Shown here: positions 1 through 64,000 of the stretch, one piece after another
Position numbering within the stretch: position 1 is the stretch's first letter
Layout: each line of letters opens with the position of its first letter
NCBI GenBank assembly: GCA_964035545.1
Contig: OZ037769.1
Coordinates: 7,793,929 to 7,857,928, forward strand
Direction of reading: 5' to 3'
DNA: 64,000 nucleotides
Origin: Bugula neritina
Lineage: Eukaryota > Animalia > Bryozoa
Position numbers and translations under genes: made by a program
The notes under the pieces: model-generated
The model's database searches: none
The model's input: only the letters and a program-made list of their open reading frames with translations
Told to the model about the DNA's origin: nothing

Positions 1-975
1 ACAACATCTGGGTCATAGAGTTGGGCATTAATTACAGTGCTATAAAGGCTTGGAGTCTCCATCCCCTTCTCTTTCTATCAGTGAATATTCTGCCGCTGCT
101 TGTACGCTGGACTTGTTCAGATATATTTGTAAAAACTGACAACTTGGCAAGTATAACTAAATCCAACATTTGTTTATCTAGAGAGGAATTGAGCTGCCTT
201 TCCTGTTCAATGCGCTCACTGGGTATCTAAGCAGCACAGAATGTGGCACATGTGCAGCCAGAGAGCAGCATGCAGTTAGGTGGTTGTGCCGGTGTGCTGT
301 CATCAAGTGATCCAGGGTGTGGTTAATGAGAAGGCCAGCATGCAGAGCTTGTAGTAGGAACCTTTCTACTACGATTGCGATGGGAATGTGCTTGAGAATC
401 ATGATCATGATTATCATTATTTTGATTTTCATCGTCATCGTGAAGGTCACTGGGAGTGTTGTAATCAAGCAAAAATCTATTGATTATATCTATCTCGCAG
501 TTTGTAGACTCTTCCTCAGCCTCAGAAAGATATGAGTCATCACTTAGGTAGCACTCTGCAACAGCGTTGTCGTCCTCAAAGTAAAAATATTCATCAATAT
601 CAGAGCCATCATTTATTTTCAGTAATTTATTTCTGTGAAACGACATAACTGTATGTAGACTAATGCGTTTCCGGTATGGCTATGCGGGCCGTGAGTGTAA
701 AAAGCCAAAGCTTTCAAGAGACCTGGGCTACTGGTGATCACGTGATGTTCCATAGTTACTAGTTATTTGGATTTTTAACTGCAATTTACACATGTTTAGA
801 GCCATGTGTCAGTCTCAATTACCCCACCAATAGAAAGAACAGGTTTTGTTTCCTAATTTTTTCTGCTTGTTCGAAAACGTTGAGAAGACAACTATTCAAC
901 TACGGGTCCGTTTTCACTCTATTGTGAACAATAGTAATCTGCCATGAAGTGCTTTTCTGAGCGCCGAGGTCACAT
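1..975 (-). mobile_element. Right end of a degenerate DNA transposon (GDGDS-type 'Mutator-like' transposase family), with terminal inverted repeat at 941-975
   Basis: Minus strand of 1-70 reads EGDGDSK and is nucleotide-similar to 4560-4625. The reverse complement of 941-975 (ATGTGACCTCGGCGCTCAGAAAAGCACTTCATGGC) matches 2348-2382 (ATGTGACCCAGGCTGTCAGCAAGGCACTTTGTGAC). Confidence 0.6.
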
Positions 976-1330
976 TTAATGTGCATGTTTATAAACTGAG
1001 TTGCTTAACATGGTTGCCTATACACTCAGAAATCTTATCGATGCAAACCATAGCGTTATTTAGGATATTTTTATAAATCCTGCTGTGTTCAAATCTTTTT
1101 GTTTCATGAATACTTTCCCTCCTTTACATTTTTTCCCATATAAATAGTTTTTTCTGCTCCTTTTATATTATTTATATGTGTAAAATCAAGCATAGATGTT
1201 CCTAACAAAAAACATTGTTAGAAAAAAACAGATGTTAACATATATCAATTTATCATATTGATCATGATAAATCTAAAGTTATAACATTAAGTAGGATATT
1301 ATATATCTTGCTGTTTTCAAAACCTTTTAA
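976..1330. repeat. AT-rich dispersed repeat; related copies at about 11240-11620, 11590-11900 and 13318-13700
   Basis: Shared strings such as TTTAATGTGCATGTTTATAAACTGAGTTG, CATTTTTTCCCATATAA and ATATCAATTTATCATATTGATCATGATAAATCTAAAGTTATA. Confidence 0.7.
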
Positions 1331-1631
1331 CTGGTGAAGTGGTGGTTGAATCATTAGGGGTTGGTGAGGTTATGTTGCCAACAGTAATTTTCACTGTTTC
1401 TTCCACTTTTAATAACTCATTTACTTAAAAACAAATAAATGAAAGATTGAAGGTTATTTGATCATATAAATGCAGCCCCTGTATACAGCTTTCATCATTC
1501 AACCATTTTATCTATTGTCGGTTTGTCATAGGTGATACTTGATTTGAAATAACCAAGCTTAACATAACCATACACTTGTAGGAAGTTGAAAAAAAATGAA
1601 AATAAAAAATGTATAGTTAAGTGTACAACAG

Positions 1632-2347
1632 CTGCAAAACCTGTACAAAACTAGTGCAATGTGAAATTGTGTGATTACATTCTGCAACACTGCTTGAAAA
1701 TTTATAGAAGTAAAACACAGTTTTTTGAAGATGCATCATCTACTTCATGATATCTGTTGCAAATCTAATTGTGGCCGCTTTCGTGACAGCTGTTGTTAGT
1801 GGCAGTGGTAGTTTTCCTGCCTTCAGCATGAAGGTTACTGATCCAAAGCCTGTTCCGTGAACATAAGCCGCCTGTTATGAGATAATGCACTCAAGTATCA
1901 TCTTTCAATGTAATGTTTTGTTAAATAAATTCTGAATGCCCTATTTATAAATCATGATTATAACACAACAAAGGGCTTTCCCCTGTAATAATGACATTTA
2001 ATGTGCAAGTGAATTATTTGACCTGGTTGCCTATTATTGGAAAAAATATTTTGTTGTAGGAAAACTTTGAAAGGTGCCCTAATCTGCTAGAAACACCTAT
2101 TTGTGCTGACAAATCTTTAACTGTACTCAAAAATACTCACAAGTGCTTAAATGTGCTCATTTGGGCTCAAACGTGTTTAAATGTGCTCAAAACTGCTGAA
2201 AAGTGCCTAAATGTGTTGAAAGGTGCCCTAATCTGCTAGAAACACTTATTTATGCTGACAACTCTGTATCTAACTGTACTCAAGAGTGCCAAAATATAAA
2301 AAGACGGGCTTAACTGTGCTCAAAACTGCTGAAATGTAAATATAAAT
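1632..2347. repeat. Segment duplicated in direct orientation at 4734-5332
   Basis: Near-identical sequence from CTGCAAAACCTGTACAAAACTAGTGCAAT to AATATAAATA in both places. Confidence 0.9.
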
Positions 2348-4733
2348 ATGTGACCCAGGCTGTCAGCAAGGCACTTTGTGACAAAATTCACATTTTTAGC
2401 TGATGCTTGGTACTTATTTGCCTCTTTATAGTGGTCGATTTGCAGTTTGAATTTTTGAAATCAAACCACTATTAGTGAGTCTACAGCAATTTTTGTGTAG
2501 CAATTATCCAATATCACCGGAAGTACAACTTAAAAAACCATTTTTATTCCAAGTGAGTGCATTTTTCAGTGTTTACATGTTCAAACTCCTTAGCAACGGG
2601 CATTTAGAGAGCTTCAAACAGGGTAAAAATTTACTTGCCTATCATTTAAGACATGCCGAATCCAGTGGCGCCATCTCTGAAACAGACTTTTGATCTTTGA
2701 CCTCGAAAGGTCGAGTGAAGGTCACGGCGATTTTTCAAAACATGAATGTTGATCATGTTATGTTATGAAAGCATTTTAGTTTACTCTATCATTATTCAAC
2801 CACTATCAAATTTACACATTTCACAATTCGTGTATAAACAGTTCCTCCAAGGGCCAGTGAGACGTTTCCCACAAAGATCGCCTCCAACCAATTGCCGCTG
2901 GGTAAGGACCAGGATTGAATCAAGCTTAATTTGATTTCTATATGTAGAATTTTGATTACAACTCTTATCCAGGTGATTAACTCAAATTTAATCTCAACAA
3001 AACATTGACAGCTTACGAAAACAGCACATGAAATCGATTTCCAACATGTCTTGGCAACAACATTTTATCAAGTTTTTAGTTCGAAGAAAGTTTTTAAAGT
3101 CAATTGATTCATCACTATTATCTTCATTTCTCAAATTATGTAAGTTCCATCTTACCTTGACAATAGCTGGCTGAGACCTTGGCTAAGTTGTAGACTACTT
3201 TCTAGTTCTGTACAAACCTCTGCGAATACTGCTGACAAGTGAATGGATGTTGCAGTTTAGGTCAAGGATTTCTTGTCCGAAATCATTTTCAAGAGCAGCT
3301 CAAATAGAGTGGTTTATCACTGCTCAGTTGCCTAAAGTCGATACTTTGTTTCATTTTAGGGTCGCCAAGACTGTATCATAGCTCTTCGAGTTGTGCTTCG
3401 CATATAAGTCTGCTAGTCTGCTTCAGTTCCCCAGTTAAAGTTGCAACATCCGAAATAGAATTTCTAAAAGATGTATTTTATTTTTTCATTTGCATGCAAG
3501 GAATTTGCTAGTGTGGTATCCTGAGCAATGTTTACACTTTTTGTATGAAACATAGCATCTACAGCCGAAAGTTTTGAAACCACACCTAATTCACCAATAT
3601 TGGATATTGGAAAATATTACACAACTTGCCATGTTTACTGGCACAAAAGTAACTAGCTTTCCTTTTTTTTCATCAGTATGTTGACCGCCTTTTAGTTGAT
3701 TGGTGGTTTTGTTGAGCTTTTCAACTTTTCTTTTAAATGAGCTATTTCGATTTCATGAAAACTCAGTTTGCGTCTCAACTCATCAATTTGTTGTTCAGCA
3801 ATGCCTTGCTGTAATTGTATATTTTGTTTCAAAAGCTTTTTGCGTCCCCCCCCCTCAAGTTATTTTTGTGAACTATCAACTTTTCTTGTTTGACAGGTTA
3901 GAAATTTTTGCAAGCTGTTTTTAGTTTTGCTCTTCAATAGGTGGCCCGTCTCTTGGAAGCCTTTATTCTCTGCAGATCTTTTTTGTGATTGTGCATTACC
4001 AACTGTTTCCCAATCGGTATTCCTAAAACATCATTAACAGCAGCAAGAGCAGTATCACCATCATTAAATTGTAAGACAGCACAGTTGACAGCAAGTTCTA
4101 ACCTGGGCGTCTGCACCAACTGCACTTCAGAGCAAAGTAACCAAATTATTCTATGAAAATGTTTTGTACCCCCATGCAAGCATTTTGAAAGCAGAGAATC
4201 GACTGTAAGAGTTTCAAAAACTAGTATTATCTCTTCTAGTACAAAGGGTGTGAGACTATTCGAATTACCATCACTACTACCATTTACTGCCGAGCAAGGA
4301 TTATCACATGAGCTATGATTCCTATTCCAATGATGTCATATTCTCCAAATGCTTGCTTTCATACTCCCTAAGTTTCCTGCATTATTCCTAATAGCTGCTC
4401 CATGATGACCCTGAATTCTCTTTATAGCAGCTTTATGCAACTTACCACTACCTCCTATACCTTTATACTTTCGGCCTTCCCAATAAAACTCTTTACCCAT
4501 ACATTGCTGCACTTTATCTAATTCGCTTTTGCACATGACCTACGCATTAAAGTTTCTCAACAACATCTGGGCCATAGGGTTGAGCATTACTTACAGCACT
4601 ATAAGACTTGAAGTCTCCATTCTTTGAATATTTTACAAACTGTACTCCTCTCTTTTCGACTGACCATTTGAATATTCTAATCATACCTACAGGCTCCATA
4701 CCACTCATGATTTTTGGCACCGTGTACAAGAAC
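2348..4733 (-). mobile_element. Left part of a DNA transposon with a decayed 'Mutator-like' (GDGDS/CVGHVQKR-type) transposase at about 3934-4733
   Basis: TIR at 2348-2382. Broken frames read MEPVGMIRIFKWSVEKRGVQFVKY..GDFKSYSAV..QPYG..., CVGHVQKR, GIGGSGKLHKAAIKRIQGHHGAAIRNN...MKASIW and LELAVNCAVLQFNDG. Confidence 0.75.
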
Positions 4734-5332
4734 TGCAAAACCTGTACAAAACTAGTGCAATTTGAAATTATGTGATTACATTTTGCAACACTGCTTGAAA
4801 ATTTATAGAAGTAAAACAGTTTTTTAAAGGCGCAGCCACTTCATGATACCATTTGCAAATCTAATTGTGGTCGCTTTCGTGGCAGCTGTTGTTAGTGGCA
4901 GTGGTAGTTTTCCTGCCTTCAGCGTGAAGGTTACTGATCCAAACCCTGTTCCGTGAACATAAGCCACCTGTTATGAGATAATGCACTCAAGTATCATCTT
5001 TCAATGTGATGTTTTGTTAAATAAATTCTGAATGCCCTTTTTATAAATCATGATTATAACACAACAAAGGGCTTTCCCCTGAAATAATGACATTTAATGA
5101 GCAAGTGAATTATTTGACCTGGTTGCCTATTATTGGAAAAAGTATTTTGTTGTAGGAAAACTTTGAAAAGTGCCCTAATCTGCTAGAAACACCTATTTGT
5201 GCTGACAAATCTCCAACTGTACTCAAAAGTGCTTAAATATCCAAAAAAGGGCTTAAATGTGCTACATTCAGGCTCAAACGTGTTCAAATGTGCCCTAATG
5301 TGCTCAAAACTGCTGAAATGTTAATATAAATA
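4734..5332. repeat. Second copy of the 1632-2347 duplication; truncates the transposase
   Basis: Direct sequence identity with 1632-2347; lacks the TIR that follows the first copy. Confidence 0.9.
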
Positions 5333-8300
5333 GATTGAAAATTGAATTGCCAACTAAATTATCAACACATGCTCAATGGTTCTTTCTTATTTATATGAAT
5401 TTGCACCAGTTACGTGTACAAGATTGCAGTCAAAATTTTCGATGTCATATTGCCCTCAGTCGATTTTCTTGGAAGCAGCTCACAGCTAGAATCGATTATT
5501 TAGAGAAATCATTTTAGGGGAATGAATGAACTTCATCCAGAGTTTTGTTTTTTTACTGTCATTTTTTCAATTAGGTCTCTATTGCTGTTGTTTTCATTTA
5601 ATTTGACCAGCGCTGGTTTATTTTATTGTGTAACTTTTGCAAGGTGTGATATTACTACCACACTTTATATTATGTTACAAAGATACTGTAGATGTTGAGA
5701 CACATGTGAATTTGAAATCAGGAGGTTTCAACTTGTTAAAAGTTGTCTTTTCGATAAAAATCCCTGGTGTTTAGTTTTATAGATGTCAATTACATGTCAG
5801 GTGTCAAAAGGTGCTGGTGATATCACATTGCCCTCTGTCCATTCATTTATAATAGTTTTTATATCAATGATTTACACAAGACTTTCGGCTTAGTAGTTTG
5901 ATGGTAAGCATGTTTAATGCCACTTTTCAATGGAGCATGAATAAAAACAGTACTCACTTCTGCCATCAAGTGTAACGGAGAGGATTAGTTTGGGATCCAA
6001 ACTCATCTCCTGTGCTGAGCACCTCTGAGTTTGCTGTTTCAAAAAGGTACTGTCTTTCTATGAAGATTGGCATGTCTTATCCCGCCAGCAATTTAGCAGG
6101 ATCGATTTTATCTAGAGCTCTGTCATCAGGTCTTTTCTTTGTTGTTACAAACTCATCTAAAATTTATTTGGTGGTTACACCTGGTTTGTTAATAACCCTG
6201 AAAGCAGACAGGTAGCTAGGCAACAGAAAATAAATATTTAATTGCAGAGTTTCACAATTCATTCTATAAATTTGACAAAATGATTAGTGTTCAGTCTAAA
6301 GGATATTGGTTGCTTTACATGAAATCAAATTTTTTGTTATTGGCAAGATTTGTAAGTGGTATTGATGAATCTAATTTGAAATTATCAATGTACCCTACTC
6401 TACCACTAGAGAGAACATGCAGTGCACAAATAAAAGTGGAAGGAAGCAAAAAATATAACCAAATAGAAAAGGATGAATAACACTCACCCTACCTGTTTCC
6501 TTTGCCAGCCCGTTCAATAGCTTTCAGAAAGTTTTTATTGCAGAGAAATGGCTTTAGTTCTCGCTGTGTTTCTGTATCTGAAATATTTCTGTTGTTGCAC
6601 TACAATTTTCGAATTTGCTAGTTATACAATAGGAAAGGTAATATTTTACAACCCATTTATTCCACCTTTATTTATCCAAATTCGTTGAATGTATCTTCCA
6701 TTATCATCAACCAAGTTGTCAAGCAAGCCATGCTTACAGCTTGAAAATTCTATTGGTCAAAAGTGTGCTCGTTAGCAATTTTGTTGATATTGGATACCCA
6801 CTTACTTTCTCTGTGATCAGATGTTCAGTTGTGTCAACAACCCAATACACATCGTTGCAGATGCTCTTTATCTATTTTGCCAATATTCTGTGCTTACTTT
6901 TCAATGACAAAGCAGCCAGTTTTTTCTTCAACCCTTAAACATGGTACATGAAATAGTAAATATCACTACTTAGATGTTTGTGTCACAAAATATTGCACGG
7001 CACAGTGAAGAAAATTGACTAACAATATAGGTAACAAACAGCTTGCTTTTACAAATGTGCCAAGTATCAAATAAATGGTGAACATTCGGCCATTTGGTTC
7101 TCCCGTTGGCTGGAATTTGTAAATGTCTATCTTTAGTTAAACTTTTTACTGGTATTTCTAATTTCTCCAGCCGGTTTGATTATTCATATCCTCTTTGAAA
7201 GTGCTTCTATATTGGGAAGGTATTGTATATTAACCTTTTTTTATTCTTGTATTTGTATACATCCCTTTTAATAAAAAGCGCTCAACTGGTTTTCCTAGCA
7301 TTTACGCCGTCACAGGAATACAGGCATTCATTAAAGCTACGTTATTTATAGATTAACTGACCGCATTTTATTTAAACCCCGTTTTTAATTTTTATTCTAG
7401 AAATTGTTTAATCCCATTGCAAAGATTCTACCATTGATTAAAGTTTTGTCTCCTGATGCATGTCAGCCTGATTTTCTATGTTCAACTTCCTGTTACCTTA
7501 AGGGACAATAGCATTACCTTCCACATGATTGTTAGTTCTGGAGTCACTTCTAGTGGAATACATGCAAAAAAGCTAAAGAAAGTGGCCCATTCAACTGATT
7601 TCTTTCTATATATGGAGTGAACACTAAGAGCAGGCTTGTAGGCTACTAATTGCTGTGTTGAATTTAAAAGAACCGGCATACAGAATTTTTGTCTGACCAA
7701 TGCCAAAGGCTAATATATCACTGGATTTTCTTATGCGTTTTTCATAACGTCTACTGCGCCTGTAACCCTGACTGAGGCCAACATTCTGTATGCGACGCCA
7801 CATGCTTTGGCAAAAATGAAAGTCGCTCCCTGATGTTCTGGCTTAGCTCTGTTGAACAGTTTCTTCAAACGTTCTTTTAGATGGTTTGCTTGGATGTCTT
7901 TCTCTGCTTCAGCTGATGATGTGATGAAATTATTTTTTAGTCCATGAATCATACATTCTGAAACCTAAAGGGGGGTATGATTTAGAAGATAATAATTAAG
8001 TCTACCATATATACACACTGCAAGAATAAGTAATATTGAAATAGTATATGGCAGTATTACCTAGCGCTCTAAAACACACGTTTCAATTAATTTTCAACTA
8101 AAAAAGTAACCTCGTACAGTAATTAATAAAACAATGGAGAGCAAACTACACACATTGGCTTTGGTGGTCTCTAACTCATTTGATGTGTCTAATGATATAT
8201 CTGTAGGTCCTTTTCCTGCTGAAAATTCAAATACCACGCAAGAGGTTTGGAGACAAGTAAATTCGCCGTAGTATTCGCTGCTTCTTGCGCAGTCGTTTTC

Positions 8301-8478
8301 ATGGAAACTCAGTTTGCTTCTTGACTTTTTAATTCACCGTTCAGCAATGCCTTCCTATACTTGTGTGCTTTGTTTCAAAAGCTTTGTTTTCGTTAGCCGA
8401 GTTATTTTTTGAACTTTCAAACTTTTTTTGACGGGTCAAGTGTTCTTGCAAACTTTTTCTCGTCTTCCAAGAGTTTAT

Positions 8479-8870
8479 TGTGATAGTTTTGTGGGTTATG
8501 AATGAAACTAGTGCTTTACATGCTTGTTACGAGAAACAAGGCGAGAAATAAGGTAGAAGATAAGGTAGCTTTATTGTAGTCCGAATGATCCAATAGTCTG
8601 TATCCAGCGAGCTCCAGTAGTAGACTTAATCTACACTGAAACTCGCTGGCTTTTATATACACACAGGACAAAGACATTCCTTTGTTTGCCAAGATCGGAG
8701 GCCCGAAATGCCGAATATCGGCACTTTGGGAATCCGAAATGCCGAATTTGGCATCTCGGCACTTCGGTAGTCCGATATGCCGAGAATCAGCATATCGGTG
8801 TTTCGGAGGACCGAAGTGCCGATCTCGGCAACAAAGGACACACACACACACACAACATAAATTTACCACA
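8479..8870 (-). repeat. 3' LTR of the 8479-11076 element
   Basis: TGTGATAG...TTACCACA; minus-strand TATATAAAAG (about 8650-8659) and AATAAA (about 8570-8575). Confidence 0.9.
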
Positions 8871-9166
8871 CACACCCCCCATCGGAAAGCATGCTTTCCG
8901 ATAAAGAGGCGTACACAAACATCAATCACACAAACAAAACATGACACGACAATAAAACACACAGTTGACAAGTAATACACAAAAAAAACAATATACGGCC
9001 GCCATGCAGTGATAACAAAAAAAATAAAGAGAATTGTGCACACATGAGAAAGAGAAAAAAAACAGAGTAACGGATAAGTAAATAACACTACATGAAAGAA
9101 TGCACACATACATAAAAAAGCAAAGAAAATAAGATCGAGAGAAAAGAAACACATATACAAACAGTC

Positions 9167-10622
9167 TCATCGGCGGTCTCCAGATCGGCCCCGCTCCAGG
9201 CGGCTTACACATCTCCTGAGTTGCCCTAACTCCTCCTCACACCTGCGGAGCCGCCGGCGTAGGTGTTGTACTTCTTCCTCCAACTGGGCCGATGTCTGGT
9301 GTCTGGGGCGGTCGGTGGTACTATGGCTAGTACGTCTCCTCTGCTTCTCGCCCGCCGCCGGGGGCCCAGGTCCGACGAATCGGTCCTGGCACCTGATCCG
9401 ACCCGTGCCAGCACGACCCGAAGTGGTTGGGTGGCTGCCGGTTGGGGTGTCGCGGCGGGCTCCCCTTCTTCACGAACAGGCCTACACGCGGGGAATCCCA
9501 GGGCGAGAGCAGCCCGTTTATGGGGATCCGCCACGTGTCGCAATACCAGGTCCCGAAACTCGGGAAAGGAGGCCTGGTCTACAGCGAACTGTAACCCGTG
9601 TGGCAGTGAGCTATGCGCTGATGCCTCAGCACATAGTCTCTCTGGTAAGAGAATTCGCCACACGGGCAAAACACGTTGATGTAGTGCTGTTGGGCGTGTA
9701 CACGCAACCGCCGTGCAGAGGAGAACTTCCTCTGGCACTGGTGGCAGATGCGGTTGCCCGGCTCACCGCAAGCTTCACCAATCCTAAGATTGGTGGGTCC
9801 AGTCACCCAATACTGGCGGGCGACCAGGGCCCGGGGCAGGGCCAGTATTGGGGAGTCATCTTCTTCGGCTGTGAGGTGGTCGCCGTGTAGGATGCCCTGC
9901 TCCTCCCCGGCCGTGAGCTGAAGCTCGACCGGTTTGGGGTCAGGGCCACTAACGATGGCGGAACACACCTCTGTGGAGGAGGTGGCGTCCTGCTGGCTGT
10001 GAGAAGCCGAAGCAGGAGCCGGTGGGAGAGGGGAGTCGGACTGACTGGCCTCCTCGGTGTCCATACGCTCCTCTAGAATAGATAGTAGAGGCTGTGATAA
10101 GCCGGTCTCACTATCGCCGAAATTCGGCGTATGTGTGTATGGAGCCAAATTAAAGACCGGGGGCCGAGGGGTATCACAGAAATTGACTGAGCCCACATCA
10201 TGATCCAATAAAGTATCAATGGCAGAGTCATCTCCGAGATCCATCTCGGCCTCCGGTCCTAAGAAATCAGACCCAAGTAAGTCTAATAAAGACCAGTCTA
10301 CACTAGTTTGACTAGACTCCGTAACTGGAGGATCTAATCTAAATGAAATACCTGATTGTGTGTCTGGTAAAGTAATTCCCATAGCTCCTGATAGCGTCTG
10401 GAGAACAGTATTTAAATCAAACTTGGGGGTATCAGGATCAGAATTCAATTTAAGCTGTAACTGACGTGCTAGCTGTGTGAAATCAGAACTAGAAATGGCC
10501 GAACCTCGTGCTTCAGAAGTATTACCTGCCGAAGCCCGAGACGCGTGGCCCGTGGGAATTTCCCCGGGATTTCGAAAAGACAACTCGCGTGATCGAGTGT
10601 CTTCCGAAATTCGGTCGGCCAT
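9167..10622 (-). pseudogene. LTR-element cargo ORF: acidic N-terminus, zinc-binding module and C-terminal coiled coil, broken by two frameshifts (about 9590 and 9300)
   Basis: ATG at 10622. CHQC..LRVHAQQH..FCPCG..VLRHQRIAHC, then next frame FAVDQASFPEFRDLV..GFPACR, then last frame QLEEEVQHLRRRLRRCEEELGQLRRCVSRL..* with stop at 9167. Confidence 0.75.
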
Positions 10623-10706
10623 TTCTTCTTGGTGGAATTCTCCGGGGTGATGGAGGGAATTTCCAACCAAGATTGGGTGGTCGTCAGTACGGGGGGGGGG
10701 GTTTAT

Positions 10707-11076
10707 TGTGATAGTTTTGTGGGTTATGAATGAAACTAGTGCTTTACATGCTTGTTATGAGAAACAAGGCGAGAAATAATGTAGAAGATAAGGTAGCTTT
10801 ATTGTAGTCCGAATGATCCAATAGTCTGTATCCAGCGAGCTCCAGTAGTAGACTGAATCTACACTGAAACTCGCTGGCTTTTATATACACACAGGACAAA
10901 GACATTCCTTTGTTTGCCAAGATCGGAGGCCCGAAATGCCGAATATCGGCACTTTGGGAATCCGAAATGCCGAATTTGGCATCTCGGCACTTCGGTAGTC
11001 CGATATGCCGAGAATCGGAGGACCGAAGTGCCGATCTCGGCAACAAAGGACACACACACAACATAAATTTACCACA
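10707..11076 (-). repeat. 5' LTR of the 8479-11076 element
   Basis: Near-identical to 8479-8870. Confidence 0.9.
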
Positions 11077-12976
11077 TTATTTTCAATGGCGTGTGTGCAG
11101 TATGCCTTTATAGCGTCTATAATATAAGTTGATCCTACGTTTAAGCGCAAGTATCACCTTTTAAAGTAATGTTTTGGATAAATTATGACTAATATATCTA
11201 TAAATCATAATAACACAACGAGCTATCCTCTGCAATAATGACATTTAATGTGCATGTTTATAAACTGAGTTGTTTAACATGGTTGCCTATACACTCAAAA
11301 AATCTTATCGATGCAAACCATAGCATTACGTAGGATATTATTATACATCCTGCTGTTTTCAAAACTTGTTGTTTTATGAACACTTTTCCTCCTTTGCATT
11401 TTTTCCCATATAAGTAGCTTTTTTCTGCTTCTTTTATATTCCTTATATGTGTAAAATCATGCATAACTTTTTCTAACAAAAACATTGTTGAAAAAAACAG
11501 ATGTAACTGTTTTAGTTGATAAAACCATGTCAACATATATCAATTTATCATATTGATCATGATAAATCTAAAGTTATAGCATCAAGTAGTATATCCTGCT
11601 GTTTTCAAAACTTGTTTTATGAACACTTTTCCTCTTTTGCATTTTTTCCCATATAAGTAGCTTTTTTCTGCTTCTTTTATATTCCTTATATGTGTAAAAT
11701 CATGCATAAATGTTTCTAACAAAAACATTGTTAAAAAAAACAGATGTAACTGTTTTAGTTGATAAAACATGTCAACATATATCAATTTATCATATTGATC
11801 ATAATAAATCTAAAGTTATAGCATCAAGTAGTATATTGTATATCCTGCTGTTTTCAAAACTTTTTTTTTATGAACACTTTTTCTCATTTCTGTTTTTTTC
11901 CTTATTTATATGAAATCACGAATTGTTCTAACAAAAGAAAAGTATTAGGAAAGCCAGTAGTTACTTCAGCTGATAAAGCATGCTTACATATATCACCTGG
12001 CAATATTACAACTGAATTGCAAATTAAGAGGTTATTGGCCTTTCTAGGTATATATACAAAAAGAAGAGTATGGTAAAACTTGATTAAACCATGTTGTTAC
12101 TAATAGTTTGTTATGTGCAAGACAATATCATTAGATAAAAGATATAAATGTGAGCTAAGGTATACAAGGTTGGTATACAAGGTTACACAATAAAAGTATT
12201 AAATTTCATCTAGGAACTACAATATGATTTTAAAGCCAATACAACTTCAACTCCAGTTATTAGTAGCTGCTCACTCGTTATAAATTTTTAAATAACCAAT
12301 TTTAATGGAGAATGGTGAACAAATGCAAAAAAATTTCTTACCAGTGCACGATGGACTGAATGATTCAGTCATTTCTTCTGAAATAAACTTCCAGCAGTTT
12401 TCTTTAACCGACTTGACTTCTCTATATGATTTAGAAGCCATGTTGTAAAAGGGCGTTCTATTTTCAACCAGCTCAAAGAGTAACTCATCACGAGAGTAGT
12501 CATGATTTGGAGTGTGGTTTGGCGTTGTGATTGCAAGTTGAATTGGATAATAAGAATGAATAAATTCAAAAAAGTAAGGTCCTGCACGTGCAACCTGCGT
12601 GGCAAAAAGGCTTTAGAGACAACATAACACAAAGTGCATCAACATAAATTGTTCATCAAAATATGATCAAGACCAACCTGTATATCAGGTGCATGGTCAC
12701 ACAGGCAAAAGATTACAAAACTATAAAACTCCTAGTCTATTTTTTACATGGAGAAGAACTGGCCAAAATGATGCTCTAATTTTGAGATTAGACAGAGTTT
12801 ATTTACATATATGTAAGAATTATTGCTTTTAAAAGTTATATAATCATATTACCATATGTATTAATAAACATTCAGAATATAATATTTTTAATGTGCTTTA
12901 TAACCAACTACAAACAAAAGAGAACATGGATGCCTACACACAAAGAAAACATTATCAAAGCATAGCAAGATGTTAT

Positions 12977-13313
12977 TGTTGTAATTTGCACAATTACTAT
13001 GCGTGGATTTTGCTTGCGTATTCAGTATGCGTCCTAACTAGTAATTACTAGGGTAGTAGCCATATAGTCTTTATTATCCACAATAAACACAGTACAAAAC
13101 ATTACACTAATTCACAGTAATACAATAGCCATCTAATACGTGTGTACACTTAGAGTCCTCGCTCACAACAACGTGATAACTACTAGCTAACTGTCACTGG
13201 GCCGAAAGCTCATCTTCCGGTTCTTCTTATTGGATAATATAATGGGGCCTTTAGTATTGCTCCAAGGAAGAGGAGATAATTCTTATTATTATAATACGTG
13301 ACCCATTACACCA
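12977..13313. mobile_element. Solo LTR with TTAT TSD
   Basis: TGTTGTAAT...ATTACACCA termini, TTAT on both sides; diverged relative at 15472-15805. Confidence 0.8.
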
Positions 13314-14087
13314 TTATAAATCTTCTTGTGTTCAAAACTTTTTGTTTCATGAAAACTTTTCCTCTTTTGCATTTTTTCCCATATAAATAGCTTTTTTCTG
13401 CTTCTTTTATATTATTTATTTTTGTGAAATCGCGCATAGTTCTAACATAATAAAAGTATTAGGAAAGCTAGTAGTTACTTCAGCTGATAAAGCATGCTTA
13501 CATATATCACTCGATTATATTACACCTGAATTGCAAATTAAGAGGATATTGGCCTCTCTAGGTGTATATACAAAAAGAAGGGTATGGTAAAATTTGATTA
13601 AACCATGTTGTTACTAATAGTTTGTTATGTGCATGACACTATCATCAGATAAAAGATATAAACGTGAGCTAAGGTACACACTTGGTATACAAGGCTGCCC
13701 AATAAAAATGATGGAATGAAATTGAAATGTTTCAAACAAAATAAAAAGGATATGTAATTACAATAGAAAAGGTTGAACGATGGCAGCTAGGAAATTAAAC
13801 CTTCCAGTGCCATTGTTTAATAGACGCTTTCTAGCATGCCTGCATGTTGTTGCAAGTTCATTGCAACCTTTTTATGATGAGCAATGTGGCTTGCAGAGGT
13901 ATCTAACCTATGTTTCTGTTATTGGTTACCAGTGCTTAATAGATTATGGCTTTTGTGCAGCATTCGTCATTAAGTGGGCAATTGGCCTTCACTTGCAGCT
14001 ACATGGTTCAAATGTGGTGTTTCTTTCACAAGAGTAGTTCTGGGATGACCAGGGCGCTAGCAGACGCCTTGTTTTTCTCAACTTTAT

Positions 14088-14450
14088 TCACCAACACCCG
14101 CCGTGCTGGCTAGCTGGGTTGAGATGGTCAGCCTTCTTCATCTTTTTCCTCAACTCCGCTGCCTCCTGGACAGCTGACCTGGCTGCTGGGAAGCCAATAA
14201 TCAGTCTCCTGCATTTCCCCAGGTCTTTTACACTAAGCAGTATCAGGTGACCGAATTCTGCGTACGATATCTTCTCCACTCCCTAGATCCGCGAACATAA
14301 CACTTCATGATTCTCTGGTGTCAAAGGATGTAGTCTCAGTTGTAGCTGTATTCCCCGCAGAAACAGAATGTGGTGATACAGTGCTATGAAACGCGCACCT
14401 TTAGGAATTGTTTTTGAGACATGTAGCACTTTGCACCCTCGCTCACCATT
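14088..14450 (-). pseudogene. Decayed third copy of the retroelement zinc-module ORF
   Basis: Minus-strand translation KCYMSQKQFLKVRVS*HCITTFCFCGEYSYN*DYIL*HQRIMKC, then after a frameshift VEKISYAEFGHLILLSVKD..LIIGFPAAR; aligns by eye to the 9167-10622 ORF. Confidence 0.75.
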
Positions 14451-15471
14451 ACTTGATAGATTGCGGCTTTTGTGCTGCATTGGCTAGTAAATCGGCAATT
14501 GCCCTTAGTTTTGCCGCTACAGAGTTTAGATGTGTTGCTAGGTTGGTCTTTTGCCAGAGTTTTCGTATTATAATGTCAAATAATTGATAGGATAGTTGGC
14601 ATGCAGCTGTGCGAGACTTTCAGCGTTTTATGTTTTGATTCTTATAATTCAGATAATTCTTAGATGGTATATAAAATATATTTCATGAATGCACTACTCA
14701 CCAGCTGTATTTCATGCTGTTGTGAGAAGCAATTTGTGGTTGCTAATGCTCTCCAGCATGTGATTTGCAATTTATTTTATCTTGCTGTTGTCTAAATTAT
14801 GTATGAAGTTTTATGGGCCGCCACATTTTTCTTTTAGGCAATCCAGCATATCGCATGTCAAACAGAATAACCAGAGGTTGTGTTGCCCAAAACTAATCAT
14901 GAGCAGGATGTGAATGTTCATTGAAATCGGCTTCAGACAGTTGAAGTTGGGATGTATAATCTTGAAGCAATTGGTTGGACACCCAATGTTTACATTATGC
15001 TGTACTTGAAACAATATTTTCAAAGACTGAAACTGTTATTTTGGAGTTATTTTTAGAGTAATAACTTTTAACAAGTTTTTTCGGTTTGTTTCAAGTGAGC
15101 ATCTTTCAGCATATTGATTTTTTTTGTGAATTTTTCTAATGGAAAATGTAATACATGTTTTTAAAACTGTTTCAAAATATTGTATTCAAATGTACATAGA
15201 TTTTCAAAATTTTCATAAATGGCTCTTGGATATAACAAGAAATGAGAGCTAACTTGAGTACTAATAAATACCTACATATAATATCTTATTAAAATAAAAT
15301 AGTCATGAGTTGTGTCCAATAATTGAGATGCGTCAAATGACCAAAAACACAATAATTGTACATATATGTCATGCGCATGAGGATATCAAGCTTTCTTTGG
15401 CTCTGTTAAACTGCAAGTTTAGGCTGCACCATTGTTACTTTGCATATCTTGTAAAATCAGTTCATGTATAT

Positions 15472-15805
15472 TGTTGTAATTTGCACAATTACTATGCGTG
15501 GATTCAGTGCTTGTTTCTAACTAGTAATTCCTAGGGTAGTAGCCGTATAATAGTTTTTATTATTCACTATAAACACAGTACAAAACATTACACTAATTCA
15601 CAATACCGCAACAGCCATTTAATACGTGTGTTCACTCTGAGTCCTCGCTCACAACAACATTATAACTGCTAGCTAACGCAGGAACTGTCACTTGATCTGA
15701 AGTTTATCTTCCGGCCCTTCTCATTGGATAATATAATGTGGCCTTTAGTATTCCCCCAAGGGAGAGGATATGATTCCATATTATCATACTACGTAACCCA
15801 TTACA
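15472..15805. mobile_element. Solo LTR, same family as 12977-13313
   Basis: TGTTGTAATTTGCACAATTACTATGCGTGG...CCATTACA; flanks ATAT and ATAC (imperfect TSD). Confidence 0.7.
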
Positions 15806-16029
15806 ATACGGCATTGTCTGCAAAAACAGTACAACTATTAATCCTACATAATTTTTTTTTTCTTAAACTATAATTGTACATACTTGTTCTATGCAGTAAT
15901 ATGGTAAATTTTTTACATATGCATTAGTAGCTCTCTATAATACAGATGCTCACCTAGCATTATTATGTTCACAATATAGCCACCAATAGTATAATAAAGA
16001 ACTGGAAACAATTTAGATTGGGCTAGTTA

Positions 16030-18300
16030 TAGTGTACTCTTATAGCCAGACGTAATCTGCCAAGGAACTCTGCTATATCATATTCCTGATTCCTGTAGCG
16101 CTGGCATAACAATTCCAATTGATGGTTTAGTCTGATGGTCTTTCGTCATACTCTGCGTCTTGCAGGTATCCCCTCTTGGCTTTTTCTAATTAATACCCTG
16201 TCATTCAAATCTTCTTTCTTTAAGCTTTCTATTGGTTTCCACACACTTGGGTGCCTGTGCCCTATGATATGTTTTATTCTACAAATACAAAAATAAAATA
16301 TTACATGCTTTATACAACTGCAGCTTTGTTGAGGTCGTTGTTGTTTAGTAATATAAGTATTGTGATAAAATGATGTTTCTTATAGTTTTATAATAATCAA
16401 TGAAAAACCATCTGCAGAACAAACATGGAGTTTTTAAACTGTACTACAAAATGTAAATTTTTATTCAACGACATTGAAAAATTATATTCATTTTTCTTAC
16501 CTGTTATTCCAACCTTCACAAATGTTGTTGGTTCTGGTGGGAACATGGGTGGTTACACCACTCTAAAATTAATGATGGCTTGTCCAGTGACATAAACTCT
16601 GTCGAAATAATATACCAGCTCTTCAAGCCCTGAAGGTATAAACAATAATTCAATTTAAGATTAAATATTGTAATAATTTTATGCGTGGAATGTTATAATT
16701 CGCTGCATGTAATTATTGGTGTGGGTTATTAGCTGATGGAACACAGTGACTCTTTGTGAGAGTATTTAGAACACAGTGACTCTTTGTGGGGGGTATTTAT
16801 GAACAAACAAATAAGAAGATTGATACTCACTATCCCTTTATTTCACTCCAAAATACATATATCCAAAAATAGAAAGTTAGGGAGGACAACTCCTTACATC
16901 GTGTGGAAAACTATTAGTAACTATTATTCAAGGTATAAGGTAATTAACTAAGTATATAAGTGTCCTTGCTTGGTAGCTCCGAGTTGTGTCTTCATCTGCT
17001 GTCGGCTGTAGACTGAACTCACTGATGTGAGGGCTTCCTTTTATATGTTGGGAAGTAGTTAACCTAGAAAGTTCCATGCGAATTCAAGGGAGTTCGCTGG
17101 AATCGCAGGGGATTCGCAGGGTCATAACAAAAGGTTCGCTCGAATCGCGCGAACTTCGAGGGGAAATCCCGGTCATCCTTATTATGTAAGTAGTCCTATG
17201 CGTAGCTAGGAACAATAGCTAATCCAGTCAGGGCAATAATATGTAGCTGGGAATAATAGCTAATCCCATCATTACCATCATGACACTTAGCTGTTAATGG
17301 ACTGTGGCTATGCAAATGATATACTTAAGAAAAACACGCATTCCATGGGAATGAAATTAATAATAGTAAGGAAATACACGCAACAATTACAATATACACA
17401 ATTTTACCACAATTTTTACTGGTATACAATAAGCATGCAATTTGTTTATATGCATCGTAGTTCAAATTGTATTCCAAACTTTATAGATAAAATTAGTACT
17501 TTCATGATCATATTCTGTCATATCAAAATACTTACAAGCATTTGACAAGAAATGGTTTCCGCTACCTTGCGGCGTATTCAGTGTCAAATAAGACATTCCT
17601 TGCCTGACATCCGCCAACGGCAAAAAAGCCAACCCATCCAAACTGCCTACAAATTGCCTATACTGCATGTTCTCTTGATAGGCTGCTGCCAGTCCTAACT
17701 GCTGTATTTTTCGCCATGTACTCTAAGAATGAAAGCAAAACATTTAGTATTTTAAAGGTATTTGCCAGTTATGTTGTGTTCTTGCATTTTACCACTATAT
17801 CATTCAATTTAAAATTTTATTTCTTACTACAGCTTTGTGCTGATGAGCAGCAATTTTGCTATGCACTGAGTTCATTGCAGCATGTGGTTTAATAAGCATT
17901 TTAAGTTACTTGTACAAAATAACTATAGGAGCAGCTGCTTTATAACATTTAGGACAAGCATGCATGCTGTAAAAATGTGTTACAAAAAAACCCTACAAAC
18001 AACATTTACTTGCAAACTTTGTTGCTCTTTATCAAAAATACTAATTGCATAGCTTACCTGACACAAGTGATAAAAGCAACCTCTTATGGTTGACAACGGC
18101 ATCACTGTTTTTAGGGCTTGATGAACCGCAGTTTCAAAGTCGCAGTGTATATTCGTCGGCTGAGGTGCTCCGTGCCTGTTTCTGGTGCAGGCCTCAGCCA
18201 CCATATGCAGCATCTCTGTGTATGCCTGTTGCGTTTTCCTTTGTAACATACATACCTGTCACCCACCCATTATCTAGGGGCACTCTTATTATGTACAACT
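16030..18300 (-). pseudogene. Intron-containing MULE (Mutator) transposase pseudogene
   Basis: Exon-like blocks: YVMLQRKTQQAY...IHCDFETAVHQALKTVMPLSTIRGCFYHLCQ (about 18057-18300), STWRKIQQLGL...LDGLAFLP (about 17565-17723), GLEELVYYFDRVYV (about 16500-16631). GT/AG ends present; stops in later exons. Confidence 0.8.
16669..17391 (-). mobile_element. Solo LTR (723 bp) with ATAT TSD, in a MULE intron
   Basis: TGTAAT...ATTACA termini; ATAT at 16665-16668 and 17392-17395; minus-strand TATAAAAG near 17040 and AATAAA near 16840. Confidence 0.8.
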
Positions 18301-18410
18301 AAAACAACCAGGTTTTTTCAATAATAAAAGAATAACTTTGAAACTTAAAAAAATAAGATGCCTTTTTTGCAGATCACATAAAAATCAATAAGTCTAAGTT
18401 GTACATATAT

Positions 18411-18716
18411 TGTTATGATTTTCAGAATTAGGGTCGATATGCAATCCAGAGAGTCTAATTACTTGCTAGAGAACTTCACCAGGATAAGTCGAGTGAACGA
18501 GTATATATTTTAAGTGCAAGAACACATTACGAAAACTATACAAATGCATTTAATAATTCCACACATCTAGATTATTCAACACTCTAACTTCGACTAACCA
18601 ACAGCGGAAAACTACTACTGCTACTAACTACTAAAGTCGCTAACCGGCTGTCATTGTTCCGGGTCATTTACGCGACCCTGCGTATCGTGCTGCTGGTAGC
18701 TCCACGAGCCACCACA
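18411..18716 (-). repeat. 3' LTR of the Gypsy element
   Basis: TG..CA termini next to the PPT; ATAT flank at 18407-18410. Confidence 0.75.
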
Positions 18717-19010
18717 CCGCCCCCACCAGCAGAAAGCCCTCTTTCTGATATAGAAAAAAATATTTCATTATTAACCACGTACATCAGTAGACCAAAAGAA
18801 AAGACATAACATATATAAAGATATACAATAACAGACAGAGTCATTATAACAGCAGGTCACATACAATTGGCCAGCTATAGAGAGGGAATACCGGCTAGTT
18901 GTAGTATTGGACAAGGAGTCGAGCTGTCGAGCAGCCAAGCATTTACATGATAGTCTTGGGTCCCCCAAGAGGATGAGGCTTGTGGGTCATTCCGGGCAAC
19001 AGAACCAGAG

Positions 19011-20131
19011 TCAGTGTTTGGCAAGCCGATGTTTGGCCTGGCAGGTACGTAACTTCCTCTTAATCCGGCCAACCGAACCTTTCAACTGAAAGAGTCCCGT
19101 CGTGGTATTAAGCAGATCCGGTGCTAACTGGGTAAACTCAGCTTGCAGTCGGAGGAGACGTTCTTCCACCGTGGCCAGGCGAGCGGGATCTGGGGACGGT
19201 GTCCGTCTTCGACGAAGAGGGGGACTTGGAGACCGGGTCCGTCTTTTTGTTGGGGTAGGGAGACTTCTCCTTCTTCGGGATAGGAAAACTCTTCGTGGGT
19301 GTACACAATCTGAGGGCGGTCAGGCACCAATGGAGATTGCTGCCTGGCGTAGTCTAGTACGCGCTGGAAACCCGAGGTCAGGACGGCCAACAACATCGCC
19401 TTCTTCACTAGGGGTCGTATTAGAGTTAAGAATTCTGGATAGAGTTTGGCATCTACCACATAATTCTCTCCGGGGAAACAGCCCGTCGCCCGATGTCTGG
19501 TGACGGGGTAGGGGTAGACATCATTATATCCACAGGGACAGAATGTGAGTAATAGGTGGGCGTTGACATGCAGCTTCAAGGAGCGGTCAGGGGCGCACTC
19601 TTCGTCACAAATCTGGCACCGCGTCCTTCCTTTGGATCCCCAGGCTGTTTCTATCTGCTCCTTTGTTTCTGGCGACGCCCACCGCCAACGGCTCGGGCCG
19701 GTCACCATTGGTATACTCCTCATGATGCGGAGCGGGAAGTGCTCTATCCCGTACCCTGGTTGTAACGGGTCGAGTGTAACCTGAAAGAGTTTCAACAGCG
19801 TTAGTATAATACACTGCAGTGTTGTCAGCTTAACCAGCCTGGCAACTTCTCGTTCAGTTACACTCGTAGAGATTTATGGTAGTGAATAGTCAGATAGAAC
19901 ACGTATTGCAATGAGATTATAAAAATCTCTAAGTCAAACTGAGTTCTTACTACGGTATTTCACTAACCTATCTCCAGCTCGATTGACCCAGTGAGTCGGA
20001 GCTGAGCGATGCAATCTAGTTTCCATATCAAGATATAGTTAACTCACCCCACGATCCGTTGTCGTAAGACATACTGAATTTGTGAAATGGTTTGGACTAC
20101 TGATTAGTAACACGTCTACTCTTGACTGCAT
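19011..20131 (-). pseudogene. Extra 3' ORF of the Gypsy (env position): zinc module plus coiled coil; putative exons 20131-20048 and 19780-19011, one frameshift
   Basis: VTGP...CQIC..LKLHVNAH..FCPCG..VTRHRATGC..VVDAKLYPEF..GF; shifted C-terminus LATVEERLLRLQAEFTQLAPDLLNTTTGLFQLKGSVGRIKRKL..*. Confidence 0.7.
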
Positions 20132-22275
20132 CAGCGTATGAAAAGATCGAGCAACGTGGTTGGGGTGCGTGGTTAAGACTTTGTGTACCCGGCGGATGAA
20201 TTTTGTTTCTACTTCCGCCGATACAAAAGTTGATATTTCCGTTGTGTTGACAACTCCCACATTTGCTCGATACTTTTCCCGTACGATTTTCCCCCAGACT
20301 TTCGTACGCGCCGCTTTTAATGCAGTCACAAACGAAGTCCTTCAAGTATGCGGGGGGTTGCCTCGTATGTTGTCCCCGCTCCAGGGGAGGTGACGCACTC
20401 GTCGGTGTGTTAGTAGGGGCCTCCGGTGGCGTCTCTACTTCACCGTTAGTGGTCACTTCTTCTTGTTCTCCGGATGGAGCCCCTCCCTCCGTGGGGGTTT
20501 GCACTTCCGGAACCGGCTCGGTTTCTGGAAGTGATGGAATCAGACTTGGCGGTGGCAGACGCGCTTCTGTTGGTAAAAGCGGTCGCTCATCTCTCACCAA
20601 GTCTTCCTCCCGCGGTACGACCACTTCATATTCGGGTCCCTGCCGCCGTTGCCCACGCGTTTTGTCTGCCTCCTGGGCTCCAACAACGGGCTTCTCCCAC
20701 TGCGTCGGGGCTAGCCCAGTACGACTTCAAGCGAGACTCATTCTGGATAGACACCTGTCCTGAGCGCTCAATCTTGTACGTATGGTTGGGCATCGCCTCG
20801 ACGATCACGTAGGGTCCCACGAACTTAGGCTGTAGCTTAGCCGCCTGTCCGCGACGCCTACGGTAATTGACGATCCACACCTTATCTCCCGTCTGGTAGA
20901 GGGGTGGTTCCTCGGAATCTTCGTGTCGCACCTTTCACTGCTGTTCGCGCAGTATATCGTGTGCGACCTTCATCCGTTCCACTAGTTCACTGGCATACTC
21001 GTGAATCGAGTTGTCTAGCTCTGGAACGTGGTAGGTGAGATGGTCAGGGACCCGGGTCTCTCCTGAGCATCAAGAGGTTTGGGGTCTCACCAGTACTGGT
21101 GTGTGGGGTGCTACGGTATGCACGCATGACTTGCGGCAATACCGTGTCCCATTCTTCTTGACTGCGTCCGAGGAGAAGACCCAGAGCGCATCACCTAGCA
21201 TTCGGTTGTTGCGCTCTACCACCCCGTTACCTTGGGGGTGGTAAGGGGTGGTCCTGCTCTGATTCACCACCCAGAGGCGGCAAAGGTCGCTCATCAGTTG
21301 GGACTGAAACTGCGCGCCTTGATCAGAGTGTATCTGTTCGGGAAGCCCGAAATAACAGAGTACATGTTGGTCTAGCGCCCTGGCCACAGTTGGGGCTGAC
21401 GCATCTGGGATAGCCAGAGCGTCTGCCCACCTAGTAAAGTGGTCGGTCAGTACTAAGATCCAACTATTGCCTCTGGGGGTCAGGGGCATGGGTCCGACTA
21501 GGTCAACAGCTACCACTTGCCACGGCCTGCCAGCATATAGCCTCCGCCGTCCCGCTTCACCAGGGAGACGGCCATGCTTGCTGGCCTGGCAGATTTCGCA
21601 CCGCTTTACTCTGAGCCGGACATTCCGCCCCATTTTGGGCCAATACCACCGGAGTTGCAATTTGGAGATCACTCTCTTGACTCCTGCGTGGGCCTGTTTG
21701 TGAGTGTCCCAAATTAACTCGCGGCGTATGGCGCTGGGGCAGACCACCCTCTTCCTCTCCGGGTGTCTGTCGTTGGCAGCTAGAGAAATGGTCAATAGAC
21801 CATCCTGCCCGATCCTCAGCGAGTCCCAACGCTGGCAGAGTAGCCGGAACTCGGCGCATCCCTGCCGTATGCGTTCTTCGCTGGGTCGTCGCCCGTCCTT
21901 TTTGGCCCGATATATGTCTGCCACTACCCCAGGCAACTCTTCCTGGAGCTTCTTCAGCTCCTGGACATTATCGGCCAGTACAGGATTGGCGCGCAGATTT
22001 TGTACAACCTCCGGGGACTCGTCAACCTCCTGCCTGAGTTGACCCTGGTCCCAGTCAAACGGTGCTCCGTGGTGAGCCAATGTCTCCATCGCGGGGGACC
22101 TCCGCCCCTCCTCTCGATGTTGAGACACTGTTTGCAACCTCCATCAGGTCGGCGGCTCAAACCATCCGCATTGCTGTGTCTCTTGCCCGGTCGATGTTCG
22201 ATCCGGTACGAGAACTCAGCTAGGATTTCGAGCCACCGGGCGACCTGACTGGAGGGCTCTGCTCTCTTGCACAAT
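20097..22275 (-). pseudogene. pol: Gypsy pol fragment (RNase H C-terminus and integrase), frameshifted
   Basis: ARWLEILAEFSYRIEHRPGKRHSNADGLSR; HKQAHAG..YWPKM..CEIC; DLVGP, HSDQGAQF, YHPQGNGVVER; KLQPKFVGPY; RQPPAYLKDFV. Confidence 0.93.
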
Positions 22276-23409
22276 CTTTTTAGCAGCATCACGGTAGTTT
22301 CAAACATGCCTGAATACAATTAAAGCATATTCTTCTTGCAATGCTTTCTGACTTCCTTTGAAAACAGCTTCAAACAAACTGATAAGTCTCACATCTTAAA
22401 AGCATTACTTCACAGCGTATTCACAGGAAATAACATAAAATTTTGACTGTAATTGCACCCATCACCTGAAAAGACCAAAGCAGTGTTCCCTTCTGTTTCT
22501 GCACTACACTGCCACGCCTTTTTCAATAACTGGATGACTATTCTCATCCTTCAAAATATATAATGTGTATCGAGAGAAGCATGCACAACCTCTTTTATAA
22601 ACTTTCTGAATAATTTTTATAGCATAGATCGAAGAAAAAATTAATGTATGGCTTGCTAACTGTAGAGTTATCGAAATAACATTGAAGAGCTGTTTTTATG
22701 TGACAGGCATTGATAACCGCTTGACACCTATTCAAACTGGAAACAGTTTTGTACATAAATACAAAAGCAGGTTTGTGTTCATTCGTTGAACTATAATTAT
22801 AGAGTATAGTTTTGTTGAGTAGGTAGTGGTGATTGAATAATTGACCAAATTAAACCAAGATCTTGTACATTGCGTCTATTTTGAAATATGTGCTGGGGCT
22901 CAATAAATATGTGAGGTATGTTTCACCATTGTTAGTTGAGACAATTAATTTTTAATAATGACAATAATATAACAATGGTCATAGTTTTTTATGAGATCGA
23001 AAAAAGTCATATGATGTGGTAGTGTTTTCCTTGAGGGTTATGTTAAAACTAGCTGTCATCACTACCATTTTTACCACAGCCTAACGATTTTCATCATGAA
23101 CAATTCTTCAAGCAAAGGGTATGATGTTTTGCTAATCACGTGGGTAGCTAAAGGATATGCATTTACCTAGTTATGGGAATCTTAATCTAGAGAAATTTTC
23201 ATTTTTTGTGACTTCTCATTTTAGAAGCGATCATACGAAAATATCACGAAAATAATTTTTTACAAAAATAATATAGTTAATGTTTCCCTAGTTATAATGA
23301 ATGCCATGACATATGCAATGTCACTACATATAATGGCAAATGCTCGGTTAGTAATGAAAGTTTAGTCTTGTCAAGGCTCAACTCTTGGCCTTTCAGATCC
23401 TCTGTACTT

Positions 23410-26400
23410 ATGACTGGCGATATGTAAACTTGACACAGTTGTGTGGCCATTGTTGAGCTTTATAATATTATTTATTATCATGACACCTTGGGTATCAAAA
23501 AGCATTTAAAACGTTTTGTTGCAGTTTCTACGAAGATGACGAATTTGCACGGTACATTAAAGATGTACGTTCCAGTTATTCATCTTTTGCTAATGGAAGT
23601 GGTAAAGGTAAGCCCACTTTCTCTTGAATAACACCGAGGTTGTTGCCTGCAATAGTTTCTGCTATGAAATTTATTGTTTCTGCTCTAGAGCCAGTGAAAG
23701 CTGCTAACAGTAGCATCAGCACTGGGAATGTAGAGAATACTCGGACACCCAAAACAGTTCAGACGGCTCCGCCAACCTCATCAGTAAATGATCTTCTGAA
23801 CCAAAATCAGCGAGAGATGCCAGATGGTTTGTAGTTATCCAATCTCTTCTGTGATCATTTTCTATCAATGCATAGTCAAGAATCAATCACTGTTCACAGT
23901 TAGCTCAACAAACTCTTATTTCACTCTAATTTGTATTATTCTTCAAATTTACATTCTTTAGAAGAAATAGAGAGAGGACTTGATGTGTTGCTGCTTTGTT
24001 TATTCTTTATTGAATTTTATTTTTTAACTTTGTTGATGTATGAAAATCCAGTCATGGTTTATCTTTACAATAGTTCAGTCATCTCAATCCTTTGTATTGG
24101 CTGAAGAAGAACCTGATTCGTTGCATTCGCTACTCACCCATCAACACACTCTGTCTGCAAGTATTAATGGTAATCTTATTTAATAAGTCTTTAGCCCGCT
24201 TTAACAAAAACCCTTTCCATCAGGGGTTTCTCACAGGAATAGCGACTATAAACTTGTATGAGTTTTTCTTTAGTTTGTGTGAGTTTATTTCTATATACCA
24301 GTGTTCAATGAGCTGTCTTATCCAGTTTATTTGATTAGTTGGCAAAATGCCAAGTTTGCTTGTTTAGAAAACTTCACAAAATTGCTCAGAGGCATTGAAA
24401 TTGTGTGTGGAACTAGAAGTTTGTTTTGGAGTTTATTGCGAATTATATATATCAACTCTACATAGTATTAGCATACATTATTAGCCATTAAAACTCAACA
24501 ATTCAACACTTAATCATATTTTAGAGGCTCCTGGGCTCAGGTTTTTTGTTGAAAAATCTACCCAGCAATACGTGATAGATAAAATGGCATGAGAAATTAG
24601 AATTGTTATGTTATATATGATCGACTGTGGTCTTCAAAATGTCCATCACTGCACCCACATTCAAAGCCATGTACTAAATAGTTGCCAACCTTTAAGTTTT
24701 TATGCCGTATTTAGAACCCATTTCTTAATGAATGGGATGTATAAGTATATGTATTTATTATGTATGCATATATGCATAATATTGTTAACAAATTACGTAC
24801 ATATATGTATGTAATTTGTTAACAATTTTTATCAATCTAGCAATTGTGTTTTTAGCCAGCCCAAGTGCGTCTGGGATGTCATTAATGTCGACAGCCAGCA
24901 AACACCATCCTGGTGAAAGTGGAATTTTCTATCAAATGAAATCAAAATCTGAAAGACTGTCTTATCTTTTCAAGTCATTTCGCAAAGGTACAGAGAGCAG
25001 CACTTTATAATAATTATGTTAATTATACATCTACTATATTATATAATTTATTATACAATGAAATTATTATAAAATATATATTTTCGTACAAATTTAATGC
25101 CATTATATAATGCATTTATTATACAATATATTTGTTGTCTCATACACTTATCATATAATGTGTTAATTATACAGTTATGTAATTATTATATAATACAATA
25201 ATTTTGTTATATATAGGATATATGTTTTGTACAATATACTTATATAATATATATAATATTATATATTCACTTAGGTACTACTAAGCTTCGTGGAAACAGG
25301 TCCCAGGTGTTTACTGATGACAATGCCAGTTTAGCTTATGAAGAAATTGTAAATGTTCAATCCGATGACAGCGAAGCAGGAAATCTGGCAGCTTTACCAG
25401 ATCCTCTGCAACTACATGGTAATTCCTGTCTGCTTGGTGAATAGGTTTCGGTTATTCTGTCTAACAAATGTTCTAGAGTTGAAGTGATGAAGTTAAAATC
25501 TTTTGTCCTATTATATTATTTATATTACAATATGTCTTTAAACTTATAATGTAAGGTGGAATATAGTGTAGGCAGATTTTTTTCACTGATGGTTAGCTGT
25601 GTACAAGTGTATAAACCAACTCTGATTAAAGCCAAAATTATGTACTGCAAACTATATTTACGGTTGCTATAATATTAAACACCAGGATGTATCACATATG
25701 CTTTTTGTACGCCATTCAGATCAGGAAGGGATGCAGCGAATATCCACTGGCCATGCTTTTCAAGATGAGGGACAGCCTGACAACCTCCCAAGCTCATCAT
25801 TCAGCATGACTTGGTACAAAGGTTTAAGCATCGCTATAGGTACTGGCTGTTTTCTGGCAGTAGCTAGCTCATCACCTCTCTTTCTAGGCATCAGCTGTGG
25901 TGAGTGTGAAGACTATATAAACATAAGGTTTTTGTTCTGTTTTACTCATCACACTTTTTTGACAACTTTGGCAGCTTTAAATTGTTATTACATCTTGAAA
26001 TAACATACCAATTTTTAAAAACTTGAAGCAGTTTCTGCTACTGAGAATTCTTTCCACACCATTAGAAATGGCGATGTGTATTGCTCATCTCTCTCACCTT
26101 TCACCGCTATGTCCTGATTGGGTGGCAGTATTTTGCTTAACATCCAGTTCAAACACACTTTCCTATCTCACTCAGTCACCTAAATCACTTTAGTTGAGGT
26201 CTAGCCAATGGTGGTCAGCTTTGATTGTGTCACTCCACTGCTGTTTTAGCTGCCTGCGCCCTTTGCTGTCCTCCACTCTCATATTGTACACTCTCCTAAT
26301 CTCGACAAGCATGGCCATACCATTCTAGCCTCTTTGTTCAAGACATCTCCGATTGGCATAATATCTGCTTCTGTTATCTCTTCATTTCTTTGGTGTTACC

Positions 26401-29400
26401 ACGCGCATGTCAAAGAGGCTACCAATATCTATGAGAGTTCCTGTTACAGGCCAGGTCTCATTCCCGCATGTTAGGGTTGGTCATATGGCAATCTTATATA
26501 TAAAGACGTTTAGGTGTGCTGGCATTTTTTTGTCACAGAGTACTCTATTTAGCTCATATCATTTGCGTTATGACCTAGAGATATGCAGCTCAATTTCCTT
26601 ACGAAATCCTTCCTGGTGAATAGTGGTACCTGGGTATTTGAACCATACGCTTCTAGGTAATGTTTCCTTTTTTCTGGCTTGTATTTCTTCATCCAGATGT
26701 TGTCATCCTCACCTATTGGTGACAGATACTCTATCTTCAATCTGTTTCTTTTGAGTCCGACACTCCCCATTCTCCTCTCTCCACACTTCCAGTCATTTTT
26801 CCAGATGTTTACGGCTACTGTCACAGAGCACCAAGTCATCTGCAAATAACATTGCTCAATTTTTCTTGTAATATGCGTAAACAAGACATCGGCTCAGTGG
26901 TAGATCTCCCTTTCTGAAAGCCATATTGATTTCCTTTGATGTTGACAATAGGTCTTAGTTTTCCTTCACTCACTCGTTCTAGAGGTTTGGGGCAGTGGCT
27001 AAGGAGTTTGATGCCCCGATAGTTTCCACATGTTAAAGAGTCTCCTTTCTGTTTAAATATTAGTGTTATTATGCTTCTTTTTCATTCTTTAGGTATGCCG
27101 TCTCTCTTTAACGCAGAAATGATGTTATCCAATTTATTCCTCTCTTTTTAAGCAGTTTTATTAGATCGATTGAAAGTTCATGCGGTGCTCCAGCTGGTAT
27201 TCAACCTTTTGGATTTGAAGATCTTGGACCAGGCCTTCAGTTGGTGGTACTGTTTCAAGCTCCTCTCTGGTTTTTTCGGTATTCAAGAGAGTGCTCCCAC
27301 ACTTCTCTCTCACTTTAATGTCAACACTCAAGATACATTCATTTTCAACCTTCACAGAGAGTTTGTCTAAGTCCTTGAACTTCCGCTCTCCAGTTTTAGC
27401 CAGACGATAAATCTTCTTTGGACCATATTCAGCCAGCTCTATATGAAAGTTCTCAGGGAGCAGCTGTGGTCTTGGGGTTAGAGCGTTTGCTTTGTAAACA
27501 CAAATTCATGGGTTCAAACTCTGACAAAAGCCATTGGTGATGTTAGGAAAAGCACCCAGTCATAATTGCTCCTGTGCCTTATATAAATAAGTCTTTAGCC
27601 TGCTTAAAACCCTTTCAATCAGGGGTTTTTACGCAAAAGTGGTGACTATAAATTTGCTTGAGTTCCATGTGAAGGTTCTCATTTGAGTATTATGTCAAGC
27701 CCACACTTGTACTTGCAAGCCTTGTTACAAATCCTGTTGATCTCTCTATCCTCCTCAGTAAGCGGTCTGTAAGCCTAGCCTAGCGTACAAACTCTACAAC
27801 TTTACTCTTGTAACACGGATAAAATGAACAAAAACAACTTTCTTTCAGTGACACAATTACACAAACAATGCCTTTGCTATATCAGCTGCCCAAGCTGTAG
27901 GTGTTGTAATTATTTATCATTATAGGTTCCTTTGTAACATACGTTCTGTTGAAGACATACACGTGGTTACTGAACCCAGACGTGGTGGTTGTGTACTTAC
28001 CCTCAGCTACTGATAATAACTCTAGGTTTAAATATTCTCCTCTCCAGAACCTTCCACGGAACACCAACGAGTCAGTAGAGCAGAGTGTACGAGAGTTTCA
28101 GGTATCCTGTATATTGTTTGTATACATATGAATAGTAGAAAAATGAACTATTTAGCTAGGGGAGACAATCTAATTCTTGAATTAATTTTCTAATTTTGAA
28201 ATATATTTCAAGCATCAGCTTGCATTTAATTCTGTATTTCTCAACTGTAAATTTTTTTTCAATTGTATCTACCAGCTGCTTCATTAATACATATATACAA
28301 GAAAATCATTAGAGCTCATATTTTTAACTTTGAATAAAGTAACAACCATATTGGGTTAGACTGCGTTGCAAGGAAGAAAATAGCAATTGTGCAAGATGGA
28401 ATAAATTTGTGTGTATTTGCTCACAAGACTTACTTAAACACTAGCTATCAAGACAGAACTAAATAAAATTACTTAATCACTAGTTATTAAGCTGTATATT
28501 ATGATCACAATTAACACTATCTGTATGGCATTGCAAGAAATAGCAGCTGCTTATTTATAGGGTTGGTTAAATTTGTTGGAGTCTGAAATATATGATCCAG
28601 AGACGTACCACATATCCAACACAGAGACAGTTTTTGCGAAGCTAGAAGACATGTCTCTGAGACTGAAGAAACCGTTGCAGTCTAACATACCTAAGAGAGC
28701 TACTTGGAATGAGTCTACTCATGACGTCACCTTTGTTCAGCAAGTCAGTGCATTCTAGAAATTTGTCATTTGTTATTTTTTTATACATTTGCCTAAATAG
28801 TTTTTCTTTTCCATAAAGTCAAGTTTTTATTTGCCATATGTATTAGAAAAACACTGAATTTGTTTTTAATCAATGCATGAGAGGTTTAAAAGGAACAAAA
28901 ACTTTTTTCTTAGCCCGATTTATTCTCTTGCGCTTATACAACAGCAAAATCTCAACATCTAACTAAAAACATTACAATGAAGGCCTTCTATGTATTTTAC
29001 AAAATAATTTGATTTAATTTTTTTAAACTATTTTATGTAATAATTTGAATTTTTCTGTAGATTCAAGTAGATATGAGAAACTATGCAGTTGAGCTACAAC
29101 CCAACACGCTGAGCATACCTAGACTGTTCAGCAAGAGATATCCTATCTGCCTCATTCATAAGAGAGCTGTCTCCGATAACAGAAACACTCAGTCTCATTT
29201 TCTCGGTGTTCAAGGAAGGATTCCTGACGTTATTGTCCTATTTAGTAGGACAGGCAGGGAAAAGGAAGAATGGTATAAAAGGTGTGTATTAGCTATACAT
29301 GCTCTCATTTCGTATATCTGCGTTACTGGTATTTCATTGCAAAGCAACTCTTTAATTTTTGCTGCAGCTTTTAAAATAAAGTCAAGAGATATGAATATAC

Positions 29401-32400
29401 ATTTTATTTTTAAATTACCTAATGGCTTGGTACTTAATACATAATATTATGCTGCATGTGTATACAAACTAATTAAAGTAAATAAATGTGATGGAATATA
29501 TTAATTGCTGGGGAAAAGGAAATATAACTCCAAAGAGTAATCTTTTCTCTTGCAGTTTTATACCAATCACTTGCTATGCAAAATGACATTTTGGAAATTG
29601 CCAGTGTTGCATTTTGTTAAGTTTTGTCATAGGTTATAGGCCATATGCTATAGATGTATCTTATAATAGGTTATAAATCTCTCTTATCATGTCTAATCTA
29701 TATCTGGCTGGTATTACTATAGATTGGTACAAGCTAGCAGAGGTCAGCCAATCACAACCATGGTACTGGAGTTACAGAGACTGGTTGGTAGACAAACAGA
29801 AATTGATGCTGAAGAGAACGGCAGATATAGACATCGGCCTAGGTCTGGACTCGAGACATCCAAAAGTCGTAACAAGGTTGGTTGGCAGCAAAACCAACGA
29901 CCAGCTAAGCGTTGGCCTGTTTATTTTTTATACCAACAGAAAAATTTAATTGATATGAGTTGAAGCTAGTTCGTGCATAGTATCGTCATATATATAATTA
30001 AACTTTCCATTTTCTTTGAAGAAAGACCAGCTGTTCTACAGAGACAACAACCAGCTGCTCATAGACTACATGAAGTATATGATGAACATCATTAAAATAG
30101 GCTTTCAAGTTGACCCTGTAGCGTCCCCTGAGTATCACAGTGGGTTTCCGAGAGGTATTCTACTATTACTTGTACTGTGAGATATAACTGCTACATATAT
30201 GTTGTTGTGTATGGAGTAGCTGTGGTCTAGGGGTTAGACTTGAGAGCTTTTGCCTAGTAAAAACGAAGTTATTGGTTCGAACCTCGACAAAGACCATTGG
30301 TTATGTTAGGAAGAGCATCCTGTCATAATTGCTCCTGTGCCCCCATCTGAACAAATATTTAGCCCAATTTAACAAAACCTCTTTCCATCAGGGGTTTTCA
30401 CAAGGATGGGGACCATAAACTTGTGTGAGAGTTTGTTTATATACGCTATTGTGTCATGTATAAGATGTGGGACTCACTATATTATTCATAGACCCGAGAG
30501 CATCTGACAGAGTTAGTGAAAGTTCTCGCAGAACTCGTAGTCGATCTCCTCACTCGGACGTTTCCAGCACTGTCTCAAAGAAGATATCTCTGGCTACAAC
30601 CGCCGACACTGCACTGAATATGGCACCCGCTATAGACTGTGACACTGGTAAGTGCAGGAGTTTGCGCTAACTCCGTAGTATTCACCTGAATTATTATTAC
30701 TACCCAGTATCATTTTATGTCAACGTCTTTATAAGAAAATAAGTATCTGCATTGCCTTGGAATTTTTATGCAAATATTCCATGTTGAAGAAAACAAAGTA
30801 GGTATGAAAATTTGATTTCGTGTAACAAAGTAATAGCTGAAGGAGTTATCGTTGATTATGATGTTACACTAATAAAATTAATGTTTGCTACGGAGTCTGA
30901 TGCTTATAGCACTAAATGACCTTGCAATTAATGTCACAACAGCTGAGTTTTGCCACTTGCATAATTACTTACTGTAATATAAATTTATATTTCATTTGTT
31001 GAACTATATATATTAACAGGGTTTCTATAAAACACAAATATAACTCTATTCCATTGGTATAACTTTACTATTTCTATCTTCAACAAGCACTGTATTTGCT
31101 TACCAACAGGCACTATGTGGGTCAACGCTCTACTACAGAGAATCTTCTTTGACTTCTTTAGAGAAGAATACTGGACAAGTAAAATATGCGCTAAAATGCA
31201 AAAGAAACTGAATAAGATCAATGTATGTCTTATTTATAGTTCAATTGTTTTGACTATGTTTGTTTGCTTGTTTTCCCTCTCTCATCTGCTACAACATATC
31301 TTTTTATTTAACCTTCCGCTGTAGGTGTTGTTAGCTCACTTACTAAAACATACCTTAGTTATTGCTAGTATCCAAATGGGAGACAATCTGCAGAAAATGC
31401 CAATCAACAGTAAACAATTTCATGTTTTCGGCAACATAAGTACAACATTATTTATTTTATTATTGACCTGCAAGCAGTGGTGAAGGTGTAGGAGTTATAT
31501 TTTGCAACTCATGTGATAAGACAGGCTTATAAGACAGTTACCCTACTTTCAGTTACCCTACTACATTGGCCCTTTGGCTGTCAGTGAGCTGAGTCTAGGA
31601 AACAGCCTGCCACTGCTGCAGCGTATTGGCCAGCCATATCTCTCAGATGATGGACTCTGGGTTGATAGTCAAATCTCCTACACCGGTAGTGCACAGATGA
31701 CCCTTGAAACCAAGATCAACCTGAATGGATTGATGAAGGATAATGGCAGTTCCGCATTTAAATCCAACAAGGCGTAGGTTTTTTCTTGTTTTTTTGGCTG
31801 TCATTTAAGATTTAAACCAATTATTTACATATTTTTACTGTTTAATAATGTGTTTTATGCTTTTTTGTTCAATTACAATAAGTTCTTATGTATTTGTGAA
31901 AGAATATCATAATAATATAGTAGTACTTTTATTAATAATGTAGTAATATATTACTATATTATTATTAATAATATAGTAATATTGTAGTGAATTTTGCAGT
32001 TCACTATATTATGTGTGGGTCAACTTAAACAAAGCCACTACACCAGGTTGTTTACGCTAAGATAAGTTTATTATTTACATGAATACAAGAAGGTTTATTT
32101 ACTGCTAACAAGAATAGAAACGATTACATAATTAGTGAGCTTTAATACACAACTACTCTAAATGAAGTCCCAAGCTGCTCTGCCGGCTAGGCTAGCTACT
32201 CAGCGCACTGCCACTACGAGTAGCTAGCTCCACCTGCTATCAATTAGTGTGTCCGTCCTGATTGGTGGTTACTAGTGGTGCCACTGCTGTCCATAGCTAC
32301 AGGTCGATGTAGTCGAACTTACAATATAATATACAGTATAGAGTGGACCTTTTCGATTAATACTAATATGATTGCACCACTAAAATCTATCACAATATAT

Positions 32401-33838
32401 TACTATATTATTATATTAATAATATAGTAATATATTACTATACTATTATTGATAATATAGTAATATATTACTATAATATTTTTAATATTAATATAGTAAT
32501 ATATGACTAAAATAGTTTTATTTAACTTAAAAGTTTACCCGGAATCACAATGTGTTCCCATACACTAACCACAAAACAAGTCAGTTATTTGCTGCCATTT
32601 CTTATGCAGAGTTACTATTACTTTAGTTCCAGAGTAGAGCGTAGTGAGGATCATTCTGACGACTCCCACACATCATCTGATGAGTCGGAAAGTATCAATT
32701 CACCCCTTGCCAAGTGAGTATCAATACACCCCTTGCCAAGTGAGTATCAATTCACCCCTTGCTAAGTGAATATCAACACACCCCTGGCTAAGTAAGTATC
32801 AACATACCTCTTGCCGAGTGAGTACCAATGCACCCCTTGCTAAGTCGGTATCAACACACCCCTTGCGAAGTCAGTATCAATACACCCTTTGCTAAGTCAG
32901 TATTTTAACACTAGTCATTTCTAGCTAAGTAAGTGTCAACTCATTCTTTTATTAGTTAGTACCAGCACATCTTTATGTTGCAATAAATGTTTATCTAAGA
33001 ATATGTGACTACAGATGTTGAAGTGTTGAAGCCAACTTATGTTAACTTTCAGAGACCCAAAGAAAGGAGAACACAAGGTTACGAAGTTCTTCAACAGTTT
33101 AAAAGAATCGAAATATTTTCAAAAGTTAGCAGATACGAAGTTTATGAAATCAGCCATGGATAAAGTCAGCAACACGCCTCTGAAGCTGACAGTAGAAGTG
33201 AAATATGTGTCTGGTCTGTTTAGTTTGAACGTACCCCCTCCTCCCACTGATAGAATATGGTGCGTCATGTGCTACTTCAAACATTATGTAACTTGTATTA
33301 TTATATACACTGCTCTCTTCATATCTCACGGATCCAGTTTTCACAAAATGGGCGAACTCAACGGATCTGTGAGTTAAATCTGGTATTCTACTATGTCACG
33401 AGTTGAGGTTTCAGGACTCGTAGCTTAGTGAGATACGGAGGGTGCACTGTATATGTAAATTGCATCACTGTTTGACTTATGCCATAATTAAAGTTATATT
33501 TGTTTTGTTTTTTTTCTACATGATAGCTTATGCATAAATATAAAACATTTAGGTAACTGTGACACAATTAGCCTGATGGTATATGTTTTATGCACATTAA
33601 TTTTAGGTTTGGGTTTCGTGGTTCCCCAGAAGTGGTTATATCTGCAAAACCTATAGTTGGTGAAAAGTACGTGCATCTGGCCAAGTTGTCACTCTGGATT
33701 GAAGAGAAGCTGACAGGAGAATTCCAGCGAGAGTTTGTGATACCAAATATGGTGGAGATTCGGTCACCAATTATGTGTGGAAACTATAAGTTTTCTGCAG
33801 CTAAATCAAAGAGCAAGCGATCTAAGACAACCATATAG
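23410..33838 (+). CDS. TEX2: Testis-expressed protein 2 (PH-like plus SMP-domain lipid transfer protein), multi-exon; 5' exons less certain
   Basis: GWLNLLESEIYDPETYHIS..LRLKKP..NIPKRATWNE; RLFSKRYPICL; LFSRTGREKEEWY; WVNALLQRIFFDF..KMQKKLNKI; VSELSLG; NVPPPPTDRIW|FGFRGSP. Exon phases were checked at most junctions from ATG 23410 (MTGDIFYEDDE). Confidence 0.9.
24180..24266 (+). mobile_element. 3' fragment of the SINE family
   Basis: AATAAGTCTTTAGCCCGCTTTAACAAAAACCCTTTCCATCAGGGG...ACTATAAACTTG shared with the full copies. Confidence 0.65.
26085..27440 (-). mobile_element. Decayed RTE-like LINE fragment (reverse transcriptase and 3' end) in a TEX2 intron
   Basis: Minus-strand remnants FKQKGDSLTCGNYRGIKLLSH..LERV..LR....NQYGFQKGRST and GLKRNRLKIEYL, with many stops. 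Confidence 0.75.
27456..27664 (+). mobile_element. tRNA-derived SINE with Meta-like central domain
   Basis: A-box-like GCTGTGGTCTTGGGGTTAG, B-box-like GGTTCAAAC, central TGGTGATGTTAGGAAAAGCACCCAGTCATAA; four near-full copies in the window. Confidence 0.8.
30213..30432 (+). mobile_element. SINE, same family
   Basis: GAGTAGCTGTGGTCTAGGGGTTAG..GGTTCGAACC..TGTTAGGAAGAGCATCC. Confidence 0.8.
31983..32394. mobile_element. Solo LTR with ATAT TSD in an AT-rich tract of a TEX2 intron
   Basis: TGTAGTGA...CTATCACA; ATAT at 31979-31982 and 32395-32398. Confidence 0.75.
32691..32902 (+). repeat. 26-bp minisatellite (about 8 units) spanning a TEX2 exon end and splice donor
   Basis: Unit GTGAGTATCAATACACCCCTTGCCAA. 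Confidence 0.9.
33308..33449. mobile_element. Tc1/pogo-type MITE with TA TSD
   Basis: Left TA-CACTGCTCTCTTCATATCTCAC versus right reverse complement TA-CAGTGCACCCTCCGTATCTCAC. Confidence 0.65.
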
Positions 33839-34260
33839 TGAGCAGTTTGAAAACTGTGAATTTACAAACATTGTTTTTATGAAAATTATTTATCTTGTTG
33901 ACAGGCAACAGTTATAACATTAAAACTGATATACCGTGCAGTTTTACACAATAAATTAAAATGCATATTACATAAACAGCTTGTTATATTTGGTGTGAAT
34001 ATGATGTATTGTGTACAAATCCCAAAGACAAAACCTGGTCACTTGATATGTTTTTGAAAATAATGGTATCACAGGGTTTTATTTAACTTTGAGTAGATGA
34101 TAGTTTATCCCACAATTGTCAGGCATAGTGTAATGGCGATAGAGTCTATTTATAGATGACATTACAATAACTTTGGCCGGGAAACAACTCAGTAGTAATT
34201 TTATACCTAGTGGTTATTATTATTATGTGTCATGATGGAAGTTGCAGAGCATATGAAATG

Positions 34261-37200
34261 CTAAACTACTCGGTGGTGCAGGCTGTAGTCTGACATGTAA
34301 TTTTCTTCTAGCAAAGACTTCTGTTTTCTTTGTCTTTTGTATAAATGCCATAGAGCGCCCACAATCTCTGCTACTATGACATTGTTGGTGTTGTCCTCTA
34401 TCATGTGTAAGATCAGAGTGCCATCTTGTCGCAGGTAGTTGCACACAAAATCGTGTAAGGCCTGCCTCGATATCTTACTTCGTACGCACATGCTGTGGTT
34501 GTATTTACGGAGATGGTTTAGTACGTACTCTCTTCTGTTTGGTATGAAGGCATTCCACAGGTAGTTGAATATACTGTATATATTGACGAGAGAAATTAGA
34601 CAGAGCCAAAACCACAGAACCAGGTAGACTTTCTCATTGAATAAGTTGATAGGCAGTGCACATTGAACTGTGAAGAGCTGCACGTTGGAGAACTGTCGGA
34701 TATTCACGTCACACAAAGTCACTCTTGGAAACAGCTTGGAGTTGTGGTATTTCTGGGTGATAACGTCCTTGACTGCATCAATCCCGTAGAACATGTATCC
34801 CTCACCTATAAACTCTCCAAGGAGAAATAACTGACCAATGCTGCTCACAGCGTAAAGTAATTTAGTGAATAGATGGAGAGTAGCTAGATAGTTCCCGTAT
34901 ATCTTGCCACAGCAAAGTGAGCAGTATTCAGCTAACATCTGGCTGTATCGGGGAATACAACCGCGTCTGTATTCTTGCTGGTATCGTATCGCTCTATCCA
35001 GATGCTTTGATATATAACTGATACATTGGTCTCGCACATCCGGGTTCAGGTTTTCCATACCTAAAATCACATTACATTACGACTTGATTTAGCTTACAAA
35101 AACCTCTGCTTGTAGTTAATTTGCTGAGCTTTTGTGTTCAAAATTCAATTACATATCCTTACTCTAACATTATTATGAGAATTCTATTTAGATCAATATA
35201 AACAGAAAAAAAACGTATTTATAAGCCAACAGATATTGAATTATTTTACTGTTTTAGATAAAATGGGTTAAAATTGAAATTTTACAATTACGCAGAGATG
35301 TCTCAAGTATATTTTTTTACAACACACTGTCTATTTTATTTTGAACATAGCAGGTGGTAAACAAATCCCCTACATCTAGCTAAATGATACCACAACATGT
35401 CAACATATAAATGTCAGTATTACCTAATCATTGAGCATTAACATTAGCCCTTGTGATTATTTGAATAAGTCTATAAGGCTTAACACCATTAATTTTAGTG
35501 TAAACAAAAAAAAATAAAACTGGCAAGTAGAGAATGACATACTAGTTGTGTATTAGTATAATATATGGACATATTGAGACATTTTCTGTAGTAATTAGCG
35601 GTAAAATCTCAACAAATAAATTCCGAAAGGCTTAAGAGACATTCATTAGCTAATTGAGATTGTTTAATTTTTGCAGAGACACACATTTAGATATAAATAT
35701 AAGACTGTATTTATGTGAGCCTTGTTGAACGGCATATGAAACTGAAGTAGGGACACTGTATCTCACTGGAATGGAGTTATACAAATTTGGAAGCACAAAA
35801 GCATGGTTAGTAGCATATACACTATATTATGTACAGTTGAGGCAACTAAAGGATGCGGAAAGCTGTCTTGAATAACTCTCTATTTTTGAGCCCCTCTCTA
35901 CCCAGAGTTCCAGCAAGAAGTTACCAAAAGCATAACAGCAGAATCAACTGAAGGTATATGCAGAACGTAAATTTGTTTGTTTTGATGCAACAATGGAAGA
36001 ATTAAGAAAAGCCGGGGTTCTAGATGAGAATTGTACCAAAATGAGAATTTCAACCCAATATTGCCAAACCAAAATTTATTAAAGAATTTAAAAAGTTGGG
36101 CCATTGAAAATGTTTCACTATTGTCTTATAGTTTAAGATACTTTTTATAATTTACTCACCAGAAAGAAGTATGGCTACTTTGTTAACATTTAATCCACTT
36201 TTTCCGCTATTGATACGCCATAACAGGGAGGGGAAGTAAAACATGGCTGCCTGAAGGAGGAGCACCAGCGGTATCCATTGATAGTAAGTAACAATATCTT
36301 CTCGCGTTTCACTGGGCATTGGTGGGCGTCTGCTCATCGGTATGTAGTACGTATTGGATATCTTAACAGCAAAATGAAAAATTGTGAGATTTAACCATTT
36401 CTTTACAAATTAACTGCAAGGAAGCGTTGAATTGTAAATCAATTTGTAAGTAAAGCTAAAAGGTAAAATTTTCACAGTTTTCATGCAAAATTTCAACTTA
36501 TTTCAACTTTATTGAACCAATTTAAATGTGAATGAACTTTTTATAGCAATATTGTTTGATGGAAAACAAAACTTGAAAGAACATTGTTTTTAAGCATCAT
36601 CAGAAATCAGATAAAGAGAAATTTTATGCTAGGACTTCAAGTTTTGTGTTAAACTGCTAACACAGTCTCACCCAACAAAGATGGTTGACGTAGTCAACCA
36701 TTGAGATGGTAAACTCTGATGGAGGAAGACAGGCTATGGGGTCTCCAACATACTGCTTGGTGCTGATTATTAATGTTATCATCGTTATTCCAATGACAGA
36801 ATATCTGCAATACAAGATCAGCTTAGTTTAACATTCTACATAGCGAAGGTATCATATATAATAAAAATTTCTTAATTTTCAAGTGGTACGTAGGCGAAAT
36901 AAAAGGGAAAGTTGAAAATACTTTTTATACAGACAAAAAGTTTTGCAAGAAAAATTGTGCTCTTGCAAAATTTTGACTATATATATATGCACACCTCATA
37001 CCAAAATCTAAAAAGAGAATTAAGAACACAGTAATTATTATAGTTTTTTCATTGCTGCTAATTCTAATAGAAACTATAAAATATTGATTTTAAGAGATAG
37101 AAGAAGTATATAACATGGAACCTGGTTCACAATACAAGTTGTATTTTCAAGCATGATGATTTTCCCAACTACAGTTTGAAATTATATCAATTCAAAGAAA

Positions 37201-37704
37201 TTTTGCGAAAGAATTATATTATGCAATTAGTACATGAGCAGCTGTGGGGACAGAGGGGTTAGAACGCTCACTTAGTAAACCCGGGGTCACGGGTTTGATC
37301 TCTAATAAAGGCTATTGGTGATGTTAGGAAGAGCAGCCAGTCATAATTGCTCCTGCGCCTCATATAAATAAGTCTTTAGCCTGCTCAAAACCCTTTCCAC
37401 CATATATAGGTTTTTACGCAAAGGTAGTGACTATAAACTTGCTTGAGTTTTTTTATCATTTCACAATTAATATTCATGTAAAAACTGTTTTGTAAAACAG
37501 TTTGTCTTATTGCAATAATTGAGAGTATCTATACATTTTAATGTACATTACAATATAGCAGTATAAACCATCTTACCTGCTGTTCAGTTTAGATGGCAGA
37601 TCTTCATCCCAGCGCTGAGCAAACTTTTTAATGTTGGAGAAGGAAGATATGAACTCTTGGATAGAGTAGAACATATACGACGCGTCAATATCGGCTACAG
37701 GCAT
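34261..37704 (-). CDS. Innexin (gap-junction protein), 4 coding exons; start at 37704 or 37674
   Basis: RWDEDLPSKLNSRYS; STKQYVGDPIAC; NHLCW|ISNTYY; YYQWIP; FPRVTLCDV; QCALPINLFNEKVYLVLWFW; YLRQDG. Confidence 0.95.
37236..37450 (+). mobile_element. SINE, same family, in an innexin intron
   Basis: GAGCAGCTGTGG..GGGGTTAG..TGGTGATGTTAGGAAGAGCAGCCAGTCATAATTGCTCC. Confidence 0.8.
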
Positions 37705-38919
37705 TTTAGTCAAACTTGAGAAGCTTGTAACACATTACACTGTTGATCAACTCTGAATTTAACGAGAGAGAGATTGTCAGCTATGAAATACCAAAACAAA
37801 CTAATATATCATAATTTTCAGGCATACCAAAATCATCCACCCACATGCTTCAGTGTATATCTTTTGTCTCAAGTGTCCCTCTTTGTCACAAGGAATTAGC
37901 TGGACTCGTTACAGTATCCTCAGTATATGTTACATGCGTGAGTAATTTTCATCAACAAGTCAATTAGCTATGAGTGAACCCATAATCAGAGAGGATACTA
38001 TATTATTTTGATTATTGCCCAGCCATCATACCTCATAGGCATATTATAAAGACTTACAGTGTATGTCATGTAGTACATTGTTACATTTTAATGCGGAAAG
38101 TTGCATAATAAATTTTTTATTGGCATGATCTTGCACAGGCAAATTAGTTAAAAAAATGATATTACTGTTGATCAAAATAGCATCTATTAGAAGCGTTTTT
38201 TGATCATATTATTTTAAGCTGTAAACGATATACTGGGCAGGGCTCTAAAATTTCTTGCAAGGTCAATAGTTCAGGTTTTTATATTAACATGTAGAACATA
38301 GTACAGCATTGAGAAATCTGTATGACTACTGATTGCATCTACAGGCTACAGCTATGACACCATGCATCTCAACCCTTTGCTCAACAGTTGAAAATATCAG
38401 CAATAAAACTCATTGAGAGGATAACTACCAGTTGTAGAGACGAGAACTGTCCACTATTTGATACCCTCAGAGTGCTACTTGTTGCACTGCAGTCTGCACT
38501 TTAGTTTAGGACTAGAGATAAAAGAATACATAACTGTACTTATTATTCTTTCATTGAATCTCAACAACTATGCAGAGCCCTTTTATTGAATCACAACAAC
38601 TATGCAGAGCTGGTAGATTAATCATAATTTATGAGCTATTCTTTATATATTTACAATGAAAACACAGCATAATATTATACAAGTTAATTATAAATATCTG
38701 AAAAATGTACGGAGAGTAAAAGAGTACAATAAGATATAAACTTGTTGCAAATCCAACATATTGTCACTTTATAAAGTAAAAAAATAGATGTTAAATATTT
38801 GAGAATTGAAGGATTTTGCTCTGTCTAGCAGTGATCTAGTGATACAGATATTGGTGCTTGGTCAGAACATCTATTGCAGTTTATATCAATTGCGGAGATG
38901 AGACATGAGGTTGCGAAGT

Positions 38920-40720
38920 TCATTTGACGGCGGAGTTAAAATACTCATCTTCTAGAAGGTAGAGGTCACTGGCCACCTGCAAACAGCCCAAATTAAACAC
39001 TAATATACAGCTTACACACCTGATACATCATATAGCATGCAATAAAAATGCAGGTGGGGATAACATCAAATTTAAAAACTAAAGTTCCGCTAGGGCCTAG
39101 ATGGAGCTGACTGGCCCACATTCAGTGTAAAACAGTGCAAGAAGATTGTTTGTGTTGCCTGCCGAATGTAAAAATTACCTCTATTATTTGAGACATGCAA
39201 AAAATTGTAACCGTGAAATATAATGACTAACATGATTATGGCACGTATTACAGTCGAATCATTTGTTATTAAAAACCTACCACAGAAAGTCAATCAAGAA
39301 AAACTAAAAGTATCATCAGTATTTTCAATAACTTGATAGTAAACTAAGTTTGCTAATTTGTAACTCAATAAAAATACAACTTGGCAATTGCTTTCTACGA
39401 CACGGCACACTCCATAAACAAGGTTTAGCATGTATTCTTAATAGAGCGTGCATTCTTGCTAAATCAACTAAATTACTACCCAAAATCCTGCTTTGTGGAG
39501 CAGGCAAAGCTTACATTCAAATAAATATATCAAACATGCAAGAACATAACACACAACAAACTTTAACTTGGGTATTGCAATGACATTTAGCACCAGCTAA
39601 CAAATACATAACTGAAACTGTACTTGAAGATGTCAACATTATTACTCTCATTACGTTTAGCTTGCTGTGAGATAGACAGTGAGGGAACATCAGACATTAA
39701 AAGCAATATAACACAAAACAAACCTCATCTCTTAAAGCCATAATTTTTCTATCATTTTCCTCTTCGTTACTTTTATACTTCATTCTACTGCTTTCTACTG
39801 AGTCTCCAATAGCTGAGAAGTCGTTGAGGATGAGGAATTGCTTGAGATCCGACACCAGTTTCATGAGGGAGTCACCAGCCCGTACCTACCACAGAAGGAC
39901 ATACTAGGAAATAGGCTACTCATCTCATAATAATACAGAACCTCTAATACAGTCTGCTGAGTTGAGAAACTTTCATAAAGACTCACCACATTGGCAGCTC
40001 TGACAGATATCTCATAGTTGACCTGCTCACCTTCTGTAGTCTGTCTAGTCTGACTGCTATCTGTAACCTGAGATACACACAGCAGGTAAATCAACAACCT
40101 ATAGCCTGCAGTTCAATGTCAATCATCTAAATACATTGGATATGTTACACAACCACCTAATTTTATATGCCCTACCCACCTGTTATACATGATGATTCAT
40201 ATAGGCATGTCATGTATTTATATAATATCATATACACGTATATAATATATGTATATTATGCATATTGTGTAGTTTATAGCCACTATTCCTGTGAGAACCC
40301 CTGGTGGAAAGGCTTTTTTTAAAGCAAGTCAATGACTTAATTCATATAAGACACCGAAGCAATTATGCCTGGATGCTCTTCCTAACATCACCAATGGCCT
40401 TTACTGGGGTTCGAACCCATGACTTCGTGCTTACTAAGCAAACACTTTAACCCCTAGGCCACGGCTGCTCCCTATAGTATTGCTATAAAGGCATTGGTAA
40501 GTTTTACAGCATGTCACCAGTACAGTGAAAAATATTTATTATGAATCGTATACAATACGCCCAACAAACTAACACAGGTTACCTTAGCTTGCCTAATAAT
40601 TTCAGTAAAATTGTCCAACATGGAAGAGATGTTATCCTTTACTTGCTTTTCATATGATTTAAGTTGTGCTTCTTTACTTTCTGTTAGCTTGGTCTCTTTC
40701 TTTGAGGAAGTTGATGCCAT
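38920..40720 (-). CDS. MED22: Mediator subunit 22, 4 coding exons
   Basis: SKEAQLKSYEKQVKDNISSMLDNFTEII; YEISVRAANV|VRAGDSLMKLVSDLKQFLILNDF; LRDE|VASDLYLLEDEYFNS. Confidence 0.95.
40265..40472 (-). mobile_element. SINE, same family, in a MED22 intron
   Basis: Reverse complement reads GGGAGCAGCCGTGGCCTAGGGGTTA..GGTTCGAACC..TGGTGATGTTAGGAAGAGCATCCAGGCATAA. Confidence 0.8.
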
Positions 40721-41395
40721 TATTTATCTAAAGAAATAATAAATATCACTTGTATTCATAAATTCATCTAAAAAGAGAAAAACAAAAGTTAAACAACTTT
40801 TATTATACTCGAGTGAGTTTCTAATCTTACAGCGTGTTTTGACTGCACATGTACTTGCTGTAAGTATTTGAGTAATGCTAACAAAAATTATTATTTCTTA
40901 AATGTAAAATTTGAAAAAAAACTACAGAGTGTAAAAGCAGAATAAATTGTTTTGAAAATGAGTTTGACTCACGTTACCCTAACCAGAATTACTATGTTTA
41001 CTAAATTTTATAAATTTTGCAAGTAAATAAACAATGACTAGAATGTATATTCATTTCAAACAATAAGCATTAAGTATTTATAAAGAATAGTAGTAAATAT
41101 TACAATATAAATAATCAAATTTTATTTGTGTAACATGGAATTTGCGAAATTAATATTCCTATAGTCATATCTTAATGCTTAGTTAGCACATTTGTAGTTA
41201 ATTATTAAACTAGTATATACTAAATAACAGTGTCATTAACTAAGCATTGCATTTAGTTTTACATTACCAAACTGTCATTTTAAGTCATAGCGAGTTGTTT
41301 TACACTTACAGTTAGTTTCAATTTATTTATTATTAAATTTAATGATTTAATCTCATATGAGTATAAATTAATTTTAGTTCTTTTTAGTTCAATAT

Positions 41396-41777
41396 TGTAA
41401 TAATTCTTAGAACTATTATATTCTGATGGGTTCGTGCGTGTTTTTGATTAGTGCATTTGCCACAGTTATATAATGCACTAGAGACTACACTTGGTTTGCC
41501 GTGAGAAAAAGGATAACTGTATTGAGTAGATTGATAATATAAAAGAAGTTACATCAGTAGACTAGGTAGGTACGTCAAGTTATATTTTAGTATATATCAA
41601 CAGTCTGCTCTCTATCAGGTTCGCTCTCTATCTGTCTCCGGAAGCATTCGCTTCGTAGGGGGTCATCACGTGCCCGCATATGATTGGAGGTTCGTATACC
41701 AGCCGTATTGTCCCTCCGCATTCCAAACGGGAGGTTATAGAACGAACGCCATAACTACACTTCTACTAGCCATTACA
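41396..41777. mobile_element. Solo LTR with ATAT TSD
   Basis: TGTAAT...ATTACA termini; ATAT at 41392-41395 and 41778-41781; GC-richer than its flanks. Confidence 0.75.
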
Positions 41778-42772
41778 ATATCACCATCAGTATCACAGTA
41801 TCACTATGACTTAAAGTTAATTTTATAACTCACTCTTAGGACGATGAGTATCACACTCTTTACCAGTTTAAGTTTCAGTTTAGACAACTATTATACTTAT
41901 ATTTATAGTATTATCATAACTAAATTATAATAACAAATACAATAAAAATTATAATTGATAAATTATATTTATAATTATATTTATTTAGTTTCCCACAATT
42001 ACAAAGCTCAGGCTGTTCAACGAGATCAACTTCAAATAACAAATATTAAAATTACATCTAATTCTACTGATTCAGTTATTTACTGTGAGACTGAGTCCAC
42101 GACTCTCACTCTGAGTGTCAGTGTGCCAGTCTTAGTCTCAGTTTGAGAGTGAGTCTTACAAAAATAATTATAATCATAATGATAATGAATCACTTATTTT
42201 TAAATGACTAAACGTAAAACTAAAAGTAAATAACTATTACTATAAGTATAAGTATAAGTTATAGTATCAGTATAAGAAAAACTGAATAACTTAGTTTTAT
42301 AATAATATTTGTAACTAATGAGTAATCTGTAATGACTATCACTATGAGTACTATGAGTGAATGACAGTATCAGTATGAGTATCATGTATGACTATCACTA
42401 TGAGTATGAGTAAAAAATTCTAAACGTTTCCAGAAAATTGATGTAAAAAATTCCATTCCAACCAATCTTTAATCATAATACTTGAATATTAAATTTTATT
42501 ACTATTAGTAATATAACAATAATTATTTATTAAGTACTACAATACAAGTATAAGTTATATACAACTAAAACATTACCTATTACCAAATAAATTAACGGCA
42601 AGCTTCCACAATAATAAATTTTATAGCCAGGTCGCTACTTGTTCTTAACCAGTCTTTTAGGAATTGAGAGCACAAAACGCATGCCATTCAATACACACCC
42701 GTTAATTCACTTACATTCACTAAGCAGTGTACAGCGAACCCACGCCTTTTCTTTAACAATTTTAAATAAATC

Positions 42773-42897
42773 TATAAGCAGCTCCGAGTTTGGGGTTACT
42801 GAGTGCAGTAGGTTGCGATTTACTCAAGTCCCTAACTCCAAACTCAAGAACTCCAAACTACTGCACTCAGTCAACCCCAAACTCGGAGCTGCTTATA
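42773..42897. mobile_element. Small MITE-like inverted repeat with arms of about 40 bp
   Basis: TATAAGCAGCTCCGAGTTTGGGGTT-ACTGAGTGCAGTAG versus CTACTGCACTCAGTCAACCCCAAACTCGGAGCTGCTTATA. Confidence 0.75.
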
Positions 42898-44178
42898 AAT
42901 TTATAGATATAGATGTAGAACTATTCAACAACATTTGCACTATGAAGAAAAAGATTCTAATGCTAATAGACTTGATACTGATAGTCAATCATCAATGTCA
43001 ATCATAGTGACTAATCACTAAGTGATACTGATAGTGATAATGATAGTGGTTGTAATAGTAATACTGATAGTTATGGGCATAGCAATACTAATAGTAATAG
43101 TAATGCCAATAGTAATTCTGTGTACTCAGAGTCAGTGTGACAAAGTTTTAAACTAAAACTGGGTTTGTTAACTTTAATTTAAATTATTATTAATATTAAA
43201 TTTAATTAATATTATTCTAAAATTATCAAAATTGTCATTTGATAGTTTTTATTCAATAGTTGGTAATACTAATAACCAATAAGATTAACTATAATTAAGT
43301 ATAACTATAACTTAAACTATCACTATGATACTGACTATGACCATGACTATAAGTATGTCTATTACTATTACTATTAGTATTAGTATTATTATTACTGTAT
43401 TAGTATTGCCATACTTATAATACTAATAGTATAAGTATAATTATAAGTAGAAGACTTAGTTGCTGTGAAAAGCAAAGCATCCAACAAATTTTATTAACAT
43501 TTTACAGTTCTAAACTAAACAGGCCAGTTTACAGTACAGTTACAATAACAGTTTTAGTTGCAATAAAACTAAGTGAAAATCAGTATGGGTTTGTCAATGT
43601 GTGAATGTTGTAGTTTATTGTCTACTGTAATTTCATACGTATAGGCTATAAGTATAAATATGACTATACGTTAATGTTTGAATACTAACTTACTTATTAT
43701 ACTTATAGTATAATAACTACAAGTATAACAATAAGTTTAATTATAAGACTAAGTTATCGTTTATCATATTGAAGTGTAGATTGTTATAATTTAATGGTTA
43801 ATATTTAATATATGATGCAAAGCGAAAACCATAATTTAATATGCCCCCCCCTCCATTGGCTAATGCGAGTAATTTTCCAAGCATTATTCTTAACTGGCTA
43901 TTACTGAGCTGTCTACATGTTTTTCTAGCTCCATGCTATTGCTTGGCGTTATTATTATTCATCTAATAATGGCTATTGACACTTACATCTTTTTGTATTT
44001 TAATAATGTCTTTCAGCATTATGTTATGTTCCTGTAATTCCTCCTATAATCTATTACCATTGAAAGTCCATATAACCTATTTGATTGTTTTGTTGTAAGT
44101 AGTTAATATTGTGAACAGTATTTCTACTGGTTTATACAGTTGCGTTCCGATCAACATACTTGTTTAATTGTAGAACTA

Positions 44179-47150
44179 ATGTCAAGTAAAGACTCTGATA
44201 GTCAAACCAAAGCTCAGGCTGACACAGATCCTAATGAAACTTTAGGTTATGACTTTTTCCCAGCTCGGGCAGGACATCTCGAAACGTAAAGAAACTTATT
44301 ATTGATGTACTTCTAAAGCTAGATACCAAAGTGATTCAGAAAAAAGCTTGTTTATATTAAATTATATGCTGTTATAGGGATAACTCTTTTACATATACTT
44401 GGTGGGAAAACTATTATACGATGGCTATTGCGTTCATCATAACTAACAGTTGCTAAAGGGTATGGATTTTATAATAATTTGTTGAAATCTGTATATTTTG
44501 AACCTGACTTTGTCTACCAGCTTTGTGTAGCAGTACCACTATGCCAATACCTACTGTCATAGAACCTGCAGTATTAAATTTAAACTAATTATCAATTATG
44601 CACTAGTGCAAACCCATTTATTAAACTAAGATATTATTGGTTATCTTTTTACAGTGACCCTGAGAAGGAGAAACACTGGTATGGAAAATTTTGGAGTTTC
44701 ATCCGAACTGAGCAGAAGAAAGATTTTGTGGATGCACTGAAATGTCAGCACAGAGTCATTAGATGTTTTGAGGAAAGTAAGCACTTTATGCTATATACTA
44801 TATACACTATAGTCTATACTATACTATATGTACTATAGTCTATACTATACTATATATACTATACTATATACACTATACTATATACAATATACTATATACT
44901 ATACTATATATATTATACTATATACACTATACTATATACTATACTATATATACTATACTATATATACTATACTACGAGTATATACACTATACTATATACT
45001 ATACTATATATACTATAGTCTATACTATACTATATATACTATACTATATACACTATACTATATATACTATACTACGAGTATATATACTATATACTATACT
45101 ATATATACTATAGTCTATACTATACTATATACACTATACTATATATACTATACTATACTATATATATATTATGCTATATATACTCGGTTATGTATGCTAT
45201 GCTATATATACTCTGCTATATATACTATACTATATACACTATATACTATACTAGACTATACTTCATTTATATATGTTTTGGTTGTACTGAATACTATAGA
45301 AAGTATATAACTGTTGTTTCTCCTTCATTGGTGTAACCTGAAAGCCTCCTCTGGAGTTGTCAGTACTTGTCATTAGCAATTGATAATATGCTGTTGCTCA
45401 ACAAACTGATCATATTAGTGTTTGTGATGTGTTGCAGATTTAATGGTGAGGCTGTTACTAGGAGCTCTTAAGTCAAAAGGCTGGTGAGTTTCTGTAGTTT
45501 GAAAGTTTTAGTATTTGTGATATTTCATATGTGTGGGATATTACATATTATATGCGTGTTACATGTGTGACGATTATACATGAGTGTATGCTTGCTTGTA
45601 TGAAGATGTGCATGTGTGTAACGTTAACTGAGATCTAACCATCACTGTTTACAATACATTAGGATATTATACATACATATGCACACATAAATATAATAAT
45701 AAACACGTATATGTTATTTAATCTTAATCTTTTGCATGTACCTGTTCTAGAAGGAATCATTGTCATTAGAATGAATTATTGTAATTATACTGCTTAGCAT
45801 GTTATTGATTAGTATTGATTTTGAATAGTTCAAACCTTGCTCAATAAATAGTTTCTGGATAAACACGATACTTGCAAGAAATCATTGATGACATCATCAT
45901 TTATGTCTCTTTTTCTGGAATGTTTGTAGTGAAGTGAAATTAAGCCGACATGTCTCGTGCGAATCTTGTGAGTCATTCACAAATGGCGGATATGACAGTA
46001 TCAACAAACAGGTAATAGCAGGTGATATTTTGCTTACATAGAGTAGGTGATGGTTCTATAAAACAGTTACTATTTTTTATTATTGTCAAGGGAGATTTTA
46101 TTTGTCTTTTTGCCTTTTTAGATAGTGATTTGTTCCAACAATACAAAGAAAAATAACACCGTGTGTAATGTACTTTCTCACGAGCTCATTCATGCATTTG
46201 ATGACTGCAGGGCAAAAATGGACCTCTCTAATATTGAACACCTCGCCTGTACTGAGGTAATTATACTTTTTCTGAGTGGCCCTTGAAATTCCAATGAAGC
46301 CCAGCTGTATTTTAATTATCTAGTTATTTCAAAAAGATGATAGTACTCGATTTCTTAATAAGTTAGTCTCACTGTACCTGAGACTGGATGACGTAGTGTC
46401 TTCTCAATCAGATGGAAAGTGACTTGTAAACTTGTTCTTTCCTGTTTAGTGTTTGTATTTTTAGATTCGGGCAGCAAACCTGATGCACTGTACTAAGATG
46501 ACAGCGATGTCTGAGGGGTTCGCTAACTTGTGGGGTAAAAGTCAGCAACAGGTATTTGGTTTATTACTCTAACTGCTGCACTTCGTTTTTAAACTGTAGT
46601 TATAAATTGCTGTACAGATATTTCAAATATACCCATGTCTAATTACCATGTGATGAAATACGAGCACTCTCATTTTGCAGTTGTGTTTCTCAAAAGCAGA
46701 TGATAGTTTTCTTGCACACTGATGCTGGGTACAAGTAATATGTTGGCAGTCACTTCACATCTCCCATTGCCTTCGTTTTTTAAAATTTTGCATTTTTGCC
46801 AATTATTTTAATGATTATTGTGTTTCTGGTGTGTACACGTATTCAAATATATAATTTTTATGAGTCTTTTAAGCTCCAACTACATTATCCCAGAACATAC
46901 TCATACACACTGATTACTGAGTATGTGGTTGTAGGAGTGTGTAAGATGGAAGGCGAGGAACTCAATTCTAGCAGTAAGAAATGTGAGTAAAGAAGAAGCA
47001 GAAGACGCTGTAGACAGAGTGTTTGATAGATGTTACCCTGACTTAGAGCCTGTGGGACGTATACCTAGAAACCCTTATCTAGATGGTAGAAGACTATATG
47101 TAGAAGCCTCTTTGTATGGATATACAGAACCCCCTGTTGTTAACACCTAG
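44179..47150 (+). CDS. ATP23: Mitochondrial inner membrane protease ATP23 homolog, 7 coding exons
   Basis: [14 protein letters not shown]; [12 protein letters not shown]; [27 protein letters not shown]|IRAANLMHC; [18 protein letters not shown]. The exons join in frame. Confidence 0.95.
44790..45260. repeat. (TATAC)n-type simple repeat in an ATP23 intron
   Basis: Degenerate TATAC/TATATAC tandem. Confidence 0.95.
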
Positions 47151-48362
47151 TCTTAATAAATATTATATCCATGAAGTTTATAATTCAAGCAATTGAATGG
47201 ACTGCATACCTTGAATCTTATAGGTCAATGCTCTGAGCAGCTCTAAATTGACTATAGTTTTATACACATTGAAAAAAAGATGCCTTTTTGTTCAATTTTT
47301 CAATTGGTGTTTATATTTGAATTTTTAATGAACTTTTGTTTGATGTAGTGTTTGTTACATTGATACTAGAATTGAATATCTACTAGCTGTTCTCTTCTAT
47401 GCTTTATCTTAGTGCTGTTGGGTGATGAGTTATTACAGGAATGACTTTTAATAGAATTTTTATGTAAATTACATAATTTGGTAAGAATTGTGAATGCAAT
47501 GTGGTGCTTTAAATAAAATTCAACTAGAATGTCTAAGGAGTGTGATGGGCTGTGATTGATTACTTTGATCATAAACCCAAATTTCTGGGTTAAGATTATG
47601 TAGACATTAGAATAAACAGTAAATAAACATTAATTTCGCCAACCAACAAAAAGCACACTCTTTTCCTTGGCATAATTAATTTTGTTGGTTTGATTTTTAC
47701 TCCAGTGACTTTATGAGTATTTTTCATGCTATTTTGAAGAACAACTTGTAGCAAAACTGACTTTTCTTCTTTAATCAATGACCACTCTAAAAAATGCTAT
47801 AGCACTTTTGTATGGCTACACGCACATACATACTGTACTTTCTGAAATCTAAAAGATTGTGTGTTATTGTTTTATCTAACTCAAACCAATCAAAATGGAC
47901 ATGCTCCGCAGTATAACATTGAGATACCAACAAGAGAGATCAGCAACATTCATCCTGTAAATTGTTTACGTGTAAATGACACAATAAATGAAGGTGGGAA
48001 AAGGCACCAGATTGAATTTGGCACCATAAATGGTAACAACAATAACTTTTTGCTAATAGTTGGAATCGGGACTTTCAAAATGACCATAATAAATGGTGCA
48101 AGTATCAGCAGACTGCTGTTCGAGTTGTCTTTTCATTGTTTTTGTAGGCTGATAGACGCAATCAACTCGATATTGAACAATAGTTAACGATTTGTAAAAG
48201 GACAAAATAGTATCGCACTATGCATGACGACTTTCAACAGAAACCGAAACCTACTAAACCGCGAGCGGTTGCTCTTCGTCAAAGCATTACCACATACAGA
48301 TTTTTGAATTTGTTCAGATACTAACGTGCAACGTACAAAAAAAGAGAATTCTAATTACCAAA

Positions 48363-51322
48363 ATGTTTAAATTAAGGCTGTGTTTTACTCCTAGCATATT
48401 GAGCTTGGTAGTGATGTTGTTATCAACACCCTTACCATCACTTTTTAGTTTTACCTTGAAAAACCCAACTCGAACTGCTCCAAAACCAAGTAATCCCGTC
48501 ATTATGAGTGAGTAAAAGTATTTGTATTACCCTTACTATTTACTGTTAGTTTTACTATCCTTATTGGTAAATTTCACAAACGAGAACAAGACTGTCAGTT
48601 ACACTGTGTCTATCTGTAAGACTACGTGTAAGTCACCAACTCTAAGACTAAGAGTGTGTGAATCCGAATGAGAGTGTCAATCAGTATCGCAATGATATTA
48701 ACAATGTGTTCAACTTAATTCATAATTGTACGGATAAAAATAACTGTAAGTCAGTAAATTTAAGTATCAACTGATTTACTAGCAGTAACAGTGATTCAAC
48801 TAAATTACTACCCATACATAATCATTACATACCGTAGCTATAATTTGTTTTCCAAAGTTTGCTAAAGGTAAAACTGGAAAATATGAGACTGAGCAAAACT
48901 GAGGACTGAATTTTCAGCGATGAATTTAAATTTCTGACAAAAGTTCATGTTGATGGTTGTTTATGTAATACATTTATAAAATGATGAAAAGGTGTTGCAA
49001 AACAAAATTTCAGTTTCTTATTTAATATTTTCTCATATATTACAGTTCCTGGAGATGGCGGGAGTCAACTAATGGCTAAGTTAAACAAAACGACCGTTGT
49101 TCACTTTCTATGCACTTGCACGACAGATTACTACTTCACCTTATGGCTAAACTTAGAGTTACTCACTCCATATTTTATAGATTGTACAGTTGACAACTTA
49201 CGGTAAGAATTTTAGATATCTATATAAAGCTGTCCGAACAGGACAGAACGGGATAGTTGAGAATAGGATAGAGCTTTGTATATCTGGACATGCAACAATA
49301 TTATAAATAAATCCTCAGTTTGTGTAAATTTTAATTGTTACCTTTTGCTGTTGAATGACATTTACCAAGTGTCTGATGTTCTTTATCAGCCTGTCACAAT
49401 GCACAAATTTCTTAATTCTTATTATACAAAATACATGTTACATGTCTCAGCTCTTTTAAAGTAGGGCTGCCTTTTTCCACTATATTTTTCTCATGAAAGG
49501 AAATTGCCAAGCCGATATTTATTTACTGATAATTTATTGAATATGCTGAAAAATATGCTATAAATTTAATTTGGTTAAATCTATGCAACTTCTTTCTAAG
49601 GTGCATTTGAGGTGTAGTTCTGTCATTTCTACAGATTTGTACCCTCTTATCTATTGTTTTCAAAAAAATAGAGTCCTGGGCAGTTCCTGTAGTTTAAAGT
49701 TCAGCTTTTTTGTTATCAGGTTGTAGCAGTGAGTCTTTAAGGTTTGGAACTGACAAGTTTCTACAAATGGTGACCTGTAGTTTGCTAATAGATTAATATG
49801 GCTCTCTTCTGTTCTTCTGTCCTACCTGAACTGTTTACTCAGATCCTTGACTAGATACTTGAAATAATTGATAACAAGCTGAACTCTTATAAGCAACACA
49901 TACTCTTAGTGACTTACACTTACAGATAGAGTGTCTGTTTTGGTCGGTAACTAAATAATTCTGCTAATATCTAAATCATACTAACTTTTGTAATTGAATA
50001 GATTAGTTTACAATCCTGCAAGCAAAAAGACGTCAAATAGTCCCGGAGTAAAGACTGCATTTCCTCAGTTTGGTGATCCAGATGGTGTGGAGTTCCTTGA
50101 CCCCAGTGAAATCTTTGTGTGTAAGTGTTATTGAAGCCTCATTCATACTTTATGTAATTGTCAACTAACATCCTCATAGGTAGAGTTTATAGTCAGTGTT
50201 TTAGACCTGTTATTTACTGTTAATTGCCACATGACACAGTCTGTAAGATTTAAGTTCTCTCATTGCTATGAATTTCAATCAGCTAAAGCTCAATTTTATG
50301 AATTTCCAAATGAAATCTTTGTTACTGCTAGAAGGTTACTCCATGCAGCTATTGCTGAAAGTTGACCTGAACATAACTAGAGCCAAATTTACCCCCTTTA
50401 GTATTTACAGTTTTAGGACAAAATTTCAAACTCAACTGTGATAATCTTGTAAACAATAAAACACCTACAGTATTATCCTTATGGAACAAACCAACATATT
50501 TTCTTTGGGTAACCATGGCTACATCAAGGGCATGAGTTAATCAGAGGCTTCAGGAGTTCCCAATTATATTTACCTTCTTAAATTCTAGACTATAATACAA
50601 ACAGTACGGTTAAGAGGCAAGTAGCAGCTTGTTGAGCACGTATAGGGAACAATATTGTTGGTGCCTTTTTTACCAAGTGCTTTGTACATATGAGATGTGG
50701 TGCTCAACTGTACATGTATTCATTTATATTGCTATCTGATAATTAACTTGCTTCTGCTGTTCTATTTGCTGCCGCAATGCGATATTCTTACTGCTGCTTG
50801 TACATTGTATGGGACTCCATGTCTCCCATAGATTATAAGAGAATAGTATCTCTGTGTGTGTTCACAACTATAATCTATAAGTTGTAGTAATATCTGGTGC
50901 TCCCTGTCATTGATTTGACCAATTTTGATTAATTGGCATTCAACATTTCTGACAGTCTTATCTGTTTTTCCAGCCTCCTATTACGCACCTCTGGGCGAGG
51001 CACTCAGAGCCGCTGGCTACGAGAATAACAAGAATCTGTTTGGAACTGCTTTTGACTTCAGGAAGGCTCCAGGTAAGTTTATCTCACCTCAAGGTGGGTT
51101 TATCCCACCTCCAGGGGGTTTATCTCGCCTCCAAACTGGTATCCAAAGCATGACCTGTTCATTAAGAATTATAATTGATTCAGATTCTCTGTTCACCACT
51201 TCCCATGTGTTGTGGTTAGTTGGTTATGCAGCTTTGATATCTCCTCTCCTGTCAGTCAGTCACTCAGTCAGTCAGTCAGTCAGTCAGTCAGTTACTCAGT
51301 CAGTTACTCACTCAGTCAGTCA

Positions 51323-51365
<43 letters not shown>

Positions 51366-54300
51366 AGTCCGGTGTGACTCAGCATAGCTCTACTTACCTG
51401 GTAACATCACCTCATCTACTGTAACTGAATCTCTACTCTGAAGGGGCCACATGTTACTCTGTAAGACTCCATATTTTAACCTGTGGCTGCAGTTTCCAGC
51501 ACCACATGATGTGCCTGTGGAGTGCTCTACAGTTTGCACAGCTGTGAAGGAGTTTTCTTCTGTTTGTAGATGAAATGCAGGAATACTTCACTAATCTGAC
51601 AAAACTCATTGAAAGTAGTTACGCTCAGAACGGTAAACCGGCCCTGGTGGTTGCCCACAGCCTTGGTAACATGGTGAGTTCTCTGGCATACCTTGCTTAG
51701 AATGTGTTCCTGTTTTACCGTGTTATGGGGAGGTAAGGATAGAGTCCCAACTCAGTGCTACTAGAATTGAGTTTGTGTTCTTGTGCTTGCAGTGTGAATT
51801 ACAAGCAGAGAAAATATGACGACTAGCTATCTTTATGATTTACTATCCATGAAAACTACATAAATGAAATGTACTGGGCATTTATCAGTCCACAAAGTTG
51901 AAGAAGGTGTTTGGCTGCATCTTAGACATTGTATCTTATATCAGGTATCAGCATGTCAATCTATCTGCAGGTGTTCACCTACTTCCTGTCTACAAAGACA
52001 CAGAACTGGAAGGATAAATATGTGGCTGGTTATGTGGCTGTAGCTGCACCACTAGGGGGCGCTGCTAAGCTCTTCAGACTCTATGTATCCGGTTAGTGTT
52101 GGTCATCTTTTACTAATGTAATATATACAATTTCCTTACATGCTTATATTTGCCATTGATTTTCTTGCAATCCGTTTAATGCTACTTCACTACTGCCTTG
52201 TAGTGTTGTAAGTTTAGTGTTAGTGTGAGCACACATATGCTGGTAGCAGTGTTGTTATTTAGAACTCTGGTTTCATGAGGTCAGGTCAAGGGATATAATT
52301 AGATAATGTGAGTTTGTAAGCCTGAATTTCACTTCATTCATTTCTGCGGCTGCTGCTTTTTAAAGAATGTAGCACAAAAGGTGCTTTTAGGTTATATAGC
52401 TACCTATTGTTTGTGTCCCCATTTCTCGGTTAATTTGTGAAAGCAATGCCTTCTGAACAGTTCAAGTAAGGAAACTAACACTGGGCATGAGTATATTGAT
52501 CTCTTTATGAAACTGACTTATACAACATAGCATGTTATACGCTAAACTGCATACTATTAATCACCATGACATACACTCATGGCTTGAATTACCAAGTCAC
52601 ATGATGTATTTGCTGATGTCGAGACACTAGTCACATGCCTCTAGTCACATGTTCTGTCTCAATACGGTGTCTGTGCAAATCCTGAATGACTACACTATAC
52701 ATCAGTGTCATAAGTTGCTCATGACTTCGTCTACATGTCTACACCGCTTACTGAGACTTGCTGTATAATTTATGCACGTGCCCCTCAACGTGTACCTTTA
52801 CTATGCACTACACGTATCTACCATATGTTGTAGTGCAATGACACTCAGTTATATCCATAGTAGCACTTCAAAATACCTGCTTTATTTAGATTATACAACC
52901 TACTGTTTGGTCTTCACTACTAGTCACAATGTCTAAGTGTAGTTTGTCACACTGCTTAGTAAACTTTATATGGGAAGTTAAATTTGGCTCATTTAATACT
53001 GAATTAATAATTTTTTTAATATTGAATTATTTATATTATGTAATTTATTATATTGCTAATATTGTTTAATAGTAAATTAATAATATTATATTATTGGTAT
53101 TATTTAATGGTAAATTGATAATACTATTCAATATTGAACATATTATATTAGAGCTATTTTGAACCAGCTGAGCATCTCAAATTGAAACTTGTTGATATGT
53201 TTTTATTATTTCTCTCACACCTCTGCTATGGTACATTTTATTCTAATATTCCTACTTTTTGTCAAGTAAGAGTTCAATATAAATATTATGATTTAGGTTA
53301 TAGTCTTGTGGAAATACAGTAATTGAAGTGGCTCCATCAATCTTCATATTCCTATCAAATATGATCTCATTTCCAGTCACCCTAAATAAAAAAGTTAATG
53401 CAAATATTATTCAAACTACTATGTTTACCATCAGCATTGTAGATATCTTTAAAAATTCTACCATCTTCTGTATTGCAGTTGAGTGAAACTGCCTATGAGC
53501 CTGCACTGTACTGCAGTTGTATATATTTCTATAATGTCATGTTATATTACAGGTGATGCATTAGGAGAGAGGTTTATTTCTGCTCTCAGTGTTAGACCTA
53601 TGCAACGGACTTTCCCCAGCTCCGCCTTCCTCATACCTTACGCTGCCCCTCACTTCTGGGATGATGACTTCCCTTTCGTCATAACTCCTAAGCGAAACTA
53701 TTCTATTAGCAACTTACCGACTTTGGCAAAGGTAATTCTTTTCTACCTGTGGATCCTAGGTCTGAACAGAACTTACCCATATTGGAAAAAACTTAGCCAT
53801 ATCAGAAACACCAACTCCTAGTGCTTTTCCATGGTCTACAAAAAGTTAGCAATGTTTGGGTAAATAATGTAGGATATGGCTATGTGATGGTTTTTTCACC
53901 TTTGTTTTTAAAAGAGAATGCTGATTATATATCACACAATTCTTGGGATTCTTGCATTGACTCCTGTGCTGATATTTGTACTGCAGGACATCGGCTTTCC
54001 ATATTTATACGACATGAGGAAGAATACAGAGCACCTGGTGAATGTTGACAAAGTGCATCCTGGAGTACCTGTTTACTGTGTACATGGCTGGAATATATCT
54101 ACACCTCTACAGTTTACTTACACTGTAAGTCTCCATCAATATGTATGATACAACTTGCCCTCCGTACAATGTGAATGTGCTGCATGTTTGTAGTTTATAA
54201 CCATTTTTACAGTACCAGTGGCATTTCTCTCTATTATGACTGTAGGTGCTCAGACTCTAATAAAATAAACTTGGTAGGCTGATGAATCAGTACCAAGACT

Positions 54301-54553
54301 CTTATTGACCAACACGGGTTTGTAATGAATCACATAATATTACTTGTAGGAGTTTTCATTCCCTGACGAACAGCCTGAAGTGACATTTAGTAATGGCGAT
54401 GGTACAGTGAATGACAAAAGTCTCCAGGGCTGCGACCTGTGGAATGGTAGTAAATGGAAGTTTGAACACATATACCTCGATCAAGCTGAACACCTAAAAA
54501 TTCTTGATGATGGCAGGTTCATAAACTATGTCAAAAAAATTCTCAAAGTTTAA
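48363..54553 (+). CDS. PLA2G15: Group XV (lysosomal) phospholipase A2 / LCAT-family acyltransferase, multi-exon, with signal-peptide-like N-terminus
   Basis: PVIM|IPGDGGSQLMAKLNK; FTLWLNLELL; FDFRKAP; VAHSLGN nucleophile elbow; WKDKYV..APLGG; PGVPVYCVHG; NGDGTVN; EHLKIL. Confidence 0.9.
51252..51368. repeat. (TCAG)n microsatellite
   Basis: Direct tandem repeat. Confidence 0.95.
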
Positions 54554-55293
54554 GCGTACTTTGTGATAGCAAATATTCTATAACCTTTATTAGGAGTTGT
54601 GCTGCTGTTTCGATACAGTAATGGGTTTATATCATAATTATATTCAGTATTACATTAGAGCTTTTCTCTCCAGTTTGTGTTATTCATTTATAGTAGGCAA
54701 AATTGACCAATTGTTTACTTCATATCTCAGTGACAATCAGGAATCTAATAGCTAAATTTACTGGAAACATTGAAATAAGGAGCTATCCCAAGCAGTGCAA
54801 CACACTTATTGGCTGCATGGACAATTTTGTTATATTATTATTTTCACCCATTTCATGTCTGTCTTTTTCTACACATTACTTAATTTTGATATTTTTGTCC
54901 TTCAGATCTGAAAATCAATTGAATCTGAATTTTATGTGATTTGTTCTTTTTTTGTCAACACAATTTCCATCACATCAGCTGATAAACAAGTACCAGAATA
55001 TTTGACAATTATTATACTGTAATCATTTAGTTTTGGTATTTGTGAGGGTTTAAATTTCAATATCCTTTATGGTTCTGCAGGTTTGAGTTGGTTATTATTA
55101 AATAAATATAAGTATAAAATATCTATAGATAATGCAATAATAAAGTTCAAAAAATGTTACAATAAAGTTTCACAGCATTTTCTATAACTGTAACATTAAT
55201 TTTCACTGAAATAATAAAGTTGAATTGTCAAGAAAATAGTTGCTCTGCCACTGTTGCTGCTTCTTCATATAATAAATCTAGTTGAGAGAAGTC

Positions 55294-58200
55294 TTAGGTG
55301 CGAACCTGGAACCTGCCGGCTTTAGTCATGTATTTAACACCTTTGAACGGCTTGTATTTCTACCAAAAGAAAAAACAATTTGATTTTCAGAATAACTTCA
55401 TAGTTAACTTATTCTTTCCTTTTAATATTTCTACATCACAACTTGCCCAACTGGAGTTTTTTTGCATTGCATGATGGTGAACCCAGTCAATGTAATGTTA
55501 ACTCATTGTGTATAGAAGTATTTATATCTTATTAGCTTAATGTTAGTTATAATTAATTTTAAAGTAGTTAAATTGTAAAACACCTCACCACAAAAAATAT
55601 CTTACTTCTCAACAAACTCAAATTAATAGTATTCAACATGGAATTTCCATTGAGGCAATGCAGCTGGGATACATAAAAGTGAGGAGAAAAGTAAGACAAC
55701 TCTTGTATTTTATGCAGTCGATTGGGTAGTTGGCAGAAAATTGGTAGAATTTTATTTGATGAAAATTTGGCACAGCAAAAGCAGCAGTTTCTTCTAACAC
55801 AACTCTGATCTATATTATATATAGCTGCACAGTAAAAGGGGTGCTCAGCACGTACCTCCCCATAGCAGTCAACCCGATGCACCCTAACACCTGACGCAGT
55901 GTAACCACTGAGCTGGAAGCGAAGGTTCAGACTAGGAGTTATATCCGGCACTTCCGAACCAGATATTAAAGCTATACTTCCTGAAAATGTGAACATATAA
56001 CATACAGTTACATCTTTTTTTATAACTCATTAAAAAAGCTACAAAATTCTTGACAGTTAAATCATTACTTTGCTCAAAAGATAGAGAAATACTTCATCAG
56101 CAGTGAGAACTTAATTTGAGTGAGTGTTGTTAGATGTAAAACTATATATTGAAAAATAACAGATACCTCTGCAAATTTCTATTAGACAAAGAAGAAACTT
56201 ATTAAAACATGGCGCATTCCGTAGAAAGATAACTACTACCTTTTATACTTGGTGTTTTGCCAGGTTCCATCTCTCCTACATCCCATATCAGTATCTTAGT
56301 CGTGGGGTCAAACGAGTATTTCCCCTGTGAGGGGCTGAGTGATACACTCAGTACTGACTTAGGAAATGTTACTTCAACCACTGCCTTCTCTATCTACACA
56401 GAGTTGACCACAGAGAAATGACTTGCCATGAAATTCTATAGTGTACGTATTCTAATCTCAGTAATGGAAATATATTGGTACATATGAGATAGAAATAGTA
56501 AAACTATCAAGTAATAGAGTAAATGTTATAGCAGTTCGAAATAAGATCACTACTTACAGTTTTACCAGCTGTGTTTTTATGCCCAATGGAAACATCAAAT
56601 CTCCCACTGCTACCTTCCCGGTACACTATATTGTGTTTGGCGTATATAGGAACTTGAACATTGCTGTGAAATACAAGGAGGGCACATGATACAAAAGTTC
56701 ACCATGAGTTTCTTACAAGGTTTTACCAAACATTAGACGAACCACCATAAAAAAGACTTGTTCTAGTCTGAATACATACTTCTGAGAGGATATGTGGTAG
56801 GACACTAGTCGGAACTGGCCGTCTGGAGGTACAAATGATAGCACTTTTTCAGACTATAAATAAAAATCATGATATAAACGCGCAGGGCAAATATGAATAG
56901 ATCAGACATGTGGATAGCTTGCATAGTTGAATCCTGAAACTAAAGAGGTGATAGGATGTTGAAAATGATAAAATTTCTGCCATAGAAACTATTAAATTGT
57001 ATGTGTGTCCAGCTGCAGCTCAATGACTTCATTATAGTTCAAACTAAGAAAGATGGCCCACTCACCTCCCATCTCTTAAACCTGACACAGGGGTGGAAGC
57101 TGACGTCGTCGAGGAGACGGGGGTTCACAAAGTTCATTGTCAGGTCAGGCATACCGGAGAGCTTTATGAGACAGTCAATCTACATATAGAATATACTATG
57201 CTATGCAACATAATACAGCTGTAGTATATGTATTGTGTGTGTATACTATTCTACATATATAATATACTATACTATACAACACAGCTGTAGTGTATGTATA
57301 AACTATACACTATTATGTCTAAGATATAAAAATGAGCTGAGGAAATAGCCAGTAGACTAAATTTCAAAACCACGTCTTATTAACCTTGAACCTGACTGCT
57401 AAATACAACTTACACACTAATATAGCTTCCCATAAGTTATATGATCACTTATACACCTGATTGTGACAAGTCACCAGCAGTGACACTAGGACAGATAGCC
57501 TTAGTACCATAGGGTGCAGCATGTCTAGCTAAAGGCTGTATAGTAACACAGTTCAATACTTACGTATCCCTGCACCTCGCAGGTCACCAGGCCACCAGAC
57601 TTGTCAATGATAGCATCAATCTCCTCAATCACGTCAAAGTAGGCCTCATTGTTGGCGTATTTCACCCCAGCCCGTCTCCACGGCACATTGGACAACTGGC
57701 CAGCAGGTAAATTTTGAGCAACCCTGAGGTGTAAAAATCTAATTGTTATTTCATTTAGCACCAATCTTAGTTTTATACTTGATAAACAACTATTACAGTG
57801 TGCTCTTTCATGTTCATTTCATTGTACTCGAGCCATTTGAACCTAACGAGAGAAAGTACGTGGCAAAAATTTTGAAATTATATTAATATTTTGCTATGTG
57901 AATGTAAAGAATGGTGGACAGCAACTTCAGTGAATAAGTATCTAACCCTTTAATACTCAGTCACTGTATAAAATATACTCAGTCACTGTATAAGTTATAC
58001 TCAGTCACTGTATAAGATATACACAGTCACTGTATAAGATATACTCAGTCACTGTGTAAGATATACTCGGTCACTGTATAAGATATACTCAGTCACTGTA
58101 TAAGATATACTCAGTCACTGTATAATATATACTCAGTCACTGTATAAGATATACTCAGTTACTGTATAAGATATACTCAGTCACTGTATAAGATATACTC

Positions 58201-61200
58201 AGTCACTGTGTAAGATATACTCGGTCACTGTATAAGATATACACGGTCACTGTATAAGATATACTCAGTCACTGTATAAGATATACTCAGTCACTGTATA
58301 AGATATACTCAGTCACTGTATAAGATATACTCAGTCACTGTATAATATATACTCAGTCACTGTATAAGATATACTCAGTTACTGTATAAGATATACTCAG
58401 TCACTGTATAAGATATACACGGTCACTGTATAAGATATACTCAGTCACTGTATAAGATATACTCAGTCACTGTATAAGATATACTCAGTCACTGTATAAG
58501 ATATACACAGTCACTGTATAAGATATACTCAGTCACTGTATAAGATATACTCAGTCACTGTATAAGATATGACTCAGTCACCGTATAAGATATACTCAGT
58601 CACTGTATAAGATATACTCAGTCACTGTATAAGATATACACGGTCACTGTATAAGATATGACTCACCCAGTTGAAGTGTTGAGCACCACATCCTGTATTG
58701 ATCTGAGAATATTTGGCGGTTTTATCAACTCCTTTAAAATATTGCTTTCCGTAACCAAAGGAAATCCGTTGTCTAATATTTCATCCAAAAGCTGTAAGAG
58801 TATCACACATTGATTGGTCTATATTTAAACTTTTGAATTTATCAAACTAAAGAGCAGCATCATGAAATATACAAAATGGCTAAAAATATGGAGCTATATT
58901 TAAAGTTACCAAAGGTTTTGAAAGAAAATTTTCTAATTTTTTTTCAATCATGTAAATGGCAAAATGCTCTTTTTACAAACAATGGCTAAAATATCACACA
59001 GAACATATTGAGTGGAGCCAGTATAACACTCTACCTCACCTCATAAACAATGACATACTGCTCCTTGATGACAGCCTCATTCACAGAACCAAAGTAGTCT
59101 TTGATGATATCCATAATTCTATGAAGGAGCTCAATAACAAGCAAAGGAGGCACCTTGAATTAATACAATATCAAATTTATAACTCAAAAAGTCCACAAAT
59201 AAGTGCCAGTATAATATAAGTCAAGGTCACTGGCAAACTGGTGAGACCTTCATTCAGTTCACAAGTGAGATTGTCAGTAGCCCACATGCACCAAAATGCT
59301 ACCAAAACCTTGAAAGTTTATACTAAAATGTGTGTTACATACATAACTAGTTCATTAGTATAAGGTTCACATAGACTTCCTAGAGGGAAACAATAAGAAC
59401 AAATACCTTACATCAAATCTTCCTAATGAGTCTAATAGAATACTGATGTCAATTCAGTGTATTGATACATTTTAGGCTGCTAGAAGATTGAGCCTTCTAA
59501 ACAAGCAAATCTCAAGCAAATTTCCCAAATGAAACATGTGACCATATAAATAAACAGCCAAACAAAACTTGGAATACATTACAAATATTACAATAACACT
59601 CACTTCATTGGTGACTACTGCAATCAGAAACAAACCATTTCTAAATATATTGATAAGATAATGATGTGGACAGGCTATAACAGGAGGCACGTCCTCATTG
59701 GATAATGCCTACAAAGTGATATATATTTGGGTTAAGTATGTACAACATGAGTTATCTATTATCATATTATTAAATTTTAAATTATAACGCTATAAACCAA
59801 AACATATTTGGCGATTAAAATTTTAAAGAAACTCATTACCTTTCTCTGGGCCTCAAAGAAGTAATCACACATGGACTTGGATATCACACTCTTCCAATGT
59901 TTTTCCATAAAAACATCGCTAAAACAAAAATTTGAATATGAAAAAGCATACAGGTATCCTATGGTGCAAAAAGTCATAACATTATTGACTTGGCATACTT
60001 TGTGTTTTAAATGAAAGTTTGTTGCTTTTATTAAGCAGTAGTTTGGCATATTTCTATCTGCTCACTGTTACTAATTAAAATAAAGCAAAATAAAAATATA
60101 TTTGATCCAATAAAAAGAGCAAACTATATAAAAAAACTAAAGTATCGACGTCTCTTAGTTATGCAAATATTTTAAATGCATATACTTTATTTTAATTATA
60201 ATTGAAATCATATTCTTATAAAATTATGTAATATATCCAATTTCACATTACCATACAAGAGAAATGGGTGCCAAAATTGGGATTTAAAATAATAAATAAC
60301 CTAGCAATGTAGGACAAAAAATCAGTAAGCAAAATAAAATGTTAAATATGTCAGCTGGATTCACTAAAAACATATCTGATTCTGTGTTAGATAATACAGT
60401 CACTTATTTCACAGCGACACAGTCACAAGTTACAACATGATATCTAGATCGTCATAATCATAGTTGTAATTTTCATTTTGAGGTCAATTTGACAGATTGA
60501 GATTGTTCATTAGAAAGTTTAACAGATGAAGTTTGCTGTCATAAACTAATTATTATACAGCATGTTAGTATTTGACCATAAACAATGATGGTTATTTTTA
60601 CAATCACAGTGCACTACCGATTTATTGATTTTAAACAAATTGAAATTGCTACTAGGCCTACTTCAGTTAGTGAGTTAAAATCATTAAGAATAGAAAAAAT
60701 TACCCAGCCATGATTTGCCGTTATATTTCTAACTTAAAATTCAACACGCTTGACTTTGAGATTCAACTTTAGCATAAGGATTATATAACTATGACTATGA
60801 CAATAGGTCAATATTTATCACTCGTTAAGTTTAACTTTAGCTTTTACTCCTTAAAGTTAAGTGTATACTTGTAGTCATACTGCATATCACAAACTACTAC
60901 TAGTACTATCAATAAGATCAAGATTTACTGTCAGTATTTACACTTCTGTCAAACACTAAATCTAATACTTATATTCATAGTTATACTAAAAGTAATACTA
61001 ATAGACAATAATAATGCATAATATACTAATAGTAATATCATTACTTTCAGTAATACTAATAGTTATACTAGTAGCAATGTAATACATTTAATAATAGTAT
61101 CATTATTAGTGATACTAATAGTAATACTAATACTAATAGTAATACTCAGTAAATGGGTAATACTAATACTAATAGTAATAGTACAAGTAAAACTAATACT

Positions 61201-61653
61201 TATACTAAGTTAATTAGTTATACTAACACTAACTTCTAAGTATAATACTAAGAGTAATTGTAAATCAAAATGTAATACTAACTCCAAGTCTTAGAGTTAG
61301 TATTACTAATACTAATACTAATAGTAATACTAATACTAATACAGTAACACTAATACTAATAGTAATTGCAAAAAAAGTTTAACTTAAAGTTAAAGTTGAT
61401 TGTCAAATCAGTGAAATTTAACTTCAACGTCAACAGTTCAACAATATTCAAAAATTAATCCAATTATTTTGTATTCACAATTATTCAAATCGGCTTTCAC
61501 TTCGATGAATTCGAAGTTGAGGCAAAACCAAAGGAAAAATCAAAATGAAAAGATTATAATTTTTAATTAATAATAATTAATATTAAAAAAAAAATTAATT
61601 TTAAATAAAAACACTTACCCATTCTTATTAACCACAAATAAGCTATGTATCAT
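55294..61653 (-). CDS. AP3M1: AP-3 complex subunit mu, multi-exon
   Basis: MIHSLFVVNKNG|DVFMEKHWKSVISKSMCDYFFEAQ; VPPVIACPHHYLI; LLDEILDNGFPLVTESNILKELIKPP; VPWRRAGVKYANNEAYFDVIEEIDAIIDK; KYKPFKGVKYMTKAGRFQVRT*. Confidence 0.97.
57954..58665. repeat. 22-bp minisatellite (about 32 units) in an AP3M1 intron, abutting the splice donor
   Basis: Unit TATACTCAGTCACTGTATAAGA, with no unique spacers. Confidence 0.95.
60950..61365. repeat. (TACTAA/TAGTAA)n low-complexity tract in AP3M1 intron 1
   Basis: Degenerate TAATAC/TAATAG repeats. Confidence 0.8.
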
Positions 61654-62127
61654 CTTTAAAGGGCTTCAATTACTTTTAAAATTATAAGATAATTTAATGC
61701 AAATGTGAATAGCGGCCAGTGTACTATTGGTGTCAACAAAAACCCATTATTTCCTAGAAACTAGATATCAATAATTAACGGGTAATTTTCTTTTTAGTCA
61801 AGTGGATAACTTAGCGGAAACGGAAAAGAATAAAGGCACAATTTGCGCAAGCGTTTTAATTGCTCCTTTGTAAGTGGTCAACATTATATAACGTACTTAG
61901 CAACGCCAATAACATGTAGGCAGTGCAATGAAAACACCTGAAACCTTGCAGACTTCTATCTTATTGTAAGCTAAAACGTCTTTAAGAATTGTGCTGCAAA
62001 CGATATAGTGCAAAGAAGAACAGCTGTAAAAATATAGGTTTTAAAATTGTGTTTTATTCATAAAATAACCACTTTCAAAGTTATTCACAGTCACTACTAC
62101 TAATAGTAATACTCTACTAGTGCTACA

Positions 62128-63897
62128 ATGGATCTTTTTCAAGGTAAGCAAAAAACTACTAAGTCTGTCTAGTGTTAGAAGAAGAAATAAATAACGTAGA
62201 AGTAGCAAAGATTAACTCATTATTTCAGACCAAGTATTGGCAATTGCTCAACTATTGTTAACTATATGACAAATGATTGAGTTTCAATAAACTCATAAAG
62301 CCAGAAGACAGTAATAGAATAAGAGTAATTTATGGACATTGGACAGTGTTATACTCTTTAGGCTCTGAAGCCTTTAAAATTTTAATCATATTTGTGATGT
62401 GTCTAGGCCCTAGAATATAGTTATATAGACAAATAATTATGTTTAAACCTAACCAAGTTACTTCAGTCCTAGAGCTCAACTTTCTATTTATTGTTAACAA
62501 ATTAATACATATACAGTTAATGATATATGACCAACTCAATTCAAATATATATTTTTTAATGTGAGACGTATAAATTTATTTTGTTGCAATAATATTCTAA
62601 CATTTCTCATAACATATAATTTTGATTGTGTAGTCAAATAATGTAGATATGTTTTTACTACACACAAAATAATATAACAAGTTGGTTTTATCTACATATG
62701 TAAAACACAAACTGTAAAGCAACTGTAAAGTAGTTTATTATTCCAACTTCTTTTAGAAAAACCAAATTATGTGTCGTTTGGAACGACTGAGTCGAGGCCT
62801 ATATTCCCAATGGCTATGCCTCCAACAAGATTTGGCAATGAAATAAAACCTATACGGGGTCTACCAAACACTGGCCCAGGAGCCTATGAGAATGAGACAA
62901 AAACTAACTTTCAATACCAGACTGATAATTACCTTACGAGCAAAAAGGGATATACAATGGGTGCTAGAACTGGACCAAGGTTTGTGTTAAACAAGTTTTA
63001 TGTCAAACAGCAAGTTGTAGTACTGTGTAGAGTAAATTTATATTGCAGTTTAAATATTTGAAACATCAACTAAAATGCTAATTTCCTCAAAATTTTCTAT
63101 GCATTGAGACTTTTCCGTATTATGTTTCAAGGAAATGGCATAAAAATTATAAATGCATTATTTTACCCAAAAACAAAAATTTGTAATTTGAGCTGCTAAC
63201 TTTGCTTTACAAAACTATTGGATTACAAACTAGGTTTAGAAAAGAATTTATAGAAGAAACTCCAGCTCCAGATTGTTACCAAACCAAGTGCACAGAACCT
63301 ATGGAATTTGAGACGGCATATAAACCATTCAACTATGCTTCAGAAAGGTTTCCTGTCACCAGAAGAGATGTTGAAGAAGCTACACCTGGGTATGTCAGTT
63401 TATTTGTCAACATCACGAATAAACAAACATTGACACCAACAATCCTAAAGAATAATGGAATGTGGGTATATCTGGAGTTATGTGTTCTAGACACACAAGT
63501 CCAACAGAAATTCATTTCCACTTTCTGCTGCATTAGCTTATTTCCCAGATTACTTTTAAATTACTTTAGAAAATTAACTTTTAAATTGTAATGAAAACAG
63601 CATTCTTAATTTAACATTGTTCATCACAGAATAATGAAGAAATTATCAAATTAAAAATACATAAACTGTTCACTAACTCAAGGTCACTAAATTTCTTTTA
63701 GAGCTGGAAGCTATGTATTTGGTGTAAAACAAAATAGGAAAGTTCAATGGCACCAGAGTTTCGGAGGTGCTCCTATCAAGTTACCAGATGTTCACATTAA
63801 AAGCACAATTGGTTCTAATACAGCAAAACTATTAAGCACCAGAGACGCTAAAAAACATCATCGGAAGTTGGCATATCTCAAGCTGTATTGGGAATAA
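62128..63897 (+). CDS. PIFO: Pitchfork-like ciliary microtubule-associated protein (PGP/SHIPPO-type repeats), 4 coding exons
   Basis: MDLFQ|EKPNYVSFGTTESRPIFP..PTRFGN..GPGAY..SKKGYTMGARTGPR|F; TPAPDCYQ; KPFN..ERF; NRKVQWHQSFG; C-terminal HRKLAYLKLYWE*. Confidence 0.8.
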
Positions 63898-64000
63898 GAT
63901 ATCATTACTAGACCGGAAGTGACACGTTATCTCCAACACTTTCATTATTATATTTCTTCTACCTGCTACAGAACTATTTCTAGTTTTTCATGTGAAAACT

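Follow-up and report, generated by a model that had tools for sequence, protein, structure and literature searches.

Extra open reading frames (ORFs) behind pol occur commonly in LTR retrotransposons, most of them without an explanation; the small number that is understood encodes envelopes, enzymes or the export factor CERV. The Tat/Tax, Rev/Rex and foamy virus Tas proteins are small nuclear accessory products of spliced RNA that act on the LTR or on RNA. The family described here would resemble them in its proposed logic only, and no sequence or fold match to complex-retrovirus regulators was found in BFVD.

CERV is encoded by Cer1, a Gypsy element of C. elegans. It is the product of a 3' ORF that occupies the env position but is not an env, and its spliced RNA has a last exon that follows a TTTCAG acceptor and shares the frame of the polyprotein; the nuclear protein has a Cys-rich motif, a leucine zipper, what may be a C4 loop, an M domain that forms rings and a domain resembling G proteins, with no homology beyond nematodes (PMC10309623). 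The present family likewise is a non-env ORF in the env position and has fingers and a coiled coil versus the Cys motif and zipper of CERV, splicing here being only predicted. It is set apart by a pair of one C2H2 and one C-x-C finger and by host-like homologues. CERV-like H, M and G domains or a C4 loop are absent from the intact relatives of 220 to 250 residues, in which the ligands are C2H2 plus C2HC.

Extra ORFs that follow pol and precede the 3' LTR are also found in Gypsy elements of plants and fungi (Grande gene23, RIRE2, Retand, PvRetro13 and Boty) and have been proposed to encode regulators; they are antisense, have a promoter of their own and are without similar genes elsewhere than in elements, and the gene23 product is nuclear and of unknown function (PMC7264820). 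The present family is a conserved extra ORF in the same slot, but it is sense, of animal origin, has C2H2 spacing and has host-like homologues. Bdelloid rotifer LTR elements have non-env ORF3 products of GDSL esterase, DEDDy exonuclease, coiled-coil and TM types, made from spliced messages, and include a non-autonomous family that keeps ORF3 (PMC5408684). The likeness lies in animal Gypsy elements with a non-env ORF3 and in the ORF3-only non-autonomous family; the rotifer products, however, are enzymes or membrane proteins, and the word "zinc" is absent from that paper.

Searches of Pfam, PDB and BFVD revealed no named family, which agrees with the original prediction, where the family had not been recognized; it may correspond to an unnamed ORF in a Repbase entry. 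No published description was found in literature searches covering the main texts of papers outside subscription, and the term "zinc finger" does not occur in a study on bryozoan env elements (PMC13524379). We consider the chances about even that the loci described below represent a conserved 3' extra gene of an animal, likely bryozoan, Gypsy clade, whose intact relatives encode a predicted nuclear regulator of their own element, binding DNA or chromatin and built of two zinc fingers and a coiled coil. A sense-strand C2H2-type coiled-coil protein across many diverged families would then offer a testable "complex" retrotransposon with its own nuclear regulator and with concrete candidate partners, namely LTR palindromes and HP1.

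Three loci and their elements

A six-frame search of the window, the whole 64,000-nucleotide stretch of Bugula neritina DNA analyzed here, was performed with a profile of 131 cores that includes B and the first part of A but not C as rows. Matches were obtained at exactly three loci: copy B (19696-19361, E 2e-39), copy A (9842-9555, E 7e-38, and 9597-9478, E 0.003) and copy C (14434-14291, E 2e-11). tblastn, which is independent of the profile, linked A with B (E 4e-7) and A with C (E 2e-8). The original prediction of three homologous minus-strand loci was thereby borne out, and the profile search it had proposed detected many relatives elsewhere; its description of the loci as ORFs does not hold, the reading frames of A, B and C all being broken. 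The string VTGP was listed for both A and B, but the likeness is fortuitous: B has it in a frame other than that of the homologues, and P0001 and P0002 read PEPLRRRWRW at this place. That A and B both end in a heptad coiled coil was confirmed, and relatives have it as well; none is evident in C.

Features of the two elements and of copy C in the window
Feature	Position	Strand	Remarks
3' LTR of element A	8479..8870	-	ATAA (8478-8475) adjacent, candidate 4-base target-site duplication
GAAAG-N4-CTTTC hairpin, G-rich polypurine tract (element A)	8871..8910	-	hairpin z -3.9
Copy A of accessory gene	9167..10697	-	first ATG 10622; breaks in frame near 9590 and 9355
Heptad coiled coil at C-terminus of copy A	9188..9283	-	present in relatives too
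LRVVLARV, conserved linear motif in disordered linker of copy A	9400..9423	-	LxVxL, candidate HP1-binding type
Zinc core of copy A	9478..9842	-	C-x2-C-x12-H-x3-H, link of 5 residues, C-x-C-x12-H-x5-C, followed by a strand and a helical cap
5' LTR of element A (TG...CA)	10707..11076	-	U3 with 7 TGCCGA/TCGGCA words, nested palindromes, upstream of TATA box
Copy C, decayed relic of zinc core	14180..14434	-	3 stops in finger block and a frame break
3' LTR of element B	18411..18716	-	begins at TGTGG (certain); end deduced from ...ATAACA
GAAAG-N4-CTTTC stem, polypurine tract (element B)	18717..18756	-	stem z -0.65
Copy B of accessory gene	19011..19780	-	frame broken near 19690 and 19260
Candidate splice acceptor of copy B	19781..19806	-	branch point TACTAAC (19806-19800), pyrimidines, AG (19782-19781); predicted
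Broken Gypsy pol end of element B	20097..22274	-	end of RNase H; H2C2, rve core and SH3 of integrase; tail containing RQPPAYLKDF

Element B is 5'-truncated near 22274. Upstream of copy B, Pfam recognized rve (E 9e-16), H2C2 and SH3; the RNase H piece gave no Pfam match and was recognized by eye. The zinc core of copy B is unbroken and is followed by a coiled coil at 19178-19011, and the polypurine tract (PPT) and LTR start 295 bases past its stop. The candidate acceptor reads TTTCAG. Of 13 TACTAAC words in the window, that of B is the only one then followed by pyrimidines and CAG, and the signature [FL][SL][DG]xTR occurs at the acceptor position in 11 of 125 proteins, all of the B clade. No splice-type joints were present among the matches listed from sequencing-run contigs, which are DNA-like. 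The differences listed in B's gene (n = 3) are all non-synonymous.

The position after pol and before the 3' LTR, a splice acceptor and a coiled coil are also env-like traits according to the rotifer study (PMC5408684). It is nevertheless highly improbable that the gene, in the slot usual for ORF3, encodes a protein that is env-like or serves cell-to-cell spread. Mean hydropathy exceeds 1.6 over 19 residues in only 3 of 32 proteins and not at a shared conserved segment; moreover, the conserved Cys and His residues have zinc-finger spacing, and the model is a soluble globular domain. The earlier statement that the proteins are not env-like and have no signal or transmembrane segment is consistent with these data.

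Copy A is the sole gene between its two LTRs, which differ by 3 substitutions in 376 bases, plus 2 indels. It encodes, in this order, an acidic disordered N-terminus, the zinc core, a linker and the coiled coil; P0040 aligns with it starting at the first codons past the LTR, and PPT and LTR start 297 bases past its stop. ATAA flanks the 5' LTR at 11080-11077, and the target-site duplication is ambiguous because ATAA also follows this LTR. Copy A appears to be an internal-deletion derivative that retained the accessory gene alone. Of the hairpins that precede the PPT, that of A is significant (z -3.9) and that of B is not (z -0.65).

Both elements resemble Ty3/Gypsy. The pol order is given by the integrase (H2C2, rve, SH3) in B and by RNase H preceding integrase in the relative P0193; the ends comprise a TG...CA LTR pair, PPT and ATAA in A and PPT plus 3' LTR in B. 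Gag, protease and RT are absent from both copies in the window, A being deleted and B truncated; no PBS was recognized and no tRNA genes were found there, and Rfam gave 0 matches over 8400-22400. The accessory gene lies on the same strand as integrase, PPT and LTR promoter and is not antisense to gag-pol. The LTRs of A and B are unrelated in sequence, which agrees with the idea of a gene common to LTR families with different LTRs.

No LTR, PPT or pol was seen near copy C. Its second block (VEKIS...IIGFP) is weak, with E 0.0014 when 14000-14520 was searched alone and 0.86 over the whole window, and C is presumably an old relic. The expectation that hits lie between integrase and PPT or between LTRs holds for B and A, respectively, and is not borne out by C or by the host-like gene models described below.

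Relatives inside and outside Gypsy elements

Relatives were found in 353 clusters at E<=0.001, with genomic context known for only a handful. Intact relatives of 220 to 250 residues consist of the zinc core, a disordered linker and the coil. In P0193, a single frame encodes RNase H, integrase, SH3 and the zinc core, and the integrase is 55% identical to that of B. P0032, P0034 and P0040 begin with an RxRxPPxYLxxY tail that is also found after the integrase of B.

These forms bear on the possibility that the module is a C-terminal Pol extension steering integration to chosen DNA or HP1 chromatin. Precedents for such targeting are the chromodomain of chromoviruses and the Sir4-binding peptide of Ty5. 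P0193 contains about 370 stop-free residues between integrase tail and core as well as the best HP1-type motif, with 4 basic residues, and the tail motif is retained in frame in the three shorter proteins. We regard a targeting tail as quite unlikely, however, given that the integrase frame of B ends at 20097, 316 bases before the acceptor, and that in P0184/P0188 the module is joined in frame to a Gypsy protease, with integrase absent. An in-frame position alone is no proof of fusion, since Cer1 has the same (PMC10309623). No further long fusion was found among proteins of 1008 to 2875 residues, which is weak evidence; P0193 surfaced in a later profile search. The in-frame Pol forms point to a route that may connect an integrase tail with a free accessory gene.

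Named members are exclusively bryozoan gene models, from two genera; host-like named gene models were present in 4 of the 30 clusters looked up. Three of the named models share an N-terminal region that element-linked proteins lack, and the main split of the tree has host-like as well as element-linked rows on either side. Placing the host-like rows in one clade was not rejected (p-AU 0.065), yet this grouping appeared in 0% of bootstrap trees. Some named members are probably genes of the host; the family therefore extends beyond LTR elements and would provide a case of element-host gene traffic. The gene was originally regarded as a free-standing LTR accessory ORF. It is indeed a 3' gene in Gypsy elements, but the host-like genes and the lineages with the module in frame with pol do not fit this description.

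The same observations would suit a captured fragment of a host transcription factor, the host family being primary and the element copies titrating a host repressor or merely persisting as passengers. This origin seems improbable to us, since strong constraint within elements excludes a mere passenger and the element-linked clades are deeply diversified, with a core identity of 33% between A and B. Among contigs searched for DNA of relatives, 54 pattern matches in viral contigs and 101 in metagenome contigs were obtained, none of them confirmed; the LTR pattern had 0 matches in the latter, and no phage match was found.

Zinc core: conservation and predicted fold

The ligands C, C, H, H, C, C and H are kept in 121, 125, 125, 125, 130, 130 and 124 of the 131 cores, respectively, and the full two-finger pattern, with a first-finger spacing of C-x2-C-x12-H-x3-H, in 105. 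Within clades, core identity is 64-68%, compared to 38-40% in the linkers. Comparison of copies revealed 20 synonymous among 35 differences versus 29% expected (p 5e-4). This selection check, called for in the original prediction, supports purifying selection on the family.

The core was modeled as one compact domain (pLDDT 95, pTM 0.87). The sole match that makes sense is to tandem C2H2 pairs of the DNA-binding type, on which residues about 20-72 can be superposed (best Z 3.9, rmsd 2.9 over 57). A structure search of 48,161 chains yielded no match at Z >=5, and Foldseek none at E<=0.001; the parts flanking the fingers had no clear structural match, which does not imply a new fold, and the whole-protein fold search returned generic helices and weak C2H2 rows only. 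Ligand spacing and model geometry together support a two-finger zinc domain, in line with the zinc module that had been proposed.

Comparison with classical C2H2 proteins (PF00096, PF13894; SALL4 ZFC4, Kaiso, ZBTB, BCL11A) revealed that finger 1 of the A clade reads C-x2-C-x3-F-x5-L-x2-H-x3-H and that, in the model, the two-finger part overlays classical pairs at an rmsd of 2.5-3 over about 50 residues. In contrast to these, the family has two fingers only, and these are part of a 120-residue fold that begins with a W-x-T helix on the N-terminal side and has a strand and helices on the C-terminal side. Nearly all members fall below Pfam cut-offs: copy A reached 17.5 bits with PF00096 (gathering 25.2), and zf-C2H2_4 was passed by 1 of 44. 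The finger-1 helix is basic, with R/K at three positions in 105, at least 80 and 107 of the 131 cores. Canonical DNA reading is not assured because the fold match is weak, the five hydrophobic residues that link the fingers do not resemble TGEKP, and finger 2 has C-x-C and a last ligand that varies, being mostly Cys. C2H2 pairs can also bind RNA and protein. In the B clade, the RD of finger 2 is lost.

Candidate functions and partners

In the regulator reading, the protein would be made from a spliced sub-genomic RNA, as the acceptor signature of the B clade suggests; in other lineages the same exon would be in frame with pol, as in Cer1. The fingers would recognize some short sequence that probably lies in the LTR of the element itself, and pairing of two chains by the coiled coil would allow palindromic sites to be read. 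The acidic N-terminus and LxVxL/PxVxL motifs might contact host chromatin proteins such as HP1 and thereby tune transcription or silencing of the element. A heptad tail was detected in 46 of 73 proteins long enough to test; a homodimer model of P0036 scored 0.20 (mark 0.32), and the linker was modeled with low pLDDT.

An RNA factor similar to Rev, Rex or CERV, in which a spliced protein binds structured unspliced RNA, multimerizes by the coil and licenses nuclear export, is a rather unlikely alternative. Gene position and expression logic are as in Cer1 CERV, with an in-frame last exon and a TTTCAG acceptor (PMC10309623), and 38 of 73 proteins have basic, Arg-rich stretches after the core. Furthermore, the U3 of A, transcribed in the 3' LTR, is predicted to form a very stable branched RNA hairpin (-89.5 kcal/mol, z -8.6). 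Such a structure, however, follows trivially from DNA palindromes and is lacking in the LTR of B and in a neighboring solo LTR (z -1.5 and -1.6, respectively). The likely host genes share the domain and have no element RNA to export, and the model contains no CERV-type M or G domain.

A more specific form of the regulator reading seems unlikely to us: a Gypsy-encoded zinc-finger chromatin adaptor that as a dimer would read palindromes of its own LTR and dock on HP1 via LxVxL, made as a spliced protein or a Pol tail depending on the lineage, its domain having been exchanged with bryozoan host genes. If true, one module would serve self-regulation and integration targeting, a mirror image of the host KRAB-type zinc fingers that police retroelements.

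The HP1-type motif and the palindrome array in the LTR of A are leads for the regulator reading; against the array, the U3 of A folds just as well as RNA. Ligands of the HP1 chromoshadow domain (PxVxL or HAC) are described as an alternating hydrophobic pentamer with a central Val and 3-6 basic residues in the 9-mer (PMC12526061). The family shares the central-Val pentamer, conserved in the disordered linker, as a putative binding motif. LxVxL/PxVxL with >=2 basic residues was found in 22 of 72 non-B proteins versus 6.3 by shuffling, with looser patterns that were picked after viewing the sequences and many matches that are kin. The stricter published rule of >=3 basic residues gave 3 of 72 (1.3 expected; 51 of 300 shuffles reach 3), and strict PxVxL alone 11 of 95 (7.3 expected); the latter is not enriched, and the former not clearly so. 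The motif is present in the A and D clades and in distant members, with 2 basic residues in copy A, and in 0 of 23 B-clade proteins. The palindrome array, absent from the LTR of B, has a word count in A that was equaled in 0 of 500 shuffles.

Three related loci and their protein family

The original prediction claimed three minus-strand loci with a common block, and these are present: tblastn aligned copy A with copy B (E 4e-7) and with copy C (E 2e-8). The profile search proposed as a check was performed with 131 cores (predicted two-zinc-finger domains) and matched just three places in six frames of the window. Copy C scored E 2e-11, though it lies outside the profile's rows. The "VTGP" string reported as common to A and B is a coincidence: the closest homologues of B use a different frame from the one in which B's string is read. 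Copies A and B each contain two frame breaks (see table), and copy C is disrupted by three stops and one frame break. Neither a long terminal repeat (LTR) nor pol was seen near copy C, which is at single-copy depth (bins 116 to 138, contig depth). A direct repeat flanks copy C.

Word searches based on B confirmed 21 of 85 candidates as relatives, and those based on A confirmed 23 of 3,110. With a profile of 32 relatives, E ≤ 0.001 gave 353 clusters and 1e-10 gave 170; the best 150 were examined. From 204 assembled sequences, 131 cores cover at least 75 of 118 profile positions. Seven zinc ligands are retained in 121 to 130 of these cores, and the full pattern, C-x2-C-xN-H-x3-H-x5-C-x-C-x11-13-H-xN-[CH], occurs in 105; the W-x-T...I and V-D...F-P elements beside the fingers are likewise conserved. 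Identity inside the A and B clades is 64 to 68% in the core and 38 to 40% in the disordered linker, compared with 33% and 12% between the two. C2H2 matches in Pfam were subthreshold in members, with one at the cutoff.

For the dN/dS-type check that had also been proposed, 172 differences separated A from other copies; the 40 with the best support, minus 5 upstream of indels, were analyzed (13 of A's difference rows stem from a single contig). Synonymous changes accounted for 20 of these 35 versus 29% expected (p 5e-4), and our own arithmetic gave a dN/dS of roughly 0.3 for A's gene. The differences listed in B's gene are non-synonymous in three of three cases.

In the model of whole P0036, a relative, a confident core (residues 1 to 115) is followed by a linker that is disordered and by a single long helix. 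B's unbroken core, modeled from 94 sequences, gave pLDDT 95 and pTM 0.87, which suggests that the fingers and flanking parts form one unit. Across residues about 20 to 72, B's core was best matched in fold by tandem C2H2 DNA-binding pairs (Kaiso, Z 3.9, rmsd 2.9, 57 residues; SALL4 ZFC4, Z 3.6); these rows tie with unrelated helical rows, and no match reached Z 5. A significant heptad signal is present in 46 of 73 tails. A common transmembrane signal was sought among relatives and none was found; an env-like protein is a very improbable reading.

Elements A and B and their surroundings

Between the two LTRs of element A there are three substitutions, one microsatellite change of 6 bases, and one indel of 16 bases, and this likeness indicates a young structure. 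A polypurine tract (PPT) directly precedes the 3' LTR; gag, pol, and PBS were looked for between the LTRs, and none was found. From ten bases past the 5' LTR, the reading frame aligns with the relative P0040, which extends upstream into RARRPPRYLADY, the same tail motif as that behind B's integrase. Given this alignment and the lack of gag and pol, element A is best read as a probable internal deletion keeping just the 3' gene. It may instead have arisen by recombination of a solo LTR with another copy: ATAA lies on both sides of the element, and ATAAAC right after the 5' LTR makes this flanking ATAA ambiguous. Summed contig depth over A's gene was 1,600 to 8,100, sums that are no copy number, versus 110 to 130 on long unique contigs (run X1, a possible source of the window). 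The gene is clearly repeated; depth covers the gene without distinguishing the deleted form.

Pfam analysis of B's pol revealed integrase H2C2 (E 5e-14), rve (E 9e-16), and SH3 (E 1e-6) domains. The stop of pol is followed, after 316 bases, by TACTAAC, a pyrimidine run, and CAG; TACTAAC occurs 13 times in the window, and this word, before B's gene, is the only one with such a sequel. At this position, [FL][SL][DG]xTR, a pattern selected after inspection, is read in 11 of 125 core-bearing proteins, all from B's clade, and these translations behave as a conserved predicted splice acceptor would. The gene stop lies 295 bases from the LTR in B versus 297 in A, and GAAAG-N4-CTTTC is found just upstream of the PPT in both. 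The two LTRs are unrelated in sequence.

The window has about 35% G+C and contains spliced host genes, including innexin and an adaptor medium subunit.

Features of the window
Feature	Position	Strand	Remarks
Element A LTRs	11076-10707; 8870-8479	-	Start TG, end CA
Palindrome array, both element A U3s	10880-11050; 8650-8845	-	Nested
Copy A frame breaks	near 9590; near 9355	-	
Element B, 5'-truncated Gypsy pol	ends at stop 20097	-	Pfam domains
Tail motif behind B's integrase	20363		RQPPAYLKDF
Copy B frame breaks	near 19690; near 19260	-	
Direct repeat flanking copy C	13928-14019; 14445-14537		92 bases, 75% identical
Solo LTR-like insert	16690-17262	-	TG...ACA; GCGAA/TTCGC repeats ahead of TATA box
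Spliced gene split by this insert	16100-18200		Exon-like stretches; host-like or DNA-transposon-like
Two kindred solo LTR-like repeats	12970-13310; 15464-15805	-	81% identical; TGTAATGGG...ATTACAACA
MADF/Myb-SANT-like fragment	12271-12612	-	Pfam E 0.004, below cutoff; possibly from a Harbinger-type element
Innexin coding stretch	34261-35076	-	271 codons without stop; Pfam E 2e-47
Exon-like ORFs near innexin	29061-33377	+	TEX2-like by eye; no Pfam match
Adaptor-complex medium subunit exons	55568-57818	-	Pfam E 2e-13
Adjoining 22-base tandem array	57799-58692		
Dispersed short repeats	24206-24264; 27455-27664; 30237-30431; 37254-37449; 40271-40473	both	MITE- or SINE-like

Ties to retroelements and host genes

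The relative P0193 contains, in one frame, RNase H, integrase (55% identical to B's), SH3, about 370 more residues, the core, and the coil. An integrase tail that targets integration would fit this arrangement but is considered improbable. According to PMC10309623, an exon of Cer1 shares the reading frame of pol and is also used via a TTTCAG acceptor; such dual use reconciles P0193 (in frame) with B (acceptor). An RNA export factor like CERV, the product of the Cer1 3' ORF, is unlikely, yet the least unlikely of the rival functions. In P0184 and P0188, a Gypsy-type protease is joined to the zinc module; both are natural ORFs of 1,145 to 1,208 residues that lack RT and integrase, and they may represent a non-autonomous family. 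In a tree built on 64 of 131 cores, P0193, P0184, and P0188 lie opposite A and B across the main split (93/91), and the link of the zinc module to elements is therefore probably old.

Named records were found in 4 of 30 clusters looked up, and these homologues come only from two bryozoans, Watersipora subatra (XP_067944745, XP_067940963/4) and Bugula neritina (KAF6040922, KAF6040923). On that basis, the window's host is probably a bryozoan or a related animal. Three of the named records share an N-terminal region missing from element-linked members, which suggests host genes; they could also be element-derived gene models. Placing the host-like members on the tree takes two changes, and a single clade was not rejected (p-AU 0.065). 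Either direction may apply, capture of a host domain by elements or domestication of an element domain by the host. A host decoy, a reading to which such host-like members are relevant, is slightly less probable than the integrase tail. Two zinc cores per protein occur in P0046/P0194, P0083, and P0195; three match named bryozoan gene models.

The accessory gene is real, and extra 3' ORFs as such are a known kind: in the parts of the sources consulted, they include antisense ORFs in plant and fungal elements (PMC7264820), rotifer enzymes (PMC5408684), and CERV (PMC10309623). A sense family with a C2H2 pair and coil was sought in the literature, Pfam, PDB, and BFVD (Repbase, Dfam, and GyDB lay outside the scope), and no description was found.

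Candidate function

The most likely reading, to which we give about even chances, is a nuclear, dimeric DNA- or chromatin-binding regulator of the element, produced from spliced RNA. In the A and D clades, an LxVxL/PxVxL word follows the core at a distance of 13 to 31 residues; in distant members, including P0193, it lies 8 to 57 residues ahead of the core. This predicted motif agrees in core and disorder with the HP1 ligands in the text consulted of PMC12526061. With at least two basic residues, our own threshold, 22 of 72 non-B proteins contain it versus 6.3 by shuffling; with at least three, the criterion in that text, it occurs in 3 of 72 versus 1.3 expected. No HP1-type motif was found in B's clade.

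In A's U3, a part of the LTR, TGCCGA/TCGGCA words number seven, a count reached in 0 of 500 shuffles, and this U3 folds with a z of -8.6. Such a palindrome array is unusual for an LTR, whatever its binder. The words would act as palindromic DNA sites for the dimer, or the palindromes may serve as an RNA element instead. In B's LTR, neither these words nor palindrome structure was found, and the finger-2 helix differs in B's clade. Comparison of the two elements gives only a hint that LTR palindromes may be paired with finger-2 helix type.
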